This document shows, one piece after another, positions 1 to 32,000 of a stretch of DNA of 32,000 nt. Numbering within the stretch: position 1 is the stretch's first letter; the number at the start of each line of letters is the position of its first letter. This stretch comes from Geotalea daltonii FRC-32. GTDB lineage: Bacteria; Desulfobacterota; Desulfuromonadia; Geobacterales; Geobacteraceae. The DNA is taken from assembly GCF_000022265.1 (NCBI RefSeq), contig NC_011979.1, positions 360,001-392,000 on the forward strand. The letters are read 5' to 3'. The position numbers were made by a program, and so were the translations under genes. The notes under the pieces were generated by a model. It worked only from the letters and a program-made list of their open reading frames with translations. It searched no databases and was not told where the DNA came from.

Positions 1-891
1 ATGCAGGTCAGAAGTTATTTATTTGCTTTGGTTGCCGGAATGTTGTTGGCAGGAACGGTCCATGCCGAAGAAGTAAATCCGGTGGTGGGCAAAGTGGGGG
101 ATTTTGTTCTGCGTCAGGCCGACCTGGAAAGAGTTATCGCCAACCTGACACCGGAGGCGCAGCAGAAATTCCAGGGGGAGCAGGAGCAGGCAAGCCTCGT
201 CAACCAGATCCTGCTGACCAAAGCCCTGGCAGCCAAAGCGCGAAAAGAAGGCTTCGAACGGAAGCCGGAGGTAAAGGAGCAGCTCAGCTACATTATCGAC
301 CAGTTCCTGGGACAGGAATACCTGCGCAAGGTGGTGACGGCAAATGTGGAAGTGCCGGACGCAGAGCTGAAAAAATATTACCAGGAGCACGAGAAGGACT
401 TCGTCGTTCCCGAGAGGGTCAAGGTCAGGCACATCTACTTTGCGGCGGCAAAAGACGCGACTGCCGAGGTGAAGGCTCAAGCCAGGGCAAAGGCGGAGAA
501 AATAGCAGAGCAGCTGAAAAAAGGGGGAGATTTTGCCAAGCTGGCCGGTGAAAATTCCGAAGATACCGAATCGGCAGCCAACGGAGGTGATCTGGGTTAC
601 CTGACCCCCGGCAAGACCAACTCCGAGGAATTCGAGAAGGCGGCGTTCAGCCTGAAGGCGGGGGAGGTTAGTCCAGTGGTGGAGACCCCCTTCGGTTATC
701 ACATCATCAAGGTTGACGAACGCCAGGAAAAGCGGACGGCAACATTTGAAGAGACTAAAGATTATATCAGCTCCACATTGAAGGCGCAGCTGGAGGAGAA
801 AAAGGCCAGGGAATTTCTTGACGCGGTAGCCAAGGAGGGGGGGCTGCAGGTTTTCCCAGGCAAGAAGGCAGAGGAGAAAAGCGGGAAATAA
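1..891 (+). CDS. Periplasmic parvulin/PpiC-type peptidyl-prolyl cis-trans isomerase (SurA/PrsA-like chaperone)
   Basis: N-terminal signal peptide MQVRSYLFALVAGMLLAGTVHA. C-terminal parvulin domain motifs VRHIYF, GGDLGY, PVVETPFGYHIIKV. ATG is at window position 1, so upstream context cannot be seen. Confidence 0.85.
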   Translation: MQVRSYLFALVAGMLLAGTVHAEEVNPVVGKVGDFVLRQADLERVIANLTPEAQQKFQGEQEQASLVNQILLTKALAAKARKEGFERKPEVKEQLSYIIDQFLGQEYLRKVVTANVEVPDAELKKYYQEHEKDFVVPERVKVRHIYFAAAKDATAEVKAQARAKAEKIAEQLKKGGDFAKLAGENSEDTESAANGGDLGYLTPGKTNSEEFEKAAFSLKAGEVSPVVETPFGYHIIKVDERQEKRTATFEETKDYISSTLKAQLEEKKAREFLDAVAKEGGLQVFPGKKAEEKSGK

Positions 892-909
892 CCATAACCC
901 TATGAACGT

Positions 910-980
910 AAAATGGCCTGCCAGTGTGCAGGCCATTTTTGCTGTGTTGCAAAATCGACCCGCTCCTGGCGGGTTTTTTT
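910..980 (+). terminator. Two tandem rho-independent terminators after the PPIase gene
   Basis: Hairpin 1 is aaaatggcctgc/gcaggccatttt (910-921 pairs with 928-939) followed by a T-run. Hairpin 2 is acccgc/gcgggt (958-963 pairs with 969-974) followed by T7 (974-980). Confidence 0.6.
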
Positions 981-1101
981 GTGTCCGGTGTTTCACTTGA
1001 ATAGACGGTCAGTGAACAACAAACCAAGGAGTGACATTGACAGGACAAAAAGAGAAAATAAACTGTATTAATAAAAGGTTGTTAATTTGATGGAGGCGGA
1101 C

Positions 1102-1344
1102 ATGAAAAACACACTTTCTGCAATAGCGCTCCTTTCTTTTTTTATTATGGCCGGCTGCGGTACTACCGGCGGCACTGCTTCTGTCGGGGCACTTGGTGGC
1201 GCGGCAGCTGGTGGAGGGGTGTATGAGTATCGGCTGCATAAGGCAAAGCAGAGAATAGAGAGCGAACATAAGGCAGGAAAAATGGACGACAAGGAGTACA
1301 ACGCCCGCAAGGACGAGATTGAGCGGTTGCAGCTGCTCAAATAA
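1102..1344 (+). CDS. Small lipoprotein with a Gly-rich (glycine-zipper-like) segment and a charged helical tail
   Basis: GGAGG at 1092-1096 lies 5 nt before ATG 1102. Lipobox FIMAGC. The GALGGAAAGGG tract is followed by a KE-rich helix. The track ORF starts at TTG 1087, but ATG 1102 has the better RBS. Confidence 0.55.
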   Translation: MKNTLSAIALLSFFIMAGCGTTGGTASVGALGGAAAGGGVYEYRLHKAKQRIESEHKAGKMDDKEYNARKDEIERLQLLK

Positions 1345-1376
1345 CGCCTGCAGGTCTAACATTATGGGGAAGCGGC

Positions 1377-2834
1377 ATGGGCCAAATGAAATATATCTGC
1401 ATCTTTGCTTTATACGCGTGTCTTGTCGGCTGTTACGCCATGCATCCCTCCAGCGGCGGAGGCGGGGCGACGGAACTGGCAGAGGATGCCAGAACCGTCG
1501 ATCCTGAAGACATTGCCCTTCCTTTCGGCTATCGCATCGAGGCAGTTGCTATGGGACTGACCTTTCCCACCGGAGTGACCTTTGACGAAAAGGGGAACAT
1601 TTATGTGGTGGAGGCGGGATATTCCTATGGCGAGGTATGGGAAACCCCCAGGCTTCTTCGCGTCAGGGACGGGCAGCTGGAGGTAATCGCCGAGGGAGGG
1701 AAAAACGGGCCGTGGACAGGAGCTACCCGTCACGGTGGGGCCTTCTTTGTTGCCGAAGGGGGGGAGCTCAATGGCGGCAGGATCCTGCGCATCACCGATG
1801 ACGGCAAGATAGCTGTAATTGCCGACCAGCTTCCTTCCCGTGGTGACCACCACACCAACGGCCCTGCCGTCGGGAATGACGGGCTGATCTACTTCGGCAT
1901 CGGCACGGCCACCAACTCCGGCATCGTCGGCGAGGACAACCTTCGCTTCGGCTGGTTGAAACGTTACCCGGATTTTCACGATACTGCCTGTCGCGACGTC
2001 AGACTTGCCGGCGAAAATTTCCGGACCAAGGATGTGGTCAAGGGGGAAGGTGAGGTTGCAACCGGGGCCTTTGTTCCGTTTGGCACGACCACCGTTAAAG
2101 GCCAGGTGATAAAGGGACGAATTCCATGCAACGGAGCGATTCTCAGGGTGAAGCCGGAGGGAGGGGATTTGGAGCTTTTTGCCTGGGGCTTCCGCAACCC
2201 CTTCGGACTTGCTTTTTCCCCCGATGGAGAGCTGTTCGTTACGGATAACGGCTACGACGACCGGGGGAGCAGACCGGTTTTCGGTGCCGGAGACCCGTTG
2301 TGGCTGGTGAAACAAGGCACCTGGTATGGCTGGCCCGACTACAGCGCCGGACTGCGGCTGGATGAGGGCAACCAATTCAAACCGTTCCTCCAGGAAAAAC
2401 CGCGGCTCCTGCTCTCAGAGTACCCGAACCATCCCCCCAATCCGGCGGCCATCCTACCGGTTCATGCTTCGGCAAATGGTTTCGACTTTTCCCGTAGCGA
2501 CAACTTCGGCCATCGGGGAGAGGCATTTGTGGCCGAGTTCGGGGATCAATCGCCGCCGACCGGCAAGTCTCTCGGGGCAGTGGGATTCAAGGTAGTGCGG
2601 GTGGATGTACGAACCGGGGTCATTCATGAATTCGCCGCCAACAAGGGGAAAACGACAGGGCCTGCATCGGCTCAAGGCAGTAAGGGATTAGAGCGCCCCG
2701 TTGCCGCCCGCTTCGATCCGTCGGGAGAAGCGCTTTACGTGGTGGATTTCGGGATCCTTAAGGAGACGGCAAAGGGTACCGTTCCCCAGCAGAAAACCGG
2801 AGTGTTGTGGCGAATAACGCGGGAACTGAAATAG
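1377..2834 (+). CDS. Beta-propeller dehydrogenase-like lipoprotein (PQQ-dependent sugar / sorbosone dehydrogenase family)
   Basis: Lipobox LVGC near the N-terminus. Motifs typical of GSDH-type propellers: FPTGVTFDEKGNIYVVE, HHTNGPAVGNDGLIYFGIG, WGFRNPFGLAFSPDGELFVTDNGYDDRG. GGGGA RBS lies 6 nt upstream of the ATG. Confidence 0.7.
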   Translation: MGQMKYICIFALYACLVGCYAMHPSSGGGGATELAEDARTVDPEDIALPFGYRIEAVAMGLTFPTGVTFDEKGNIYVVEAGYSYGEVWETPRLLRVRDGQLEVIAEGGKNGPWTGATRHGGAFFVAEGGELNGGRILRITDDGKIAVIADQLPSRGDHHTNGPAVGNDGLIYFGIGTATNSGIVGEDNLRFGWLKRYPDFHDTACRDVRLAGENFRTKDVVKGEGEVATGAFVPFGTTTVKGQVIKGRIPCNGAILRVKPEGGDLELFAWGFRNPFGLAFSPDGELFVTDNGYDDRGSRPVFGAGDPLWLVKQGTWYGWPDYSAGLRLDEGNQFKPFLQEKPRLLLSEYPNHPPNPAAILPVHASANGFDFSRSDNFGHRGEAFVAEFGDQSPPTGKSLGAVGFKVVRVDVRTGVIHEFAANKGKTTGPASAQGSKGLERPVAARFDPSGEALYVVDFGILKETAKGTVPQQKTGVLWRITRELK

Positions 2835-2875
2835 TCAGACAGTGCCTGTCGATTGAAGAAATGTTAGGGGGCAAG

Positions 2876-3208
2876 ATGCGGCTGATTCCACTGCTGGTCA
2901 TATCGCTTCTCTTTCTGTCCGCTTGCGGCACTCCCCGGCGTGGCGAAAACGTTGCCGGTCCATTGACTCTTGTCACAGAGAAGGAAGTCAGAGGGGAAAG
3001 ATATTTCATGACCTACTGCAACAAGTGTCATCCCCTGGGGGAGAGCGGCGTCGGCCATGCACTGAACAACAAACCTCTGCCCGGCCCTCTGATAAGGACC
3101 CAGGTCCGTCTGGGAGCGGGAGCGATGCCTGCTTTTTCCAAGGAGTTTCTCCCCGACGAGAAACTTGACGACCTCATAGTCTATCTGCAGACCCTGAGAA
3201 AGCACTGA
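2876..3208 (+). CDS. Monoheme class I c-type cytochrome, lipoprotein
   Basis: AGGGGG RBS lies 4 nt before ATG 2876. Signal/lipobox LLFLSACG. Single CNKCH heme motif and a distal Met candidate (GAGAMPAF). The track ORF start at 2807 overlaps the upstream gene and lacks an RBS. Confidence 0.8.
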   Translation: MRLIPLLVISLLFLSACGTPRRGENVAGPLTLVTEKEVRGERYFMTYCNKCHPLGESGVGHALNNKPLPGPLIRTQVRLGAGAMPAFSKEFLPDEKLDDLIVYLQTLRKH

Positions 3209-3213
3209 TTCTA

Positions 3214-4380
3214 ATGGGACAGGACGACGCATGGCACAAGGAAAACCGGGAGCGGGTATTCTGGCAGGAGTTCAGCGTGCCGTGGCGCTTCCCGGTGATC
3301 TTCACCAGAAATGTCTTCGCCCCTGCCAATAATGCACTGGCGACCGTTTTCCAAGCTGCCGGTCCGGTCCCGGTTCTTGCCATTGCCGATAGTGGCGTTG
3401 CCGAGGCAAATGACGGGCTGGCCGATGCTGTCCAAGCTTACGCATCAAGCCACAGGAACGCGCTGAGGCTGCTTTCTCCTCTTCATGTCCTTCCCGGCGG
3501 CGAGAAATGCAAAAATGGGGCGGCCCAGGTGGATCGGCTGCACCGCCTTTTCCATAAGCACAAACTTTGTCGTCATTCGGTGGTGCTGGCTATCGGCGGC
3601 GGAGCATTCCTTGATATGGCCGGTTATGCTGCCGCCACCGCCCATCGGGGCTTGAGGCTGGTCAGGCTGCCGACGACGACACTGGCCCAGAACGATGCAG
3701 GCATCGGCGTCAAGAACGGATACAACTCCTTCGGCAGGAAAAACTGGGTCGGCACCTTCGCTCCCCCCTTTGCCGTCATCAGCGATCTGAACTTCCTCAG
3801 CACCCTGCCCAACCGGGAGTGTCGGGCAGGGCTTGCCGAGGCAGTAAAGGTGGCGGTGATAAAAGACGCCGGTTTCTTTCAACTGCTGTCCGGACAAAGG
3901 AAGAAGCTGGCAGCCCTTGAACTGGAGCAGATGGAGGAAATGATTATCAGGTGTGCCGCACTGCATCTGGAGCATATAGCTGCAGGAGACCCCTTCGAGC
4001 AGGGATCGGCACGTCCCCTCGACTTCGGCCACTGGTCTGCCCATGCACTGGAGGAGGCAAGCGGTGGGGAGATCCTCCATGGCGAGGCGGTGGCCATGGG
4101 AATGGCTCTGGATTGTCTCTATGCAGCAGAAAAAGGGCTCCTGAGGGAAGAGGAACGGGATCAGATCATCCACCTGCTCCAGGACCTTGGCTTCAGGCTG
4201 TCCCATCCGGTCCTGGCGGAACTGGATCTGGAAGGAGCTCTCGACCGTTTCCGCCAGCATCTGGGCGGAACGCTTTGCATAACCCTTCCGCTCGGCATCG
4301 GCTGCCGGGCTGAGTTTCACCAGATGGACCTGGAGGTCCTGCACAGTTCAAGGGACCGGCTGATGGCCCATAAAGGATGA
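3214..4380 (+). CDS. eboD: 3-dehydroquinate synthase-like sugar-phosphate cyclase (EboD-type)
   Basis: DHQS-fold motifs GGGAFLDMAGYAAATAHRGLRLVRLPTTTLAQNDAGIGVKNG and the metal-binding region GHWSAHALE...LHGEAVAMGM. The gene context with the TatD, EboE, NPP and UbiA genes defines an ebo cluster. Confidence 0.75.
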   Translation: MGQDDAWHKENRERVFWQEFSVPWRFPVIFTRNVFAPANNALATVFQAAGPVPVLAIADSGVAEANDGLADAVQAYASSHRNALRLLSPLHVLPGGEKCKNGAAQVDRLHRLFHKHKLCRHSVVLAIGGGAFLDMAGYAAATAHRGLRLVRLPTTTLAQNDAGIGVKNGYNSFGRKNWVGTFAPPFAVISDLNFLSTLPNRECRAGLAEAVKVAVIKDAGFFQLLSGQRKKLAALELEQMEEMIIRCAALHLEHIAAGDPFEQGSARPLDFGHWSAHALEEASGGEILHGEAVAMGMALDCLYAAEKGLLREEERDQIIHLLQDLGFRLSHPVLAELDLEGALDRFRQHLGGTLCITLPLGIGCRAEFHQMDLEVLHSSRDRLMAHKG

Positions 4381-4691
4381 CGATGCGACAGAATATCAAA
4401 CCAACGGCAATGGAGCTTCTGGAATGGGACTTTGTCAAGTGCCGTTCCCGGCTGCTGGAGATCGCCGCCTTCATCGATCGCATTGATCGCTTCGGGGGAA
4501 GTGAAGAGGCACGAAAGGATTTCCGTTATCGGGCACTTTTTCAGGCCCTGGAAATCATCTCCTCCGGTAAACAGAACCGGGTCAGGGAGATCCTGTTGCT
4601 CCTGAGCGATCCCACTTTGCAGCCCCTGGAGGACGTGTTGCCGCCGGAAATCGCGCAGGGTGCGTGGAGGAATGTTCCCGGTGATCATTGA
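4377..4691 (+). CDS. Small conserved-position protein of unknown function (occupies the 'EboA' slot of the cluster; not recognisably EboA)
   Basis: ATGA start/stop overlap with the upstream gene at 4377-4380. 104 aa, helical and charged, with no signal peptide. I recognise no motif. Confidence 0.45.
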   Translation: MTMRQNIKPTAMELLEWDFVKCRSRLLEIAAFIDRIDRFGGSEEARKDFRYRALFQALEIISSGKQNRVREILLLLSDPTLQPLEDVLPPEIAQGAWRNVPGDH

Positions 4692-5484
4692 GCCGCACAT
4701 CCACATGGTTTCCCGCACCACTGACGATTACCGGGCCATGGCCATGCATGGGATCGCCATCGTCACCGAGCCCGCCTTCTGGCCCGGATATGACCGGAGA
4801 ACTGCCGCAGGATTTGCCGATTACTTTGAACAGCTGACGGTCGCCGAACCGGTTCGGGCGGCAAAGTTCGGCATCAGCCACCACTGCTGGCTCGGCCTCA
4901 ATCCCAAGGAAGCAGTCGATCTCGGCCTGGCTCTGGAGGTGCTGGAGATCCTGCCGGAATATCTTGATCGGCCGACGGTCCTGGGCCTTGGCGAGATCGG
5001 CCTGAACCGCAATGGCCGCAACGAGATCAAGGTACTGGAGTGGCAGGTGGAGCTGGCGGCGAGGCGAAATGAACTGATCCTTGTTCATACTCCCCATCTG
5101 GAAGACAAGCTGAAAGGGACCCGTCTTATTCTCGATATAATTGGTGCCGATTCCCGCATTTCCACCGACAGGGTGCTTATCGACCACGCCGAGGAACATA
5201 CCGTCGACCTGATCCTTGAGAAGGGTTTCTGGGCCGGCATTACCCTCTATCCCCACTCCAAATGCTCTGCCGACCGGGCGGTGGACATCCTTGAGACCTC
5301 AGGTTGTGAGCGGATCTGGCTGAATTCTGCCGCCGACTGGGGGGTGAGCAATCCCCTGGCGGTGGTCGAGGCAGGAGAGGAGATGCGGCGTCGCGGCTTC
5401 AGCGAGGAGGCCATAAGCGGTGTGCTATTCCGCAATCCCGCCGCTTTTCTCGGCCAATCCCCGCGGTTCAAAGTCCAGTGCTGA
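4660..5484 (+). CDS. eboB: TatD-related metal-dependent hydrolase (EboB-type)
   Basis: Amidohydrolase/TatD motifs IEPHIHM (HxH), LGEIGLN, LVHTPH, IDHAEE. The start is ambiguous: GTG 4660 or ATG 4672. Both overlap the upstream ORF. Confidence 0.75.
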   Translation: MRGGMFPVIIEPHIHMVSRTTDDYRAMAMHGIAIVTEPAFWPGYDRRTAAGFADYFEQLTVAEPVRAAKFGISHHCWLGLNPKEAVDLGLALEVLEILPEYLDRPTVLGLGEIGLNRNGRNEIKVLEWQVELAARRNELILVHTPHLEDKLKGTRLILDIIGADSRISTDRVLIDHAEEHTVDLILEKGFWAGITLYPHSKCSADRAVDILETSGCERIWLNSAADWGVSNPLAVVEAGEEMRRRGFSEEAISGVLFRNPAAFLGQSPRFKVQC

Positions 5485-6554
5485 CCTACTGCACCAATAT
5501 CCACCCCGGCCACAGCTGGGATGAGATTGTGACTAAGGTCTGGCCTCAGGTGCTGCAGGTGAAGGAAGTAGTTGCTCCCGATGCTGCATTTCCGGTCGGA
5601 CTTCGGATTTCGGCACTTGCGGCCCGGCAGGTCACTCCGGCAGCAGCAAGAAGATTCGCCGACTGCTGCGCCGATGACGGGTGCTTTATCCCCACCATCA
5701 ACGGCTTTCCCCATGGGCAGTTTTATGGCACTCCGGTCAAGGAAGGGGCCTATCTGCCAGACTGGCGCAGCCCGGAGAGGGTCCGGTATACCCTGGACCT
5801 GATCCGGCTGCTCAGACTCTGGCTCCCCCCTTCGCTGACCGGTTCCATCTCCACCCTGCCCATCGCCTACGGCCGGTACATGTGCAGAGATGATCTGGGG
5901 GTGGTGCGGAAAAACCTGCTGACAGTGCTCAGGGAGCTGGAGTTGTCCGCTTCGGCCGGAAAACCGGTCATCCTGGCCCTGGAACCGGAGCCGGGATGCC
6001 TGCTGGAAACCGCGCGGGACGTGGCCCACTTCCTGGAAGCGATGGCCTTTCCTGCCGATCTGCGTCGGCTGATCGGCATCTGCTTCGATTGCTGCCATGC
6101 TGCCGTTCTTCATGAGGAACCACGGCGAGCCTTTTCTTTGCTGGGCGAGGCGGGCATAGCCGTGACAAAGATTCATCTTTCCTCGGCAGTACGTTTCGCC
6201 ACGAATCACCTCCAGGCAGCGGCACTATTCGGAGATGATTGTTACCAGCACCAGACGAGTGTCAGGAGCCATGCCGGTACCGTCCATTTTCCCGACCTGG
6301 CGGATGCCATCAATGATGTACCTCTGCTCCAGGGTGAGTGGCGCATACACTACCATCTCCCCATCTACGACAGCGGCAACGCCCTCTACGGGACAACAAA
6401 CGATTTCATCGGCGAGGTGCTCACCTGGGCTCCGCCCCAGACCCTTCTGGAAATCGAGACCTACACCTACGCAAATCTTCCGCCGAAATTGCGCCAGGGT
6501 GGCGTGATCGAATCCATTGCCCGGGAGTTCGCCTGGCTTGGGGGAAAGCTGTGA
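5478..6554 (+). CDS. eboE: Xylose-isomerase-like TIM-barrel protein (EboE-type metabolite traffic protein)
   Basis: GTG start overlaps the eboB stop (GTGCTGA, 5478-5484). Motifs YCTNIHPG, LEPEPGC, CFDCCHAAV, WRIHYHLP, LEIETYT. Confidence 0.75.
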   Translation: MLTYCTNIHPGHSWDEIVTKVWPQVLQVKEVVAPDAAFPVGLRISALAARQVTPAAARRFADCCADDGCFIPTINGFPHGQFYGTPVKEGAYLPDWRSPERVRYTLDLIRLLRLWLPPSLTGSISTLPIAYGRYMCRDDLGVVRKNLLTVLRELELSASAGKPVILALEPEPGCLLETARDVAHFLEAMAFPADLRRLIGICFDCCHAAVLHEEPRRAFSLLGEAGIAVTKIHLSSAVRFATNHLQAAALFGDDCYQHQTSVRSHAGTVHFPDLADAINDVPLLQGEWRIHYHLPIYDSGNALYGTTNDFIGEVLTWAPPQTLLEIETYTYANLPPKLRQGGVIESIAREFAWLGGKL

Positions 6555-7918
6555 AGCGGACAGTGGTCATCAATGTTGCCGGCCTCAGTTCCTCCCTTCT
6601 TGGACCCCATACGCCAAGGATCAATGAACTTGCCGACAGCGTTTCCCGGATCCATCCGGTCTGTCCTGCAGTAACCTGCACCATGCAGGCGACCTTTCTT
6701 ACGGGAAGGCTGCCGGCGCAACACGGCATCGTCGGCAACGGCTGGTATTTTCGCGATCTGGCCGAGGTTTTTTTCTGGCGACAGTCGAACCGGCTCATTC
6801 AGGGGGAAAAGATCTGGCAGGTGGGGCGGGCCATAAATACGGCCTTCACCTGCGCCAACAGTTTCTGGTGGTACAACATGGCCACCGATGCGGACTGGAG
6901 CGTTACCCCCCGTCCCGTATATTGTGCCGACGGGCGAAAGCTGCCCGATTGCTATACCCAGCCGCCGCACCTGCGGCAGGTCTTTACCAGGCGCTTCGGC
7001 GCCTTCCCCCTCTTTCGCTTCTGGGGTCCCGCCACCTCCATCGCCTCGACCCGGTGGATCGGCGATGCTGCCATGGCTATTGAAGAGCTCTATTCCCCGG
7101 TCCTTCATCTTGTATATCTGCCTCACCTGGACTACGTCCTGCAGAAGGTGGGGCCGGAAGGATCAATCAGTAGAGATCTGCGGGAGTTGGACGAAGCCTG
7201 CGGCAGACTGCTCGACTTCTTCCGGAACCGTGGCTGCCGCGTCATCGTTCTCTCCGAGTACGGTATTTCTGCCGTTGACCGGCCGGTCCATCCCAACCGC
7301 ATCATGCGGGAGGCGGGCCTGCTGTCGACTAAAACGGATCTGGGGCGGGAATACCTCGATCCTGGGGCCAGCAGGGCGTTCGCCGTGGCTGATCACCAGG
7401 TTGCCCATATCTATGTTCGCCAGAAAAGGGATGTGGAGGGGGTGGCCGCCCTGTTTCGCCAGGTGCCGGGGATCGAGCACATTCTCGACTCATTCCGGAA
7501 GAAGGAGTGGGGGCTGGGGCACGGCCGGTCGGGTGAGTTGGTGCTGGTTGCGGGCAAGGGAAGCTGGTTCAGTTATTACTTCTGGATGGATGACGGAAAA
7601 GCACCCGATTACGCAAGGACGGTGAATATCCATGCCAAGCCGGGCTACGATCCGTGCGAATTGTTCTTCGACCCCAAACTGAAATTTCCGGCGTTGACAG
7701 CGGGGCTCTCCCTATTAAAGCAGCGGATGGGGTTGAGGACGCTGCTGGATGTGATACCAATCGATGCCGGGCTCGCCAAAGGTTCACACGGCAGGATTCC
7801 CGAAGATCCCGGAGAACTGCCGCTGCTCCTGTCCTCGGACCCACAGCTGCTTAACTCTGACAGCGTGGCGGCCCAGGATGTATTTCATGTCATCCTCGAT
7901 CATGTATTCAGGGAGTGA
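6551..7918 (+). CDS. eboF: Alkaline-phosphatase superfamily / nucleotide pyrophosphatase-phosphodiesterase-like enzyme (EboF-type)
   Basis: GTGA overlap with the eboE stop at 6551-6554, with GGGGA upstream. Motifs VVINVAGLS, PAVTCTMQATFLTGRLPAQHGIVGNGW (nucleophile Thr region), YLPHLDY, GSHG. The track ORF start at 6338 is just an in-frame open extension inside eboE. Confidence 0.75.
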   Translation: MKRTVVINVAGLSSSLLGPHTPRINELADSVSRIHPVCPAVTCTMQATFLTGRLPAQHGIVGNGWYFRDLAEVFFWRQSNRLIQGEKIWQVGRAINTAFTCANSFWWYNMATDADWSVTPRPVYCADGRKLPDCYTQPPHLRQVFTRRFGAFPLFRFWGPATSIASTRWIGDAAMAIEELYSPVLHLVYLPHLDYVLQKVGPEGSISRDLRELDEACGRLLDFFRNRGCRVIVLSEYGISAVDRPVHPNRIMREAGLLSTKTDLGREYLDPGASRAFAVADHQVAHIYVRQKRDVEGVAALFRQVPGIEHILDSFRKKEWGLGHGRSGELVLVAGKGSWFSYYFWMDDGKAPDYARTVNIHAKPGYDPCELFFDPKLKFPALTAGLSLLKQRMGLRTLLDVIPIDAGLAKGSHGRIPEDPGELPLLLSSDPQLLNSDSVAAQDVFHVILDHVFRE

Positions 7919-7922
7919 AACC

Positions 7923-8621
7923 ATGAAGCCTGTTCGTATCTATCTCGAATTGTGCAGAGTCAGCAATCTGCCGACGATCTGGATCAACACCCTGGCCGCA
8001 TGTCTGCTGTCGGGCAACTGGCAGCTGAAGAAGATATTCCTGCTACTGCTCGGCTTTTCATTGATGTACTGCGGCGGCATGGCCATGAACGACTGGCTCG
8101 ATGCCGATATGGACCGGCAGACACGACCCGACCGGCCGATCCCGTCCGGTAGGATCGGTGCAGACGAGGCCAGGATCTGCTGGCTATCCCTCTTTGCCGT
8201 GTCACTTTGCCTTTTTTTTGCGGCCGGGGGCTATATCGCCTTCTGCGCCGCCGTAATCCTGCTGCTCTTCATCACAACCTACAACCTGGGGCATGGTCTT
8301 TCACCCCTTGCCGCCATCCCCATGGCTGGTTGCCGCTTCATGATCTATATGATCAGCGGCATTGTCTGCGCCGGAAAACCGAACCTTGTGCTCGTGCTTC
8401 TGGCTGCGGTGCAGTTCGGCTACATTCTTTACCTTACCATCAAGGCCCGGCGGGAAAAAGAAAACGGTCAGATCATATCCCAAATTCCCCTTTTTCTTGC
8501 CGGAGTGCCTCTCGTTGATGGTGTCGCCATGGCCCTCACCATGGGTATCGTTTGGCTCCTGGCCGGTTTTGCCGGGGGCATTGCCACCCTGGCCGCCCAG
8601 GCGAAAATAAGGGGCGACTAG
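7923..8621 (+). CDS. eboC: UbiA-family polyprenyltransferase (EboC-type)
   Basis: GGGAG RBS lies 7 nt before ATG 7923. Multi-TM protein with the NDWLDADMDRQ (NDxxDxxxD) prenyl-diphosphate binding motif. The track start at 7764 overlaps eboF. Confidence 0.8.
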   Translation: MKPVRIYLELCRVSNLPTIWINTLAACLLSGNWQLKKIFLLLLGFSLMYCGGMAMNDWLDADMDRQTRPDRPIPSGRIGADEARICWLSLFAVSLCLFFAAGGYIAFCAAVILLLFITTYNLGHGLSPLAAIPMAGCRFMIYMISGIVCAGKPNLVLVLLAAVQFGYILYLTIKARREKENGQIISQIPLFLAGVPLVDGVAMALTMGIVWLLAGFAGGIATLAAQAKIRGD

Positions 8622-8723
8622 CTCACGGACGGTGGACCAAGAACCGGGCAACAGCCGCAACAGCTTGAAATGGCGTCCGTTGCTGCCATACTGTTCATAT
8701 AAAATATTCCTAAGGAGATGGTC

Positions 8724-10379
8724 ATGGAAAAAGCGATGTTCTGCAGACAGTGCGAACAAGCGGCCCAGGGAGTGGGTTGCGAGGTGATGGGCAATTGCGG
8801 CAAGAATCCCCAGGTCGCTGCCCTGCTGGACCTGATGATCCATGGACTCGAAGGAGTCGCAGTCTATGCCCACCGGGCACGGGAATTGGGGGTGAAGGAC
8901 CCGGAAGTGGACCGGTTCATGCTCGATGGTCTTTTCACCAGGGTTACCAATGTGAACTTTGACCCGGAAGATATTGCCGGCCGCCTGCGGCGATGCTACC
9001 AGATGAAGGATCAGGCGCGGTCCTTGTTCGAGAAGGCTTACCAGGAACGGAAAGGGGAGAAGGCTCCGGAGTTCCATAGCGGGCCTGAGGCATGGCAGCC
9101 TGCGGAAGATACGGCAGGGCTGATCACCCAGGGCCGACAATACGGGGTCTTGACCTGGCACCAGGACCCGGATACGCTGTCGGCCCTGGAGCTGGTCCTC
9201 TACGGTCTGCTCGGTATGGGGGCGTTTGCCTGGCACGCGGCGGAACTTGGCAAGGAGGATGATGAAATCTATGCCTTTATCCACCGTGCCCTGGCGGCTG
9301 CGGCTGATCGCCGGATCACCCTTCAGGATTTTGTCTCACTTGCATTGGAATGCGGCAAGATGAACCTGCGCACCATGGAGCTCCTTTACCAGGGGCATGC
9401 CGAGCGTCTTGCCGATCCGGAGCCGATGAAGGTAAACCTGGGAACCCGTGGCGGTAAGGGAATCGTCGTTTCCGGGCACGACCTGCCCATGCTGGAGGAG
9501 ATCCTGAAACAGAGCGAGGGAAAGGGGGTCAATGTCTATACCCACGGCGAGATGTTACCGGCCAACGGTTACCCGAGGCTGAGAAAATACGCCCATTTCG
9601 CCGGCCACTTCGGCACCGCCTGGCAGAACCAGACCAGGGAACTCCCTGATTTCCCCGGTGCGATCATCTTCAATACCAACTGCATCCAGCGCCCCGACCC
9701 CTCCTATACCGACCGGCTTTTCACCTGGGGGGAAGTGGCCTGGCCCGGCATTACCCATCTGGAGGGGTTTGATTTTTCGCCGGTGATAGAAAAAGCCATG
9801 CAGCTTCCCGACCTGCCGGAAAAGCCGGGACAGGAAATTCTGGTCGGTTTCGGCCATGAGGCGGTCTTCAAGGTGGCCGGGGCAGTGGTGGACGCGGTAA
9901 AAACAGGTGCTATCCGCCGTTTTTTCCTCATCGGCGGCTGCGATGGGGCCAAGCCGGGACGCAACTACTTCACCGAGCTGGCACAACAGGTGCCCAAGGA
10001 CTGTGTGATTCTAACCCTTGCCTGCGGCAAGAACCGTTTCAACCGGCTGGAATTCGGCGATATTGGCGGCATTCCCAGACTGCTGGACGTGGGGCAGTGC
10101 AACGATGCCTATTCGGCCATCCGCATCGCCCTTGCCCTGGCCGAGGCCTTTGAATGCGGGGTCAATGAACTGCCGCTGTCCATGATCCTCTCCTGGTACG
10201 AGCAGAAGGCGCACGTCATCCTCCTGACTCTTCTCCATCTGGGGATTAAGGGCATCCGGCTCGGTCCCTCCCTGCCCGCGTACGTTTCTCCGGGGGTACT
10301 GGATTTCCTCGTCCAGAACTATGATCTGGGGCCGACCACCACTGCCGAAAACGACCTGCGGCAGGCCCTTGGCGCATAG
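8724..10379 (+). CDS. hcp: Hybrid cluster protein / hydroxylamine reductase
   Basis: The N-terminal Cys cluster MFCRQCEQAAQGVGCEVMGNCGK is the typical Hcp signature. Also GHDL, FNTNC, FLIGGCDG, LACGKNRF, GQCNDAYSA. AAGGAG RBS is spaced 6 nt from ATG 8724 (ATG 8718 abuts the RBS). Confidence 0.9.
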   Translation: MEKAMFCRQCEQAAQGVGCEVMGNCGKNPQVAALLDLMIHGLEGVAVYAHRARELGVKDPEVDRFMLDGLFTRVTNVNFDPEDIAGRLRRCYQMKDQARSLFEKAYQERKGEKAPEFHSGPEAWQPAEDTAGLITQGRQYGVLTWHQDPDTLSALELVLYGLLGMGAFAWHAAELGKEDDEIYAFIHRALAAAADRRITLQDFVSLALECGKMNLRTMELLYQGHAERLADPEPMKVNLGTRGGKGIVVSGHDLPMLEEILKQSEGKGVNVYTHGEMLPANGYPRLRKYAHFAGHFGTAWQNQTRELPDFPGAIIFNTNCIQRPDPSYTDRLFTWGEVAWPGITHLEGFDFSPVIEKAMQLPDLPEKPGQEILVGFGHEAVFKVAGAVVDAVKTGAIRRFFLIGGCDGAKPGRNYFTELAQQVPKDCVILTLACGKNRFNRLEFGDIGGIPRLLDVGQCNDAYSAIRIALALAEAFECGVNELPLSMILSWYEQKAHVILLTLLHLGIKGIRLGPSLPAYVSPGVLDFLVQNYDLGPTTTAENDLRQALGA

Positions 10380-10465
10380 CGAAAAAATAGGGGACGGTCC
10401 TTTCCTCGATTGAATTTTGCGTTATTATTTAATGCATTGTCATGATTATAAAACAGGAGGGACTG

Positions 10466-11926
10466 ATGAAACATCCATATGCTAAAGTTGCGGCTGCCAT
10501 TGCCGGGGTACTGGCGCTGGCGGCTACCTCTGTTGCGGCGCCGGCGGTCTTCAACGTGGATCGGGAATTTTACCCGTTCTATCCGTCGCTTATCAAGTGG
10601 AACAAGTCGCCGGCGGAGTTCACTCCACCAGCCGACTGCGGCGGCTGCCATGAAAAACAGTTCCGGGAGTGGAACGGTTCCGTGCACCAGCTTGCCTTCC
10701 TTGACCCGGTCTACCAGGGGGAGCTGAACAAGGCGGTCAAGGCGGTGGGGCATGAGGTTACCCGCCAGTGCGAGGGTTGCCACTCCGCGGCGGGCATGGT
10801 AACCGGCGAAATTAAAGGGTCGGGACTGGCCGGATTAAGCCCCATGGCCCTGGGAGGCGTCTCCTGCGATATCTGCCATTCCATCAGCGATACTACCCAC
10901 TGGCAGACCCCGTCCCATGAGCCTGAAAATGGCTCGATGATCCTCAGTCCCGGTCTTTCCGGCAAGGGGGGAACCGATCTCGTCAAGCGCGGACCGTGGA
11001 AGCCTTCTGCCGATTGTGGCGGTGGCTTCCACAAATGCGAAGAGTCTTCGCTGCACCAGCAAGCCGACCTCTGTGCCTCCTGCCACCAGGTCTACCATTA
11101 CGATGCCCATTTCCCCCTGGAAGCCACCTACCTGGAGTGGAAACATGGCCCCTATGCCCAAAAATCAATCCTCTGCCAGGACTGCCACATGGTGGATACC
11201 GCCACCTTCAAACGCACGGCCGATGAATTCAGAAAGCCGGAAAGGGGTGAATACCACCACTACTTCAATGGTGCCAACTATCTCCTTTATTATCTGGCCG
11301 GGGCTGCAGCCGAGAGAACGGGTGACAGGGAGCTGGTCGCATCCCTGAAGGAAAAATACCAGATGGCGGTGGAGCATCTGAAGAGTGCCGCAGCACTGGA
11401 GATGACGCCGGTTTACCGGGCAGGGCAGCTCAGTGAGCTGAAGGTCAGGGTAAAGAATATCCGCGCCGGACACAACCTGCCCACCTCCCTGACCAACGTG
11501 CGGCAGATGTGGCTGGAGATAACGGCAAAAGACGAGAAGGGTAAGGTGGTATTGGCCAGCGGCGCCGTACAGAAGGACGGCACCTTGCCGGAAAACACAC
11601 GCATCTTCAATTCGGACGGCATGGGAAAGGACTTCCATTTTGCCGTGGATCCATGGGTGGTAACGGCATTTTCCCGCCACGATACCATTCCTCCCCACGG
11701 CTACAAGGACGTTTTCTACGGCATGAACGGGGCGAAGGGGGCTAAGAAGGTAACGGTGGAGGTAAAGCTGCGCTATCGCCAGGCTGACCAGAAGGTGGCG
11801 GAGGCGCTTCTGGCCGCGGTGCCCAAGGACATGAACCTGAAGGAGATTTACGGCCTGGAGAAGGTGCCGCAGCTGCCGGTGGTAGATATGACCATGGAGC
11901 GGCAGACCTTCCAGGTAAGGAAATAG
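10466..11926 (+). CDS. Periplasmic pentaheme c-type cytochrome with a non-heme C-terminal domain
   Basis: AGGAGG lies 5 nt before ATG 10466. Signal peptide ...LAATSVAAPA. Five CxxCH motifs (CGGCH, CEGCH, CDICH, CASCH, CQDCH). The C-terminal ~200 aa carry no heme motif (IRAGHNLPTSLTNVRQMWLEI...). Confidence 0.85.
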   Translation: MKHPYAKVAAAIAGVLALAATSVAAPAVFNVDREFYPFYPSLIKWNKSPAEFTPPADCGGCHEKQFREWNGSVHQLAFLDPVYQGELNKAVKAVGHEVTRQCEGCHSAAGMVTGEIKGSGLAGLSPMALGGVSCDICHSISDTTHWQTPSHEPENGSMILSPGLSGKGGTDLVKRGPWKPSADCGGGFHKCEESSLHQQADLCASCHQVYHYDAHFPLEATYLEWKHGPYAQKSILCQDCHMVDTATFKRTADEFRKPERGEYHHYFNGANYLLYYLAGAAAERTGDRELVASLKEKYQMAVEHLKSAAALEMTPVYRAGQLSELKVRVKNIRAGHNLPTSLTNVRQMWLEITAKDEKGKVVLASGAVQKDGTLPENTRIFNSDGMGKDFHFAVDPWVVTAFSRHDTIPPHGYKDVFYGMNGAKGAKKVTVEVKLRYRQADQKVAEALLAAVPKDMNLKEIYGLEKVPQLPVVDMTMERQTFQVRK

Positions 11927-11928
11927 GG

Positions 11929-12330
11929 TTACAGCTGCTCGATGAGCTCTATCCCGCGGTGCTCCACTTCAATCAGCTCGATGACCACCTCGTGGCCCGA
12001 GGATTTCAGTTGAAGCCCTCTGACCTTGACCGGAAAGGCACTGCTGACTTGCCAGGCGGCAATTTTCTGATGGGTATCGTTGTGGAGAGTGATGCTGATG
12101 GTGCGGCGTTCGATGGTCTGGGGTTTGACACTGCACAGCCACTTGTAAAGATCGGTGCCGAAAGTGAGCATGCCGCTTGATAGAACCAGGTTAGCCGTCT
12201 GCAGTTTCAGCTTTTCCCGATCGTGGAGGGACAGGTCTTCCTGGTCAAGGGTAACCTGCGAAAATCCGGCAAAGATACCATGGCTCTCCACAAGGTATCT
12301 GAATTGGGGAAACGGCATTTCACCATCCAT
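11929..12330 (-). CDS. Orphan phage-tail-tube-fold protein (T4 gp19 / Afp1 / PVC1-like 'conserved phage tail region protein')
   Basis: 133 aa. By eye it aligns with contractile-injection tube proteins: FRYLVESHGIFAGFSQV (cf. F.VEIDGI.ia.FsevsG), LVLSSGMLTFGTDLYKWL (cf. itLkrGit.d..lw.W), RRTISITLHNDTHQKIAAWQVSSAFPVKVRGLQLKSSGHEVVIELIEVEHRGIEL (cf. g.I.l.d..g.e.arW.f.nAwP.k..gp.l.A.snevaiEel.l.hegle). Confidence 0.55.
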   Translation of the reverse strand: MDGEMPFPQFRYLVESHGIFAGFSQVTLDQEDLSLHDREKLKLQTANLVLSSGMLTFGTDLYKWLCSVKPQTIERRTISITLHNDTHQKIAAWQVSSAFPVKVRGLQLKSSGHEVVIELIEVEHRGIELIEQL

Positions 12331-12391
12331 ATGATTGCTCTCCTCAGGTAACGGGTAATGATTAAATTAAGATAATCTTATCATAAATATC

Positions 12392-12407
12392 TGGCAAATC
12401 AGCTGCA
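12392..12407 (+). promoter_or_regulatory. Candidate sigma-54 (-24/-12) promoter upstream of the c7 cytochrome gene
   Basis: TGGCAAatcagCTGCA has GG and GC at the canonical 12-nt offset (consensus TGGCAC-N5-TTGCW). It lies about 89 nt upstream of ATG 12496. Confidence 0.35.
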
Positions 12408-12495
12408 CATATGGGAGAAAGAAAAACTTAAAGGCATCGGTAGTGCTGCAGTAACATGTTATCAGTGACTATTGTTGTGATGAAAGGAGGGAGAA

Positions 12496-12801
12496 ATGAA
12501 ACGAGCTGTTTTGATCATTCTGCTGTTGTCAATTGGTGCGTTGTCTGCGGTTGCATTTGCCGCAACGCCGAAAAATCCGGGTCCCGAGATCATCAATCTG
12601 AAAATGGGGGTGATGATACTGCCTTTTTCCCACAGGAAGCACCAACAGGACCTGAACAATGAATGCTTTCACTGCCATCCGAAAAAAACCGGCGGCAAGA
12701 TTGACAACTGGAACAAGGAAACTGCCCACCAAATCTGCATCAGCTGTCATGATCTGGAAGAAAAAGGACCAGTGGAATGCAAGCAGTGCCATAAGAAATA
12801 A
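12496..12801 (+). CDS. Triheme cytochrome c7 (PpcA family)
   Basis: AAAGGAGGG RBS and signal peptide ...SAVAFA. Three CxxCH motifs (CFHCH, CISCH, CKQCH). LPFSHRKHQQ...C..CH and the C-terminal GPVECKQCHKK closely parallel PpcA (FPHKAHQK...CKKCH ... GPTKCGECHKK). Confidence 0.85.
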   Translation: MKRAVLIILLLSIGALSAVAFAATPKNPGPEIINLKMGVMILPFSHRKHQQDLNNECFHCHPKKTGGKIDNWNKETAHQICISCHDLEEKGPVECKQCHKK

Positions 12802-12850
12802 TTGCTCGGACTGGCCTGTAGATTCTGAGTTAGTAGTCAAATGACATTGC

Positions 12851-12884
12851 AAGAGGCTGCCAGTTACCGGCAGCCTCTTTTTTT
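12851..12884 (+). terminator. Rho-independent terminator after the c7 gene
   Basis: 11-bp stem aagaggctgcc/ggcagcctctt (12851-12861 pairs with 12869-12879), 7-nt loop, then a T-run to 12884. It overlaps the stop codon of the convergent DUF2267 gene. Confidence 0.7.
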
Positions 12885-13266
12885 ATGCCTGATCGACAAT
12901 TGCCGCCCAGTCAGGGGGCAACTTCGTTTCTATCTCTCCCATGATGTCGGCCCCCTCCTCGCTCTCCTTGACACAGTGGAAAACACGCCCCACCAGATCC
13001 CTGGCTTGCTGCCAGTCCAGGTGCATCTGTTCCGCCACGGCGGAGAAGAAATCGTCGATGGATAGCTGGACCGGCGCTTGCTGCTGGCCGCGCAAGGTGC
13101 TGAAATCCAGCTCCGGGGGGAGGATGTTGGTCAGTTCCCTGGCCCAGTCTTCGTCAATCTTGCTCGCCAGAACCCCGAGAACGGTCTTGATGGCAGAGTC
13201 AGCAGCTTTTTCATCATTGATGAAGGGAAGTTCCATAACCTGATTCATGTAGCTGCGATAGTCCAT
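12883..13266 (-). CDS. DUF2267-family protein
   Basis: 127 aa. N-terminus MDYRSYMNQVMELPFINDEKAADSAIKTVLGVLASKI and the repeated helical half are typical of DUF2267. Confidence 0.6.
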   Translation of the reverse strand: MDYRSYMNQVMELPFINDEKAADSAIKTVLGVLASKIDEDWARELTNILPPELDFSTLRGQQQAPVQLSIDDFFSAVAEQMHLDWQQARDLVGRVFHCVKESEEGADIMGEIETKLPPDWAAIVDQA

Positions 13267-13285
13267 TGGTGCCTCCTTTTAAGGG

Positions 13286-14737
13286 TTATTCCAGCTGGTA
13301 GACCTGCAGAATCCTGCGGAACGACGGGGACGAAAGTGAGACTTCAGGCAGATACTCGCCGATCAATTCCCTGCTCCAGTGCCGGCCGGTATGGCGATGC
13401 TCTTCCCGGGTGGTGAAACGGTAGCGGTAATAGAGCGCCCGCACCTTAAGCGGGGGCTTGTCGGGGAACGGGTTCTTCTTCAATAGTCCCAGCACTTGCC
13501 GGTCCCCCTGAAGAAGCTTGGCCAGGAAATGAATAAACCACAGCGGCCGGGACCGGGAAGGCATGGCTGCAAACCACATCAGCCAGTCGAGACGCAGATG
13601 GTAGGGGGCGATGAGCGGCGGTATTCCCTGCGGGTCCCCCGGTTTGCCGCGGAATTCATACTCTACCCAGCGGCTAGCAGTGCCGGGTGCGTTATCGGCC
13701 GTTCCCTCGACAACGATTTCGTAACGCTCACGGGTAATGCTGCCAAAGGCGCCATAGGTGTTAACCAGATGGAAGGGGTCAAAGCTGGTGTTCATGATCT
13801 GGGCCGGAGAGATCATGTTCAGCATCGGCTGGATGCTGCGAATTGCCACCAGAATCGCAACTCCCCAGCAGGCGGCATCGAACAGCGGCGGTGGCGGTGC
13901 AAAAGGTGGAACCTCCAGCGCCAGGAATGGAAGCTGGCCGGTGGTGACAGTGGAGAAGCAGAGGATGAAGGCAAGCCAGTTGAGCCAGGCAAAATTACCG
14001 CTGACGATGATGAAAAAGAGAAAGGCGGCAGAGACGACGCCGCCCGTCACTGCCAGCGGTTGGGGAGCGAAGTAGAGACAGGGCATGACCAGTTCGGCCA
14101 GATGGTTGAAGGCAACTCCGCATCGCCGCAGCACGGCAGGGAGGAGATGGAAAAAACGGCTGACGGGGTTCGGCATGGGCTGGGTTTCGAAGTGGTAGTC
14201 CAGGCAGCTCAGGTCACGCCAGCATGGGTCACCGCGCATCTTGATCAGCCCGGCGCCGAACATGACACGAAACAGGACCCAGCGGTAGAGCCAGATGATG
14301 ACAATGGGCGGCTCAACGCCGACCGGTCCGAGAAAGATGGCGAGGAAACCGCATTCAAGAAGGAGAGATTCCCAGCCGAAGGCGTAGAAATCCTGACCGA
14401 TGTTGACATAGGACAGATAGATGGCCCAGAGCAGAAACCAGACGATCATTGATACAGTTGTTCCATATGCCTCGGAAAGACCGGTCACTGCCGCAAGGGA
14501 GAGACCGGTGCCAAGCCGGGCAAAGAGTTGGAAGGCCCTGTCAGAGGGAAACAGGTAAAAGATGCTGGGGGCGGAACGGAACGGTACCAGCTGCATGTAG
14601 TGGGTAGCCGGTAACAGCCCCTTCTGGCCGCACAACGGCCGGAACTGGTTGAGTGCCACCAGAAAGCCCATCAGATAAATCAAGCCCAGACCCCGTTGCA
14701 GCAAGAGCCTAGGCACCCAGTATTCCGAGGATTCCAT
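13286..14737 (-). CDS. Lipase maturation factor (LMF1/DUF1222) family integral membrane protein
   Basis: Multi-TM protein. N-terminal LLLQRGLGLIYLMGFLVALNQFRPLCGQKGLLP, plus CWRDLSCLDYHFETQPMPN and a C-terminal soluble region NTYGAFGSITRERYEIVVEGT...WVEYEFRGKPGD, characteristic of LMF-family proteins. GGAGG lies 5 nt before the ATG. Confidence 0.7.
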   Translation of the reverse strand: MESSEYWVPRLLLQRGLGLIYLMGFLVALNQFRPLCGQKGLLPATHYMQLVPFRSAPSIFYLFPSDRAFQLFARLGTGLSLAAVTGLSEAYGTTVSMIVWFLLWAIYLSYVNIGQDFYAFGWESLLLECGFLAIFLGPVGVEPPIVIIWLYRWVLFRVMFGAGLIKMRGDPCWRDLSCLDYHFETQPMPNPVSRFFHLLPAVLRRCGVAFNHLAELVMPCLYFAPQPLAVTGGVVSAAFLFFIIVSGNFAWLNWLAFILCFSTVTTGQLPFLALEVPPFAPPPPLFDAACWGVAILVAIRSIQPMLNMISPAQIMNTSFDPFHLVNTYGAFGSITRERYEIVVEGTADNAPGTASRWVEYEFRGKPGDPQGIPPLIAPYHLRLDWLMWFAAMPSRSRPLWFIHFLAKLLQGDRQVLGLLKKNPFPDKPPLKVRALYYRYRFTTREEHRHTGRHWSRELIGEYLPEVSLSSPSFRRILQVYQLE

Positions 14738-15057
14738 GGAAACCTCCGGAAGGCACAGCCGGGAGAAAATCGGTAATCAGGCTGCTGTTTTACCAGACCG
14801 ATATCAGGCAGCAGAGGTCTCGCTGCACCCGGTCTGTTCCGGAACGTCTTCGATGAATTTATGGTAGTCCATTTCATCCTTCCTTACGTTCGATTTTCCC
14901 TTGGCCTATTAAAAAAGCATAACATAGCCGTGATGACGGTCAACGGCCCGGCAAGGCCGGGAATCAGGTCCCCGGTGACAATAATCACATATTAAAGGAG
15001 TTCTTTGTCGGTATCCTGAAGCAACGGTAAAACCGCTACAGTGCAAGGAGACGACAA

Positions 15058-15393
15058 ATGCTGAAAAAAATGACAAACATGGTTTTCCCCATGGTCCTCA
15101 TGCTGCAGGCCTGCTTATTCACATATGCCCATGCCGATGCTTCCGCCAGCCGAAAGAGTGCCATTCTGCAGCAGAGGGGTCCCATGCTGCAGAAGCATGC
15201 CTCTGCCGCCGTTGTGCCTGAAAGAACGGAAAACGGCATGCTGTATAAAGCAAATTGCGCCATCTGTCATGGACAGGCCAAACGTGGCCAAGCCAGCTCG
15301 CTGATCGAGAATGCCATCAGGAAAAACACCGGAGGAATGGGCTCGCTCAGGTTTCTGACCCAGGAGCAGATACGGACCATAGCTGATTTCTGA
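15058..15393 (+). CDS. Small secreted monoheme c-type cytochrome
   Basis: AAGGAG RBS lies 7 nt upstream. Signal peptide present. Single CAICH. The C-terminal domain YKANCAICHGQAKRGQASSLIENAIRKNTGGMGSLRFLTQEQIRTIADF is paralogous to the C-terminus of the 21816-22457 protein. Confidence 0.75.
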   Translation: MLKKMTNMVFPMVLMLQACLFTYAHADASASRKSAILQQRGPMLQKHASAAVVPERTENGMLYKANCAICHGQAKRGQASSLIENAIRKNTGGMGSLRFLTQEQIRTIADF

Positions 15394-15407
15394 TTACCGA
15401 AGGTTAA

Positions 15408-15435
15408 TTGATAAAAAAATTTAATTAGATATAAT
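15408..15435 (+). promoter_or_regulatory. Strong sigma-70-type promoter for the tolC-like/PMT/GT2 operon
   Basis: TTGATA (15408-15413), 16-bp spacer, TATAAT (15430-15435), about 35 nt before ATG 15471. Confidence 0.55.
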
Positions 15436-15470
15436 CCTCTTAGAATTCGCACTTCCAAGGGGATTTTTTT

Positions 15471-17051
15471 ATGCGCCGAGATTGGCTGAAATTGCCACTC
15501 CCCATCATCATCCTGGTGCAACTGCTAAGCATTGACGGTCAGTGTGAAAGCCTTCCCCAAGAACTCAACCTTTCCCGCACGGATGCCATAAAAATGGCCA
15601 TAACTGGCAACATAGAGGTTCATAACGAATCTCTTTCCTCATTCATGGCAGAACTTGATTCCATCCGCAGCCGCAGCATTTACAACCCGCTACTGACACT
15701 TTCCGCAAACAGCGGCATAAATGCTTCACCGGGAGAGCCTTTTCGAACCAGAAACACCCAGACCACCATCGGACTTTCCCAGAACCTTCCCACCGGCGGA
15801 AGTATCTCCGTTACCACCCAGACCGGTTACGCTACCGCCGAATCGGAAGACCCGGAATTGACAAGCAGGAACTGGCAGACATCTCTGGGGCTTAACCTAA
15901 GTCAGCCGCTGTTACGCAACGCAGGCAGGGAAACGAACGAGTTTTCCATTTTTGCTGCCGACAGCAATCTACAGGATGCCGTGGAGAGGTTTCGCTCCAT
16001 CATTATCGATACCGTTCACGCCGTCGTCACGTCCTACAACCGTCTTTATACCCTGCGTCGGATTCTGGAGACGCGCAAGGCTGCCCTAGCTTCTGCTGAA
16101 ATGTTGCTTGAAGGTGTCAGGCAAAAGGTAACCCCGGAAACACCACTGGCCATGGAGGTGGCAGATGCCGATTTTGCCGTTGTCCAGCGTCGCAAGGAGC
16201 TGGTGGAGGCGGAACGCAATGTAAGGGACCATGAGGCAGGCTTCCGTTACCTTATCGGTCAGGAAGGGAAAGCCACCATAATCCCCGTTGATCCACCCTC
16301 CCGGGAGGAGCCGCAGGAGACGGAGGAACAGGCTGTAGTGGCTGCACTCGGTCTACGTCCCGAACTGCTGCAGTTGCAAATTTCATATAATGTGGCGCAG
16401 GTGCAGGAGCGCATCGCAAGGCGGCAGGCCTGGCCCGAGCTTTCCCTGACGGGTAGCGGCGGACTTAACGGCACTGGTGAGACTATGAGCAAAAACTGGA
16501 AGGAGATCATTGACGGCAGAAGACGATTTTGGACCGTCGGCATGCAGTTCAGCTATCCCATCGGCAATACGGCAGCCGTCAATGATTACCGCAGGAGCAA
16601 GATCAGGACCGAACAGTTGCTAAACCAGATCAGGTCGCTCAGCTGGAGGATCCGCAATGAGGTAGAGTCGGACATGCGGGCGTTGATTTCTGCCCGATTG
16701 CAGGTGCGGATGGCCGACATGTCCTTGAGGATAGCGGAGAAGCGTCTTGAAGAATACCGCAGGAACAATCAGGCCGGTACAAGCACAGTTCAGGATGTGA
16801 TCGATGCGCAAAACGATCTGACCTTTGCCAGAAATTCACAGGTGGATGCGGTAGAAACCTTTGCCAGCGCGGTGTCAAGGCTCTGGAGGGACATGGGCAC
16901 GCTTTTAGACCACCACGGCATTAAAATAGATGCTGAGCATGTGGGGAAAATAGCTGGAAAGACAGCCCTGAAAGAGGAATCGAAGCCGGAGGGGCTGGGC
17001 CTGCAACTACCCGACCTGGAATGGGCCATGGAAGCCTTCAGGGCCAAATAA
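15471..17051 (+). CDS. TolC-family outer membrane efflux/channel protein
   Basis: Signal peptide. Two-repeat OEP architecture with typical segments (LSRTDAIKMAITGNIEV, LGLNLSQPLLRNAGRE, RPELSLTGSGGLNG, VQDVIDAQNDLTFARNSQVDAV). Confidence 0.8.
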   Translation: MRRDWLKLPLPIIILVQLLSIDGQCESLPQELNLSRTDAIKMAITGNIEVHNESLSSFMAELDSIRSRSIYNPLLTLSANSGINASPGEPFRTRNTQTTIGLSQNLPTGGSISVTTQTGYATAESEDPELTSRNWQTSLGLNLSQPLLRNAGRETNEFSIFAADSNLQDAVERFRSIIIDTVHAVVTSYNRLYTLRRILETRKAALASAEMLLEGVRQKVTPETPLAMEVADADFAVVQRRKELVEAERNVRDHEAGFRYLIGQEGKATIIPVDPPSREEPQETEEQAVVAALGLRPELLQLQISYNVAQVQERIARRQAWPELSLTGSGGLNGTGETMSKNWKEIIDGRRRFWTVGMQFSYPIGNTAAVNDYRRSKIRTEQLLNQIRSLSWRIRNEVESDMRALISARLQVRMADMSLRIAEKRLEEYRRNNQAGTSTVQDVIDAQNDLTFARNSQVDAVETFASAVSRLWRDMGTLLDHHGIKIDAEHVGKIAGKTALKEESKPEGLGLQLPDLEWAMEAFRAK

Positions 17052-17065
17052 ATAATCAGGCTAAC

Positions 17066-18847
17066 ATGACAAAACCCGAAACCCACATGCCATCCCAGGC
17101 TGGATCCATATCGGCAGAGCCAAGCCGGGCGTGCTTCAGTCCCGGCAGGGAGGATGTCCTGATTATGGCCGCCATGGTCGTCATCTATCTGCTGATAGCA
17201 CTCCCTAATCTGGGCAGCTTCAAGGTGCCTGCCACCGTCTGGCAACCCTTGCGGAAGGGAGAATCACTGGTCCTTGATCTGGGGCGTGAGGTTCCCGTTT
17301 CCAGGATTTATTATTACTGCGGTATCAACGACAAGCGATTTCAGCAGACAAGCTTTTCCCTTGATTATGAAACAAAGGGCAGATTCCGCCCCTTGGCCCA
17401 TTTCGAAAAGAATGACTGCAATATCTGGAAGTTCCAGGACGCAGGCGTTACAACCTCCCGATTGCGGATAGTAGCGGATACTGCCGGCGGCGCCCTGAAC
17501 GAACTGGTCGTTCTGGAAAAGGGAGCGCAGGTCCCGCTGGCCGGGATGAGGATTTCGGCTCTTAACTCCGCCGGTACTGAACCGCAGCATCTGCTGGATG
17601 AGCAGTCTACCTTCGAAGCTGGCCCCTCCTTTATCAACGGGTTCTATTTCGATGAGGTATACCACGGCAGGACGGCCTACGAGCATCTGCAGCGGATGGA
17701 GCCTTACGAGAACACCCACCCCCCCCTGGGAAAACTGTTCATTGCTTCAGGCATAGCAGTTTTCGGCATGAACTCTTTCGGCTGGCGCATAGCAGGAACC
17801 CTGTTCGGTGCGGCACTGCTGCCGGTCATGTATCTTTTCGGCAGGAAGCTGTTCGGCAGGTCTTTTTTCGCTTTCTGCGCCGCTTTTCTGATGATGGTGG
17901 ACTTCATGCACTTCACCCAGTCGAGGATCGCACTGATCGACATTTTCGGCGTCTTCTTCATCACCGCGATGTATTATTTCATCCATGATTTCTACGTGAA
18001 CAGCTGCCCCATGGCTCCCATAAAAAAGAGCGCGGTCCCGTTGATCCTGGGTGGGGTTTGCTTCGGGCTCGGCGCAGCATCCAAGTGGATCGCCATCTAT
18101 GCCGGGGCAGGGCTGGCCCTGCTGGTGGCCCTGCAGCTCTTCCGCAGTTTCAGGAATTATCGGGGAGAACTCGGAACGCACCGCTTTTTCTGGTGTTACC
18201 TGTTGCCTGTCATCTGTGTCTGCCTGTTTTCCTTCCTGGTAATCCCGGCAATCATCTACCTTCTGTCCTACCTTCCCTATCTGATGGTTGAGGGGGAAAC
18301 GCACGGGTTCATGGACATACTGCGAAACCAGCTGGACATGTTCGACTACCACAGCGGGCTTAAGGCCACCCATCCGTTTTCTTCCCCCTGGTGGAGCTGG
18401 CCGCTTGATCTTCAGCCGGTCTGGTTTTACACCGCGTCCGGTCTTCTTCCCGGCCGGACCTCGACCATCGCATCTTTCGGTAATCCCGCCATCTGGTGGA
18501 CCGGTCTACCGGCAGTCATAGCCGCTGTCATCATTGCCGCCAGGAAGCGGGAGCGGCGGATGGCCGTCATCTTTACCGCCTTCGCCTTTCAGTATCTGCC
18601 GTGGATGTTCGTCACGCGGCTGACATTCATTTACCACTTCTTTTCAGCAGTGCCGTTCATGATCCTGTGTCAGGTATATGTAATCCAGCAGGCCATGGAG
18701 AGGTGGCCCAAGGCACGGTGGGCGGTCAGTGGCTATTTGACCGTTGCCGGACTGCTGTTCATTATCTTCTATCCTGCCCTGTCGGGAATGGAAGTCTCAA
18801 CGGACTATATCGACAGGCTGAGGTGGCTCAAAAGCTGGATATTCTAA
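17066..18847 (+). CDS. GT39 / PMT-family polyprenyl-phosphate-mannose:protein mannosyltransferase-like GT-C enzyme, with an extra N-terminal soluble domain
   Basis: The loop-1 DE motif and surroundings YFDEVYHGRTAYEHL...ENTHPPLGKL are diagnostic of PMT/GT39. More than 10 TM segments. A ~110-aa domain after TM1 (...VSRIYYYCG...SRLRIVADTAGGALNELVVLE) resembles a galactose-binding/discoidin-like fold. Start chosen at ATG 17066; track start 17021 overlaps the tolC-like gene. Confidence 0.75.
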   Translation: MTKPETHMPSQAGSISAEPSRACFSPGREDVLIMAAMVVIYLLIALPNLGSFKVPATVWQPLRKGESLVLDLGREVPVSRIYYYCGINDKRFQQTSFSLDYETKGRFRPLAHFEKNDCNIWKFQDAGVTTSRLRIVADTAGGALNELVVLEKGAQVPLAGMRISALNSAGTEPQHLLDEQSTFEAGPSFINGFYFDEVYHGRTAYEHLQRMEPYENTHPPLGKLFIASGIAVFGMNSFGWRIAGTLFGAALLPVMYLFGRKLFGRSFFAFCAAFLMMVDFMHFTQSRIALIDIFGVFFITAMYYFIHDFYVNSCPMAPIKKSAVPLILGGVCFGLGAASKWIAIYAGAGLALLVALQLFRSFRNYRGELGTHRFFWCYLLPVICVCLFSFLVIPAIIYLLSYLPYLMVEGETHGFMDILRNQLDMFDYHSGLKATHPFSSPWWSWPLDLQPVWFYTASGLLPGRTSTIASFGNPAIWWTGLPAVIAAVIIAARKRERRMAVIFTAFAFQYLPWMFVTRLTFIYHFFSAVPFMILCQVYVIQQAMERWPKARWAVSGYLTVAGLLFIIFYPALSGMEVSTDYIDRLRWLKSWIF

Positions 18848-18862
18848 GGACCGGAGGTCACT

Positions 18863-19825
18863 ATGTCTGAAGCGACAAAGTTTTCAATCGTGGTGCCGGT
18901 GTTTAACGAAGAAAAAGTCCTTCCCGAGACCTACAGACGGCTCCATGAAGTGATGGAGGGGCTGAACGAGCCCTACGAGATTATCTTCGTCAACGACGGC
19001 AGCTCCGACCGCACCATGTTCATACTCGACAATATCTGCGAGCAGGATCGGCACATCAGGATTATCGACTTCGCCAAGAATTTCGGCCACCAGACTGCCA
19101 TCACCGCAGGGATGGACTATGCGGACGGCGACGCGGTAGTGGTCATCGATGCCGACCTTCAGGACCCGCCGGAACTGATACCGCAGATGATCGACCGCTG
19201 GCGGGAGGGGTATGACGTGGTCTACGGCAAGCGGAAAGAACGCAAGGGGGAAACCCTTTTCAAAAGGTTCTCGGCAGCCCTTTTTTATCGGCTGATGCGC
19301 AAAATGACCGATGTGGATATCCCCGTGGATACCGGCGACTTCAGGCTGATCGACCGCAGGGTCTGTGACGCCCTCAAATCCATCAAGGAGAGAAACCGCT
19401 ATATCAGGGGCATCATCAGCTGGCTCGGTTTCAGGCAGATCGGCGTGGAATTTTCCCGCGAGGAGCGCTTTGCCGGCGAGACCAAATACCCCATGAAGAA
19501 GATGCTCAAGTTCGCCTTCGACGCCATTACCTCCTTTTCCTTTAAGCCGCTGAAACTTTCATCCTACCTGGGGATGTCCCTGTCATTTTTCAGCTTCGTC
19601 TACCTGATGGTGGTGGTCTACCAGAAGTTCTTCACCGACCGGACCGTTGCCGGTTGGGCCTCCAGCATGGTCATCAGCCTCTTTTTCAACGGTATCGTGC
19701 TGATGATGCTGGGCATTGCCGGTGAGTACATCGGCAGGATCTATGACGAGACCAAGGGGAGACCCCTCTACGTGGTGCGCCGGGTTAGGAACTTCGCCGT
19801 GGAGAAGGACTGCCGGGGAAGGTAA
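18863..19825 (+). CDS. GT2 polyprenyl-phosphate sugar synthase (GtrB / Ppm1 / ArnC-like)
   Basis: GGAGG RBS. Motifs FSIVVPVFNEE, IIFVNDGSSD, VVIDADLQDPPE, GDFRLIDRR, and two C-terminal TM helices, the typical GtrB/DPM1 architecture. Confidence 0.85.
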   Translation: MSEATKFSIVVPVFNEEKVLPETYRRLHEVMEGLNEPYEIIFVNDGSSDRTMFILDNICEQDRHIRIIDFAKNFGHQTAITAGMDYADGDAVVVIDADLQDPPELIPQMIDRWREGYDVVYGKRKERKGETLFKRFSAALFYRLMRKMTDVDIPVDTGDFRLIDRRVCDALKSIKERNRYIRGIISWLGFRQIGVEFSREERFAGETKYPMKKMLKFAFDAITSFSFKPLKLSSYLGMSLSFFSFVYLMVVVYQKFFTDRTVAGWASSMVISLFFNGIVLMMLGIAGEYIGRIYDETKGRPLYVVRRVRNFAVEKDCRGR

Positions 19826-19833
19826 AACCTCCG

Positions 19834-21168
19834 TCATTCCGGCAGCAATCGACCTTCCTGGTTCGACCAGCTTCTGGCTATGCATCGCAACATGTAAAGA
19901 AACAGCAGCAGGTTAGCCATGGAAGTGCCGAGCAACAGTGGATCATTTCCGGGTATATGGGTAATCCCTCGGGTGCTGGCAATCAGCACATGGACCACAT
20001 TAATGTAGTGAGTGATGCTGAAACCGGTGAAGATGACGAGCAGCTGCATGCTCCCCGCATAAAGAGCAGCCAGGAGGGCAAAGATCAGCACCGGAAACAG
20101 ATAACGTTCGTGCATTCTGGCGGAAAAGATGAAAACGGCGGCAATGATGAACATGCCCATCAGGTACAATCTTGTTTCTTCGCTGGCGCAGAAATAGACT
20201 CTGAAAGCGAAAAGGGTTGCCAGGACGATAAAGAGGGTGCCCCAGCTCCGATAAGGGAAAAACAGCCAGGAGGCTGTTTCATTCGTGAAATTCGCTCCGC
20301 TCAGGGCGAACAGGTTGTAGGCATTCACCGTTGCATACGGATAAGAAGTCAGGGTGGCCCTGTAATGGTCGAAGACCCACAGGGGCCCTTCCTCCAGGGC
20401 GAAAGGCGCTACGCCCACCATGAATACCAAACCGCCTGCCGCAGCAGCCACTAATATCCGGGTCCATATCCCGTTGACCGGCTGCAGGAGCAGCCGGTCA
20501 ACGGCCGAAGCGAGCAGCAGGGGGGTAAAGATAAGCGCTTGTGGTTTGATCAGCAGCGCGACGACGAACCAGCTGACGGAGGAAGCAAGGTGGTTTCCGG
20601 TGAGGAAGAAGATGGAGAGCACGATGAAGAGGGTAAAAACCGCATCCACCTGTCCCCACACCGCCGAATCGAGGATCACTGCCGGATTGAAGCCGTACAT
20701 GAGGGCGACGGCAAGAGCCGCTTTTTTGCCGAAACGCAGATTCGCCAACCGGTAAAGCAGAAATGTGGTGAGCATGTCGGCAATGATCGCCGGCAGTTTT
20801 ATAAGTGCCAGAAAACCTGAGCCTCCATCCGGCAGGTCCAGCAGTTCCTTTAGCTTTCCGATGAGAAACAGCACGTACATGTAGCCCGGCGGGTAATCGG
20901 CAAAGAACCCCCCGGAATAGAATCCGGACAGATTTTCGGCAGCTCGCACTGCCCAGGCCTGAAAGGTTTGCACGTCGCAGCTATAGCCTTCCATGGAGGC
21001 GGCCAGAAGCAGTCTGATCACCAGCATAGTTGCCATGGCGAGCCAGACAAGCCATGGTCTCGGTTTAACGTCCTGCGTGCCGCTGACATGGAAGGCGTAT
21101 TTCCCGCCGATGCTCATACCTAGGGCAAACAGTACCGGAACCAGCCCGAGCAGGAGAAGCGATGCCAT
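19834..21168 (-). CDS. GT-C superfamily integral membrane glycosyltransferase (Gpi18/ArnT-related, DUF2029-like)
   Basis: 444 aa with about 11 TM segments. The N-terminal periplasmic loop CDVQTFQAWAVRAAENLSGFYSGGFFADYPPGYMYVL is typical of COG5542-type mannosyltransferases. GAGGTG RBS. A 9-nt gap follows the upstream gtrA-like gene. Confidence 0.55.
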   Translation of the reverse strand: MASLLLLGLVPVLFALGMSIGGKYAFHVSGTQDVKPRPWLVWLAMATMLVIRLLLAASMEGYSCDVQTFQAWAVRAAENLSGFYSGGFFADYPPGYMYVLFLIGKLKELLDLPDGGSGFLALIKLPAIIADMLTTFLLYRLANLRFGKKAALAVALMYGFNPAVILDSAVWGQVDAVFTLFIVLSIFFLTGNHLASSVSWFVVALLIKPQALIFTPLLLASAVDRLLLQPVNGIWTRILVAAAAGGLVFMVGVAPFALEEGPLWVFDHYRATLTSYPYATVNAYNLFALSGANFTNETASWLFFPYRSWGTLFIVLATLFAFRVYFCASEETRLYLMGMFIIAAVFIFSARMHERYLFPVLIFALLAALYAGSMQLLVIFTGFSITHYINVVHVLIASTRGITHIPGNDPLLLGTSMANLLLFLYMLRCIARSWSNQEGRLLPE

Positions 21169-21177
21169 TTTAACACC

Positions 21178-21624
21178 TCATGGGTCAATGGGCTTGGTCT
21201 CGGGCCTGAAGACCAGCTGCCTGCTGCCGAAGAAGCTAAACAGCATTGTCAGAATGGTTGCGGCGATCTTTGATGTCAGGAGAGAAAAGTTCAGCGTGGA
21301 ATGGAACAGATAGACGAGCAGCACCGATATTCCCAGGGCGGTCAGGCTGACCATGGCAAATCGTAGCATTTCTGCTGATTTGATGCCTGTCATGCCGAAA
21401 GTCCAGTATTTGTTGAAAAAATAGCTATTGGCAATGCCGCAGCTGTATGAGCAGGTCTGGGCCAGCAGGTAAGGCATGCCCAGCATGTCCAGGAGAAAGA
21501 ACAGGCTGAAATCCACTGTCGTATTGAGGATACCGACCAGGTTGAAGCGGGTCAATTGCCTCACTAATGTTGACAGTGTCTCAGGCTGCCTGCTTGAGAA
21601 TGCTTTCCCACCCTGTGCCCCCAT
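21178..21624 (-). CDS. GtrA-family small membrane protein (candidate polyprenyl-phosphate-sugar translocase)
   Basis: Four TM helices. LTRFNLVGILNTTVDFSLFFLL and NSYFFNKYWTF are GtrA signatures. Start is uncertain: ATG 21624 chosen, track gives TTG 21642. Confidence 0.75.
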   Translation of the reverse strand: MGAQGGKAFSSRQPETLSTLVRQLTRFNLVGILNTTVDFSLFFLLDMLGMPYLLAQTCSYSCGIANSYFFNKYWTFGMTGIKSAEMLRFAMVSLTALGISVLLVYLFHSTLNFSLLTSKIAATILTMLFSFFGSRQLVFRPETKPIDP

Positions 21625-21686
21625 TTTTAAACTATACCGCAACTTGGAAATGATACTATTTTAATATTATGTATTTAGAGCCACCC

Positions 21687-21714
21687 TTGACATGGAGTTG
21701 CCCGTCAGTAGAAT
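21687..21714 (+). promoter_or_regulatory. Sigma-70-type promoter for the Pro-Thr-rich cytochrome gene
   Basis: TTGACA (21687-21692), 16-bp spacer, TAGAAT (21709-21714). It predicts a ~95-nt leader before ATG 21816. Confidence 0.5.
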
Positions 21715-21815
21715 GCATAGTATGGGTATATTCTAATTTTGCCTGCAACTGAGGAAACCGACGACAATCGGAAGCACGGCGCTACGGGGCCTACTAAAAA
21801 AAGGAGGTACACAGC

Positions 21816-22457
21816 ATGCTGAGACTGAAGAAAACCCTGGCGATCCTGATATGCATGAGCTTCCTGCAATCAGGAGCAATGGCGGTGGCCAATGATGATG
21901 AAGATCGAGGTAAAGCTACAGGTGGCAGCACCTATGACCGTGATCGTGACAATGACCGGGACCGGGACAATGACCGGGAACGGGATGATGACCGAGACCG
22001 AGACAGGGATAAGAAAAAGGACCGACGTCATAGACCGCATAAGTCTCCGACACCAAGCCCAAAGCCAGTGGTAAGCCCGACACCAAAACCGAGTCCGACG
22101 CCAACACCGACGCCAACACCGACGCCAACGGCAACACCGACACCTAAACCAAGCCCGACACCAACTCCGACTCCAACGGCAACACCAACACCGGCACCAA
22201 CGGCAACACCAACACCGACACCAACACCGACACCGACACCGACACCGACACCTAAACCAACTCCGACTCCAACTCCAGCCGCCTCCGGTGCAACCCTTTA
22301 CCAGACCTACTGCTCAGGTTGCCATGGCTCACCGACAGGGAAAGGATGGAGTGCAAGCGCGATCCAGTCGGCCATAAACAACAACAGGGGTGGAATGGGC
22401 TTCCTTTCCACATTGACCTCAAGTCAAATCCAGGCGATTTCAACTGTAACCAAGTAA
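21816..22457 (+). CDS. Secreted monoheme c-type cytochrome with N-terminal Asp/Arg alternating tract and long Pro-Thr linker
   Basis: AGGAGG RBS. Signal peptide ending AMA|[35 protein letters not shown] (residues 41-73). A ~78-residue (S/T)P tract (residues 77-154). C-terminal [10 protein letters not shown]...[22 protein letters not shown] heme domain. Confidence 0.85.
21936..22034 (+). repeat. Coding low-complexity repeat encoding the alternating Asp-Arg tract
   Basis: Imperfect tandem copies of gacaatgaccggga(c/a)cggga and gaccgaga(c). They translate to an (D-R)n polyampholyte. Confidence 0.8.
22044..22277 (+). repeat. Coding microsatellite-like repeat (acaccgac/acgccaac units) encoding the (Thr-Pro)n linker
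   Basis: Runs of ACN-CCN dicodons. By my count the translation has about 28 Thr and 5 Ser, alternating with Pro. Confidence 0.85.
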
Positions 22458-22474
22458 GAGGATCCGGGGAAAGC

Positions 22475-22505
22475 AACGGGGCTCCTGCCAGAGCCCCGTT
22501 TTTTA
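22475..22505 (+). terminator. Rho-independent terminator after the PT-rich cytochrome gene
   Basis: 10-bp GC-rich stem aacggggctc/gagccccgtt (22475-22484 pairs with 22491-22500), loop ctgcca, T-run to 22505. Confidence 0.75.
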
Positions 22506-22585
22506 TTTGTTCCGGTTGTATGACGCGTTGACAGCTACCACTAACCTCATGGTCCTCAAGGTCAGGCAACTGCAGGTCTGTTCCA

Positions 22586-23977
22586 TCAGCTCTTTCCTGC
22601 TGCCTTGATCTCGAAGATGCGAACCAGACCCGGGGTCAGTTTTACCTTTTCCAGCGTTTTGCCGTTATACGACCTGAACGGCAACGGCGAGCCGTCCAGG
22701 GCATATTCCACGACCGCCGATCCCGGTCGGGGATGGAGCCGCAGCGTCGGTTCTCCCTTCTTGTCCCAGACAAAGAGGACCTGGCTTCCATCGGGCCTGA
22801 CGAAGAGGTGGCTGTACAGTTCCACCTTTTTCCCGCTGGTAACCTCAACCTTCAGTTCCCGGTCGGCAATGGTCAAGTTGCCCACATCGAGCAGGCCGAT
22901 CAGGCGTTTGATGGTGAAGAACGCCATTTTTCGCGTTCTGTCGGGACGACTGATACCAAGGTAATAGTTTTCCCCCCCGCCGATGACCGTTTCGGACTGT
23001 TTGCGCTCCTTGATCTGATAGATACCCAGATGTTCCACCCGGGGGGAAGCCAGGAATGTGGCGAAGGCCCGTGCCCACCAGTTAGCCTGGTCGGTTTCGC
23101 TTTTCCCCGGCGTGTTGGCGAAGCCGGCCTCATTGATCCAGATCGGCTTTCTGCCGCAGTACTGGTCGGCCCAAGGGATGAAGGTGCCCTGGAAATGATT
23201 GGGGTAACCCTGGTCAAGATAGTTTTCCAGCACGATATTCTTTTCCGTCCAGGTCTCAGGATAGGCATGGAAGGGAAGAATGTGAAAGCTGTCGCCGCTG
23301 CCGTACTCGTCACAGGCTGCTTTGACCCAGTCGGCGTCGGGGTAGACCATGCCGCCAAAGATAACCGGCTTGGTCCGGTCGCTGCTGCGTATGGCCTCAG
23401 CCCCTTTCTGCAGTACCTGGTTATACTGCTCCGCCGTGCCGTCCCACCACTGTCGCACGTTTTCCTCATTGTAAATTTCGTAGGAGAGGATGTTCTTTTG
23501 GCTGGCCAGGGCACCGCTAAGGTGTGAAACGAAATTGCTCCAGTCCTGGAGCCGGGCCGGAGGGTCGTTCCAGGCTTCCTTGTCGGTTCCTCCCCCTGCA
23601 GCCCATGGAGCGGTATAACCGATGTAGGGGCGCAGGCTCATGCCATGTTGCGTAGCGAGCTCGACAAACTGGCGCAGCCACTTGAAATCGTACTGCCCCT
23701 GAGCAGGTTCGTAATCACCCCAAGCCAGGCTTCCCCTCCAGGTGGTCAGCCCCAGTTCCTTCATCAGCCTGAAGTCCTTCGCCACCTCCTCCAGGTCTTC
23801 CCCCTTTACGTAATCCTGCAGGATGCTGAATGAAACCGGCTTGGTGAATGCTTGAGCGGCGCCGGCAGCAGTAGTGCTTCCACCACCGGCAGTGCCATGG
23901 GCGCCCATGGGGTGGTGACAGCAGGCGCTGGAGAACAGCAGAAACAATGAGACTACAACAGTCGTCACTTTTTGCAT
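22586..23977 (-). CDS. Clan GH-A (beta/alpha)8 glycoside hydrolase, probable lipoprotein (GH5/GH39/GH42-like; family not resolved)
   Basis: GAGGTG lies 5 nt before ATG 23977. Signal/lipobox-like LLFSSACC. Motifs TWRGSLAWGDYEPAQGQYDF, acid/base candidate YEIYNEEN, nucleophile candidate PIWINEAGF. C-terminal beta-sandwich-like tail. Confidence 0.65.
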   Translation of the reverse strand: MQKVTTVVVSLFLLFSSACCHHPMGAHGTAGGGSTTAAGAAQAFTKPVSFSILQDYVKGEDLEEVAKDFRLMKELGLTTWRGSLAWGDYEPAQGQYDFKWLRQFVELATQHGMSLRPYIGYTAPWAAGGGTDKEAWNDPPARLQDWSNFVSHLSGALASQKNILSYEIYNEENVRQWWDGTAEQYNQVLQKGAEAIRSSDRTKPVIFGGMVYPDADWVKAACDEYGSGDSFHILPFHAYPETWTEKNIVLENYLDQGYPNHFQGTFIPWADQYCGRKPIWINEAGFANTPGKSETDQANWWARAFATFLASPRVEHLGIYQIKERKQSETVIGGGENYYLGISRPDRTRKMAFFTIKRLIGLLDVGNLTIADRELKVEVTSGKKVELYSHLFVRPDGSQVLFVWDKKGEPTLRLHPRPGSAVVEYALDGSPLPFRSYNGKTLEKVKLTPGLVRIFEIKAAGKS

Positions 23978-24109
23978 CTCATCACCTCGGCATTTTATTG
24001 GCATCAATAAGTTAAAGTATAGCAGAGACTAAAGGCGGCGCTGCTGTTACTGCTACCTGCGTGACGGGGCTCACTTCCTTCGTGACGGGATTCCTGCAGA
24101 CTGTCGGGT

Positions 24110-25924
24110 ATGGAAACGATAATACAAAAGACAAAAGACGGGATTCTTGCCAAGGTGGCCGGTCTTGCCGGACTGGATCGAGTGAAATTGACGCAGATGA
24201 GGCGTGCCATCGGTTTTGTCACCCCCCATCGCAGAACCGTTGCCATAATTCTGGCCATAATGCCGGTTATTGCCGCCCTTGGTGCCCTGGAACCGCTTAT
24301 CTACAAGCTGGTGTTCGACCGCCTGGCAGGCAATAAAGGGCTCGCCAGCGTGCTTTTGGCGGTAGGCGCCATTATGCTGGCAGCGCTGATCAGGGAAGGA
24401 TTCAACGCCATCTCCAACCGTCTCAGCTGGAAAGTGCGGCTTGCAGTGAATTATCAGCTCCTCGATGCCACAACCAGCCGCCTGCACGCGTTACCCCTTT
24501 CCTATCACCGTGGTGAGACGGTCGGCGGCCTGATGACCCGGCTCAATCATGGCATCAACGGCTTCGTCGCCGCCGTTGCCGATATTGCCTTCGGTATCCT
24601 GCCGGGGCTGATGTACCTGGCCATCTCGGTGGTGGTCATGGTTCGCCTGGACTGGCGGTTGTCGCTGGTGGTGATCCTCTTTGCGCCGCTCCCCGCCCTG
24701 ATCGGCGTATTTGCCTCCAAAGAGCAGACCGCCCGGGAAAGCTCCCTGCTCTATCGGTGGGGGGTGGTCTTCTCCCGCTTCAACGAAGTCTTGGCGGGAA
24801 TCGTCACCGTCAAGAGCTTTGCCATGGAAGACGCTGAACGGAAACGATTCATGGGCGACGTGTCCGAAGCCCACGGTATCGTCAGGAGAGGGGTGGCCAC
24901 CGACACCAAGATAGGGGCAACCCAGAACCTTGTGGTGATGCTGGCCAAGGCATGTTCCATCGGCTGCGCCGTATATCTTATTTCCCGTGGTGAAACGACG
25001 GTGGGCACATTGATGGCCTTCCTCGGCTACCAGGGGGGTCTGTTCGGCCCGGTCAACAGCCTGACCAGTATCTACCAGACCCTGCGCAAGGCGACCATCT
25101 CCTTCGACATCATTTTTTCCATTCTCGATGCCGAAGACAGGCTGCAGGACGCGCCACATGCGGTGGCGGTGCAGCAGGTCAAGGGGGAGGTTCTTTTTCG
25201 CAATGTCCACTTTGCCTATAATGAGGACAGGACCATTCTCAGCAACATAAATCTTCATGTGCAGCCCGGGGAGACGGTGGCCATCGTCGGTCCGAGCGGT
25301 TCGGGAAAGACTACCCTCATCTCGCTGCTGCAGCGATTCTACGATCCCACCTCCGGCTCCATCAGGCTGGATGGGGTGGATCTGCGCTTCCTGCAGCAGC
25401 GTTCGCTCAGGCAGCAGATCGGCGTCGTCCTCCAGGACGCCCTGGTCTTCAACGACACCATCCGCAACAACATCGCCTACGGCAAGCCCGATGCGACCAA
25501 GGCCGAGATCGAAGCGGCGGCGGTGGCGGCCAACGCTCACAAGTTCATCTGCCAGCTCCCCGGCGGCTACGATTTTATAGTGGGTGAACGGGGCAGCCGC
25601 ATCTCCGTAGGTGAACGGCAGCGGATCAGCATTGCCAGGGCCCTGTTGAAGAACCCCTCCCTTCTCATCCTCGACGAGGCGACCTCGGCACTGGACGCGG
25701 AATCGGAGGCCCTGGTGCAGGATGCCCTGGACAGGCTGATCAAAGGCCGGACCAGCTTCATCATTGCCCACCGCCTCTCCACCATCGTCGGCGCCGACCG
25801 CATCCTGGTCTTGAAAGACGGCCATATCATCGAGTCGGATACCCATCAAGCCCTCATGGAGCAGGGGGGCTACTACGCATCCCTGGTGGAATGCCAGTCG
25901 CGGGGGTTGCTGCTGGCCAGCTAA
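24110..25924 (+). CDS. MsbA-like half-size ABC exporter (fused TMD-NBD)
   Basis: Six-TM N-terminal domain. Walker A GPSGSGKTT, Q-loop, signature VGERGSRISVGERQR, Walker B LLILDEATSALD, H-loop IIAHRLST. Confidence 0.9.
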   Translation: METIIQKTKDGILAKVAGLAGLDRVKLTQMRRAIGFVTPHRRTVAIILAIMPVIAALGALEPLIYKLVFDRLAGNKGLASVLLAVGAIMLAALIREGFNAISNRLSWKVRLAVNYQLLDATTSRLHALPLSYHRGETVGGLMTRLNHGINGFVAAVADIAFGILPGLMYLAISVVVMVRLDWRLSLVVILFAPLPALIGVFASKEQTARESSLLYRWGVVFSRFNEVLAGIVTVKSFAMEDAERKRFMGDVSEAHGIVRRGVATDTKIGATQNLVVMLAKACSIGCAVYLISRGETTVGTLMAFLGYQGGLFGPVNSLTSIYQTLRKATISFDIIFSILDAEDRLQDAPHAVAVQQVKGEVLFRNVHFAYNEDRTILSNINLHVQPGETVAIVGPSGSGKTTLISLLQRFYDPTSGSIRLDGVDLRFLQQRSLRQQIGVVLQDALVFNDTIRNNIAYGKPDATKAEIEAAAVAANAHKFICQLPGGYDFIVGERGSRISVGERQRISIARALLKNPSLLILDEATSALDAESEALVQDALDRLIKGRTSFIIAHRLSTIVGADRILVLKDGHIIESDTHQALMEQGGYYASLVECQSRGLLLAS

Positions 25925-25948
25925 GAGAAATTTACCTGTTGAAGCACG

Positions 25949-25984
25949 AAAAAGGGACCGGCCATATGGAGGGTCCTTTTTTTT
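25949..25984 (+). terminator. Rho-independent terminator after the ABC exporter gene
   Basis: The aaaaagggacc / ggtcctttttt stem has one G-U pair, followed by T8. Confidence 0.6.
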
Positions 25985-26131
25985 ATGACCACAACATTAA
26001 TTCTGTAAAAAAATTAATAGAAAACCACAAGTGAACATGAATAGAAAGTCTTGAAAGGGTGATGGTTGGCATTTGCCGGGGGGGCGAAGGACCCCCTTGC
26101 AAAAGTGGGTTATGTGAGATGAGGAATGAGA

Positions 26132-26443
26132 TTAACCCCAATAAGCTTTATCGTGGGGACCTAGGGCAATAAATTTGAGAGTATCGTCTGGGCATTGCTG
26201 ACAATCGGCACAGAGAACGATAGCATCATCACCTTTTTTCCGGCAAATCGAGCAGTACAGATAAATGATCAGAAAATTTCGACGAACAGAGCAACTGTAA
26301 TAACCCCGGAAATTTCCTTTAAGGGGTTCACCCAAAGAAATCGGATTTGCGGTGATCATGTCAATTTTTTTACGGACGACATCCTTTATTGCGTTATGTT
26401 TTTTAAGTGATGTGACGAAATCATCACTAAACATGAGGTTCAT
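26132..26443 (-). CDS. RelE/ParE-superfamily type II toxin with an internal Cys-rich insertion
   Basis: LGEPLKGNFRGYYSCSVRRNFLIIY ... LKFIALGPHDKAY matches the RelE/ParE core. CSICRKKGDDAIVLCADCQQC is inserted between the strands. ATGA overlap with the upstream antitoxin gene. Confidence 0.65.
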   Translation of the reverse strand: MNLMFSDDFVTSLKKHNAIKDVVRKKIDMITANPISLGEPLKGNFRGYYSCSVRRNFLIIYLYCSICRKKGDDAIVLCADCQQCPDDTLKFIALGPHDKAYWG

Positions 26444-26694
26444 TTAAATACCTCATCATAACTTTGCCATTTGACAGCACCTGATTTGATCCGTGTAATT
26501 GTCTCAATGAGGGAATCAGTGAAATCCGGATCGCTCAAAATTATTTCAGTAGGATCGTTTTCCTTGAGACGCTTCAATTTCAGGGCAAATTGGGTAAAAA
26601 CCTCGGAGACGGTCGTTCTCTGGCTTTCCGCATATTCTTTGACAAACTCAATCAGATCACTATCAAGGGTGAGATTGATTCGGGCTTTTTGCAT
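26440..26694 (-). CDS. Ribbon-helix-helix-type antitoxin
   Basis: N-terminal KARINLTLDSDLIEFVKEYAESQRTTVSEVF (beta-strand plus two helices). 84 aa. Translationally coupled to the downstream toxin. Confidence 0.65.
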   Translation of the reverse strand: MQKARINLTLDSDLIEFVKEYAESQRTTVSEVFTQFALKLKRLKENDPTEIILSDPDFTDSLIETITRIKSGAVKWQSYDEVFK

Positions 26695-26807
26695 GGCACA
26701 CCTCCTGTGAGTATATTATGCGTATATCATGCTCATTGTCAAGATGGTAGTCAAGAGTTGCATGGTTTGTCTACTGGAGACACCAAATCCCTACTTATGA
26801 ATTATTC

Positions 26808-26923
26808 TATCATTGCAGTGATATTTTAGATTCAAAAACGCTTAAAAGAGTTATTAATATCACTGCAGTGATATTAATGTTGCATCAAGGCATATTTTCA
26901 ATTATTGTAGCACTGCAATAGTA
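26808..26923. promoter_or_regulatory. Three phased palindromic operator candidates in the hipBA / relBE-like divergent control region
   Basis: TATCATTGCAGTGATA (26808-26823). ATATCACTGCAGTGATAT (26857-26874, a perfect 18-bp palindrome). TAGCACTGCAATAGTA (26908-26923). Centres are exactly 50 bp apart, and each site is preceded by a related A/T-rich flank (ATTATTC, TTATTAA, ATTATTG). Confidence 0.6.
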
Positions 26924-26944
26924 TTATAGAGTGTAAAACTCACG

Positions 26945-27214
26945 ATGGAGCAGAGTATGCGAAGAGTAATAATGCGGTCCCCTGTCCCAGAATCCCAGCC
27001 ACTGCTTGATGCGGAGACTCTCGGTATCTTCGTACGTGCAAGTCGCACCAAGACAGGTATGGGAATCCATGAGGCAGCCGCTTTTTGTGGTGTGGCTGTA
27101 GGCACCATGCAGAAGATAGAGAAAGCCAGCGGCGATGTTAAGTTGAGTTCAATCCTGACTGTCTGCAAGATGCTTGGAATATCACTTACTATCGGCAGCA
27201 GGGTAAACTCATGA
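26945..27214 (+). CDS. hipB: HipB-like XRE-family HTH antitoxin/repressor
   Basis: HTH LGIFVRASRTKTGMGIHEAAAFCGVAVGTMQKIEKASGDVKLSSILTVCKMLGISL. ATGA overlap with hipA. Confidence 0.8.
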   Translation: MEQSMRRVIMRSPVPESQPLLDAETLGIFVRASRTKTGMGIHEAAAFCGVAVGTMQKIEKASGDVKLSSILTVCKMLGISLTIGSRVNS

Positions 27215-28509
27215 CAGAAACCCTCCTGACCTACCTGGATGGCATCTATCTCGGAAAGATCATTCTCGATGGACCATTTGAGGCTTATGGCCTGGAATAT
27301 GACGAAACCTGGATTGGGGGCGGAGGATTTCCGATCTCTCCACACCTGCAGTTTCACAAATCGCCTGATGATTCTGTCAGGCGTTTTCTTTCCAACCTCC
27401 TCCCTGAAGGGAGATGGCTTGAGGAATTGTCGTCATCTTCACATATTTCCAAGTCAAACACCTTTGGGTTGATCGCCGCAATCGGATCTGAAACTACCGG
27501 GGCACTCACCTTTCGTATTGGTGGTGAAGGGAGCGAGACAAACACGACTAATTTCCGGCCAATCGAGACACAGGAACTGGAGGAAAGAATTCGGGAGCGC
27601 AATGATAGGCCTATTAGTCTCTGGGACGGCAAGCAACGGCTTTCAACTGCAGGAGTGCAGGATAAATTACCCGTAATGATTATGCCGGATGGCACTTTTG
27701 GCTTTGGCGAAGGAGATCTCGCCTCAACCCACATCCTAAAATTCGATACCAAGCAAAACATACATCTTGTACTCAATGAATTTATTTGTATGACACTTGC
27801 TCACCTGGCCGGTTTACCTGCGGCCAACGTCAAGTTTGTGAGGATGGGGGAGCCGGTCCTGGTGGTGGAGCGCTTTGACAGAAAGTGGAGTGGTGACGAG
27901 TCGATTAAGCGTCTGCATCTGATCGATGGATGCCAGATGCTGGATTTGCTGCCAACATACAAATATGAGAGGCCGTTCGGCAAAACCGGACATGCTGCTG
28001 GATTGAGGACTGGCGCATCGTTGCAAATGTTATTTGATTCTGCCAAATCATGCAGAGTCCCTGCGCTGACGATGAGGGACATGTTGAACTGGACATTGTT
28101 TCAATTATTGATCGGCAACAGCGATGCTCATGCGAAAAATATTTCCTTTTTCCTTGGAAAAGAAGGAATTGACCTTGCACCGGCATACGACCTGGTCTGT
28201 CTAGATGTCTGCGGTGATCAGTATGATCGGAATATCGCGATGGCAATCGGCGACGTCTTCGACCCTGACGATATTCAGGCATGGCAGCTGGCAGAGATGT
28301 GTTTTGAGTGCAAGTTGCCACAACGTCAGACAGCCCGGATGCTCGACTCGCTCTGTAACAACATACTTCGCTCGTTGACGAAAATCTCTCTACCGGAACT
28401 TCTTACGCCTATTGAAGAAGAGTTTGCGCGGAATTTAATCCAGGTAATTACAAACAAGGTTCATAGATATCAGGAATATGCGAAGCAGTTACCAGGATTA
28501 AAAATATAG
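27211..28509 (+). CDS. hipA: HipA-family serine/threonine kinase toxin
   Basis: Couple_hipA N-domain. LSTAGVQDKLPV motif. Catalytic loop IGNSDAHAKNISF. APAYDLV. 432 aa. Confidence 0.85.
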   Translation: MTETLLTYLDGIYLGKIILDGPFEAYGLEYDETWIGGGGFPISPHLQFHKSPDDSVRRFLSNLLPEGRWLEELSSSSHISKSNTFGLIAAIGSETTGALTFRIGGEGSETNTTNFRPIETQELEERIRERNDRPISLWDGKQRLSTAGVQDKLPVMIMPDGTFGFGEGDLASTHILKFDTKQNIHLVLNEFICMTLAHLAGLPAANVKFVRMGEPVLVVERFDRKWSGDESIKRLHLIDGCQMLDLLPTYKYERPFGKTGHAAGLRTGASLQMLFDSAKSCRVPALTMRDMLNWTLFQLLIGNSDAHAKNISFFLGKEGIDLAPAYDLVCLDVCGDQYDRNIAMAIGDVFDPDDIQAWQLAEMCFECKLPQRQTARMLDSLCNNILRSLTKISLPELLTPIEEEFARNLIQVITNKVHRYQEYAKQLPGLKI

Positions 28510-28641
28510 AATAAAATGGAGATGAAGCACCGCCATTCCGGAAAGCCAGAGATGGCAGCAAGTTTAATTTTGTCATGTGCAGGTCTTGACCCTTAATGTG
28601 ATACTGTGTCCACATGACGTTGCCCTTCGAGGAAGTGAAAA

Positions 28642-29232
28642 ATGTACAATATCAGGCTGAGAACAAGGATGATTTTTCTGGCCGTTACGCTTGCTGCGTT
28701 ATGCCCGGCAATATTGTCTGCCGCAGAGAAGGCTTCGCAGACTGCCACATCTCTGGTGAACCTCGTGAAGCCGCACGAGAGAGAAGCGCAGGCGATCCGC
28801 TTCATGCTGGTGGTCGCACCGATGGGTTTTCCTGAGGGGCTTGCTGACTGCATGGTGGCGAAGACGACACCGGCTATCAAGGACTATTTTGCTGCGCTGT
28901 ATGCTGCCCACCTGAGTGAAACCGAACTACGGCAAGCTGTTGATTTCTTCAAAGGAGAAGACGGCCGGGCAGCTGTTGCATTTCGTCTGCAGCACGAACA
29001 GAACCTGCTCAATGCATCAGCCAAGGGGGAGCAGATCACGAATGAGCATCCCGAATATCCACTGCAGATAAGGAAGGCGCTTGAAGCTTTTAGTGCTACG
29101 CCTGCAGGACGACACTTCGTTGGAGACGAACTTGAGGCGCGGCAGCCATTCGCTTCCGAAATTTCGGAATTGCGCAACGCCGGAATGGCCCAATGTTTAG
29201 CGGACCTCTCGGTCGGTGTCGGCAATCGGTAG
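28642..29232 (+). CDS. Secreted protein of unknown function (possibly DUF2059-like)
   Basis: GAGGAAG RBS. Signal peptide ...ILSAAEK. The segment YFAALYAAHLSETELRQAVDFFKGEDGRAAV resembles the DUF2059 core (F..eEL..l..Fy.s..G). Confidence 0.45.
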   Translation: MYNIRLRTRMIFLAVTLAALCPAILSAAEKASQTATSLVNLVKPHEREAQAIRFMLVVAPMGFPEGLADCMVAKTTPAIKDYFAALYAAHLSETELRQAVDFFKGEDGRAAVAFRLQHEQNLLNASAKGEQITNEHPEYPLQIRKALEAFSATPAGRHFVGDELEARQPFASEISELRNAGMAQCLADLSVGVGNR

Positions 29233-29301
29233 TCTCGGGTCTCGTAAGTTTCTGCCGGAGATTGCCCCGGAAGTGGCAAAACAAACGAGACGATAGCAGG
29301 C

Positions 29302-29317
29302 TGGCACCGCTGCTGCG
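29302..29317 (+). promoter_or_regulatory. Candidate sigma-54 promoter upstream of the VOC-family gene
   Basis: TGGCACcgctgCTGCG with correct GG/GC spacing, about 31 nt upstream of ATG 29348. This could be a chance match. Confidence 0.3.
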
Positions 29318-29347
29318 TCCCCAGTCCCGGAACATAGAGGCAAAAAA

Positions 29348-29767
29348 ATGAAACCGCGCATAAACATGATTACTCTGGGTGTTGGGGATATGGAAAAGGC
29401 GGCTGCCTTCTACGAAAGAGGTCTCGGCCTGCCGCGAATGCCTTTTGAAGGAGGAGCGGCCTTCTTCATGCTAAACGGGTCATGGCTGTCATTGTATCCA
29501 TTGAATGCACTTGCTGAAGATGCCACCGTAGCAGCTAATGGGACAGGTTTCCGAGGCATTGCATTGGCTCATGTTGTTTCCAGCAGAGAGGATGTGGATG
29601 AAGTTCTGAATCAAGCGGTCAAGGCTGGCGGAACCTTAATCAAGCCTGCGGCTGACGTCTTCTGGGGTGGGTACTCCGGGTATTTTGCCGACCCTGATGG
29701 GCATTTGTGGGAGGTGGCCTGGAATCCTCATTTTTGGCCGGGTCCCACAGACTGCGATGAAGCATGA
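29348..29767 (+). CDS. VOC-family (glyoxalase/bleomycin-resistance/dioxygenase fold) protein
   Basis: N-terminal INMITLGVGDMEKAAAFYERGLGL and C-terminal GGYSGYFADPDGHLWEVAWNP are typical of this fold. Confidence 0.8.
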   Translation: MKPRINMITLGVGDMEKAAAFYERGLGLPRMPFEGGAAFFMLNGSWLSLYPLNALAEDATVAANGTGFRGIALAHVVSSREDVDEVLNQAVKAGGTLIKPAADVFWGGYSGYFADPDGHLWEVAWNPHFWPGPTDCDEA

Positions 29768-29886
29768 GGAAACTGCTTGTGGGGGTGAACCCGCACAGGA
29801 GGGAGCGAAATGCACCGGGGCAAATTGCATTCGCGGGGAAAAACATGCCCAGGCTGTTTGGCCGTTTAAAGCCCAGGTGTCCGGCC

Positions 29887-31146
29887 TCAGCCGGCCCATT
29901 GATTGAACACGAAAGTGGTTAGTAAGATGATCATGAACGGCAGGTTTAGCATGATCCACGCCCGGTCGAATGATTTGTGTTGCCCAAGTGCCGCAGGTGC
30001 GAGAAAGAAAGATGGCAGGGCCAGCACGTAGCGGTGCATCCCCTGGGCGGCCCCTGATGTCAAAGAAAAGAGCAGTATGGCAGCACTGTAAAGTGTCAGG
30101 ACCTTGTCGTGGCGGAACATCCAGACCAGGGAGGCTATTCCTGCCGTCAGGCACGCCAGCTCTACAGTGTAGTAGGCCAGAGACTGCGGGTTCGTCGCCA
30201 TCAAGCCGACCGCTTCCTTCCACGCGGCCAATGTTCCCTGAATGTTAAGCAGATTGCGGTTGAAGTAATTGCTCTCGATGAAGTGGAACTGGCTGCTCAT
30301 GGTCAGGGTGAAAATTCCGTAGGCAAGTGCGGGGGCAAGCATGAAGGCAAAATCCCTCAAGTGACGCCCCTTCCCCATTTGAAAAATAGCTCTTCTGCCG
30401 TCGCTTCCATACCAGTAGAGAAAGAGCGGCAAAAGAAGCAACACTCCACCGGCCTTGGTGAAGGTGGCCAGAAAGGCAAGGATTCCTGCCGGGACAAATC
30501 GCCGTTCACGTGCGAACATCAGGGCCGAAAAGGATAAAGCAAGGAACAGTCCCTCGGTGTAAACCATGGCCATGAACATGGAGGCGGGCGCGATCAGGAG
30601 GTAAAATGAAGCCCTAATCCCGGCGTCCCGATCCAGCATATCGCGACCCAGCCGGTACAGTGCCAGCATTGCTGCCAGCGTACCCCCCAAAGACACCAGA
30701 ACCCCTGCTGAAGTGGCGGCTGCCAACTCCTCCATCCCCAGAAGCAAAAACGGGGTCATAAAAATCCGGATCAGCATGGGGTATCCCGGAAAGAAGGCAT
30801 AATTCATTGACGTCCAGGAAGGTTTTTCAGCCAATGTCCGGATTACCTGATTCTTCCAATTGAAATCAGGGGGAATTGCACGCATGGCGGGGTCGTCATA
30901 TCCGGCTACGGCGATTGAGAGGTAATACTCGGAGTCCCAGGCTACATGGCCATTCAGGAAGGCTCCGGTCAAGTAGGTGTGGCGTGTCTGACTTTCCGGC
31001 ATGGTCGCGGCGGCGGTCCAAGCGAGCGTCCTGTCGGGAGCTACGAGGGTAAAACGGGCTCCCAGGTAAGGTACCAGAATGAGCATTAAGAAAACCCAAA
31101 CAAGCCAGGTCAGAAAGATGGGTCGGTACTCGGTGATCAAGCGCAT
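29887..31146 (-). CDS. GT-C integral membrane mannosyltransferase-like protein (PIG-V / Mannosyl_trans2-like)
   Basis: About 10 TM segments. The first periplasmic loop contains HVAWDSEYYLSIAVAGYDD, matching the WD..wY..IA..GY signature of PIG-V-type enzymes. Confidence 0.55.
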   Translation of the reverse strand: MRLITEYRPIFLTWLVWVFLMLILVPYLGARFTLVAPDRTLAWTAAATMPESQTRHTYLTGAFLNGHVAWDSEYYLSIAVAGYDDPAMRAIPPDFNWKNQVIRTLAEKPSWTSMNYAFFPGYPMLIRIFMTPFLLLGMEELAAATSAGVLVSLGGTLAAMLALYRLGRDMLDRDAGIRASFYLLIAPASMFMAMVYTEGLFLALSFSALMFARERRFVPAGILAFLATFTKAGGVLLLLPLFLYWYGSDGRRAIFQMGKGRHLRDFAFMLAPALAYGIFTLTMSSQFHFIESNYFNRNLLNIQGTLAAWKEAVGLMATNPQSLAYYTVELACLTAGIASLVWMFRHDKVLTLYSAAILLFSLTSGAAQGMHRYVLALPSFFLAPAALGQHKSFDRAWIMLNLPFMIILLTTFVFNQWAG

Positions 31147-31297
31147 GATAAAATACTAACATATAACGGAAGAGTTACTATGACCCGTTATTCGACCTTT
31201 TTCCATCATAGTGGGTTTCAGACTCTTCTGCCTAAAACCGCATCCAACCCTAGCAGGCTATGTGCCCCGGCAACCGGTGAGGGCTGAAACCGTAAAC

Positions 31298-31337
31298 AAA
31301 AAAAGTAGCCTTCCAAAGACTGGAAGGCTACTTTTTT
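31298..31337. terminator. Bidirectional rho-independent terminator
   Basis: 10-bp stem gtagccttcc/ggaaggctac (31305-31314 pairs with 31322-31331), flanked by A7 on the left and T6 on the right. It lies just downstream of the minus-strand OmpA-family gene. Confidence 0.8.
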
Positions 31338-31358
31338 ATTACATGCAACTCATGTTGA

Positions 31359-32000
31359 CTACTGTTTTTCGACCGTCACCGAATCGAGAACCGCGGTAAT
31401 ACGACGGTTCTGCTGACGTCCTGCCTCGGTTCCATTGTCGGCAATTGGGCGGGTCATGCCGTAGCCCTTGGCGGTGAGGCGGTCGGCGGCAATGCCGTGC
31501 TTTTTAATCAAGTAGCTGCGGACGGCTTCGGCGCGGCGCTGGGAGAGCTTCATGTTGGCGGCAGCTGATCCCACATTGTCGGTGTGCCCTTCGATCACCC
31601 CTTTAACCGTAGGGTATTTCTGCATATAATCGGCAACTTTCTTGATTTCGCCGGCATATTTGGGCTGAATGTCGTTCTTCCCGGTGACGAATTGAATGTT
31701 GATGGACATGCTGAGGGTTTCCAGGTCCGGGCAGCCGTCGGCTTTCACCTTGGTTCCCTTGGGGGTGCCTGGGCATTTGTCCAGGTAATCGGCAACGCCG
31801 TCGCCGTCGGAGTCGACTGGGCAGCCATCCTGGTCAACCTGAACTCCTGCGGGGGTACCGGGACACTTGTCCAGGTAGTCGGCGACGCCGTCCTTGTCGG
31901 AGTCAACAGGGCAGCCGTCCTTATCTACCTGAACGCCGGCCGGGGTGCCCGGGCACTTGTCCAGGTAATCGGCAACGCCGTCCTTGTCGGAATCAACGGG
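31359..32000 (-). CDS. OmpA-family protein with thrombospondin type 3-like Ca-binding repeats (5' end beyond the window)
   Basis: The reading frame is open to the window edge; the track's GTG 31748 is internal. C-terminal OmpA_C domain (GHTDNVGSAAANMKLSQRRAEAVRSYL, ADNGTEAGRQQNRR). Upstream are 30-aa repeats PVDSDKDGVADYLDKCPGTPAGVQVDKDGC. Confidence 0.85.
   Translation of the reverse strand, partial: PVDSDKDGVADYLDKCPGTPAGVQVDKDGCPVDSDKDGVADYLDKCPGTPAGVQVDQDGCPVDSDGDGVADYLDKCPGTPKGTKVKADGCPDLETLSMSINIQFVTGKNDIQPKYAGEIKKVADYMQKYPTVKGVIEGHTDNVGSAAANMKLSQRRAEAVRSYLIKKHGIAADRLTAKGYGMTRPIADNGTEAGRQQNRRITAVLDSVTVEKQ
31764..32000 (-). repeat. 90-bp in-frame tandem repeat (at least 2.6 copies in the window) encoding the TSP3-like units
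   Basis: Repeat starts are at 31764, 31854 and 31944 (ggtgcctggg / ggtaccggga / ggtgcccggg), with high nucleotide identity between copies. Confidence 0.85.

Follow-up and report, generated by a model that had tools for sequence, protein, structure and literature searches.

The chromosome of Geotalea daltonii FRC-32 carries an ebo cluster packed directly behind genes for a β-propeller and a small cytochrome c, both predicted to be exported, and the locus raises the question of whether this pair acts on whatever the ebo enzymes make. Thousands of bacterial genomes and some algal plastids contain ebo genes, whose function stayed obscure for a decade. A study from 2018 connected them with periplasmic export of a scytonemin precursor, whereas a 2026 preprint presents them as the biosynthetic genes of thallusin, an algal morphogen and a prenylated hydroxyquinoline; the reported core of that pathway is 6,7,8-trihydroxyquinoline-2-carboxylic acid, and, according to the preprint, which enzyme oxidatively converts saccharoquinoline to thallusin is not known. 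Published proposals for the head group of the ebo product range from a cyclitol-derived group or a prenylated cyclitol to a farnesylated trihydroxyquinoline carboxylate leading toward thallusin. The ebo-cluster literature that we searched, in which the papers on the cluster are Yurchenko 2016, Klicki 2018 and the 2026 thallusin preprint, mentions no dehydrogenase, PQQ or cytochrome c together with ebo, in line with the preliminary description of this DNA, whose author was aware of no report of such a redox partner. Within the window, by which we mean the whole 32,000-nucleotide stretch analysed, the locus reads as follows:

957–975, + strand: terminator-like hairpin followed by a T-run, 3′ of a PpiC/SurA-like gene; likely upstream boundary of the unit
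1037–1064, + strand: best σ70-like promoter match (TTGACA-16-TAAACT, 10/12); candidate operon promoter, a consensus match only
1087–1344, + strand: small glycine-rich lipoprotein, 85 aa, lipobox MAGC; 32 nt 5′ of the propeller gene
1377–2834, + strand: predicted lipoprotein of 485 aa, a six-bladed β-propeller of GSDH/TrAA12 fold (Pfam GSDH, AF2 model, Foldseek)
2876–3208, + strand: predicted monohaem class-I cytochrome c lipoprotein, 110 aa (Pfam Cytochrome_CBB3)
3214–4380, + strand: eboD, DHQS-like sugar phosphate cyclase (NCBIfam NF004852, 535 bits; Pfam DHQ_synthase and DHQS_C)
4377–4691, + strand: short protein of 104 aa in the eboA position, conserved between eboD and eboB elsewhere
4660–5484, + strand: eboB, TatD-like hydrolase (Pfam TatD_DNase, 26.4 bits, borderline; orthologues in ebo clusters)
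5478–6554, + strand: eboE, xylose-isomerase-like TIM barrel (NCBIfam NF035939 TIM_EboE, 331.4 bits, cut-off 250)
6551–7918, + strand: eboF, type I phosphodiesterase/alkaline-phosphatase-family protein, GTG start (Pfam Phosphodiest, 190 bits)
7923–8621, + strand: eboC, UbiA-family prenyltransferase, an integral membrane protein (Pfam UbiA, 73 bits)

The spacing of these genes suggests a single transcription unit. The propeller stop codon (TAG, 2832–2834) lies 41 nt from the cytochrome c ATG at 2876, which has AGGGGG on its 5′ side, and the cytochrome c stop (TGA, 3206–3208) is separated from the eboD ATG at 3214 by the five nucleotides TTCTA. A scan of positions 800–9000 predicts no terminator-like or promoter-like site on the + strand in either gap, the RNA of 2800–2900 folds no better than its shuffles (z = +1.2) and forms no hairpin, and an Rfam search of the window gave no matches; the tight, terminator-free spacing noted in the preliminary description therefore stands, and neither a terminator nor a promoter-like site is predicted between 3208 and 3214. 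Downstream, eboD and eboA overlap by 4 nt, eboA overlaps eboB, eboB and eboE overlap by 7 nt, eboE and eboF (GTG at 6551) share the sequence GTGA, and eboC (ATG at 7923) follows eboF after 4 nt, with a 96-nt gap containing promoter-like sites before hcp (8718) as the likely downstream boundary. From this layout we predict one operon, from ~1087/1377 to 8621, in which the propeller and cytochrome c genes are co-operonic with ebo. The glycine-rich lipoprotein gene at its front is conserved only in Geotalea-like loci (L001, L003 and L012 in our locus numbering), and we place it outside the conserved module because it is missing from the corresponding cassette of Geobacter sp. DSM 9736.

In family content and synteny, the six downstream genes match many ebo (EDB) clusters: eboD occupies the orthologous position in many of them, eboB and eboF have syntenic orthologues in L003, L012, L040, L162 and others, and eboC, which scores 82.7 bits against the NCBIfam EboC model NF035940 (cut-off 250), has positional orthologues by iterated HMM search. 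The locus differs in its short, 104-aa form of EboA, which matches neither NCBIfam EboA model (NF035937, NF035938) and has no BLASTP match to the bona fide EboA of locus L091, and in the two periplasmic redox genes fused upstream.

Both upstream products carry predicted lipobox signal peptides and would be exported as lipoproteins. The propeller begins MGQMKYICIFALYACLVGC, with the lipobox LVGC, and the cytochrome MRLIPLLVISLLFLSAC, with LSAC, bearing out the lipoboxes first read from this DNA. The exported cysteine is kept in both families, as judged by eye from a Cys after a hydrophobic leader in all listed orthologues, and the propeller residue (Cys19) is invariant in an alignment of 20 homologues at ~60% identity (alignment A1); a strict lipobox regular expression matches 50 of 79 cytochromes and 38 of 47 propellers. 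A hydrophobic leader is absent from the N-termini of EboD, EboA, EboB, EboE and EboF, in keeping with the first reading, and EboC, of the UbiA type, is a polytopic membrane protein. The cytochrome itself is readily assigned, with 44.5 bits to Pfam Cytochrome_CBB3 (cut-off 27), the haem motif CNKCH, a distal GAMPAF motif, and CxxCH in all 79 of its orthologues.

The match of the propeller to Pfam GSDH (36.5 bits, cut-off 25) is partial, covering residues 260–336 only, and TIGR03606 gives 33.8 bits against a cut-off of 434.55; the AF2 model (pLDDT 81.8, pTM 0.86), by contrast, retrieves PQQ sugar dehydrogenases or AA12 enzymes as all of its top 18 Foldseek matches in the PDB. Structural matches include 2ism, 1qbi/1c9u, 6i1q, 3das, 6jt5, 3a9g and 2g8s (E from 4e-14 to 6e-12), target TM-scores of the matches are 0.55–0.74, and the protein is accordingly modelled with the PQQ-sugar-dehydrogenase fold. 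In soluble PQQ glucose dehydrogenase (sGDH), a histidine serves as catalytic base and an Arg-Asn pair polarises the C5 carbonyl of PQQ. By alignment these core catalytic residues appear to be kept: sGDH His144 corresponds to H158, Arg228-Asn229 to R273-N274, Gln246-Gly247-Pro248 to N291-G292-Y293 and Tyr263 to Y317, with H158, R273, N274, N291 and Y293 invariant in alignment A1 and Y317 nearly so. The active-site Ca2+ ligands of sGDH, which we take to be the Gly247 and Pro248 carbonyls, Glu253 and Tyr263, fare unevenly. On the question raised earlier, whether PQQ and calcium ligands are retained, the fold, the catalytic His and the Arg-Asn pair are kept and G292, Y293 and Y317 align, but Glu253 and Asp163 are not conserved, the propeller having P307 and T177 at their positions; this counts against the oxidation step proposed below. 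An invariant D306 sits beside P307. Also to be set on that side, the C-terminal half has no alignment to solved structures, so that ligands of the PQQ carboxylates were not mapped; K397, R408 and R440 are invariant in alignment A1. Taken together, sequence and model indicate that the propeller is probably a periplasmic dehydrogenase of quinoprotein type. Its cofactor is uncertain because PQQ synthesis requires O2 while several of the host lineages are strict anaerobes.

The six-bladed PQQ sugar dehydrogenases—Acinetobacter calcoaceticus sGDH, Escherichia coli Asd/YliI, Thermus thermophilus TTHA0570 and fungal AA12 (CcPDH)—have the fold of the propeller, its catalytic His and its Arg-Asn motif, but their sequence similarity to it is limited to one or two blades, and the propeller is larger by ~140 residues, carries insertions and is a predicted lipoprotein. 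Cytochrome b562 is the electron acceptor of sGDH, and CcPDH uses a fused cytochrome b domain; the partner here is instead a separately encoded lipoprotein cytochrome c. We also considered the pair as a split version of the PVC-type haem-binding CxxCH proteins (Pfam DUF7133), in which an N-terminal TIGR02604 domain and a C-terminal TIGR02603 haem domain are fused in one chain rather than encoded by two genes. This view gains little, as the propeller reaches 61.4 bits over 326 residues against TIGR02604 (cut-off 122.2) and the cytochrome a weak, partial 19.9 bits against TIGR02603 (cut-off 68.15), both below cut-off, and comparison with the large multidomain GSDH protein of L080 gave no support. 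The PVC-type family is itself uncharacterized.

How tightly the two genes belong together, and to ebo, emerges from a survey of the pair in 80 loci, one per genome, spanning many phyla. The cytochrome c gene lies directly downstream of the propeller gene in 79 loci, and the eightieth is cut by a contig end, which makes the pair an obligate module; the early assignment of this cytochrome as dedicated to the propeller is upheld. With an ebo neighbourhood defined as 10 kb, ebo or ino-type ebo genes accompany the pair in 15 of the 80 loci, mostly abutting it, in at least six different gene orders and at least three phyla, so the pairing does recur in other ebo-containing genomes. The pair precedes D-A-B-E-F-C in Geobacteraceae (L001, L003, L012) and, with abutting genes in another flanking context, in Geobacter sp. 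DSM 9736 (L162); C-D-A-B-E-F in Manganitrophaceae (L038, L040); ino1, TIM, B, TIM, C, F in Nitrospira (L005, with L006, L013 and L017 similar); B-C-F in Desulfobacteraceae (L015, L024, L028); and C in L007, with further arrangements in L049 and L080. In a neighbour-joining tree the ebo-linked propellers form one clade from Geobacteraceae, Desulfobacterota and Nitrospirota. Adjacency within 10 kb would arise by chance in <0.5% of genomes even were ebo in every one, and ebo is present in only ~3.5% of genomes (4,405 of 124,295).

We propose that this self-contained periplasmic redox module, fused to eboD-A-B-E-F-C, is a lineage-specific tailoring oxidoreductase for the prenylated ebo product, a reading to which we assign a probability of about one half. 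The cytoplasmic and membrane Ebo enzymes would make a prenylated product, whose prenyl tail would hold it in the membrane with the head group facing the periplasm; the tethered propeller would then oxidise that head group at the membrane surface, with its cytochrome c, not O2, as the electron acceptor. What we infer here are the substrate, which way the electrons flow, the cofactor (including any use of PQQ) and the membrane that holds the lipoproteins. The preliminary description had ebo make and translocate a carrier-bound metabolite, a picture that derives from the 2018 scytonemin-export model and needs correcting; the 2026 preprint gives thallusin biosynthesis instead. Because the linkage recurs in several anaerobic or microaerophilic phyla, the module can be put to the test as a candidate for an O2-independent periplasmic oxidation step in ebo metabolism. 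A dedicated dehydrogenase and cytochrome c packed against ebo in several phyla also offer a clonable candidate for a post-export redox step, and a way to probe the roles of ebo products in strict anaerobes, which have no recourse to O2-dependent chemistry.

The most probable alternative is that propeller and cytochrome c make up a free-standing housekeeping dehydrogenase whose substrate, for example an aldose, is common in the envelope or the environment, and which hitch-hikes with ebo in one clade through shared regulation or co-transfer without acting on an ebo metabolite. We regard this as unlikely, but several results count in its favour and against a tailoring role. No ebo gene lies within 10 kb in 65 of the 80 loci, where the neighbours are lineage-specific (SDR, TonB receptor and helicase genes among them); in Geomonas RF6 (L161) and Geobacter UBA9976 (L002) the pair stands by itself; and none of 80 sampled metagenomic EboE loci, 38 of them at least 8 kb long, contains an orthologous pair. 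The notion of the pair as a general ebo feature fails on these counts: it belongs to the accessory genes of particular lineages, as one of several alternatives upstream of eboD, and is not a core ebo function. In L168, moreover, the propeller is cut to a 163-aa N-terminal remnant while the cytochrome c and an intact ebo cluster persist, so that either the propeller is dispensable there or the contig is flawed. Finally, with ebo next to it or not, the pair is ~60% identical across phyla, which suggests a common substrate, not necessarily one derived from ebo. The survey also defines a very widespread, highly conserved and uncharacterized module of lipoprotein propeller and lipoprotein cytochrome c.

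Hitch-hiking accounts less easily for the repeated joining of the pair to ebo, in its many gene orders across three phyla with genes usually abutting or overlapping, or for four Pontibacter species in which EboE is encoded in the same genome as an ebo-unlinked pair. Nor does it anticipate a second, non-orthologous module of the same design: L157 and L114 have an HHIP-like GSDH protein and cytochrome c of a different kind immediately 5′ of eboD, and L128 has them near ebo. Like the pair in Geotalea, this module combines an exported GSDH-fold propeller with a small monohaem cytochrome c in the same position, but its propeller is a classical GSDH (117 bits to Pfam) closest to HHIP, its proteins have signal peptides with no evident lipobox, and it includes an extra small membrane protein. 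We take it as independent convergence on ebo, and count it in favour of tailoring. The extra protein is TMEM220-like, and a TMEM220-like gene lies beside eboD in L157, L114, L129, L145 and L091 and beside the propeller–cytochrome pair in Hymenobacter, Solirubrum and Adhaeribacter, forming a bridge between ebo clusters and unlinked pairs that likewise favours the tailoring reading.

A more specific form of the tailoring proposal, which we consider distinctly unlikely, is that in the anaerobes and microaerophiles (Geobacteraceae, Desulfobacterota, Nitrospirota) the pair performs an O2-independent oxidation otherwise missing from the ebo/thallusin pathway, converting the 6,7,8-trihydroxyquinoline head group to an ortho-quinone at the periplasmic membrane face. 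This would be the first step from a saccharoquinoline-like meroterpenoid toward a ring-opened, thallusin-type product, with electrons passing to the respiratory cytochrome pool; in a radical variant, the ebo quinoline quinone would be the PQQ-like cofactor of the propeller. On its own, a still longer shot is that the propeller uses the ebo product (or the quinoline quinone formed from it) not as its substrate but as its quinone cofactor or a tight ligand, in place of PQQ, in lineages unable to make PQQ without oxygen. Such a role would suit the retention of residues that in sGDH contact the quinone face of PQQ or act as base, the anaerobic and microaerophilic membership of the ebo-linked clade, the failure to find pqq genes within the 32-kb window, and a chemical resemblance by which the 8-O, ring-N and 2-carboxylate face of the reported ebo core could mimic the metal-binding O5, N6 and 7-carboxylate face of PQQ. 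Against it, the idea is entirely inferential, aerobic Bacteroidota encode this propeller away from ebo, most ebo clusters lack it, and a molecule bearing a farnesyl or drimane group would make an odd prosthetic group.

A parallel to the proposed tailoring module is the scytonemin system of Nostoc punctiforme, in which cytoplasmic ScyABC, ebo-dependent export and periplasmic ScyD/E/F follow the same two-compartment logic, coupling ebo to a periplasmic β-propeller for a late oxidative step (PMC6282210). The propeller here differs in belonging to the GSDH/AA12 superfamily and in having its own cytochrome c, and no scy genes accompany it in this non-phototrophic member of the Geobacteraceae. As a candidate ScyD/ScyE family member (NF033206) it was rejected, scoring 63.5 bits where the cut-off is 80. 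Animal HHIP proteins share the GSDH fold and are non-enzymatic. Their presence among the Foldseek matches, the sub-threshold ScyD/ScyE score and a bona fide ScyE-family propeller (90.3 bits, cut-off 80) inside the non-cyanobacterial ebo cluster of L091 would suit a periplasmic binding protein, scaffold or chaperone for the exported metabolite, on the model proposed for ScyE-type proteins and with the cytochrome c serving some other redox purpose, but the invariant catalytic His and Arg-Asn, the strict coupling to a cytochrome c and the unreached ScyE cut-off make this very improbable. In other Desulfuromonadales and Desulfobacterota, ebo clusters instead have an O-methyltransferase, YdjY and a squalene-hopene-cyclase-like gene upstream of eboD. 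These alternative gene sets fit the logic of a tailoring slot, and count toward our proposal: ebo clusters have a variable accessory slot, filled by GSDH and cytochrome c of two kinds, by a ScyE-family propeller or by the O-methyltransferase/YdjY/cyclase-like set, which argues for chemical diversity of ebo products from lineage to lineage.

The propeller and cytochrome c genes that lie directly upstream of eboD in the window are bounded and spaced as early members of a longer unit, whose features, in window positions, are:

957-975, upstream of the unit: hairpin with a T-run (consensus scan)
1037-1064, upstream of the unit: promoter-like site (consensus scan)
1087-1344: small glycine-rich lipoprotein, 85 aa, 32 nt upstream of the propeller and behind the best promoter-like site
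1377-2834, + strand: propeller, 485 aa, leader MGQMKYICIFALYACLVGC with a predicted lipobox at its end
2876-3208, + strand: cytochrome c, 110 aa, leader MRLIPLLVISLLFLSAC, one CNKCH and a GAMPAF distal-Met motif

As a preliminary description of this region had it, the cytochrome c ATG (2876, with an AGGGGG ribosome site before it) lies 41 nt past the propeller stop, cytochrome c ends at 3208 and eboD begins at 3214, and both upstream products have lipoboxes, here read from their predicted leaders. The terminator said to be missing between cytochrome c and eboD was likewise not seen: on the + strand, a consensus scan detected neither a terminator-like nor a promoter-like site in the two gaps. 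The 41-nt spacer RNA has no stable structure, folding no better than shuffled sequence, and the whole window contains no Rfam family. The other junctions of the ebo unit are overlaps or 4-nt gaps (the GTGA at 6551-6554 is common to the eboE stop and the eboF start; eboC starts at 7923), and the 96-nt gap between eboC and hcp, a hybrid-cluster protein gene starting at 8718, contains promoter-like sites. Tight junctions, gaps free of signals and boundary signals on both sides suggest that the small lipoprotein, propeller, cytochrome c and eboD-A-B-E-F-C most simply form one operon. The 85-aa lipoprotein has no family match and is kept only in three Geotalea-like loci (L001, L003 and L012).

EboE passes its NCBIfam equivalog cut-off (331 bits against 250), the expected Pfam domains are present in EboD, EboF and EboC, and EboB gives a borderline TatD match. 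The protein in the eboA position (4377-4691) is short, at 104 aa, and matches neither the NCBIfam EboA models nor, by BLASTP, a bona fide 310-aa EboA; the same short protein occurs between eboD and eboB in other clusters, with 96-108 aa in L162, L165, L167 and L171.

Judged by its sequence, the propeller would belong only marginally to the glucose/sorbosone dehydrogenase (GSDH) family: the Pfam GSDH match spans 77 residues, TIGR03606 lies far under its cut-off and TIGR02604 scores 61 against 122, while membership of the ScyE family was rejected with a ScyD/ScyE score of 63.5, below the cut-off of 80. No solved structure is close to it in sequence. A confident AlphaFold model (pLDDT 81.8, pTM 0.86), computed from 20 homologues, predicts a helix at the N-terminus, a disordered, Gly-rich tether and a propeller of six blades. 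When the model is compared with the PDB by Foldseek, each of the 18 best matches is either a six-bladed PQQ sugar dehydrogenase or an AA12 enzyme of fungi. When the soluble PQQ glucose dehydrogenase (sGDH) of A. calcoaceticus is aligned to the propeller with HMMER, His144, the general base of sGDH, falls on H158, Arg228-Asn229 on R273-N274, Gln246-Gly247-Pro248 on N291-G292-Y293 and Tyr263 on Y317; H158, R273, N274, N291 and Y293 are invariant among the 20 homologues (~60% identity), and Y317 nearly so. Asp163 and Glu253 of sGDH are not kept, aligning to T177 and P307, the latter adjoined by an invariant D306. For the PQQ-carboxylate ligands of the C-terminal part, a phmmer search of residues 340-485 against the PDB returned noise only; a profile of the 20-homologue alignment matched mostly designed 'Pizza' propellers in the PDB, and with an HHIP-like GSDH from the metagenomic locus L157, tried as an intermediate on the way to sGDH, the alignment was limited to the N-terminal and central blades. 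The preliminary description had been prepared to give up its proposal if the propeller lacked a cofactor pocket; where comparison is possible, the matching fold and the aligned invariant residues argue that it does not, and any use of PQQ would be putative.

Is the pair a stable unit elsewhere? A scan with two propeller motifs, taking one genome per species, yielded 80 loci (L001-L080) from Desulfuromonadota, Desulfobacterota, Nitrospirota, Acidobacteriota, Gemmatimonadota, Bacteroidota, Verrucomicrobiota, Pseudomonadota, Planctomycetota and Methylomirabilota. In 79 of these loci the gene directly 3' of the propeller encodes a homologue of the window's cytochrome c; the one remaining contig stops 21 nt past the propeller. 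CxxCH is kept in all 79 cytochromes. Among the orthologues listed, both proteins keep a Cys directly after the hydrophobic leader, within C-Y-x-[LM]-R-x-S-G-G-G-Q in the propeller and C-G-[ST]-A-R-R-G-E-P in cytochrome c. No third gene family is conserved beside the pair among the 80 loci, the other neighbours being lineage-specific; propeller and cytochrome c are an obligate module. A 1135-aa GSDH multidomain protein in L080, considered as a Rosetta-stone fusion of the two, has no cytochrome match and marginal propeller similarity, and because the fusion argument comes down to a sub-threshold NCBIfam name we do not count it as evidence.

Within 10 kb of the pair, ebo genes occur in 15 of the 80 loci, mostly abutting cytochrome c directly and in several orders (single letters stand for eboA to eboF):

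D-A-B-E-F-C after the pair: L001, L003, L012 (Geobacteraceae)
C-D-A-B-E-F after the pair: L038, L040 (Manganitrophaceae)
B-C-F after the pair: L015, L024, L028 (Desulfobacteraceae)
eboC alone with the pair: L007 (Syntrophobacteraceae MAG)
B-F with convergent C-E-D: L049 (Nitrospiraceae MAG)
E-F 3 kb upstream of the pair: L080 (Adhaeribacter)
myo-inositol-1-phosphate synthase and two xylose-isomerase-like TIM barrels, with or without eboB/C/F: L005, L006, L013, L017 (Nitrospira and groundwater deltaproteobacterial MAGs)

Clusters of the last, 'ino-type' kind are an eboD-less alternative according to a 2026 bioRxiv preprint on thallusin, which reports ebo core genes in 4,405 of 124,295 genomes. 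A pair placed at random in a 4-Mb genome would fall within 10 kb of ebo in about 0.5% of cases, even with ebo always present, and by our own arithmetic, uncorrected for phylogeny, 15 of 80 loci in roughly seven independent architectures are far beyond chance. Geobacter sp. DSM 9736 (L162) has the window's eight-gene cassette, its genes abutting, between entirely different flanks; the cassette therefore travels as one block. When the propellers are placed in a neighbour-joining tree, drawn without support values, the ebo-linked members form one clade of Nitrospirota, Desulfobacterota and Geobacteraceae, whose unlinked members are mostly on contigs too short to tell (L004, L009), plus L002, L030 and L065.

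The pairing, whose absence from other ebo-containing genomes was to have spoken against it, thus recurs in these 15 of the 80 pair loci, but the orthologous propeller, and with it the pair, appears in none of 80 metagenomic loci sampled with an EboE profile (L081-L160; 38 of them at least 8 kb long). Directly upstream of eboD, L157 and L114 instead have three genes, for a classical HHIP-like GSDH (Pfam 117 bits, signal peptide), a CTHCH cytochrome c of 114-122 aa and a membrane protein resembling TMEM220; in L128 these three are found 5 kb away from ebo, and L157 and L152 have another GSDH paralogue after eboF. On the high-GC, non-cyanobacterial contig L091, a bona fide ScyD/ScyE-family propeller (7588-8811; 90.3 bits against a cut-off of 80; signal peptide) sits with a TMEM220-like protein between eboB and eboD, so that ScyE-type proteins accompany ebo outside scytonemin clusters. 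Three ebo clusters of other Desulfuromonadales and Desulfobacterota have an O-methyltransferase, YdjY (PF27149) and a squalene-hopene-cyclase-like protein upstream of eboD, the last two directly so, with the YdjY/cyclase-like region spanning:

L165, 5789-7716
L167, 4705-7638
L170, 4299-7370

YdjY and the cyclase-like protein are also found in L081, L086 and L087; at 390 aa, the latter is a candidate for the missing drimane cyclase, a role tentatively given to EboC by the thallusin preprint. L171 has an O-methyltransferase and an efflux system upstream of eboD. In L168 an intact cytochrome c overlaps eboD and the propeller is a 163-aa N-terminal remnant (6724-7215; 62% identity to propeller residues 1-154), left either by recent decay or by flawed metagenome assembly. 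Since the genes upstream of eboD differ among clusters, this position acts as the place where a biosynthetic gene cluster would hold its variable tailoring genes, and the pair is one of its occupants.

The TMEM220-like protein (PF15071, ~116 aa) is itself confined to 10 of the 160 loci of both scans, where its gene always lies beside eboD, beside a GSDH-cytochrome c pair, or both, and it looks like an unrecognised ebo-associated gene. In Hymenobacter (L061, L062), Solirubrum (L064) and Adhaeribacter (L080) its gene lies on the upstream side of the pair and is read in the opposite direction; positions include:

L157, 2106-2456
L091, about 7300-7681
L114, 8292-8645, - strand
L129, 5376-5846, - strand
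L145, 282-761, - strand
L080, 9245-9595, - strand

The top EboE homologues include four from Pontibacter with an unlinked pair (P. saemangeumensis, P. cellulosilyticus, P. sp. H249 and P. locisalis), so pair and ebo co-occur in those four genomes, though each may just be widespread in the family.

Yurchenko et al. (2016) defined the ebo operon, leaving inserted genes unanalysed and mentioning no cytochrome, PQQ or propeller. Klicki et al. (2018) found that the scytonemin monomer builds up in the cytoplasm of ebo mutants, and proposed export to the periplasm, the site of ScyE action. The 2026 preprint links ebo to thallusin, shows hydroxyquinaldates to be farnesylated by EboC, and says that no enzyme has been identified that oxidises saccharoquinoline to thallusin; 'dehydrogenase', 'cytochrome c' and 'PQQ' occur nowhere in it. 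In saccharoquinoline a drimane is joined to 6,7,8-trihydroxyquinoline-2-carboxylic acid, and thallusin is the ring-opened, further oxidised relative. The preliminary description knew of no such redox partner described for ebo, and these ebo papers mention none; a literature search on PQQ synthesis in Geobacter or on the pair gave nothing usable, and the pair-ebo arrangement is undescribed in the literature that could be searched. It adds an undescribed accessory module, made from a known fold and a known kind of electron acceptor, to a type of cluster already on record; the linkage is a useful lead that can be put to the test, and not something new in kind.

The best-supported reading is that a membrane-held ebo product is oxidised by the propeller, with electrons passing to cytochrome c. 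Cytoplasmic and membrane Ebo enzymes would make a prenylated product held in the membrane, its polar head group would stand at the periplasmic face, and the tethered propeller would oxidise that group and deliver electrons to its own tethered cytochrome c. The data show the operon, both export signals, the propeller fold with its motif, an obligate pairing and a recurring link to ebo; we infer what the substrate and cofactor are, which way the electrons flow and which membrane holds the two proteins. The gene arrangement first described is thus confirmed, and its interpretation as a two-compartment pathway borne out in part. The main rival, in our judgement rather unlikely, is that the pair is a general periplasmic dehydrogenase merely travelling with ebo in one clade, a view favoured by the 65 unlinked pair loci among the 80, by stand-alone pairs in Geomonas RF6 and Geobacter UBA9976, and by the decayed propeller of L168. 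PQQ synthesis requires O2, and the ebo-linked propeller clade consists of anaerobic or microaerophilic lineages, which leaves room for two bolder, less likely readings. The pair might provide an O2-independent route for catechol-type oxidation toward a thallusin-like product; or the ebo quinoline quinone might itself be the PQQ-like cofactor of the propeller, its 8-O / N / 2-carboxylate face resembling, by our own chemical reasoning, the metal-binding face of PQQ.

The window's gene order is nearly identical in its nearest public relative, Geotalea toluenoxydans JCM 15764 (L001; 92% identity for the propeller, 97% for EboE), and Geotalea sp. SG265 (L003) is also close. In L001 (10001-17238) the propeller, cytochrome c, eboD, eboB, eboE and eboF are broken across several reading frames, probably by sequencing frameshifts of the draft assembly, and its annotation of the ebo operon is therefore unreliable. 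Directly 3' of eboC, the window carries hcp (hybrid-cluster protein / hydroxylamine reductase, 757 bits) and a multihaem c554-type cytochrome (8718-11926); hcp has its own promoter-like sites and is found at this place in L001, L003 and L012 as well, whereas Geobacter sp. DSM 9736 lacks it there. In the Manganitrophaceae locus L040 the pair-ebo cassette ends with eboF, and the next gene encodes a periplasmic Cu/Zn superoxide dismutase (17937-18518). Further along the window, 26001-29000 is low in GC (0.40-0.50 against ~0.57 elsewhere), contains a HipA-family toxin kinase gene (27211-28509) and is probably a horizontally acquired islet.

Follow-up and report, generated by a model that had tools for sequence, protein, structure and literature searches.

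The window, a 32,000-nt stretch of the Geotalea daltonii FRC-32 genome, contains six adjacent genes that resemble the ebo genes of other organisms. They raise the question of which kind of ebo cluster is present, where the unit begins and ends, and what it makes. The sequence-only reading had named six open reading frames as a complete ebo cluster with a rearranged gene order. All six are present on the + strand, and the family scores and the recurring gene order bear out a complete ebo cluster in this Geobacteraceae genome. The genes at 3214-8621 are a complete eboG-type ebo operon with the order eboD-eboG-eboB-eboE-eboF-eboC, and the cluster belongs to the already described eboG variant. The full interpretation, in which this operon is combined with a saccharoquinoline/thallusin-class product and with an upstream trio of genes that is probably co-transcribed, has a probability of roughly 75%.

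Gene content and gene order

The operon contains the following genes.

3214..4380, + strand: eboD, DHQS-like sugar-phosphate cyclase (NF004852/PRK06203, 535 bits; cut-off 333)
4377..4691, + strand: putative eboG, 104-aa helical protein in the place of eboA, without a Pfam or NCBIfam family
4681..5484, + strand: eboB, TatD-like hydrolase of the amidohydrolase clan, 267 aa (PF01026, 26.4 bits; cut-off 27)
5478..6554, + strand: eboE, xylose-isomerase-like TIM barrel (NF035939 TIM_EboE equivalog, 331 bits; cut-off 250)
6551..7918, + strand: eboF, nucleotide pyrophosphatase/phosphodiesterase of the alkaline-phosphatase superfamily, 455 aa (PF01663 Phosphodiest, 193 bits)
7923..8621, + strand: eboC, UbiA-family prenyltransferase, short 232-aa form (PF01040, 72 bits)

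The identity of the cluster follows from an EboE equivalog match above its cut-off in combination with an EboD-type cyclase, a Phosphodiest family protein, a UbiA family protein, and a recurring order and strand. The same genes, in the same order and on the same strand, are found in two further Geotalea genomes (Geotalea toluenoxydans and Geotalea sp. SG265) and in roughly a dozen lineages unrelated to them. Because this set and order recur in other Geotalea genomes and in many unrelated lineages, the arrangement is not due to chance, and the co-occurrence assumed by the sequence-only reading is conserved. The order is not a rearranged one, as D-G-B-E-F-C is the most common order among the eboG-type loci fetched. 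The stretch is 96.9% identical at the DNA level to G. toluenoxydans JCM 15764 over 11 kb, which places the host in that species or very near it. EboE is 97% identical to a G. toluenoxydans protein that NCBI names "metabolite traffic protein EboE", and EboE is already named by NCBI in Geotalea, Geomonas and Geobacter records. Desulfobacterota are also listed among the phyla that carry ebo genes (10.64898/2026.05.21.724671). The taxonomic context, which the sequence-only reading did not know to be characterized, is thus already on record. EboF shares 54-66% identity with the EboF proteins encoded in the clusters of other loci.

Among the six consecutive genes there is one 4-nt gap; the other four junctions are overlaps of 4, 11, 7 and 4 nt. 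The three overlaps quoted previously are real: ATGA at 4377-4380, GTGCTGA at 5478-5484 and GTGA at 6551-6554. The 11-nt overlap between eboG and eboB is obtained if eboB starts at GTG 4681, which gives the 267-aa protein. The eboF start at GTG 6551 agrees with gene calls on identical contigs and with inspection of the overlap. The 4-nt gap between eboF and eboC is accompanied by a GGGAG Shine-Dalgarno-like motif. An eboC start at 7764 is rejected in favor of ATG 7923, which is most likely correct given the gene calls on identical contigs and the N-termini of homologues. The overlaps support translational coupling and nothing beyond it, which is the part of the proposed "strict stoichiometric co-expression" that can be retained.

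By its family scores, the DHQS-like gene is a member of the EboD family and not AroB, as the EboD assignment of the sequence-only reading required. Its score against the aroB equivalog (NCBIfam TIGR01357) is 220 bits, below the cut-off of 305, and the same pattern of high PRK06203 and low aroB scores is present in the DHQS-like genes of five other ebo clusters. Between its product and the eboE-linked cyclases of more than 50 loci, identity is 44-57%. NCBIfam labels PRK06203 as "3-dehydroquinate synthase" and the best matches among solved structures are DHQS (approximately 150 bits), both of which would fit an ordinary shikimate aroB gene, grouped with the others by chance or as part of a conventional quinone pathway. 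That reading is given almost no weight, since the gene is fixed beside eboE in those more than 50 loci, its TIGR01357 score is too low, and all eboE-linked cyclases tested score high for PRK06203 and low for aroB.

EboB has 57-70% full-length identity to the EboB proteins of eboG-type loci, where the gene is in the same position, and only 39-45% identity to those of eboA-type loci. EboB proteins fall into two length classes (267 aa versus 297-309 aa). This split in identity reproduces the published division into A and G types.

EboC scores 82 bits against the NCBIfam EboC family (cut-off 250) and 84 bits against SCO3242, which is also below the cut-off. The EboC protein of one eboA-type locus is likewise below the NCBIfam EboC cut-off (67 bits). 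The Geotalea protein contains the first Asp-rich motif, NDWLDADMD (NDxxDxxxD), and is a positional orthologue with 37-41% identity among the loci compared. It is 27-41% identical to EboC of non-eboG loci. The short form is common to all eboG-type loci and to the (A)BDEFC loci, and approximately 55 residues of the 290-aa form are absent. Because the form is short and its score is far under the EboC cut-off (82 versus 250 bits), its substrate or prenyl donor could differ.

The 104-aa protein and the eboG variant

The second gene had been described as encoding a 104-aa unknown. Searches of Pfam and NCBIfam profiles return no match for this protein even at E ≤ 10. The gene is not peculiar to this genome. 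At E ≤ 1e-3 its family has 348 representatives, and its clusters number more than 7800. Wherever a contig holds both neighbors, the gene lies between eboD and eboB, immediately 5' of eboB, and loci from Acidobacteriota and Chloroflexota are among those with this position. The AF2 model (pLDDT 86) has four helices and no fold match in the PDB.

EboA is ruled out as an identity for this protein. The EboA profiles NF035937 and NF035938, which do match the EboA of another ebo locus (L026), give no match at E ≤ 10, and an hhalign comparison of EboA with the 104-aa family returns a probability of 0.2%.

An eboG-type variant was described by Yurchenko et al. (2016), in which EboA is replaced by a short, poorly conserved protein encoded between eboD and eboB and in which EboB forms a distinct clade (PMC5133447). 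The arrangements CDGBEF, DGBECF and DGBxECF are given in Table S2 of that study, along with the EboG accessions WP_020718748, WP_028989843 and ABX04197. The 104-aa protein is a putative EboG, matched to the published one by position, size, taxa and description. The published eboG-type operons (Acidobacteriaceae KBS 96, Thermithiobacillus tepidarius, Herpetosiphon and Deinococcales) have the gene set D, G, B, E, F and C in common with the Geotalea operon, as well as the D-G-B-E core and, in the place between eboD and eboB, a short gene whose product is not EboA (PMC5133447). They differ in the position of eboC, which is 3'-terminal in Geotalea (DGBEFC) and elsewhere in the published orders CDGBEF and DGBECF. 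The Geotalea locus is further distinguished by its anaerobic, metal-reducing Geobacteraceae host and by three lipoprotein genes on its 5' side. Compared with the canonical eboABCDEF or thallusin genes of Bacteroidota, eustigmatophyte plastids and cyanobacteria, the Geotalea cluster is without eboA and has a shorter EboC.

Upstream lipoprotein genes and the likely limits of the unit

The following features lie on either side of the six genes.

1-891: PPIC-type rotamase (PPIase) open reading frame, upstream neighbor of the unit
957..975, + strand: terminator-like hairpin after the PPIase gene, 8-bp stem with 5 GC pairs followed by a T-run (consensus match only)
1031..1064, + strand: two overlapping sigma-70-like promoter matches, TTGACA-16-TAAACT, 10/12 (consensus match only)
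1102..1344, + strand: 80-aa predicted lipoprotein, lipobox IMAGC (gene call on identical contigs)
1377..2834, + strand: 485-aa beta-propeller lipoprotein, remote member of the sGDH/GSDH superfamily of soluble, PQQ-dependent glucose/sorbosone dehydrogenases (PF07995 and profile search)
2876..3208, + strand: 110-aa monoheme c-type cytochrome lipoprotein, CNKCH, lipobox LSAC (PF13442 Cytochrome_CBB3, 44 bits)
8665..8692, + strand: promoter-like site of the hcp gene, extended TG, TTGAAA-16-CATACT

Between the end of the cytochrome c gene and eboD there are 5 nt and no terminator. For this reason the unit probably extends upstream to approximately 1102, and the trio at 1102-3208 is probably co-transcribed with the ebo genes. 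The hairpin at 957..975 is the likely 5' boundary, and the sigma-70-like matches at 1031..1064 are a candidate promoter for the nine-gene unit. On the 3' side, eboC is followed by a 96-nt gap and then by a gene for a hydroxylamine reductase/hybrid-cluster protein (8718-10379; NF003658, 757 bits). The promoter-like site at 8665..8692 likely marks this end of the unit. Another multiheme cytochrome is encoded at 10442-11926.

The upstream arrangement is kept in three Geotalea genomes. The 80-aa lipoprotein has no match in a Pfam search and is found at the same position in G. toluenoxydans (97.5%) and SG265 (84%). The propeller has a lipobox-type signal peptide at its N-terminus and no CxxCH motif. 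It scores 36.5 bits against Pfam GSDH (PF07995), above the cut-off of 25 but over approximately 77 residues only. Its NCBIfam matches, which include non_repeat_PQQ, are all below cut-off, as with the PVC heme-binding N-terminal domain (61 bits; cut-off 122). A profile built from four propeller homologues matches the sGDH structure 1c9u (E 8e-10) and also 2ism, 6jt5, 3das and 3a9g. The single-sequence AF2 model has a pLDDT of 36. In its GFRNP...YGW region and its fold family the propeller resembles the soluble glucose/sorbosone dehydrogenases (PF07995; 1c9u, 2ism, 3das, 6jt5), although this likeness is remote and partial. The window carries no pqq genes. Like those of these enzymes that have cytochrome c partners, the propeller is predicted to leave the cytoplasm and has a small cytochrome c beside it.

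Membership of the ScyD/ScyE family was considered for this open reading frame (1377-2834) and rejected, as its match to NF033206 is partial and scores 63.5 bits against a cut-off of 80. A propeller homologue from another ebo locus (L052) scores 55 bits against the same family.

Proposed product class and a possible periplasmic redox step

The statement that the chemical product of ebo clusters is still unknown is out of date. In one unreviewed preprint from May 2026, the ebo genes are required for synthesis of thallusin and saccharoquinoline, which are farnesylated quinolines (10.64898/2026.05.21.724671). [quoted passage not shown] The preprint also states that no enzyme has been found yet for the oxidative rearrangement of saccharoquinoline to thallusin. 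The product of EboD is reported in PMC12904256. The core thallusin gene set as the preprint defines it is present in the Geotalea cluster. By analogy with the validated producers, the Geotalea product would belong to the saccharoquinoline/thallusin class.

In the proposed pathway, the first two steps are those shown in other organisms and the remainder is inferred here. EboD would first supply a cyclitol, and cytoplasmic EboB, EboE and EboF would then convert this cyclitol and aspartate to a polyhydroxy-quinoline-2-carboxylate. In the third step, membrane-bound EboC (UbiA) would farnesylate this quinoline to give a meroterpenoid of the saccharoquinoline/thallusin class, an Fe(III) chelator. 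EboG may be a small helical partner of EboB, since the two genes are adjacent in every eboG-type locus with both on the contig and overlap in Geotalea. Because the host genus is anaerobic and the ring opening that leads to thallusin apparently requires an oxidative rearrangement, the pathway is expected to stop at, or be dominated by, a saccharoquinoline-type catechol. Oxidative ring opening, part of the canonical thallusin pathway, may not occur in Geotalea. A periplasmic redox step that needs no O2 and is linked to the ebo product would probably come from the upstream trio of lipoprotein, propeller and cytochrome c.

Of 80 fetched ebo loci, 18 have an sGDH-like propeller gene no more than 2 kb from the ebo genes (the loci are partly related and not phylogenetically independent); flanking DNA beyond 2.5 kb, 612 kb in total, contains none. 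A cytochrome c gene is close by in at least 15 loci, either some 400 nt or less from an ebo gene or next to the propeller gene. The sGDH-like propellers that directly adjoin ebo genes belong to two different families, which are paired with separate cytochrome c families and occur in at least eight different gene arrangements. Homologues of the Geotalea propeller adjoin ebo genes in five loci (L003, L005, L052, L059 and L082), and in two of these (L059 and L082) related cytochromes c are beside the propeller gene. Two of the lineages with such clustering are from anaerobic groups, namely Geotalea and the anammox-type Ca. Loosdrechtia. The exact trio is confined to Geotalea among the fetched loci. 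Cytochromes are very abundant in Geobacteraceae, and adjacency in this genus alone would mean little. The recurrence of these neighbors suggests that ebo is connected with a redox step in the periplasm, and the presence of a propeller and a cytochrome c next to ebo genes appears to be new.

A tentative addition to the main reading is that the propeller and cytochrome c form a tailoring module, in which the exported ebo meroterpenoid or a precursor is oxidized in the periplasm and electrons pass from the sGDH-like propeller to the monoheme cytochrome c. The chemistry could be aromatization, conversion of a catechol to a quinone, or the rearrangement of saccharoquinoline to thallusin. The two propeller families with their own cytochrome c families, the lipoprotein signal peptides on both proteins, and the rearrangement for which the preprint has no enzyme are consistent with this addition. 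Against it, approximately 60 of the 80 loci are without such neighbors, several of them with ample flanking sequence, validated thallusin producers are not reported to need a propeller or cytochrome, and the similarity to sGDH is remote. It is rather unlikely that the propeller, cytochrome c and 80-aa lipoprotein are unrelated neighbors and that the functional unit is only 3214-8621. The restriction of the exact trio to Geotalea and the density of cytochromes in Geobacteraceae, including the multiheme cytochrome downstream, would agree with unrelated neighbors. The 5-nt gap without a terminator would not, nor would the recurrence of propellers beside ebo in distant lineages and their absence from the far flanks.

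The "metabolite traffic" model of Klicki et al. (2018), in which a prenylated cyclitol-phosphate lipid carrier built by the Ebo enzymes moves cytoplasmic metabolites across the inner membrane to enzymes of the periplasm, is reflected in the NCBI name for EboE. Applied to Geotalea, it would make the adjacent propeller and cytochrome the periplasmic enzymes that are supplied, and the partial match of the propeller to the ScyD/ScyE family points in the same direction, although its score is below the cut-off. The model is improbable here, as the preprint finds a discrete secreted product, a hydroxyquinoline and not a cyclitol phosphate as the EboC substrate, and a possibly indirect effect on scytonemin (10.64898/2026.05.21.724671). 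Homologous ebo genes are present in the EDB cluster of Pseudomonas fluorescens NZI7 and in the ebo/scytonemin system of Nostoc punctiforme, whereas the Geotalea locus is without scy or tryptophan-catabolic genes. In Nostoc, ebo is functionally linked to ScyE, a periplasmic protein of the beta-propeller type; the Geotalea propeller is sGDH-like and below the ScyD/ScyE cut-off.

A long shot is that the ebo product, besides being a secreted signal or siderophore, acts as a PQQ-like cofactor or redox mediator, a quinoline catechol/o-quinone anchored by its prenyl chain, for periplasmic sGDH-like propeller oxidoreductases whose electrons go to small c-type cytochromes. The 6,7,8-trihydroxyquinoline-2-carboxylate head group would have a metal-binding face (N, 8-oxygen and 2-carboxylate) and a vicinal-dioxygen redox face, both as in PQQ. 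If true, such a role would explain the clustering of propellers and cytochromes c with ebo in many lineages, the need of periplasmic ScyE for ebo in Nostoc, and the retention of the pathway in an Fe(III)-reducing Geotalea.

The neighborhood of propellers and cytochromes bears on what ebo does for the producer itself, and its recurring members offer specific candidates for the redox chemistry that is still missing. The literature consulted gives no product for an eboG-type or anaerobic ebo cluster. The oxidative step from saccharoquinoline to thallusin looks O2-dependent, and an anaerobic carrier is therefore useful. Geotalea provides a complete eboG-type operon in a cultivated, genetically approachable, anaerobic genus that reduces Fe(III) and U(VI). 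Thallusin-class compounds are tight Fe(III) binders, a property of possible importance to an iron-respiring organism.

Gene content and order of the ebo operon

ORF finding and profile searches place six ORFs in succession at 3214-8621 on the forward strand:

3214-4380, +, eboD, DHQS-like cyclase (NCBIfam PRK06203, 535 bits; cut-off 333)
4377-4691, +, 104-aa protein, no family
4681-5484, +, eboB, weak TatD-like protein (PF01026, 26.4 bits)
5478-6554, +, eboE (equivalog NF035939, 331 bits; cut-off 250)
6551-7918, +, eboF, type I phosphodiesterase/NPP (PF01663, 193 bits)
7923-8621, +, eboC, UbiA prenyltransferase (PF01040, 72 bits)

The sequence-only reading of these genes as an ebo cluster is correct: EboE exceeds its equivalog cut-off, the cyclase is EboD-type and the gene set recurs elsewhere. 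The gene overlaps that it named (ATGA 4377, GTGCTGA 5478 and GTGA 6551) are present. The 104-aa gene and eboB overlap by 11 nt, and a 4-nt spacer precedes eboC. Gene calls on identical public contigs, together with homologue N-termini, place the eboC start at 7923, not 7764, and give EboB a length of 267 aa.

Against the aroB equivalog TIGR01357, whose cut-off is 305, the window cyclase reaches 220 bits. The pattern of a high PRK06203 and a low aroB score is shared by the eboE-adjacent DHQS-like genes of five further ebo clusters (Trinickia, Ca. Loosdrechtia, Burkholderiales, Opitutales and Acidobacteriia), with 476-561 bits for PRK06203 and 188-218 bits for aroB. The window cyclase is therefore EboD-type and does not group with AroB; the reading of eboD as an AroB is dropped on these scores.

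The EboE profile retrieved 80 genome loci, onto which the window proteins were mapped (loci carry L numbers below). The order D-x-B-E-F-C, where x is the 104-aa gene, had been taken for a rearrangement. It recurs in both other Geotalea genomes and in several unrelated lineages: Syntrophorhabdaceae, two beta-proteobacterial MAGs (L008 and L011), a Hydrogenophilales MAG and two deltaproteobacterial MAGs. The genes thus co-occur in related and unrelated genomes alike. In L008 and the Hydrogenophilales MAG, eboA and a second eboB are interposed between D and x. The same order, clipped by contig ends or with eboC undetected, is found in Nitrospirae, a Geobacter MAG, Acidobacteriota, Chloroflexota and Verrucomicrobia.

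Geotalea is a genus within the Geobacteraceae. Over its first 11 kb, the window has 96.9% DNA identity to Geotalea toluenoxydans JCM 15764 and 79% to Geotalea sp. SG265. EboE orthologues of Geotalea, Geomonas and Geobacter already bear the NCBI name 'metabolite traffic protein EboE'. The draft G. toluenoxydans locus (L005) has apparent frameshifts relative to the window in the propeller, cytochrome c, eboD, eboB and eboF genes (5847-7726 and 8589-9369), which are probably sequencing errors rather than pseudogenes. In Geomonas propionica (L004:10001-11059), the EboE homologue (54% identity) is solitary, and no D, G, B, F or C is detectable within 10 kb of it. The ebo genes are therefore patchily distributed within the Geobacterales.

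Seven Desulfobulbia and 'delta' MAGs (L013, L014, L016, L018, L019, L023 and L027) contain only an eboD-eboE pair (e.g. L013:8757-11787); B, F and C are absent from its surroundings. The pair is followed by a same-strand ORF that by eye resembles a class I SAM methyltransferase (UbiE-like). This arrangement may represent a different, smaller pathway that draws on the same cyclitol.

The 104-aa protein, EboB and EboC

The sequence-only reading listed the 104-aa protein as an unknown. Indeed, neither Pfam nor NCBIfam gives a match to it, even at E<=10, but it fits a protein already described, the EboG of a second operon variant. Its family, of about 100 residues, is large: a full HMMER scan gives 348 representatives at E<=1e-3, and a profile search with the family reaches more than 7800 clusters, none of them named. 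In every fetched locus with both neighbours on the contig, the 104-aa gene sits between eboD and eboB. In other loci, a protein of about 290 aa that the NCBIfam EboA models recognise lies upstream of eboB instead. EboA identity of the 104-aa ORF is ruled out by the NCBIfam result and by a hhalign profile-profile probability of 0.2%.

EboG is described as short, poorly conserved, unrelated to EboA by HHalign, and a substitute for EboA in the second operon variant, which occurs in Acidobacteriaceae, Thermithiobacillus, Herpetosiphon and Deinococcales in the orders CDGBEF, DGBECF and DGBxECF and has its EboB in a separate clade (Yurchenko et al. 2016). The 104-aa protein agrees with this description. 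The published EboB split is also reproduced in the fetched loci: those with the 104-aa gene have an EboB with 57-70% identity to that of the window, EboA loci one with 39-45% identity, and EboB lengths fall into classes of 267 aa and 297-309 aa. The assignment as EboG, made through the published description, is indirect but strong. The ebo cluster in the window is the already known eboG-type variant.

An AlphaFold (AF2) model of the 104-aa protein, built with 46 family members, has four helices (pLDDT 86). Foldseek finds no fold match to it in the PDB, and the fold gave no clue to function. Two loci, L008:5699-13163 (beta-proteobacterial MAG) and L009:4432-13456 (Hydrogenophilales MAG), carry both modules in tandem in the order D, EboA, A-type EboB (39% identical to that of the window), EboG, G-type EboB (61%), E, F, C. 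Therefore, eboA and eboG do not strictly exclude each other. Here, each of the small proteins accompanies its own EboB type, which suggests that EboA and EboG work as partners of EboB.

The window EboC is of a short, 232-aa form and scores well below the NCBIfam EboC cut-off, as does the short EboC of L026, the sole eboA-type locus tested. There are two main EboC length classes: 222-251 aa in eboG-type and (A)BDEFC loci, and about 290 aa in FABDEC-type loci, with about 55 additional residues (about two helices). A few EboCs are longer (300-316 aa). The canonical second DxxxD (Asp-rich UbiA) motif is not obvious in either main form among the compared loci, so its absence is uninformative on the window locus.

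Propellers and cytochromes beside ebo genes

Three genes, each encoding a lipoprotein-type signal peptide, precede eboD:

957-975, candidate terminator-like hairpin, 5' of the trio
1031-1064, candidate promoter-like sites, 5' of the trio
1102-1344, +, 80-aa protein
1377-2834, +, 485-aa beta-propeller
2876-3208, +, 110-aa monoheme cytochrome c

The cytochrome c gene ends 5 nt from eboD, and no terminator was found between the trio and eboD. The propeller has a partial PF07995 match (36.5 bits). Its profile matches sGDH 1c9u at E 8e-10, and also 2ism, 3das, 6jt5 and 3a9g; it shares a GFRNP...YGW segment with the sGDHs. These matches mark it as a distant relative of the soluble PQQ glucose/sorbosone dehydrogenases. 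Membership of ScyE is not accepted, as the ScyD/ScyE-family match is below the cut-off. A single-sequence AF2 model of the propeller (pLDDT 36) was discarded.

Cytochromes are very common in the Geobacteraceae, so propeller/cytochrome adjacency within this family alone is not meaningful. Homologues of the window propeller also adjoin ebo genes in Ca. Loosdrechtia (prop-B-C-F-D-E), a Burkholderiales MAG (F-A-B-D-E-C-cytc-prop) and an alphaproteobacterial MAG (cytc-cytc-prop-A-B). Unsupervised clustering of every non-ebo ORF lying up to 2.5 kb from ebo genes gave another, bona fide PF07995 family (83-125 bits) in 14 loci; a second cytochrome c family usually comes next, and the ebo genes after it. 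Of the 80 loci, which are not phylogenetically independent, 18 have an sGDH-like propeller within 2 kb of ebo, and at least eight different gene arrangements underlie the association. No such propeller occurs in 612 kb of flank more than 2.5 kb from ebo; the near flank amounts to 356 kb.

There are thus two distinct sGDH-like (PF07995-type) propeller families, each often accompanied by a separate monoheme cytochrome c family; one propeller-paired cytochrome bears the motif CKFCHGKSAYPGKAPKLNP. Propeller-adjacent loci include L021, L022, L040, L041, L043, L046, L051, L053, L054, L069, L070, L071, L078 and L082. In one such neighbourhood, L041:3522-4853 is followed by L041:4897-5319; further propeller-bearing stretches are L052:4025-5623, L059:10574-12584 and L082:12843-15327. 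The ebo literature found mentions no cytochromes, sGDH-type dehydrogenases or PQQ for ebo clusters. The association is therefore recorded as a lead, and the upstream trio as probable accessory genes of the ebo operon.

Product and flanking DNA

The view that the ebo product is still unknown is out of date. An unreviewed preprint (May 2026, 10.64898/2026.05.21.724671), which mentions neither eboG nor anaerobes, ties the ebo genes to thallusin. Every thallusin producer tested has them and non-producers lack them, and thallusin is lost when eboB, C, E or F is deleted singly. The quinoline takes up aspartate, EboC farnesylates 6,7,8-trihydroxyquinaldate, and thallusin binds Fe(III). Desulfobacterota are among the phyla with ebo core genes. 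The step from saccharoquinoline to thallusin resembles O2-dependent ring cleavage, with no enzyme identified (same preprint).

By analogy with this chemistry, the window operon would encode a farnesylated hydroxyquinoline route via EboC; the short, low-scoring form of the window EboC calls for caution here, as does the preprint's unreviewed status. Because the last step resembles O2-dependent cleavage, an anaerobic host would be expected to accumulate a catechol-type precursor. The lineage already has annotated ebo genes, and ebo chemistry is no longer blank; what the window adds is an anaerobic, iron-respiring host and the recurring association of ebo with sGDH-like propellers of the periplasm and with cytochromes c. 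From this association come candidates for the redox step that is missing; a more speculative implication is that the ebo product acts as a PQQ-like cofactor or mediator. A possible tie to the soluble electron shuttle reported for G. uraniireducens is kept as a remark only, since the literature credits riboflavin (PMC6277576).

Downstream of eboC, hcp carries a promoter-like site of its own and seems to have no relation to the ebo unit. The 96-nt spacer between them (8622-8717) contains an imperfect inverted repeat, GCAACAGC...GCGTCCGTTGCTGC, that overlaps the promoter-like site and may bind a regulator of hcp. No riboswitch, other RNA or tRNA was found within the window. None of the ten other window ORFs scanned is ebo-related; they include a PPIase, an LMF1-like protein, an OEP, PMT- and GT2-type glycosyltransferases, a GH5-like protein and an ABC exporter. 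A 483-aa ORF at 13286-14737 on the reverse strand has strong lipase-maturation-factor domains (PF06762, 202 bits; PF25179, 172 bits), a family known mainly from eukaryotes. The G+C content is 0.40 at 26001-27000, compared with about 0.55-0.60 elsewhere, and stays below 0.50 up to 29000; the DNA here is possibly foreign or intergenic.

Follow-up and report, generated by a model that had tools for sequence, protein, structure and literature searches.

The actinobacterial protein O-mannosylation system consists of the GT39 enzyme Pmt (Rv1002c, Cg_1014, Sco_3154, Celf_3080), the polyprenyl-P-Man synthase Ppm1, and the GT-87 enzyme PimE, which elongates O-mannose via UndP-Man (review, PMC12757957). 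A Cellulomonas Pro-Thr (PT) linker is loaded by GT39 with up to 65 hexoses (PMC11727336). In Caldicellulosiruptor bescii, the GT39 enzyme Cbes_1864 (UniProt B9MKU4) is needed to glycosylate the Thr-Pro linkers of the cellulase CelA (PMC6151902; also PMC12757957). In streptococci, the GtrB/PgtC2 and PgfS/PgfM1 systems attach sugars to disordered, Ser/Thr-rich regions on the extracytoplasmic side (bioRxiv 10.1101/2024.05.05.592596).

We analysed a 32-kb stretch of the Geotalea daltonii FRC-32 chromosome (the window), in which positions 15058-22457 encode together a PMT-type GT39, a GtrB-type GT2, a GtrA protein, and a second GT-C (GT-C2) (Table 1). A sequence-only reading of the window had proposed a polyprenyl-phosphate-sugar-dependent, periplasm-side protein O-glycosylation system built on the PMT. 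This proposal was upheld by all of our computational tests (HMM, motifs, and fold). The genes it listed were all recovered by ORF calling at the same coordinates or a few codons off, and each matches its own family far above chance; its assignments to GT39, GT2, and GtrA hold at the HMM level, with PF02366 and PF16192, PF00535, and PF04138 all matching. Two elements were already on record: GenBank names the PMT [quoted passage not shown] and a genetically characterised GT39 of matching published architecture exists in C. bescii. What is new is that the downstream cytochrome is a single-haem PgcA-like domain on a Pro-Thr linker, conserved beside the PMT. We think it rather likely that the locus works as a self-sufficient cassette for periplasmic O-glycosylation in which the GT39 enzyme initiates, the GT87-like enzyme extends, and the PT-linker cytochrome is the main acceptor.

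Table 1. Features of the locus (window coordinates)
Feature	Position	Strand	Basis or remarks
Small secreted mono-haem cytochrome c, 111 aa, without linker	15058..15393	+	Signal peptide, CAICH
Promoter candidate, sigma-70-like	15408..15435	+	TTGATA-16-TATAAT, 11/12; consensus match only; 5' of OEP-PMT-GT2 operon
TolC-family outer-membrane protein (OEP), 526 aa	15471..17051	+	PF02321, 134.6 bits; 14 nt 5' of PMT gene
GT39 PMT-type GT-C, 593 aa	17066..18847	+	PF02366, PF16192, motifs, AlphaFold/Foldseek
CBM32/discoidin-like beta-sandwich, periplasmic loop 1 of PMT	17228..17575	+	About aa 55-170, between TM1 and DE motif
FDEVYH, catalytic "DE" motif of GT39	17648..17665	+	aa 195-200; aligns with Pmt4 FDEVHF
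GtrB-type GT2 polyprenyl-phosphate glycosyltransferase, 320 aa	18863..19825	+	PF00535, 131 bits, E 4e-38
Second GT-C (GT-C2), 444 aa, GT87/PimE/ALG6/PIG-M-like	19834..21168	-	Fold, profile, homologues
GtrA-family small membrane protein, 148 aa, putative lipid-linked-sugar flippase	21178..21624	-	PF04138, 92.5 bits
Promoter candidate, sigma-70-like	21687..21714	+	TTGACA-16-TAGAAT, 11/12; consensus match only; for PT-linker cytochrome gene
PT-linker mono-haem cytochrome c, 213 aa, candidate acceptor	21816..22457	+	Signal peptide, D/R-rich charged segment, Pro-Thr linker, PgcA-type haem domain
Intrinsic-terminator-like hairpin	22475..22500	+	10-bp stem (7 GC pairs), then TTTTATTTGT; 3' of PT-linker cytochrome gene

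The clustered genes are separated by 14, 15, 8, and 9 nt, and the PT-linker cytochrome gene has a separate promoter-like site and terminator. A GH5-like hydrolase, an MsbA-like ABC transporter, and a third GT-C are also encoded nearby in the window.

The GT39 PMT and its loop-1 domain

The PMT scores 62.8 bits against Pfam PMT PF02366 (cut-off, 22.7) and 80.8 bits against PMT_4TMC PF16192 (cut-off, 32.4; E 1.2e-22). Its start at 17066 agrees with GenBank ACM18687.1 (593 aa); metagenome gene calls give 560 aa. D196 and E197 of the DE motif, together with HPPLGK (aa 218-223), are invariant across 48 aligned homologues. When the PDB was searched by profile, the only GT-Cs retrieved were Pmt1, Pmt2, and Pmt4. 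The same three enzymes accounted for the best seven Foldseek matches (E 2e-16 to 2e-10) to the AlphaFold model (pLDDT 87.7), and Pmt folds outscored ArnT, AglB, and PglB by roughly ten orders of magnitude (E ~1e-5 for ArnT and AglB). Profiles above cut-off, invariant motifs, and a Pmt-like fold thus bear out the earlier identification of the FDEVYH-bearing GT-C as a PMT-type enzyme. It scores 98 bits against the NCBIfam Pmt equivalog, whose cut-off is 800, and is therefore not the actinobacterial orthologue. From its family, fold, and motifs we infer transferase activity: at the periplasmic face, the active site with its DE motif would move a sugar to Ser or Thr of an unfolded, Sec-exported polypeptide.

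Could these enzymes instead modify a non-protein acceptor (LPS or O-antigen, exopolysaccharide, peptidoglycan, or a glycolipid) in a GtrABC-like or ArnT-like manner, with the cytochromes and OEP as unrelated neighbours? A GT2, a GtrA, and a GT-C form the generic layout of periplasmic glycoconjugate modification, the structural relatives of GT-C2 (ALG6, PIG-M, and PimE) work on lipid-linked glycans, and the GH5-like, ABC transporter, and third GT-C genes lie near. However, the first GT-C is a GT39 by HMM, motifs, and fold, and the characterised GT39s cited here are all tied to protein O-glycosylation. ArnT fits the model far less well (E ~1e-5, TMq 0.40) than the best Pmt does (E 2e-16, TMq 0.59). 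Moreover, the Pelotalea locus, whose flanks are unrelated, lacks the GH5 and ABC genes, which are therefore not core, whereas the association with the cytochrome and OEP outlasts rearrangement. We consider a non-protein acceptor improbable. ArnT-like or GtrC-like lipid or polysaccharide modification is likewise not favoured, as both sequence profile and fold point to Pmt1, Pmt2, and Pmt4.

The extra lectin-like domain described in the sequence-only reading proved to be an all-beta domain, CBM32-like by profile and by fold. In the AlphaFold model its beta strands span residues 67-167. Foldseek matched it to the CBM32 modules 4a42, 4a41, 2v72, and 4uap, a profile match to PDB 4a41 was obtained (E 7.5e-4), and PF00754 is present in some PMT homologues. 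Plausibly, this domain plays a MIR-like role in the PMT: it would hold a Ser/Thr-rich or already glycosylated chain and so allow repeated modification of long linkers.

Donor supply and the second GT-C

The DADLQDPPE motif of the GT2 lies at aa 96-104 (nt 19148-19174). Compared with known structures, the enzyme is closest to Synechocystis GtrB (5ekp; E 1e-97, 330 bits), followed by ArnC (E 1e-51) and Dol-P-Man synthase (DPMS; E 2e-20, 77 bits). It scores 296 bits against the PgfS model, which is below that model's cut-off. The earlier call of a GT2 synthase was thus correct. The proposal of PMT-type protein O-mannosylation held in part: the PMT-type GT39 identity stands, but mannose is not established as the sugar, with glucose-type GtrB and PgfS nearest to the GT2 and Dol-P-Man synthase well behind. 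Mannose and another hexose such as glucose are equally likely. At the cytoplasmic face, the GT2 would charge undecaprenyl phosphate with a monosaccharide taken from a nucleotide sugar. The GtrA protein, also correctly recognised earlier and named "membrane protein, GtrA superfamily" in GenBank (ACM18690.1), would help carry the lipid-linked sugar over to the periplasmic face. Even across the GtrA family, flipping is a putative function.

GT-C2 by itself matches only PMT_2 in Pfam (29 bits) and does not reach Pfam GT87, which is matched by 25 of 47 homologues. A confident model (pLDDT 93.4) and 796 homologues nevertheless make it a second GT-C transferase, as had been read. Foldseek placed the model closest to ALG6 (TMq 0.69), GPI-MT-I (0.61), and PimE (0.54-0.57), and a profile match to GPI mannosyltransferase 1 was found (E 6e-9). 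ALG6, GPI-MT-I, and PimE are all polyprenyl-P-monosaccharide enzymes with glycan acceptors. The GT-C2, PMT, and GT2 genes adjoin one another in Geobacterales and likewise in a Clostridia MAG (L007), and a natural GT-C2::PMT fusion occurs in P0010 (39% identity over residues 7-396, E 6e-89). By analogy with PimE on mycobacterial O-mannose, and given this adjacency and fusion, GT-C2 would add a further sugar from the same lipid-linked donor.

The PT-linker cytochrome as candidate acceptor

Secreted mono-haem c-type cytochrome genes do flank the locus on both sides, but the downstream one does more than flank: it encodes a PT-linker protein, has stayed with the cluster across genera, and is therefore the obvious source of a candidate acceptor. 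Its linker (nt 22026-22292) is 89 aa long and includes 28 Thr, 6 Ser, and 36 Pro; the haem motif CSGCH follows at nt 22311-22325. Two PgcA domains are matched by its haem domain: II at E 3e-13 (8qjg) and I at E 3e-10 (8qj6). A PT scan of the 32-kb window returned this ORF alone.

A PT-linker mono-haem cytochrome adjoins the PMT cluster in eight of nine Desulfobacterota-type loci (the window, L001, L002, L003, L006, L009, L010, and L011), which are orthologous and hence not independent observations. PMT identity over these eight ranges from 47% to 87%, there are at least five gene orders, and in each locus the neighbouring cytochrome is the sole PT-rich ORF. Across this haem-domain family, PT/S-rich linkers occur in only 29 of the 150 top representatives. 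A TolC-like gene lies beside the cluster in seven of the nine; L006 keeps the cytochrome and lacks the OEP. Because of this conserved synteny and the known preference of GT39 for PT linkers, we take the PgcA-like cytochrome, with its 34 Ser/Thr residues, as the main and possibly dedicated acceptor. A sugar coat would stiffen its tether and shield it against proteases.

It is possible, though we would not bet on it, that the cassette is a general O-glycosylation system for many envelope and extracellular proteins with disordered Ser/Thr-rich stretches, among them further PgcA-like multihaem cytochromes encoded elsewhere in the genome, and that the PT-cytochrome is one substrate among them or merely co-regulated. 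Actinobacterial, fungal, and C. bescii GT39 enzymes have many substrates, as do the streptococcal GtrB/PgtC2 and Pgf systems. The remaining Desulfobacterota-type locus (L012) and all of the Firmicutes and Nitrospirota loci (L004, L005, L007, L008, and L016) encode the enzymes but no PT-rich protein next to them; the enzymes are thus not confined to one acceptor everywhere. The haem-domain family itself holds many multi-domain proteins, some with PT/S linkers. For a general system, however, adjacency of the cytochrome in eight of nine loci despite rearranged gene order would be unusual.

The OEP gene, which lies inside the range of the sequence-only reading and went unmentioned there, scores 120 bits against TIGR01844, below cut-off, and matches TolC structures distantly (E 5e-7). 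Perhaps the linker is an unglycosylated, flexible, protease-resistant spacer of the kind proposed for PgcA, the PMT targets the TolC-like or other envelope proteins, and the genes cluster because they are co-regulated as an outer-surface redox module. The PgcA papers do read (PT)x as a tether for which modification is not needed in vitro, and only 14 nt part the OEP gene from that of the PMT, which places them translationally close. Yet neither the OEP sequence nor the PT scan revealed a Ser/Thr-rich disordered segment in the OEP, PT linkers are the classic GT39 substrate, and L006 has the cytochrome but no OEP. We regard this reading as very unlikely.

The small upstream cytochrome (GenBank ACM18685.1, "cytochrome c, 1 heme-binding site") scores 24.3 bits against Cytochrome_CBB3, below cut-off, and its gene remains part of the cluster in L001-L003. 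Its sequence can be aligned with PT-cytochrome haem domains, and on that basis it is a paralogue of the PT-linker cytochrome's haem domain. Together with the OEP it probably acts with the tethered cytochrome, and may serve in export, anchoring, or electron supply.

Comparison with known systems

Yeast Pmt1-Pmt2 and Pmt4 (PDB 6p25, 9e61, and 9i5k) are the best structural matches to the PMT model, at 13-21% identity in structural alignments. Their FDEV and HPPLGK motifs line up with those of the window PMT, which also has the C-terminal 4-TM module. Each side carries an accessory domain that binds sugar or peptide in the lumen or periplasm. In the eukaryotic enzymes this is a MIR beta-trefoil between TM7 and TM8, which the window PMT lacks, having the CBM32-like beta-sandwich in loop 1 instead; its donor lipid would be undecaprenyl, not dolichyl.

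With the streptococcal systems the locus shares a GtrB/PgfS-type GT2 that makes an Und-P-sugar and a GT-C that passes the sugar to Ser/Thr-rich disordered segments outside the membrane. However, the streptococcal GT-C enzymes are YfhO-family rather than GT39 proteins, and they work in Gram-positive hosts.

The actinobacterial system resembles the locus in drawing its monosaccharide from a lipid-linked donor, initiating with a DE-motif GT39, elongating in the periplasm with a GT87-type enzyme, and preferring PT-rich linkers as acceptors. Unlike the clustered genes here, the actinobacterial ones are scattered, no loop-1 CBM domain is described for their Pmts, and GT-C2 itself falls below Pfam GT87. 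Because the donor synthase of the locus belongs with GtrB and not with Dol-P-Man synthase, a sugar other than mannose is possible.

PgcA of Geobacter sulfurreducens ("hemes on a string"; PDB 8QJ6, 8QJG, and 8QK0) has a homologous haem domain and a (PT)x linker. It has three haem domains, whereas the cytochrome described here has one, lacks a canonical lipobox, carries an N-terminal D/R-rich charged segment, and is encoded in linkage with a glycosylation cassette. Glycosylation has never been reported in the PgcA literature, where the protein was studied in recombinant form from Shewanella. Our reading, if true, suggests that such Pro-Thr cytochrome tethers are sugar-coated.

The closest characterised relative, judged by published architecture rather than by sequence comparison, is Cbes_1864 and not actinobacterial Pmt. 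Both are GT39 enzymes of comparable length: 556 aa for Cbes_1864, and 593 aa (GenBank start) or 560 aa (metagenome calls) for the window PMT. In each, loop 1 holds a domain resembling carbohydrate-binding modules that precedes the GT-C core: aa 32-124 in Cbes_1864, with the core from aa 169 (PMC6151902), and about aa 55-170 in the window PMT, with the DE motif at aa 196. Each gene lies near that of its acceptor or candidate acceptor, whose linkers alternate Thr and Pro. Close homologues of the window PMT (40-52% identity) are common in Clostridia, where the same GT2 often comes next (67% identical in L005; also L007). The C. bescii enzyme, however, serves secreted cellulases in a Gram-positive thermophile, whereas G. 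daltonii is a metal-reducing diderm whose candidate acceptor is a c-type cytochrome and whose module includes a TolC-like outer-membrane protein.

Gene layout of the cluster

Geotalea was formerly classed as Geobacter. The interval 15058-22457 of the G. daltonii window comprises seven genes (table), and the clustered ones are separated by 14, 15, 8 and 9 nt. From this spacing, together with two promoter-like sites and a terminator-like hairpin, we derive three transcription units: the likely layout is an operon of the genes for the TolC-like protein (OEP), the PMT-type enzyme and the GT2, a convergent operon of the GtrA gene and the second GT-C gene (GT-C2), and a separately transcribed cytochrome gene. 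For the PMT, a start at 17066 is preferable to the one used by metagenome pipelines, which yields 560 aa, because conserved residues and the first TM helix sit 5' of the shorter start. The pgcA gene of Geobacter sulfurreducens, which encodes a tethered multi-domain cytochrome, is under GEMM-I riboswitch control. A riboswitch scan with Rfam found nothing at the gathering score anywhere in the window, and 14600-22700 stayed empty even at E <= 1.

Features in and around the glycosyltransferase cluster (window positions) and OEP genes of related loci
Feature	Position	Strand	Remarks
Multihaem cytochrome gene	10442-11926		
T4 gp19 tail-tube-like protein	11929-12330	-	PF06841, 63 bits
Cytochrome c7 gene	12496-12801		
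LMF1-like protein (lipase maturation factor domains)	13286-14737	-	LMF1 202 bits, LMF1_C 172 bits
Small mono-haem cytochrome c	15058-15393	+	product identical to GenBank ACM18685.1
Promoter-like site	15408-15435		11 of 12 consensus positions matched
TolC-family outer-membrane protein (OEP)	15471-17051	+	product identical to GenBank ACM18686.1
PMT-type GT-C (PMT)	17066-18847	+	product identical to GenBank ACM18687.1
GT2	18863-19825	+	product identical to GenBank ACM18688.1
Second GT-C (GT-C2)	19834-21168	-	444 aa; 100% identical to a G. daltonii FRC-32 chromosomal protein
GtrA protein	21178-21624	-	product identical to GenBank ACM18690.1
Promoter-like site	21687-21714		11 of 12 consensus positions matched
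Second mono-haem cytochrome c (PT-linker cytochrome)	21816-22457	+	213 aa
Terminator-like hairpin	22475-22500		strong; 3' of the last gene (PT-linker cytochrome)
GH5-like hydrolase	22586-24007		
MsbA-like ABC transporter	24110-25924		
HipA-family toxin gene	27211-28509		
Third GT-C-type membrane protein	29887-31146	-	PIG-V/Mannosyl_trans2-like, PF04188 31.6 bits
OEP, Pelotalea chapellei	L003 13987-15510		
OEP, metagenomic contig	L009 13339-15465		
OEP, Desulfuromonadales MAG	L010 13364-15586		
OEP, metagenomic contig	L011 6492-7961		

The GH5-like, MsbA-like and LMF1-like genes are collinear only in the close relatives L001 (a deltaproteobacterial MAG) and L002 (Geotalea toluenoxydans). We rejected them as core parts of the system: the Pelotalea locus has none of them and is flanked by unrelated sequence. 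The same two relatives keep the lone gp19-like gene, which in the window sits between the multihaem cytochrome and cytochrome c7 genes. About 7 kb downstream of the cluster lies the gene for a third GT-C-type membrane protein. A low-GC stretch (0.40, versus about 0.57 elsewhere) and then the HipA-family toxin gene occupy 26001-28509 and are probably a small island of mobile or toxin-antitoxin type.

The GT39 enzyme and its partners

The sequence-only reading had seen in this interval a candidate periplasmic O-glycosylation system made up of a PMT-type GT-C with the motif FDEVYH and an extra lectin-like domain, a GT2 with the motif DADLQDPPE, a GtrA-type putative flippase and a second GT-C, flanked on both sides by secreted cytochrome genes. 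We found all of these parts. The flanking genes are the two for mono-haem cytochromes c, both GT-C proteins have a GT-C fold in their models, and the HMM assignment to GT39, GT2 and GtrA that had been proposed as a check gave matches to the PMT, PF00535 and GtrA models.

The PMT matches Pfam PMT (PF02366, the N-terminal TM domain) at 62.8 bits (cut-off 22.7, E 4.6e-17) and PMT_4TMC (PF16192, the C-terminal four-TM module) at 80.8 bits (cut-off 32.4, E 1.2e-22). Its FDEVYH motif (aa 195-200) lies in the first extracytoplasmic loop and corresponds in the alignment to FDEVHF of yeast Pmt4; D196, E197 and the residues of a second motif, HPPLGK (aa 218-223), are invariant across 48 aligned homologues. 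Essentially all of the 120 best homologues carry both motifs, and the DE motif is present in 119 of them, the lone exception being an incomplete entry. When the family profile was searched against all PDB sequences, the only GT-C enzymes returned were fungal Pmt1, Pmt2 and Pmt4. The AlphaFold model (mean pLDDT 87.7, pTM 0.89) gave the same three proteins at ranks 1-7 of a Foldseek search of the PDB (E 2e-16 to 2e-10, TMq 0.57-0.59). Behind them came AglB, ArnT and PglB (E 7e-6 to 5e-4, TMq 0.33-0.41) as well as Emb and ALG enzymes (E 7e-6 or worse, TMq <=0.41). Because the profile search and the structural ranking both favour Pmt1, Pmt2 and Pmt4, we conclude that the PMT, as modelled, is a GT39-fold enzyme, neither ArnT-like nor OST-like.

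Could the enzyme be ArnT-like or GtrC-like, the option that the sequence-only reading had named against itself? We looked at this by HMM and by fold and rejected it. The ArnT structures 5ezm and 5f15 rank 9-11 (E ~1e-5, TMq 0.40), behind every PMT, and an ArnT (GT83) identity is also contradicted by the presence of the PMT_4TMC module; a GtrC-like identity fails on the HMM matches and the fold ranking. The GT39 identity also speaks against a non-protein acceptor, as does the finding that the GH5-like and MsbA-like genes close by do not travel with the cluster, and we regard such an acceptor as unlikely. Against NF058602, the NCBIfam equivalog model for actinobacterial Pmt, the PMT scores 98.4 bits where the cut-off is 800; it is therefore a homologue and not an actinobacterial equivalog. 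The eukaryote-specific MIR beta-trefoil was found neither as a Pfam MIR match nor as a trefoil in the model. GenBank names the protein 'undecaprenyl-phosphate--protein glycosyltransferase, putative' and UniProt names it polyprenol-phosphate-mannose--protein mannosyltransferase.

Between TM1 and the DE motif, periplasmic loop 1 of the PMT contains an all-beta domain of ~115 residues (about aa 55-170). This domain is CBM32/discoidin-like by profile (4a41, E 7.5e-4) and by Foldseek (4a42, 4a41, 2v72, 4uap), in agreement with the lectin-like domain noticed earlier, and the model places both it and the DE loop on the periplasmic side. Some relatives have Pfam F5/8-type-C or CBM_4_9 matches. Many relatives reach ~810-850 aa because they have one more helix and, at the N terminus, an additional secreted CBM-like domain. 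The family is large (1090 scored matches in the homology search). Within Geobacterales it occurs in Geotalea, Pelotalea, Oryzomonas, Geomonas and Geobacter sp. SVR, and beyond them in other Desulfuromonadales and in MAGs labelled Thermodesulfovibrionales, Verrucomicrobia and Steroidobacteraceae. It is plentiful in Clostridia, where homologues are 40-52% identical to the window PMT. In one Clostridiales locus, the GT2 encoded beside the PMT (L005 914-1870) is 67% identical to the window GT2, and the two PMTs are 46% identical. Because identity is higher for the GT2 than for the PMT, the comparison suggests that the PMT-GT2 pair moved horizontally between Firmicutes and Desulfobacterota.

The GT2 matches PF00535 at 131 bits, with the DAD of its DxD inside DADLQDPPE, and has two hydrophobic C-terminal segments in its sequence. 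It matches Synechocystis GtrB (5ekp) over residues 5-306 with E 1e-97 and 330 bits, as against 179 bits for ArnC and 77 bits for the Pyrococcus Dol-P-Man synthase; its top NCBIfam model is streptococcal PgfS (296 bits, under that model's cut-off). GenBank lists it as 'undecaprenyl-phosphate glycosyltransferase, DPM1-like family'. By these matches it is a GtrB-type polyprenyl-phosphate glycosyltransferase, and the donor would thus be a lipid-linked monosaccharide. The PMT is predicted to transfer sugar from such a polyprenyl-P-sugar to Ser/Thr, and since the linked GT2 is GtrB-like, that sugar may differ from mannose. Hence the O-mannosylation proposed by the sequence-only reading holds as regards the GT39 PMT family, while mannose itself is unproven. 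The GtrA protein matches PF04138 (GtrA/DPMS TM domain) at 92.5 bits (cut-off 26.1), an assignment of family that leaves the flippase role putative.

GT-C2 was modelled at pLDDT 93.4. The structure matches ALG6 (TMq 0.69), GPI-MT-I (0.61) and mycobacterial PimE (0.54-0.57), all at E < 1e-4, and the family profile matches GPI mannosyltransferase 1 (E 6e-9). Pfam GT87 (PF09594) does not match the window protein, which hits PMT_2 only (29 bits); weak GT87 matches occur in 25 of 47 aligned homologues (best E 1.1e-8). The modelled fold is GT87/PimE/ALG6/PIG-M-like. Common to ALG6, GPI-MT-I and PimE is the addition of a monosaccharide from a polyprenyl-phosphate carrier onto an existing glycan, and the mycobacterial GT-87 PimE elongates protein O-mannose with the same donor as Pmt (PMC12757957). 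GT-C2 is tied to the PMT in three ways: it adjoins the PMT in every Geobacterales locus; the trio of GT-C2, PMT and GT2 recurs in a Clostridia MAG (L007); and a spore-forming Firmicute has both enzymes naturally fused in one 1017-aa protein (P0010, L016 2780-5833). The GT-C2 part of that fusion is 39% identical over residues 7-396 (E 6e-89), and 3' of the fusion gene come a small EamA-like membrane protein and then a GT2.

A cytochrome with a PT linker beside the cluster

Within the 32-kb window a single ORF is PT-rich, and its product is the candidate acceptor. This PT-linker cytochrome consists of a signal peptide, a D/R-rich charged stretch, an 89-residue linker with 36 Pro, 28 Thr and 6 Ser (34 Ser/Thr), and a C-terminal haem domain of ~50 residues (CSGCH ... 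GGMGF) with a single CxxCH. The haem domain matches domains II (8QJG, E 3e-13) and I (8QJ6, E 3e-10) of G. sulfurreducens PgcA (PMC11520253); this makes the protein a relative, with one haem only, of the 'hemes on a string' cytochromes. No [LVI][ASTVI][GAS]C lipobox was seen in the sequence of its signal peptide.

An exhaustive HMMER search returned 872 representatives of the haem-domain family (E <= 1e-3, 50% clustering), with up to 19-20 tandem domains per protein and lengths to 1635 aa. Because PT/S-rich linkers occur in only 29 of the 150 top representatives (P0261-P0410), about a fifth, the haem domain does not always come with such a linker. At the PMT cluster, all eight copies of the cytochrome have one. 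Besides the window, these are the orthologues of the same build that adjoin the cluster in Geotalea toluenoxydans (L002), a deltaproteobacterial MAG (L001), Pelotalea chapellei (L003), Geobacter sp. SVR (L006), a Desulfuromonadales MAG (L010) and two metagenomic contigs (L009, L011), so that the cytochrome is at the cluster in 8/9 Desulfobacterota-type loci examined. The eight loci are orthologous and do not count as independent trials; we therefore read the clustering as conserved functional linkage and not as a statistic. Across them PMT identity to the window runs from 47% to 87% and linker length from 41 to 119 residues, with the haem domain conserved. Gene order varies: in the window-type arrangement the cytochrome gene is divergent from GtrA, in L009, L010 and L011 it lies directly upstream of PMT or of OEP-PMT, and in Pelotalea the small cytochrome and OEP genes are now downstream, with unrelated outer flanks.

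The OEP gene travels with the cluster and the PT-linker cytochrome in 7/9 Desulfobacterota-type loci, in varied positions and orientations. In L009 and L010 the OEP has a C-terminal SPOR domain. Across the cluster loci we found no conserved efflux partner for it.

Perhaps the enzymes form a general O-glycosylation system and not a dedicated one? This is quite possible. The conserved linkage at the Desulfobacterota-type loci argues for a dedicated role, while in L012 and at the Firmicutes and Nitrospirota loci the enzymes occur with no PT-rich protein next to them: L004, L005, L007 and L008 lack any PT-rich ORF, and the checked neighbours of L012 and L016 lack any S/T-rich stretch.

In two short-read assemblies of the same locus (L013, L015) the sequence stops at the PT repeat (window 22026-22292), or just a 60-aa fragment is called there, and the protein collection contained no full 213-aa cytochrome with this start. 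Metagenome gene catalogues probably contain too few PT-linker cytochromes.

Proposed pathway and known systems

The family, fold and motifs of the four enzymes, a secreted PT-linked PgcA-type cytochrome and their conserved clustering are established here. On that footing we propose that the GT2 makes an Und-P-sugar, that GtrA would help to flip the lipid-linked sugar, that the PMT would start glycosylation at Thr/Ser of the linker while Sec exports the protein or afterwards, and that the GT87-like GT-C2 may extend the glycan, which in turn could stiffen and protect the cytochrome tether. All four enzyme steps and the likely acceptor lie within ~7 kb of a cultured bacterium. So compact a cassette would lend itself to dissecting its specificity, its sugar and the parts played by the loop-1 CBM and the GT87-like elongator, or to reconstruction in another host, much as Cellulomonas GT39 operons were rebuilt in C. 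glutamicum. The recurring TolC-like gene may bear on the route of such cytochromes to the cell surface.

A bolder reading, to which we give little credence, is that the seven conserved genes form an unrecognised Geobacterales envelope redox module, in which an O-glycosylated, mucin-like PT tether is needed for export, anchoring or threading of a PgcA-type haem domain at or through the TolC-like channel. If it were true, 'hemes on a string' cytochromes would have glycosylated (PT)x linkers in their native hosts, and this would answer why (PT)x is conserved, glycosylation not having been considered in the PgcA literature.

The window cytochrome and PgcA share a (PT)x-joined PgcA-type haem domain; the several haem domains and lipobox lipoprotein signal of PgcA, however, are not features of the window protein. 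Might the linker be an unmodified spacer, as is assumed for PgcA? It might, and the PgcA literature makes no mention of glycosylation. Every biochemical study of PgcA cited here worked with recombinant protein produced in Shewanella, presumably unglycosylated, and why (PT)x is conserved is a stated open question (PMC11520253). Should native linkers prove to be glycosylated, the stiffness and reach of the tether, its binding to minerals and its resistance to proteases would all have to be assessed afresh.

Elsewhere PT linkers are known GT39 substrates, and for this reason the linker of the window cytochrome points to the PMT. Cellulomonas GT39 enzymes load up to 65 hexoses on PT/PS linkers of secreted cellulases (PMC11727336; PMC12757957). 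In Caldicellulosiruptor bescii, deletion of the single GT39 gene, Cbes_1864, abolished protein glycosylation and destabilised CelA, whose linkers are alternating Thr-Pro (PMC6151902). Of the 556 aa of Cbes_1864, residues 32-124 in loop 1 form a CBM-like domain and the GT-C core starts at aa 169 (PMC6151902); going by this published description, the window PMT shares its architecture. The MIR domain of yeast Pmt4 holds an S/T-X-S/T motif some ten residues away from the acceptor site and may also thread the mannosylated product (PMC12586580), and it is plausible by analogy that the loop-1 CBM32-like domain is its functional counterpart. In streptococci, GtrB/PgfS-type GT2s and YfhO-type GT-Cs glycosylate extracytoplasmic S/T-rich disordered regions and so shield them from proteolysis (bioRxiv 10.1101/2024.05.05.592596).

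Reviews describe the work on bacterial GT39 enzymes as almost all actinobacterial, plus one genetic study in a thermophilic Firmicute, and the purpose of this O-glycosylation is still called enigmatic (PMC11727336; PMC12757957). Our literature search turned up no report of GT39 glycosylation in Geobacter-type bacteria and none of glycosylated PgcA-like cytochromes. The gene functions are already known at the level of annotation, and systems of this kind have been described in Actinobacteria, fungi and C. bescii. The novelty lies in how the parts are combined: a diderm metal reducer has them in a compact cassette, the GT87-like partner is in one case fused to the PMT, and a PT-tethered cytochrome and a TolC-like protein stay linked to the cluster.

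Follow-up and report, generated by a model that had tools for sequence, protein, structure and literature searches.

A PgcA-type one-heme cytochrome on a long Thr-Pro tether and its conserved linkage to a candidate GT39 glycosylation module in Geotalea daltonii

Introduction

In 2023-2024, cytochromes with tethered hemes were put forward as a new class of proteins for extracellular electron transfer, and in PgcA the heme domains move freely on (PT)x tethers (PMC5732950, PMC10570954, PMC11520253). Prokaryotic protein O-mannosylation, for its part, has been studied only in Actinobacteria (PMC11727336). Both subjects meet in a stretch of 32,000 nucleotides from Geotalea daltonii FRC-32 (NC_011979.1, positions 360,001 to 392,000; hereafter the window, whose numbering is used throughout), where a small cytochrome carrying a 78-residue string of alternating Thr or Ser and Pro is encoded beside genes of the protein O-mannosyltransferase (PMT) type. 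Is this string the acceptor of the enzymes encoded next to it, or does it act as a bare spacer?

Results

The cytB gene and its expression signals

The cytochrome gene, called cytB here, is surrounded by the following elements.

21816-22457, + strand: cytB, an ATG open reading frame for a 213-aa tethered one-heme c-type cytochrome, recognised by Pfam, PDB match and composition
21687-21714, + strand: predicted sigma-70-type promoter, TTGACA-16-TAGAAT, matching at 11 of 12 positions
21803-21807, + strand: ribosome-binding site GGAGG, read from the sequence 8 nt 5' of the cytB ATG
22475-22510, + strand: intrinsic terminator, a hairpin with a 10-bp stem (7 GC pairs) followed by a T-run, TTTTATTTGT

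The near-consensus promoter ascribed to cytB by a first-pass annotation of this DNA is borne out, its -35 and -10 hexamers being kept in three related genomes (loci L003 and L004, and L082 from Pelotalea); AAAAGGAGG at the ribosome-binding site is kept in the orthologues. Promoter and terminator would delimit a transcription unit made up of cytB only. Its divergence from the gtrA/GT-C genes at a distance of 173 bp, described in the same annotation, holds with a TTG start for gtrA at 21642; public assemblies call an ATG start instead, which widens the gap to 191 bp. The cytB leader has no more folding stability than shuffled sequence (z = 0.01) and displays no significant covariation, and a search of Rfam over 21600-22600 gave no match at the gathering threshold or at E <= 10, so that neither GEMM-I, as in pgcA, nor another Rfam element was found in this leader.

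Repeat DNA yields long open reading frames on both strands, and cytB might be a chance frame through such DNA or a low-complexity pseudogene. The conservation data already refute this reading, which we regard as having a negligible probability: cytB has a promoter, a ribosome-binding site and a terminator in place, the heme domain is 60% identical to a solved structure, orthologues occur in at least five genera-level lineages, and strains at 96% nucleotide identity differ in the heme domain by synonymous changes only. On sequence grounds cytB is a real gene, because its heme domain is conserved at the protein level across relatives. Two Logan contigs carry a protein identical to cytB; the protein is absent from the collection covered by an exact-sequence cluster look-up.

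Domain architecture of cytB

Along the protein, the following segments can be distinguished.

21816-21890, + strand: signal peptide, residues 1-25, with a probable signal peptidase I site AVA/N
21891-21935, + strand: acidic N-terminus NDDED and conserved G[AK]ATGGST motif, residues 26-40
21936-22034, + strand: alternating Asp/Arg (D/R) polyampholyte tract, residues 41-73, delimited by composition and tandem repeats
22044-22277, + strand: (Thr/Ser-Pro)n tether (PT tract), residues 77-154, delimited likewise
22278-22454, + strand: PgcA-type heme domain, residues 155-213, from the PDB match and Pfam PF13442
22311-22325, + strand: heme-binding motif CSGCH, residues 166-170
22395-22397, + strand: Met194 within GGMG, putative distal ligand by homology to PgcA domain II

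This succession of signal peptide, D/R tract, PT tract and CSGCH heme domain is the one described in the first-pass annotation, whose Pro, Thr and Ser counts are exact. The signal sequence comprises a KK n-region, a hydrophobic stretch of 19 residues and an AXA site; cytB is thus most likely exported by the Sec pathway and its signal peptide probably cut after AVA25. The mature protein of 188 residues would consist of an acidic and polyampholyte head, only 51 residues long, between signal peptide and tether, of the Thr/Ser-Pro string, and of a distal 6-kDa heme domain. Unmodified, it would have a mass of about 19.9 kDa, to which the heme adds 616 Da. No lipobox of the form [LVI][ASTVI][GAS]C is present: Cys13, invariant in six aligned orthologues and paralogues and matched by a Cys in other members of the subfamily, has an Ile at -1 and lies inside the hydrophobic region. 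Being outside any lipobox context, it led us to reject cytB as a lipoprotein.

In the head, G32, A34, T35, G36, G37, S38 and T39 are invariant among six orthologues and paralogues, and variants of G[AK]ATGGST occur in Pelotalea and Geobacter sp. SVR. Residues 41-71 hold 14 Asp, 11 Arg, 3 Lys, 2 Asn and 1 Glu, with opposite charges in 21 of the 30 neighbouring pairs. Far from being peculiar to this gene, the D/R tract is one version of an acid/base tract (DR, DK, ER or EK) conserved across a subfamily described below.

The tether is composed of 35 Pro, 28 Thr, 5 Ser, 4 Lys, 4 Ala and 2 Val, that is 33 Ser/Thr in total, with 90% Pro/non-Pro alternation and a computed length of about 24 nm when fully extended. 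Tandem Repeats Finder reports four copies of period 18 in the D/R tract and periods of 6, 12 and 18 with 71-79% matches in the PT tract. The latter differs in length between the window sequence and strain JCM 15764, in agreement with the suggestion that the repeat DNA is a hot spot of length variation. The idea of a rigid stalk, on the other hand, has to be abandoned for the unmodified chain, since the (PT)x linkers of PgcA are flexible by SAXS and NMR (PMC11520253).

The heme domain and its kinship with PgcA

The marks of a PgcA-type heme domain are a length of about 60 residues, CXXCH in the N-terminal part and, within a GGMG...L(S/T)...Q(I/V)QAI motif, the distal Met. The cytB domain displays these features and is homologous to the solved PgcA domains, with 60% identity to domain II of Geobacter sulfurreducens PgcA (PDB 8QJG, E = 3e-14), a second match to PDB 8QJ6 (E = 7e-11) and a 13-residue stretch identical in the PgcA domain. 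Furthermore, Pfam Cytochrome_CBB3 (PF13442) matches at 29.6 bits for a cut-off of 27, and the invariant columns G, LY, C..CHG, AI, N, GGMG and L are common to cytB and 21 family domains. The PgcA domain II construct was the sole match in a word-indexed homologue search with the heme domain, and an exhaustive search identified 872 cluster representatives carrying a domain of this type. Identity in the domain reaches 100% in Geotalea toluenoxydans, 80% in a MAG, 72% in Geotalea sp. SG265, 69% in Geobacter sp. SVR and 65% in Pelotalea chapellei. A single-sequence AlphaFold2 model of cytB (pLDDT 53, pTM 0.20) was of too low a quality to be interpreted.

By homology to PgcA domain II, whose axial ligands are His365 and Met392 (PMC11520253), the heme would be attached at C166 and C169 with His170 and Met194 as axial ligands, and the alignment suggests low-spin His/Met ligation. 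Relative to PgcA domain II, a loop of the cytB domain is shortened and lacks the counterpart of Asp372. As in PgcA, the domain would exchange electrons by tethered diffusion. Judged by its sequence, cytB is therefore a PgcA-type homologue with one heme and a long Thr-Pro string. It is homologous to the published tethered-heme cytochromes, so that the PT tether as such is already known, and one-heme homologues of PgcA have been noted before, e.g. in G. metallireducens (PMC5732950).

A one-heme subfamily with variable linkers

A common layout (signal peptide, acid/base tract, Pro-rich linker and C-terminal heme) can be read in the sequences from 14 loci (L003-L005, L007, L010, L024, L034, L042, L059, L082-L085 and L088), with two such proteins each in L007 and L042, and defines a one-heme subfamily of which no description was found in the published work searched. 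In L034 and L042 the linkers are Thr-free (PA)n, and in L007, L010 and L059 they are Thr-rich with no PMT gene nearby, which indicates that the linker works as a spacer with or without sugar. Should the string be unglycosylated, the locus would still define a new subfamily in which head and heme domain are kept while the composition (PT, PTA, PTPV, PA) and length of the linker evolve freely.

Neighbouring genes

Seven genes around cytB have a bearing on the question.

15058-15393, + strand: cytA, a second PgcA-type one-heme cytochrome of 111 aa with no linker, 77 bp upstream of the next gene
15471-17051, + strand: TolC-like outer-membrane protein (OEP; Pfam OEP 4.6e-39; TIGR01844 1e-34, below cut-off)
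17021-18847, + strand: GT39 PMT homologue (Pfam PMT, PF02366, 4.6e-17; PMT_4TMC, PF16192, 1.2e-22)
18863-19825, + strand: GT2 polyprenyl-phosphate-sugar synthase (Pfam Glycos_transf_2, 4e-38)
19834-21168, - strand: second GT-C glycosyltransferase, 444 aa, PMT_2/GT87-like (Pfam PMT_2, 29 bits)
21178-21642, - strand: GtrA-family protein, divergent from cytB, putative flippase from its family (Pfam GtrA_DPMS_TM, 2.7e-26)
22586-24007, - strand: GH5-like glycoside hydrolase, convergent with cytB (Pfam Cellulase, Glyco_hydro_42)

The PMT homologue likely starts at 17165, which gives 560 aa, as in the called gene. In addition to the PMT and PMT_4TMC domains, it has the catalytic Asp-Glu motif of GT39 enzymes in the first periplasmic/luminal loop: its FDEVYHG and HPPLGK align with FDEVHFG and HPPFAK of yeast Pmt4, and D163, E164, H185, P186, P187, L188, G189 and K190 are invariant in 18 homologues. 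A score of 98 bits against NF058602, for a cut-off of 800, sets it apart from the characterised bacterial Pmt, of which it is, by sequence comparison, a distant homologue. For the GT2 enzyme, the best NCBIfam matches are PgfS (296 bits, 2.6e-88) and ArnC (198 bits), both below cut-off. Together with the putative GtrA-family flippase and the GT-C transferases, this enzyme makes up a three-component system of the Gtr-like kind. These Pfam and NCBIfam matches and the alignment with Pmt4 support the earlier claim that PMT-type glycosylation genes flank cytB.

Conservation of the linkage

The linkage of a cytochrome with PMT, GT2, GT-C and GtrA genes, in shuffled gene order, recurs in at least eight loci beyond the Geotalea group and was found in Geotalea, Pelotalea, Geobacter sp. 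SVR, several Desulfuromonadales-type contigs and an Anaeromyxobacteraceae MAG. The conserved members of the cluster are one or more small PgcA-type cytochromes, the TolC-like protein, the GT39 PMT, the GT2 enzyme, GtrA and the second GT-C enzyme. Starting from the cytochrome domain, a PMT gene was found within the flanks of five loci (L003, L004, L005, L024 and L009), the last of these, from the Anaeromyxobacteraceae MAG, encoding a 4-heme PT-linked lipoprotein followed by a fused GT-C-PMT protein and a GT2 enzyme. Starting from PMT homologues, a tethered cytochrome adjoins in five more, namely L082 (Pelotalea chapellei), L083 (Geobacter sp. SVR), L084, L085 and L088, and in L092 a PT-rich cytochrome with 11 hemes adjoins GtrA. 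GT2, GtrA and two GT-C genes stand together in L004, L005, L024, L082-L086, L088 and L092. Besides its fusion to the PMT in L009, the second GT-C homologue lies directly upstream of the PMT gene in most metagenome loci. Counterparts of cytA exist in L004, L005 and L082, and orthologues of the OEP (44-55% identity) adjoin tethered cytochromes in six loci (L010, L013, L024, L034, L042 and L059). The GH5 gene is found beside cytB in L003-L005 and is absent from that position in L082, L083 and L024; it was rejected as a core gene of the cluster since it is a neighbour in the Geotalea group only.

Homologues with PT tracts and without linked PMT/GT2 genes had been named in advance as evidence against glycosylation, and most multi-heme homologues are literally of this kind: some 60 of them, many PT-linked, have no PMT gene within +/-10 kb. 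This criterion is weak, as a PMT gene at a distant site of the same genome could supply the enzyme. In the PMT-linked loci, all 10 linkers contain 26-46% Ser+Thr, and the Thr-free (PA)n linkers belong to PMT-unlinked loci only; the relation of Ser+Thr content to PMT linkage is nevertheless a trend and not significant (Mann-Whitney p = 0.08), the samples being non-independent. A broad metagenome scan from the PMT returned mostly distant low-GC lineages without cytochromes, which implies that the cytochrome link is specific to one clade and no trait of PMT/GT-C pairs at large; the pair, widespread without a nearby cytochrome, is a general module. PT-rich open reading frames were present near PMT modules in 8 of 89 loci, a count for which no enrichment is claimed. 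In other lineages, PT-rich adhesin-like proteins were observed 1-3 kb from the GT-C/PMT pair.

Discussion

Is the tether glycosylated?

As a whole, the locus is best explained, with a probability of roughly 55%, by a Sec-exported one-heme PgcA-type cytochrome whose string would be O-glycosylated by the neighbouring module. The GT2 enzyme would load a lipid carrier that GtrA would flip, after which the PMT would start a glycan on Thr/Ser and the second GT-C enzyme extend it; such periplasmic-side O-glycosylation of the Thr-rich string is the most likely cause of the genetic linkage. The modification would stiffen, extend and protect the tether, and the TolC-like partner would anchor or export cytB. 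The Sec signal, the many linker Ser/Thr and the conserved linkage make cytB a candidate acceptor, and in a secreted cellulase, an S/T-rich linker of 69 aa receives up to 65 hexoses from actinobacterial GT39 enzymes (PMC11727336). That the string is the target of the adjacent module is put forward as a credible and well-supported but unproven hypothesis and not as a finding, because the linkage recurs, yet most multi-heme PgcA homologues lack it and some linkers are Thr-free.

A possible, though less probable, explanation is that the PT tract is an unmodified flexible linker, the module glycosylating LPS, an exopolysaccharide, the OEP or other envelope proteins and being linked to the cytochrome only through a common envelope or extracellular electron-transfer programme. 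Indeed, recombinant unglycosylated PgcA is fully functional, with flexible linkers (PMC11520253, PMC10570954), and PgcA made in Shewanella has the same 57 and 41 kDa forms as the native protein (PMC5732950), which argues against heavy glycosylation of PgcA itself; glycosylation is unmentioned in these three papers, and no experimental report of it was found for PgcA-type proteins. The (PA)n linkers of L034 and L042 indicate that a linker can do without hydroxyl groups, the PMT/GT-C pair is present in many cytochrome-free lineages, and the GH5 hydrolase beside cytB in Geotalea is typical of polysaccharide loci. The GT2 enzyme is nearest to the GtrB/ArnC/PgfS type, which also serves non-protein acceptors; LPS or a different glycan may accordingly receive the sugar, which could be other than mannose. 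Against this explanation, the linkage outlasts repeated shuffling of gene order from Geotalea, Pelotalea and Geobacter sp. SVR to Desulfuromonadales-type contigs and Anaeromyxobacteraceae. To our knowledge, the GT39 family of CAZy consists of protein O-mannosyltransferases only. Moreover, every linked partner has a long segment rich in Thr and Pro, the kind of sequence classically modified by GT39 enzymes (PMC11727336).

The signal sequence might also remain uncleaved and serve as an inner-membrane anchor, the string, with or without glycosylation, giving the heme a range across the periplasm, from quinol oxidases in the inner membrane to partners in the outer membrane, for instance the TolC-like protein. 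An extended linker of about 24 nm is on the scale of the Gram-negative periplasm, cytB has neither a lipobox nor another anchor domain, and its 19-residue hydrophobic stretch contains the Cys that is invariant in the six aligned sequences. We consider this arrangement very unlikely, for the good AXA site and the acidic stretch behind it are typical of signal peptidase I substrates and relatives of PgcA occur outside the cell (PMC5732950).

Implications

Returning to the glycosylated cytochrome, a bolder and rather unlikely extension is that the cytochrome(s), the dedicated TolC-like protein and the GT39/GT-C/GT2/GtrA enzymes form together a device for electron transfer at the cell surface that has gone unrecognised in Geobacterales and some Myxococcota. 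If so, it would comprise the first PMT-type protein O-glycosylation system working in a diderm bacterium and a mucin-like glyco-stalk carrying heme, exported or held by a TolC-like trimer and perhaps threaded through its channel; the tether of about 24 nm exceeds the TolC tunnel, which is about 14 nm long. Such an assembly would be a conduit of a new kind across the outer membrane, different from both porin-cytochrome complexes and cytochrome nanowires.

For the class of tethered-heme cytochromes, the cytB locus offers leads on anchoring, export and protection: a minimal form with a single heme and a charged head that is conserved, a TolC-like partner of its own, and a conserved GT39-based module beside Thr-rich tethers. 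Glycosylation could account for the survival of long Pro/Thr strings among the proteases of sediments, and a working system in cultivable Geobacterales, with a heme-stainable reporter substrate, would widen the field of O-mannosylation.

Comparison with known systems

PgcA (GSU1761; PDB 8QJ6, 8QJG and 8QK0) shares with cytB the heme domain of about 60 residues with CXXCH and the GGMG Met, the PTx-CXXCH module in which a long (PT)n directly precedes the heme domain, and the occurrence in Geobacterales. However, cytB falls outside the PgcA family proper. It has one CXXCH in one domain against at least two tether-joined heme domains (three hemes in PgcA), and lacks the lipobox Cys, the N-terminal non-heme 'secretion' domain (about 195 residues in PgcA) and the GEMM-I (cyclic dinucleotide) riboswitch in the 5' leader to which pgcA owes its name. 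Unlike PgcA, cytB has an acidic head, the G[AK]ATGGST motif and an alternating D/R tract, its tether joins the heme domain to this charged head and not to a second heme domain, and its gene has those of a TolC-like protein and a GT39 module as linked neighbours, an association absent from most multi-heme PgcA homologues. OmcF (GSU2432), a c6-like outer-membrane lipoprotein cited as a structural homologue of the PgcA domains (PMC10570954), is likewise a small one-heme His/Met cytochrome of Geobacter; it differs from cytB in being a lipoprotein, in having a fourth helix and in lacking a long tether, and gave no sequence match to cytB in a PDB search at E <= 1.

On the side of glycosylation, the O-mannosylation system of Mycobacterium, Corynebacterium and Cellulomonas (GT39 Pmt and Ppm1) acts on Thr/Pro-rich linkers of Sec-exported proteins (PMC11727336). 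Here too, a GT39 enzyme with the DE motif and a GT2 synthase of lipid-carrier sugar are encoded, and the candidate acceptor has a Sec signal and a 78-residue S/T/P linker. In contrast to the actinobacterial system, the host is a diderm member of the Geobacterales, the candidate module adds GtrA and a second GT-C enzyme, the GT2 enzyme is of the GtrB/ArnC/PgfS type and not clearly of the Ppm1 type, and the PMT scores far below the NCBIfam equivalog cut-off of characterised Pmt. Gtr systems, which modify O-antigen and not protein, consist of the flippase GtrA, the GT2 enzyme GtrB and a GT-C enzyme of the GtrC type. The Pgf system of Streptococcus mutans (PgfS/PgfM1/PgfE/PgfM2), from a monoderm and with no GT39 enzyme, glycosylates the Thr-rich repeats of the adhesin Cnm, whose gene is adjacent to those of the enzymes. 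Both follow the same logic as the module described here, a GT2 enzyme, a flippase and one or more GT-C transferases, from which the latter differs by having two GT-C enzymes, one of them a GT39.

The tethered cytochrome and its gene

The cytB ORF (21816–22457, forward strand) is real and encodes a protein of 213 residues, with the signal peptide, D/R tract, PT linker and CSGCH domain that the first-pass annotation had described:

Residues 1–25: signal peptide
Residues 26–40: acidic head, NDDED and ten further residues
Residues 41–71: D/R tract (14 D and 11 R)
Residues 72–76: basic HRPHK
Residues 77–154: 78-residue tract (35 P, 28 T, 5 S, 4 K, 4 A, 2 V)
Residues 155–213: 59-residue heme domain, with CSGCH at 166–170 and GGMG including Met194

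Opposite charges meet in 21 of the 30 adjacent residue pairs of the D/R tract, and both this tract and the PT tract are imperfect DNA repeats (71–79% matches, Tandem Repeats Finder). A ribosome-binding GGAGG lies 8 nt 5′ of the ATG. The near-consensus promoter claimed earlier is present, TTGACA-16-TAGAAT at 21687–21714, matching at 11 of 12 positions, and its −35 and −10 hexamers are kept in relatives, Pelotalea included; since a strong terminator hairpin also stands 3′ of the gene (22475–22500), cytB looks monocistronic. The divergent gap to gtrA is indeed 173 bp with a TTG start, and 191 bp with the ATG start of public gene calls.

The heme domain identifies the family. Its matches in the PDB are 8QJG (60% identity, E = 3e-14) and 8QJ6 (7e-11), both titled 'Lipoprotein cytochrome c', and they represent domains II and I of the Geobacter sulfurreducens protein PgcA (PMC11520253). 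A 13-residue Met-ligand stretch does not differ between cytB and PgcA domain II, so that His170 and Met194 are the probable axial ligands. An exhaustive profile-free search found 872 cluster representatives carrying this domain, the majority being multi-domain lipoproteins with 2–19 domain copies and short linkers. A PT tether preceding a CXXCH domain is thus an already known feature, since PgcA-type proteins have PT-linked CXXCH domains. A four-heme PgcA-like lipoprotein from an Anaeromyxobacteraceae MAG (L072:9035–10621), with no PMT in the available flank, has poly-glycine runs (7–13 G) in place of PT linkers between its heme domains.

A subfamily with a charged head

Among the 79 genomic loci encoding the heme domain and the loci reached from the PMT side, cytB belongs to a coherent group of small one-heme proteins (141–245 aa) sharing its layout. 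They open with a signal peptide of the signal peptidase I type and an acidic start (ADDD, ADSD or ADED), continue with an alternating acid/base tract and a Pro-rich linker of 35–111 residues (15 and less repetitive in Geobacter sp. SVR), and have the heme domain at the extreme C-terminus. The alternating tract is DR in the window and Pelotalea, DK and DR in L007, ER in Geotalea sp. SG265, EK in L010 and L034, and GDR in L042 and L084, while linker chemistry varies freely (PT, PTA/TPRPTA, PTPV or nearly pure PA). Because acid/base tracts recur throughout the subfamily, the D/R tract of cytB is a local version of a conserved feature and not the rarity it had been taken for. Outside the subfamily, no comparable tract occurs among the top 150 family representatives, where only P0078 has an acidic D/N run.

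The motif G[AK]ATGGST and a signal-peptide Cys are retained in the branch formed by Geotalea, Pelotalea, SVR and L007. Cys13 (21852–21854), within the hydrophobic region, and GKATGGST (21909–21932), directly past the predicted cleavage site, do not vary within Geotalea and L007 and are present as variants in Pelotalea and SVR; in the other branch, too, a Cys occupies a comparable position (SVC[SA]ISSLL).

The repeats were predicted to be a hot spot of length variation, and this holds. In the best genome match, Geotalea (formerly Geobacter) toluenoxydans JCM 15764, the surrounding DNA is only 92–97% identical, so that the window must stem from another strain or from a sister species. The signal peptide and heme domain have the same protein sequence in both (100% identity of the heme domain, all changes there being synonymous), whereas two 12-nt in-frame deletions and several register changes set the D/R and PT tracts apart, so that the protein has 205 aa in JCM 15764 against 213 aa in the window. 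These repeat lengths are to be treated with some caution, as the LMF1, GT-C and PMT homologues of that draft appear as split or partial tblastn matches, which suggests frameshift errors or pseudogenes. Orthologues elsewhere have 244, 188, 179 and 141 aa.

Linkage to an outer-membrane protein and a glycosylation module

The host is a diderm, metal-reducing bacterium that belongs to the Geobacterales and not to the Actinobacteria. The genes around cytB are as follows:

15058–15393, forward: cytA, second PgcA-type one-heme cytochrome without a Pro-rich linker (111 aa, CAICH, GGMG)
15471–17051, forward: TolC-like outer-membrane protein (OEP)
17021–18847, forward: GT39 PMT homologue with PMT and PMT_4TMC domains
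18863–19825, forward: GT2, closest to PgfS (296 bits) and ArnC (198 bits)
19834–21168, reverse: second GT-C
21178–21642, reverse: GtrA
21816–22457, forward: cytB
22586–24007, reverse: GH5

Together these genes make up a full set for periplasmic glycosylation that depends on a lipid carrier and has two transferases. FDEVYHG and HPPLGK of the PMT homologue line up with the catalytic DE loop of yeast Pmt4, and 18 homologues all retain them unchanged. PMT homologues of the clade (P0161–P0260) mostly run to 800–1060 aa. Their N-terminal extension, which in some of them bears F5/8 type C or CBM_4_9 domains, may bind carbohydrate or substrate in the periplasm; the enzyme of the window (17021–17600 region) is a short form, called at 560 aa. 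Only in the Geotalea group is the cluster flanked by an LMF1 (lipase-maturation-factor) family membrane protein (13286–14737, reverse) and a PIG-V-like mannosyltransferase (29887–31146, reverse), so that three GT-C-type enzymes lie in 15 kb there.

Searching from the cytochrome domain (forward test, 79 loci), we found a PMT within the flanks in the Geotalea group (L003–L005). A Geobacteraceae MAG (L024) has cytochrome, OEP, PMT and GT2, with GT-C and GtrA on the opposite strand. In an Anaeromyxobacteraceae MAG (L009), a four-heme PT/PA-linked PgcA-like lipoprotein precedes a GT-C–PMT fusion and a GT2; the fusion, one 1064-aa protein (L009:2111–5305), combines homologues of the 444-aa GT-C and of the PMT of the window and suggests that the two transferases act together. 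Searching from the PMT homologues (reverse test), we found in Pelotalea chapellei PMT, GT2, GT-C, GtrA, a 179-aa DR-tract cytB orthologue, an 85-aa cytA-like gene and the OEP, and the same gene order in SVR, with an orthologue of 141 aa. L088 is arranged as L024, and in L084 and L085 a DR/EK-tract tethered cytochrome stands directly upstream of PMT, with an OEP bearing a C-terminal SPOR-like extension at the opposite end. No cytochrome was found in L086, which has a Big_2 lipoprotein instead, or in three low-GC loci (L087, L089 and L090). A metagenome scan with the PMT alignment returned mostly distant low-GC lineages that keep the GT-C/PMT pair and have no cytochromes; in the one close relative it gave (L092), an 11-heme PT-rich cytochrome adjoins GtrA.

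Thus, cytochrome and module stay together despite shuffled gene order in a Geobacterales/Desulfuromonadales-type clade, with a single further case in Myxococcota. The module as such is a general one, and its association with cytochromes is specific to this clade. PT-rich secreted adhesin-like proteins lie 1–3 kb from the GT-C/PMT pair on low-GC or gut/bioreactor metagenome contigs (L147:400–2415, L159:5539–7437, L161, L169:3703–5838 and L170), two of the three scanned matching the pAdhesive_15 ice-binding-like adhesin domain, and may be glycosylation substrates in non-cytochrome lineages.

The OEP also accompanies these cytochromes independently of the module, and may serve as an exporter, an anchor or a conduit. 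Members of its subfamily (44–55% identity) stand directly downstream of tethered one-heme cytochromes, L024 and L088 included, and adjoin tethered cytochromes without any PMT in L010, L013, L034, L042 and L059, so that the cytochrome–OEP pair is the commoner core. In the window, cytA lies 77 bp upstream of the OEP gene, and equally placed counterparts exist in L004, L005 and Pelotalea (85 aa). Taken together, functional coupling of cytB to the TolC-like protein and the glycosylation module is well supported.

Proposed glycosylation of the tether

To our knowledge, GT39 enzymes act only as protein O-mannosyltransferases. Those of Actinobacteria put up to 65 hexoses on S/T-rich linkers of secreted enzymes (PMC11727336). 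Glycosylation of the tether is the most economical reading of the linkage, and all ten PMT-linked linkers have 26–46% Ser+Thr, Thr-free (PA)n linkers being confined to loci without nearby PMT. The relation of Ser+Thr content to PMT linkage is a trend that is not significant (p = 0.08). The first-pass annotation had counted PT-tract homologues lacking linked PMT/GT2 genes as evidence against glycosylation; in the forward test no PMT lay within 10 kb of about 60 multi-heme homologues, and Thr-rich linkers of one-heme proteins also occur at loci without one nearby. Furthermore, recombinant PgcA is functional in unglycosylated form, and the native protein runs at the same sizes on gels (PMC5732950); the type of the GT2 does not point to a particular sugar. 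We give the full reading, a tethered PgcA-type cytochrome coupled to OEP and module and glycosylated on its tether, a probability of about 0.55, while its first part, an exported one-heme PgcA-type cytochrome with a long flexible tether, is very probably right. Of the possibly glycosylated rigid stalk proposed earlier, the conserved link to the PMT set and the Thr-rich linkers stand; sugar attachment is a hypothesis, and the bare tether is flexible by analogy with PgcA. By calculation, 1–3 hexoses on each of the 33 linker Ser/Thr would add 5–16 kDa to the 19.9-kDa mature protein.

In the open-access and bioRxiv full texts searched, neither glycosylated PgcA-type proteins nor a PMT in Geobacter turned up. 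These questions bear on how tethered cytochromes are handled at the cell envelope and on whether PMT-type protein glycosylation exists outside Actinobacteria, and both can be tested directly in cultivable strains.

Other features of the window

Between the ABC transporter and the PIG-V-like gene, about 4 kb (25925–29886; GC 0.40 at 26–27 kb) hold a DUF6364 gene, a hipA toxin gene (27211–28509) and a DUF2059 gene; this stretch looks like an inserted island, as the ABC and PIG-V-like genes are adjacent in Geotalea sp. SG265. The region 8718–12801 encodes a hybrid-cluster protein (Prismane, 8718–10379), a 494-aa multi-heme cytochrome with c554/MtrC-like matches (10442–11926) and a separate 101-aa PpcA-type triheme cytochrome c7 (12496–12801). 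A 133-aa ORF (11929–12330, reverse) has a match to the T4 gp19 tail-tube family (PF06841, 2.6e-17) but stands isolated, its surroundings containing no further genes of phages or contractile systems. A forward run (3214–8621) encodes 3-dehydroquinate-synthase-like, weakly TatD-like and weakly xylose-isomerase-like (TIM barrel) proteins, a type I phosphodiesterase/nucleotide pyrophosphatase and, in addition, a UbiA prenyltransferase. The set may make up a route to an unusual prenylated or cyclitol compound.

Relation to PgcA

PgcA is a triheme cytochrome located outside the cell and needed to reduce Fe(III) oxide (PMC5732950). Its three one-heme domains have (PT)x repeats between them, and it was described as the founding example of the 'heme-tethered redox strings', with flexible tethers that reach about 180 Å (PMC10570954, PMC11520253). 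One-heme PgcA homologues had been mentioned for G. metallireducens (PMC5732950); for a one-heme, charged-head subfamily with a conserved GT39/TolC-like context, as delineated here by sequence comparison, we found no earlier description. The earlier interpretation of cytB is partly supported, and it gains from the assignment of the protein to the PgcA family and of its gene to a larger conserved cluster. PgcA and cytB share the PT tether and the same type of heme domain, and differ in that PgcA carries three hemes whereas cytB carries one.
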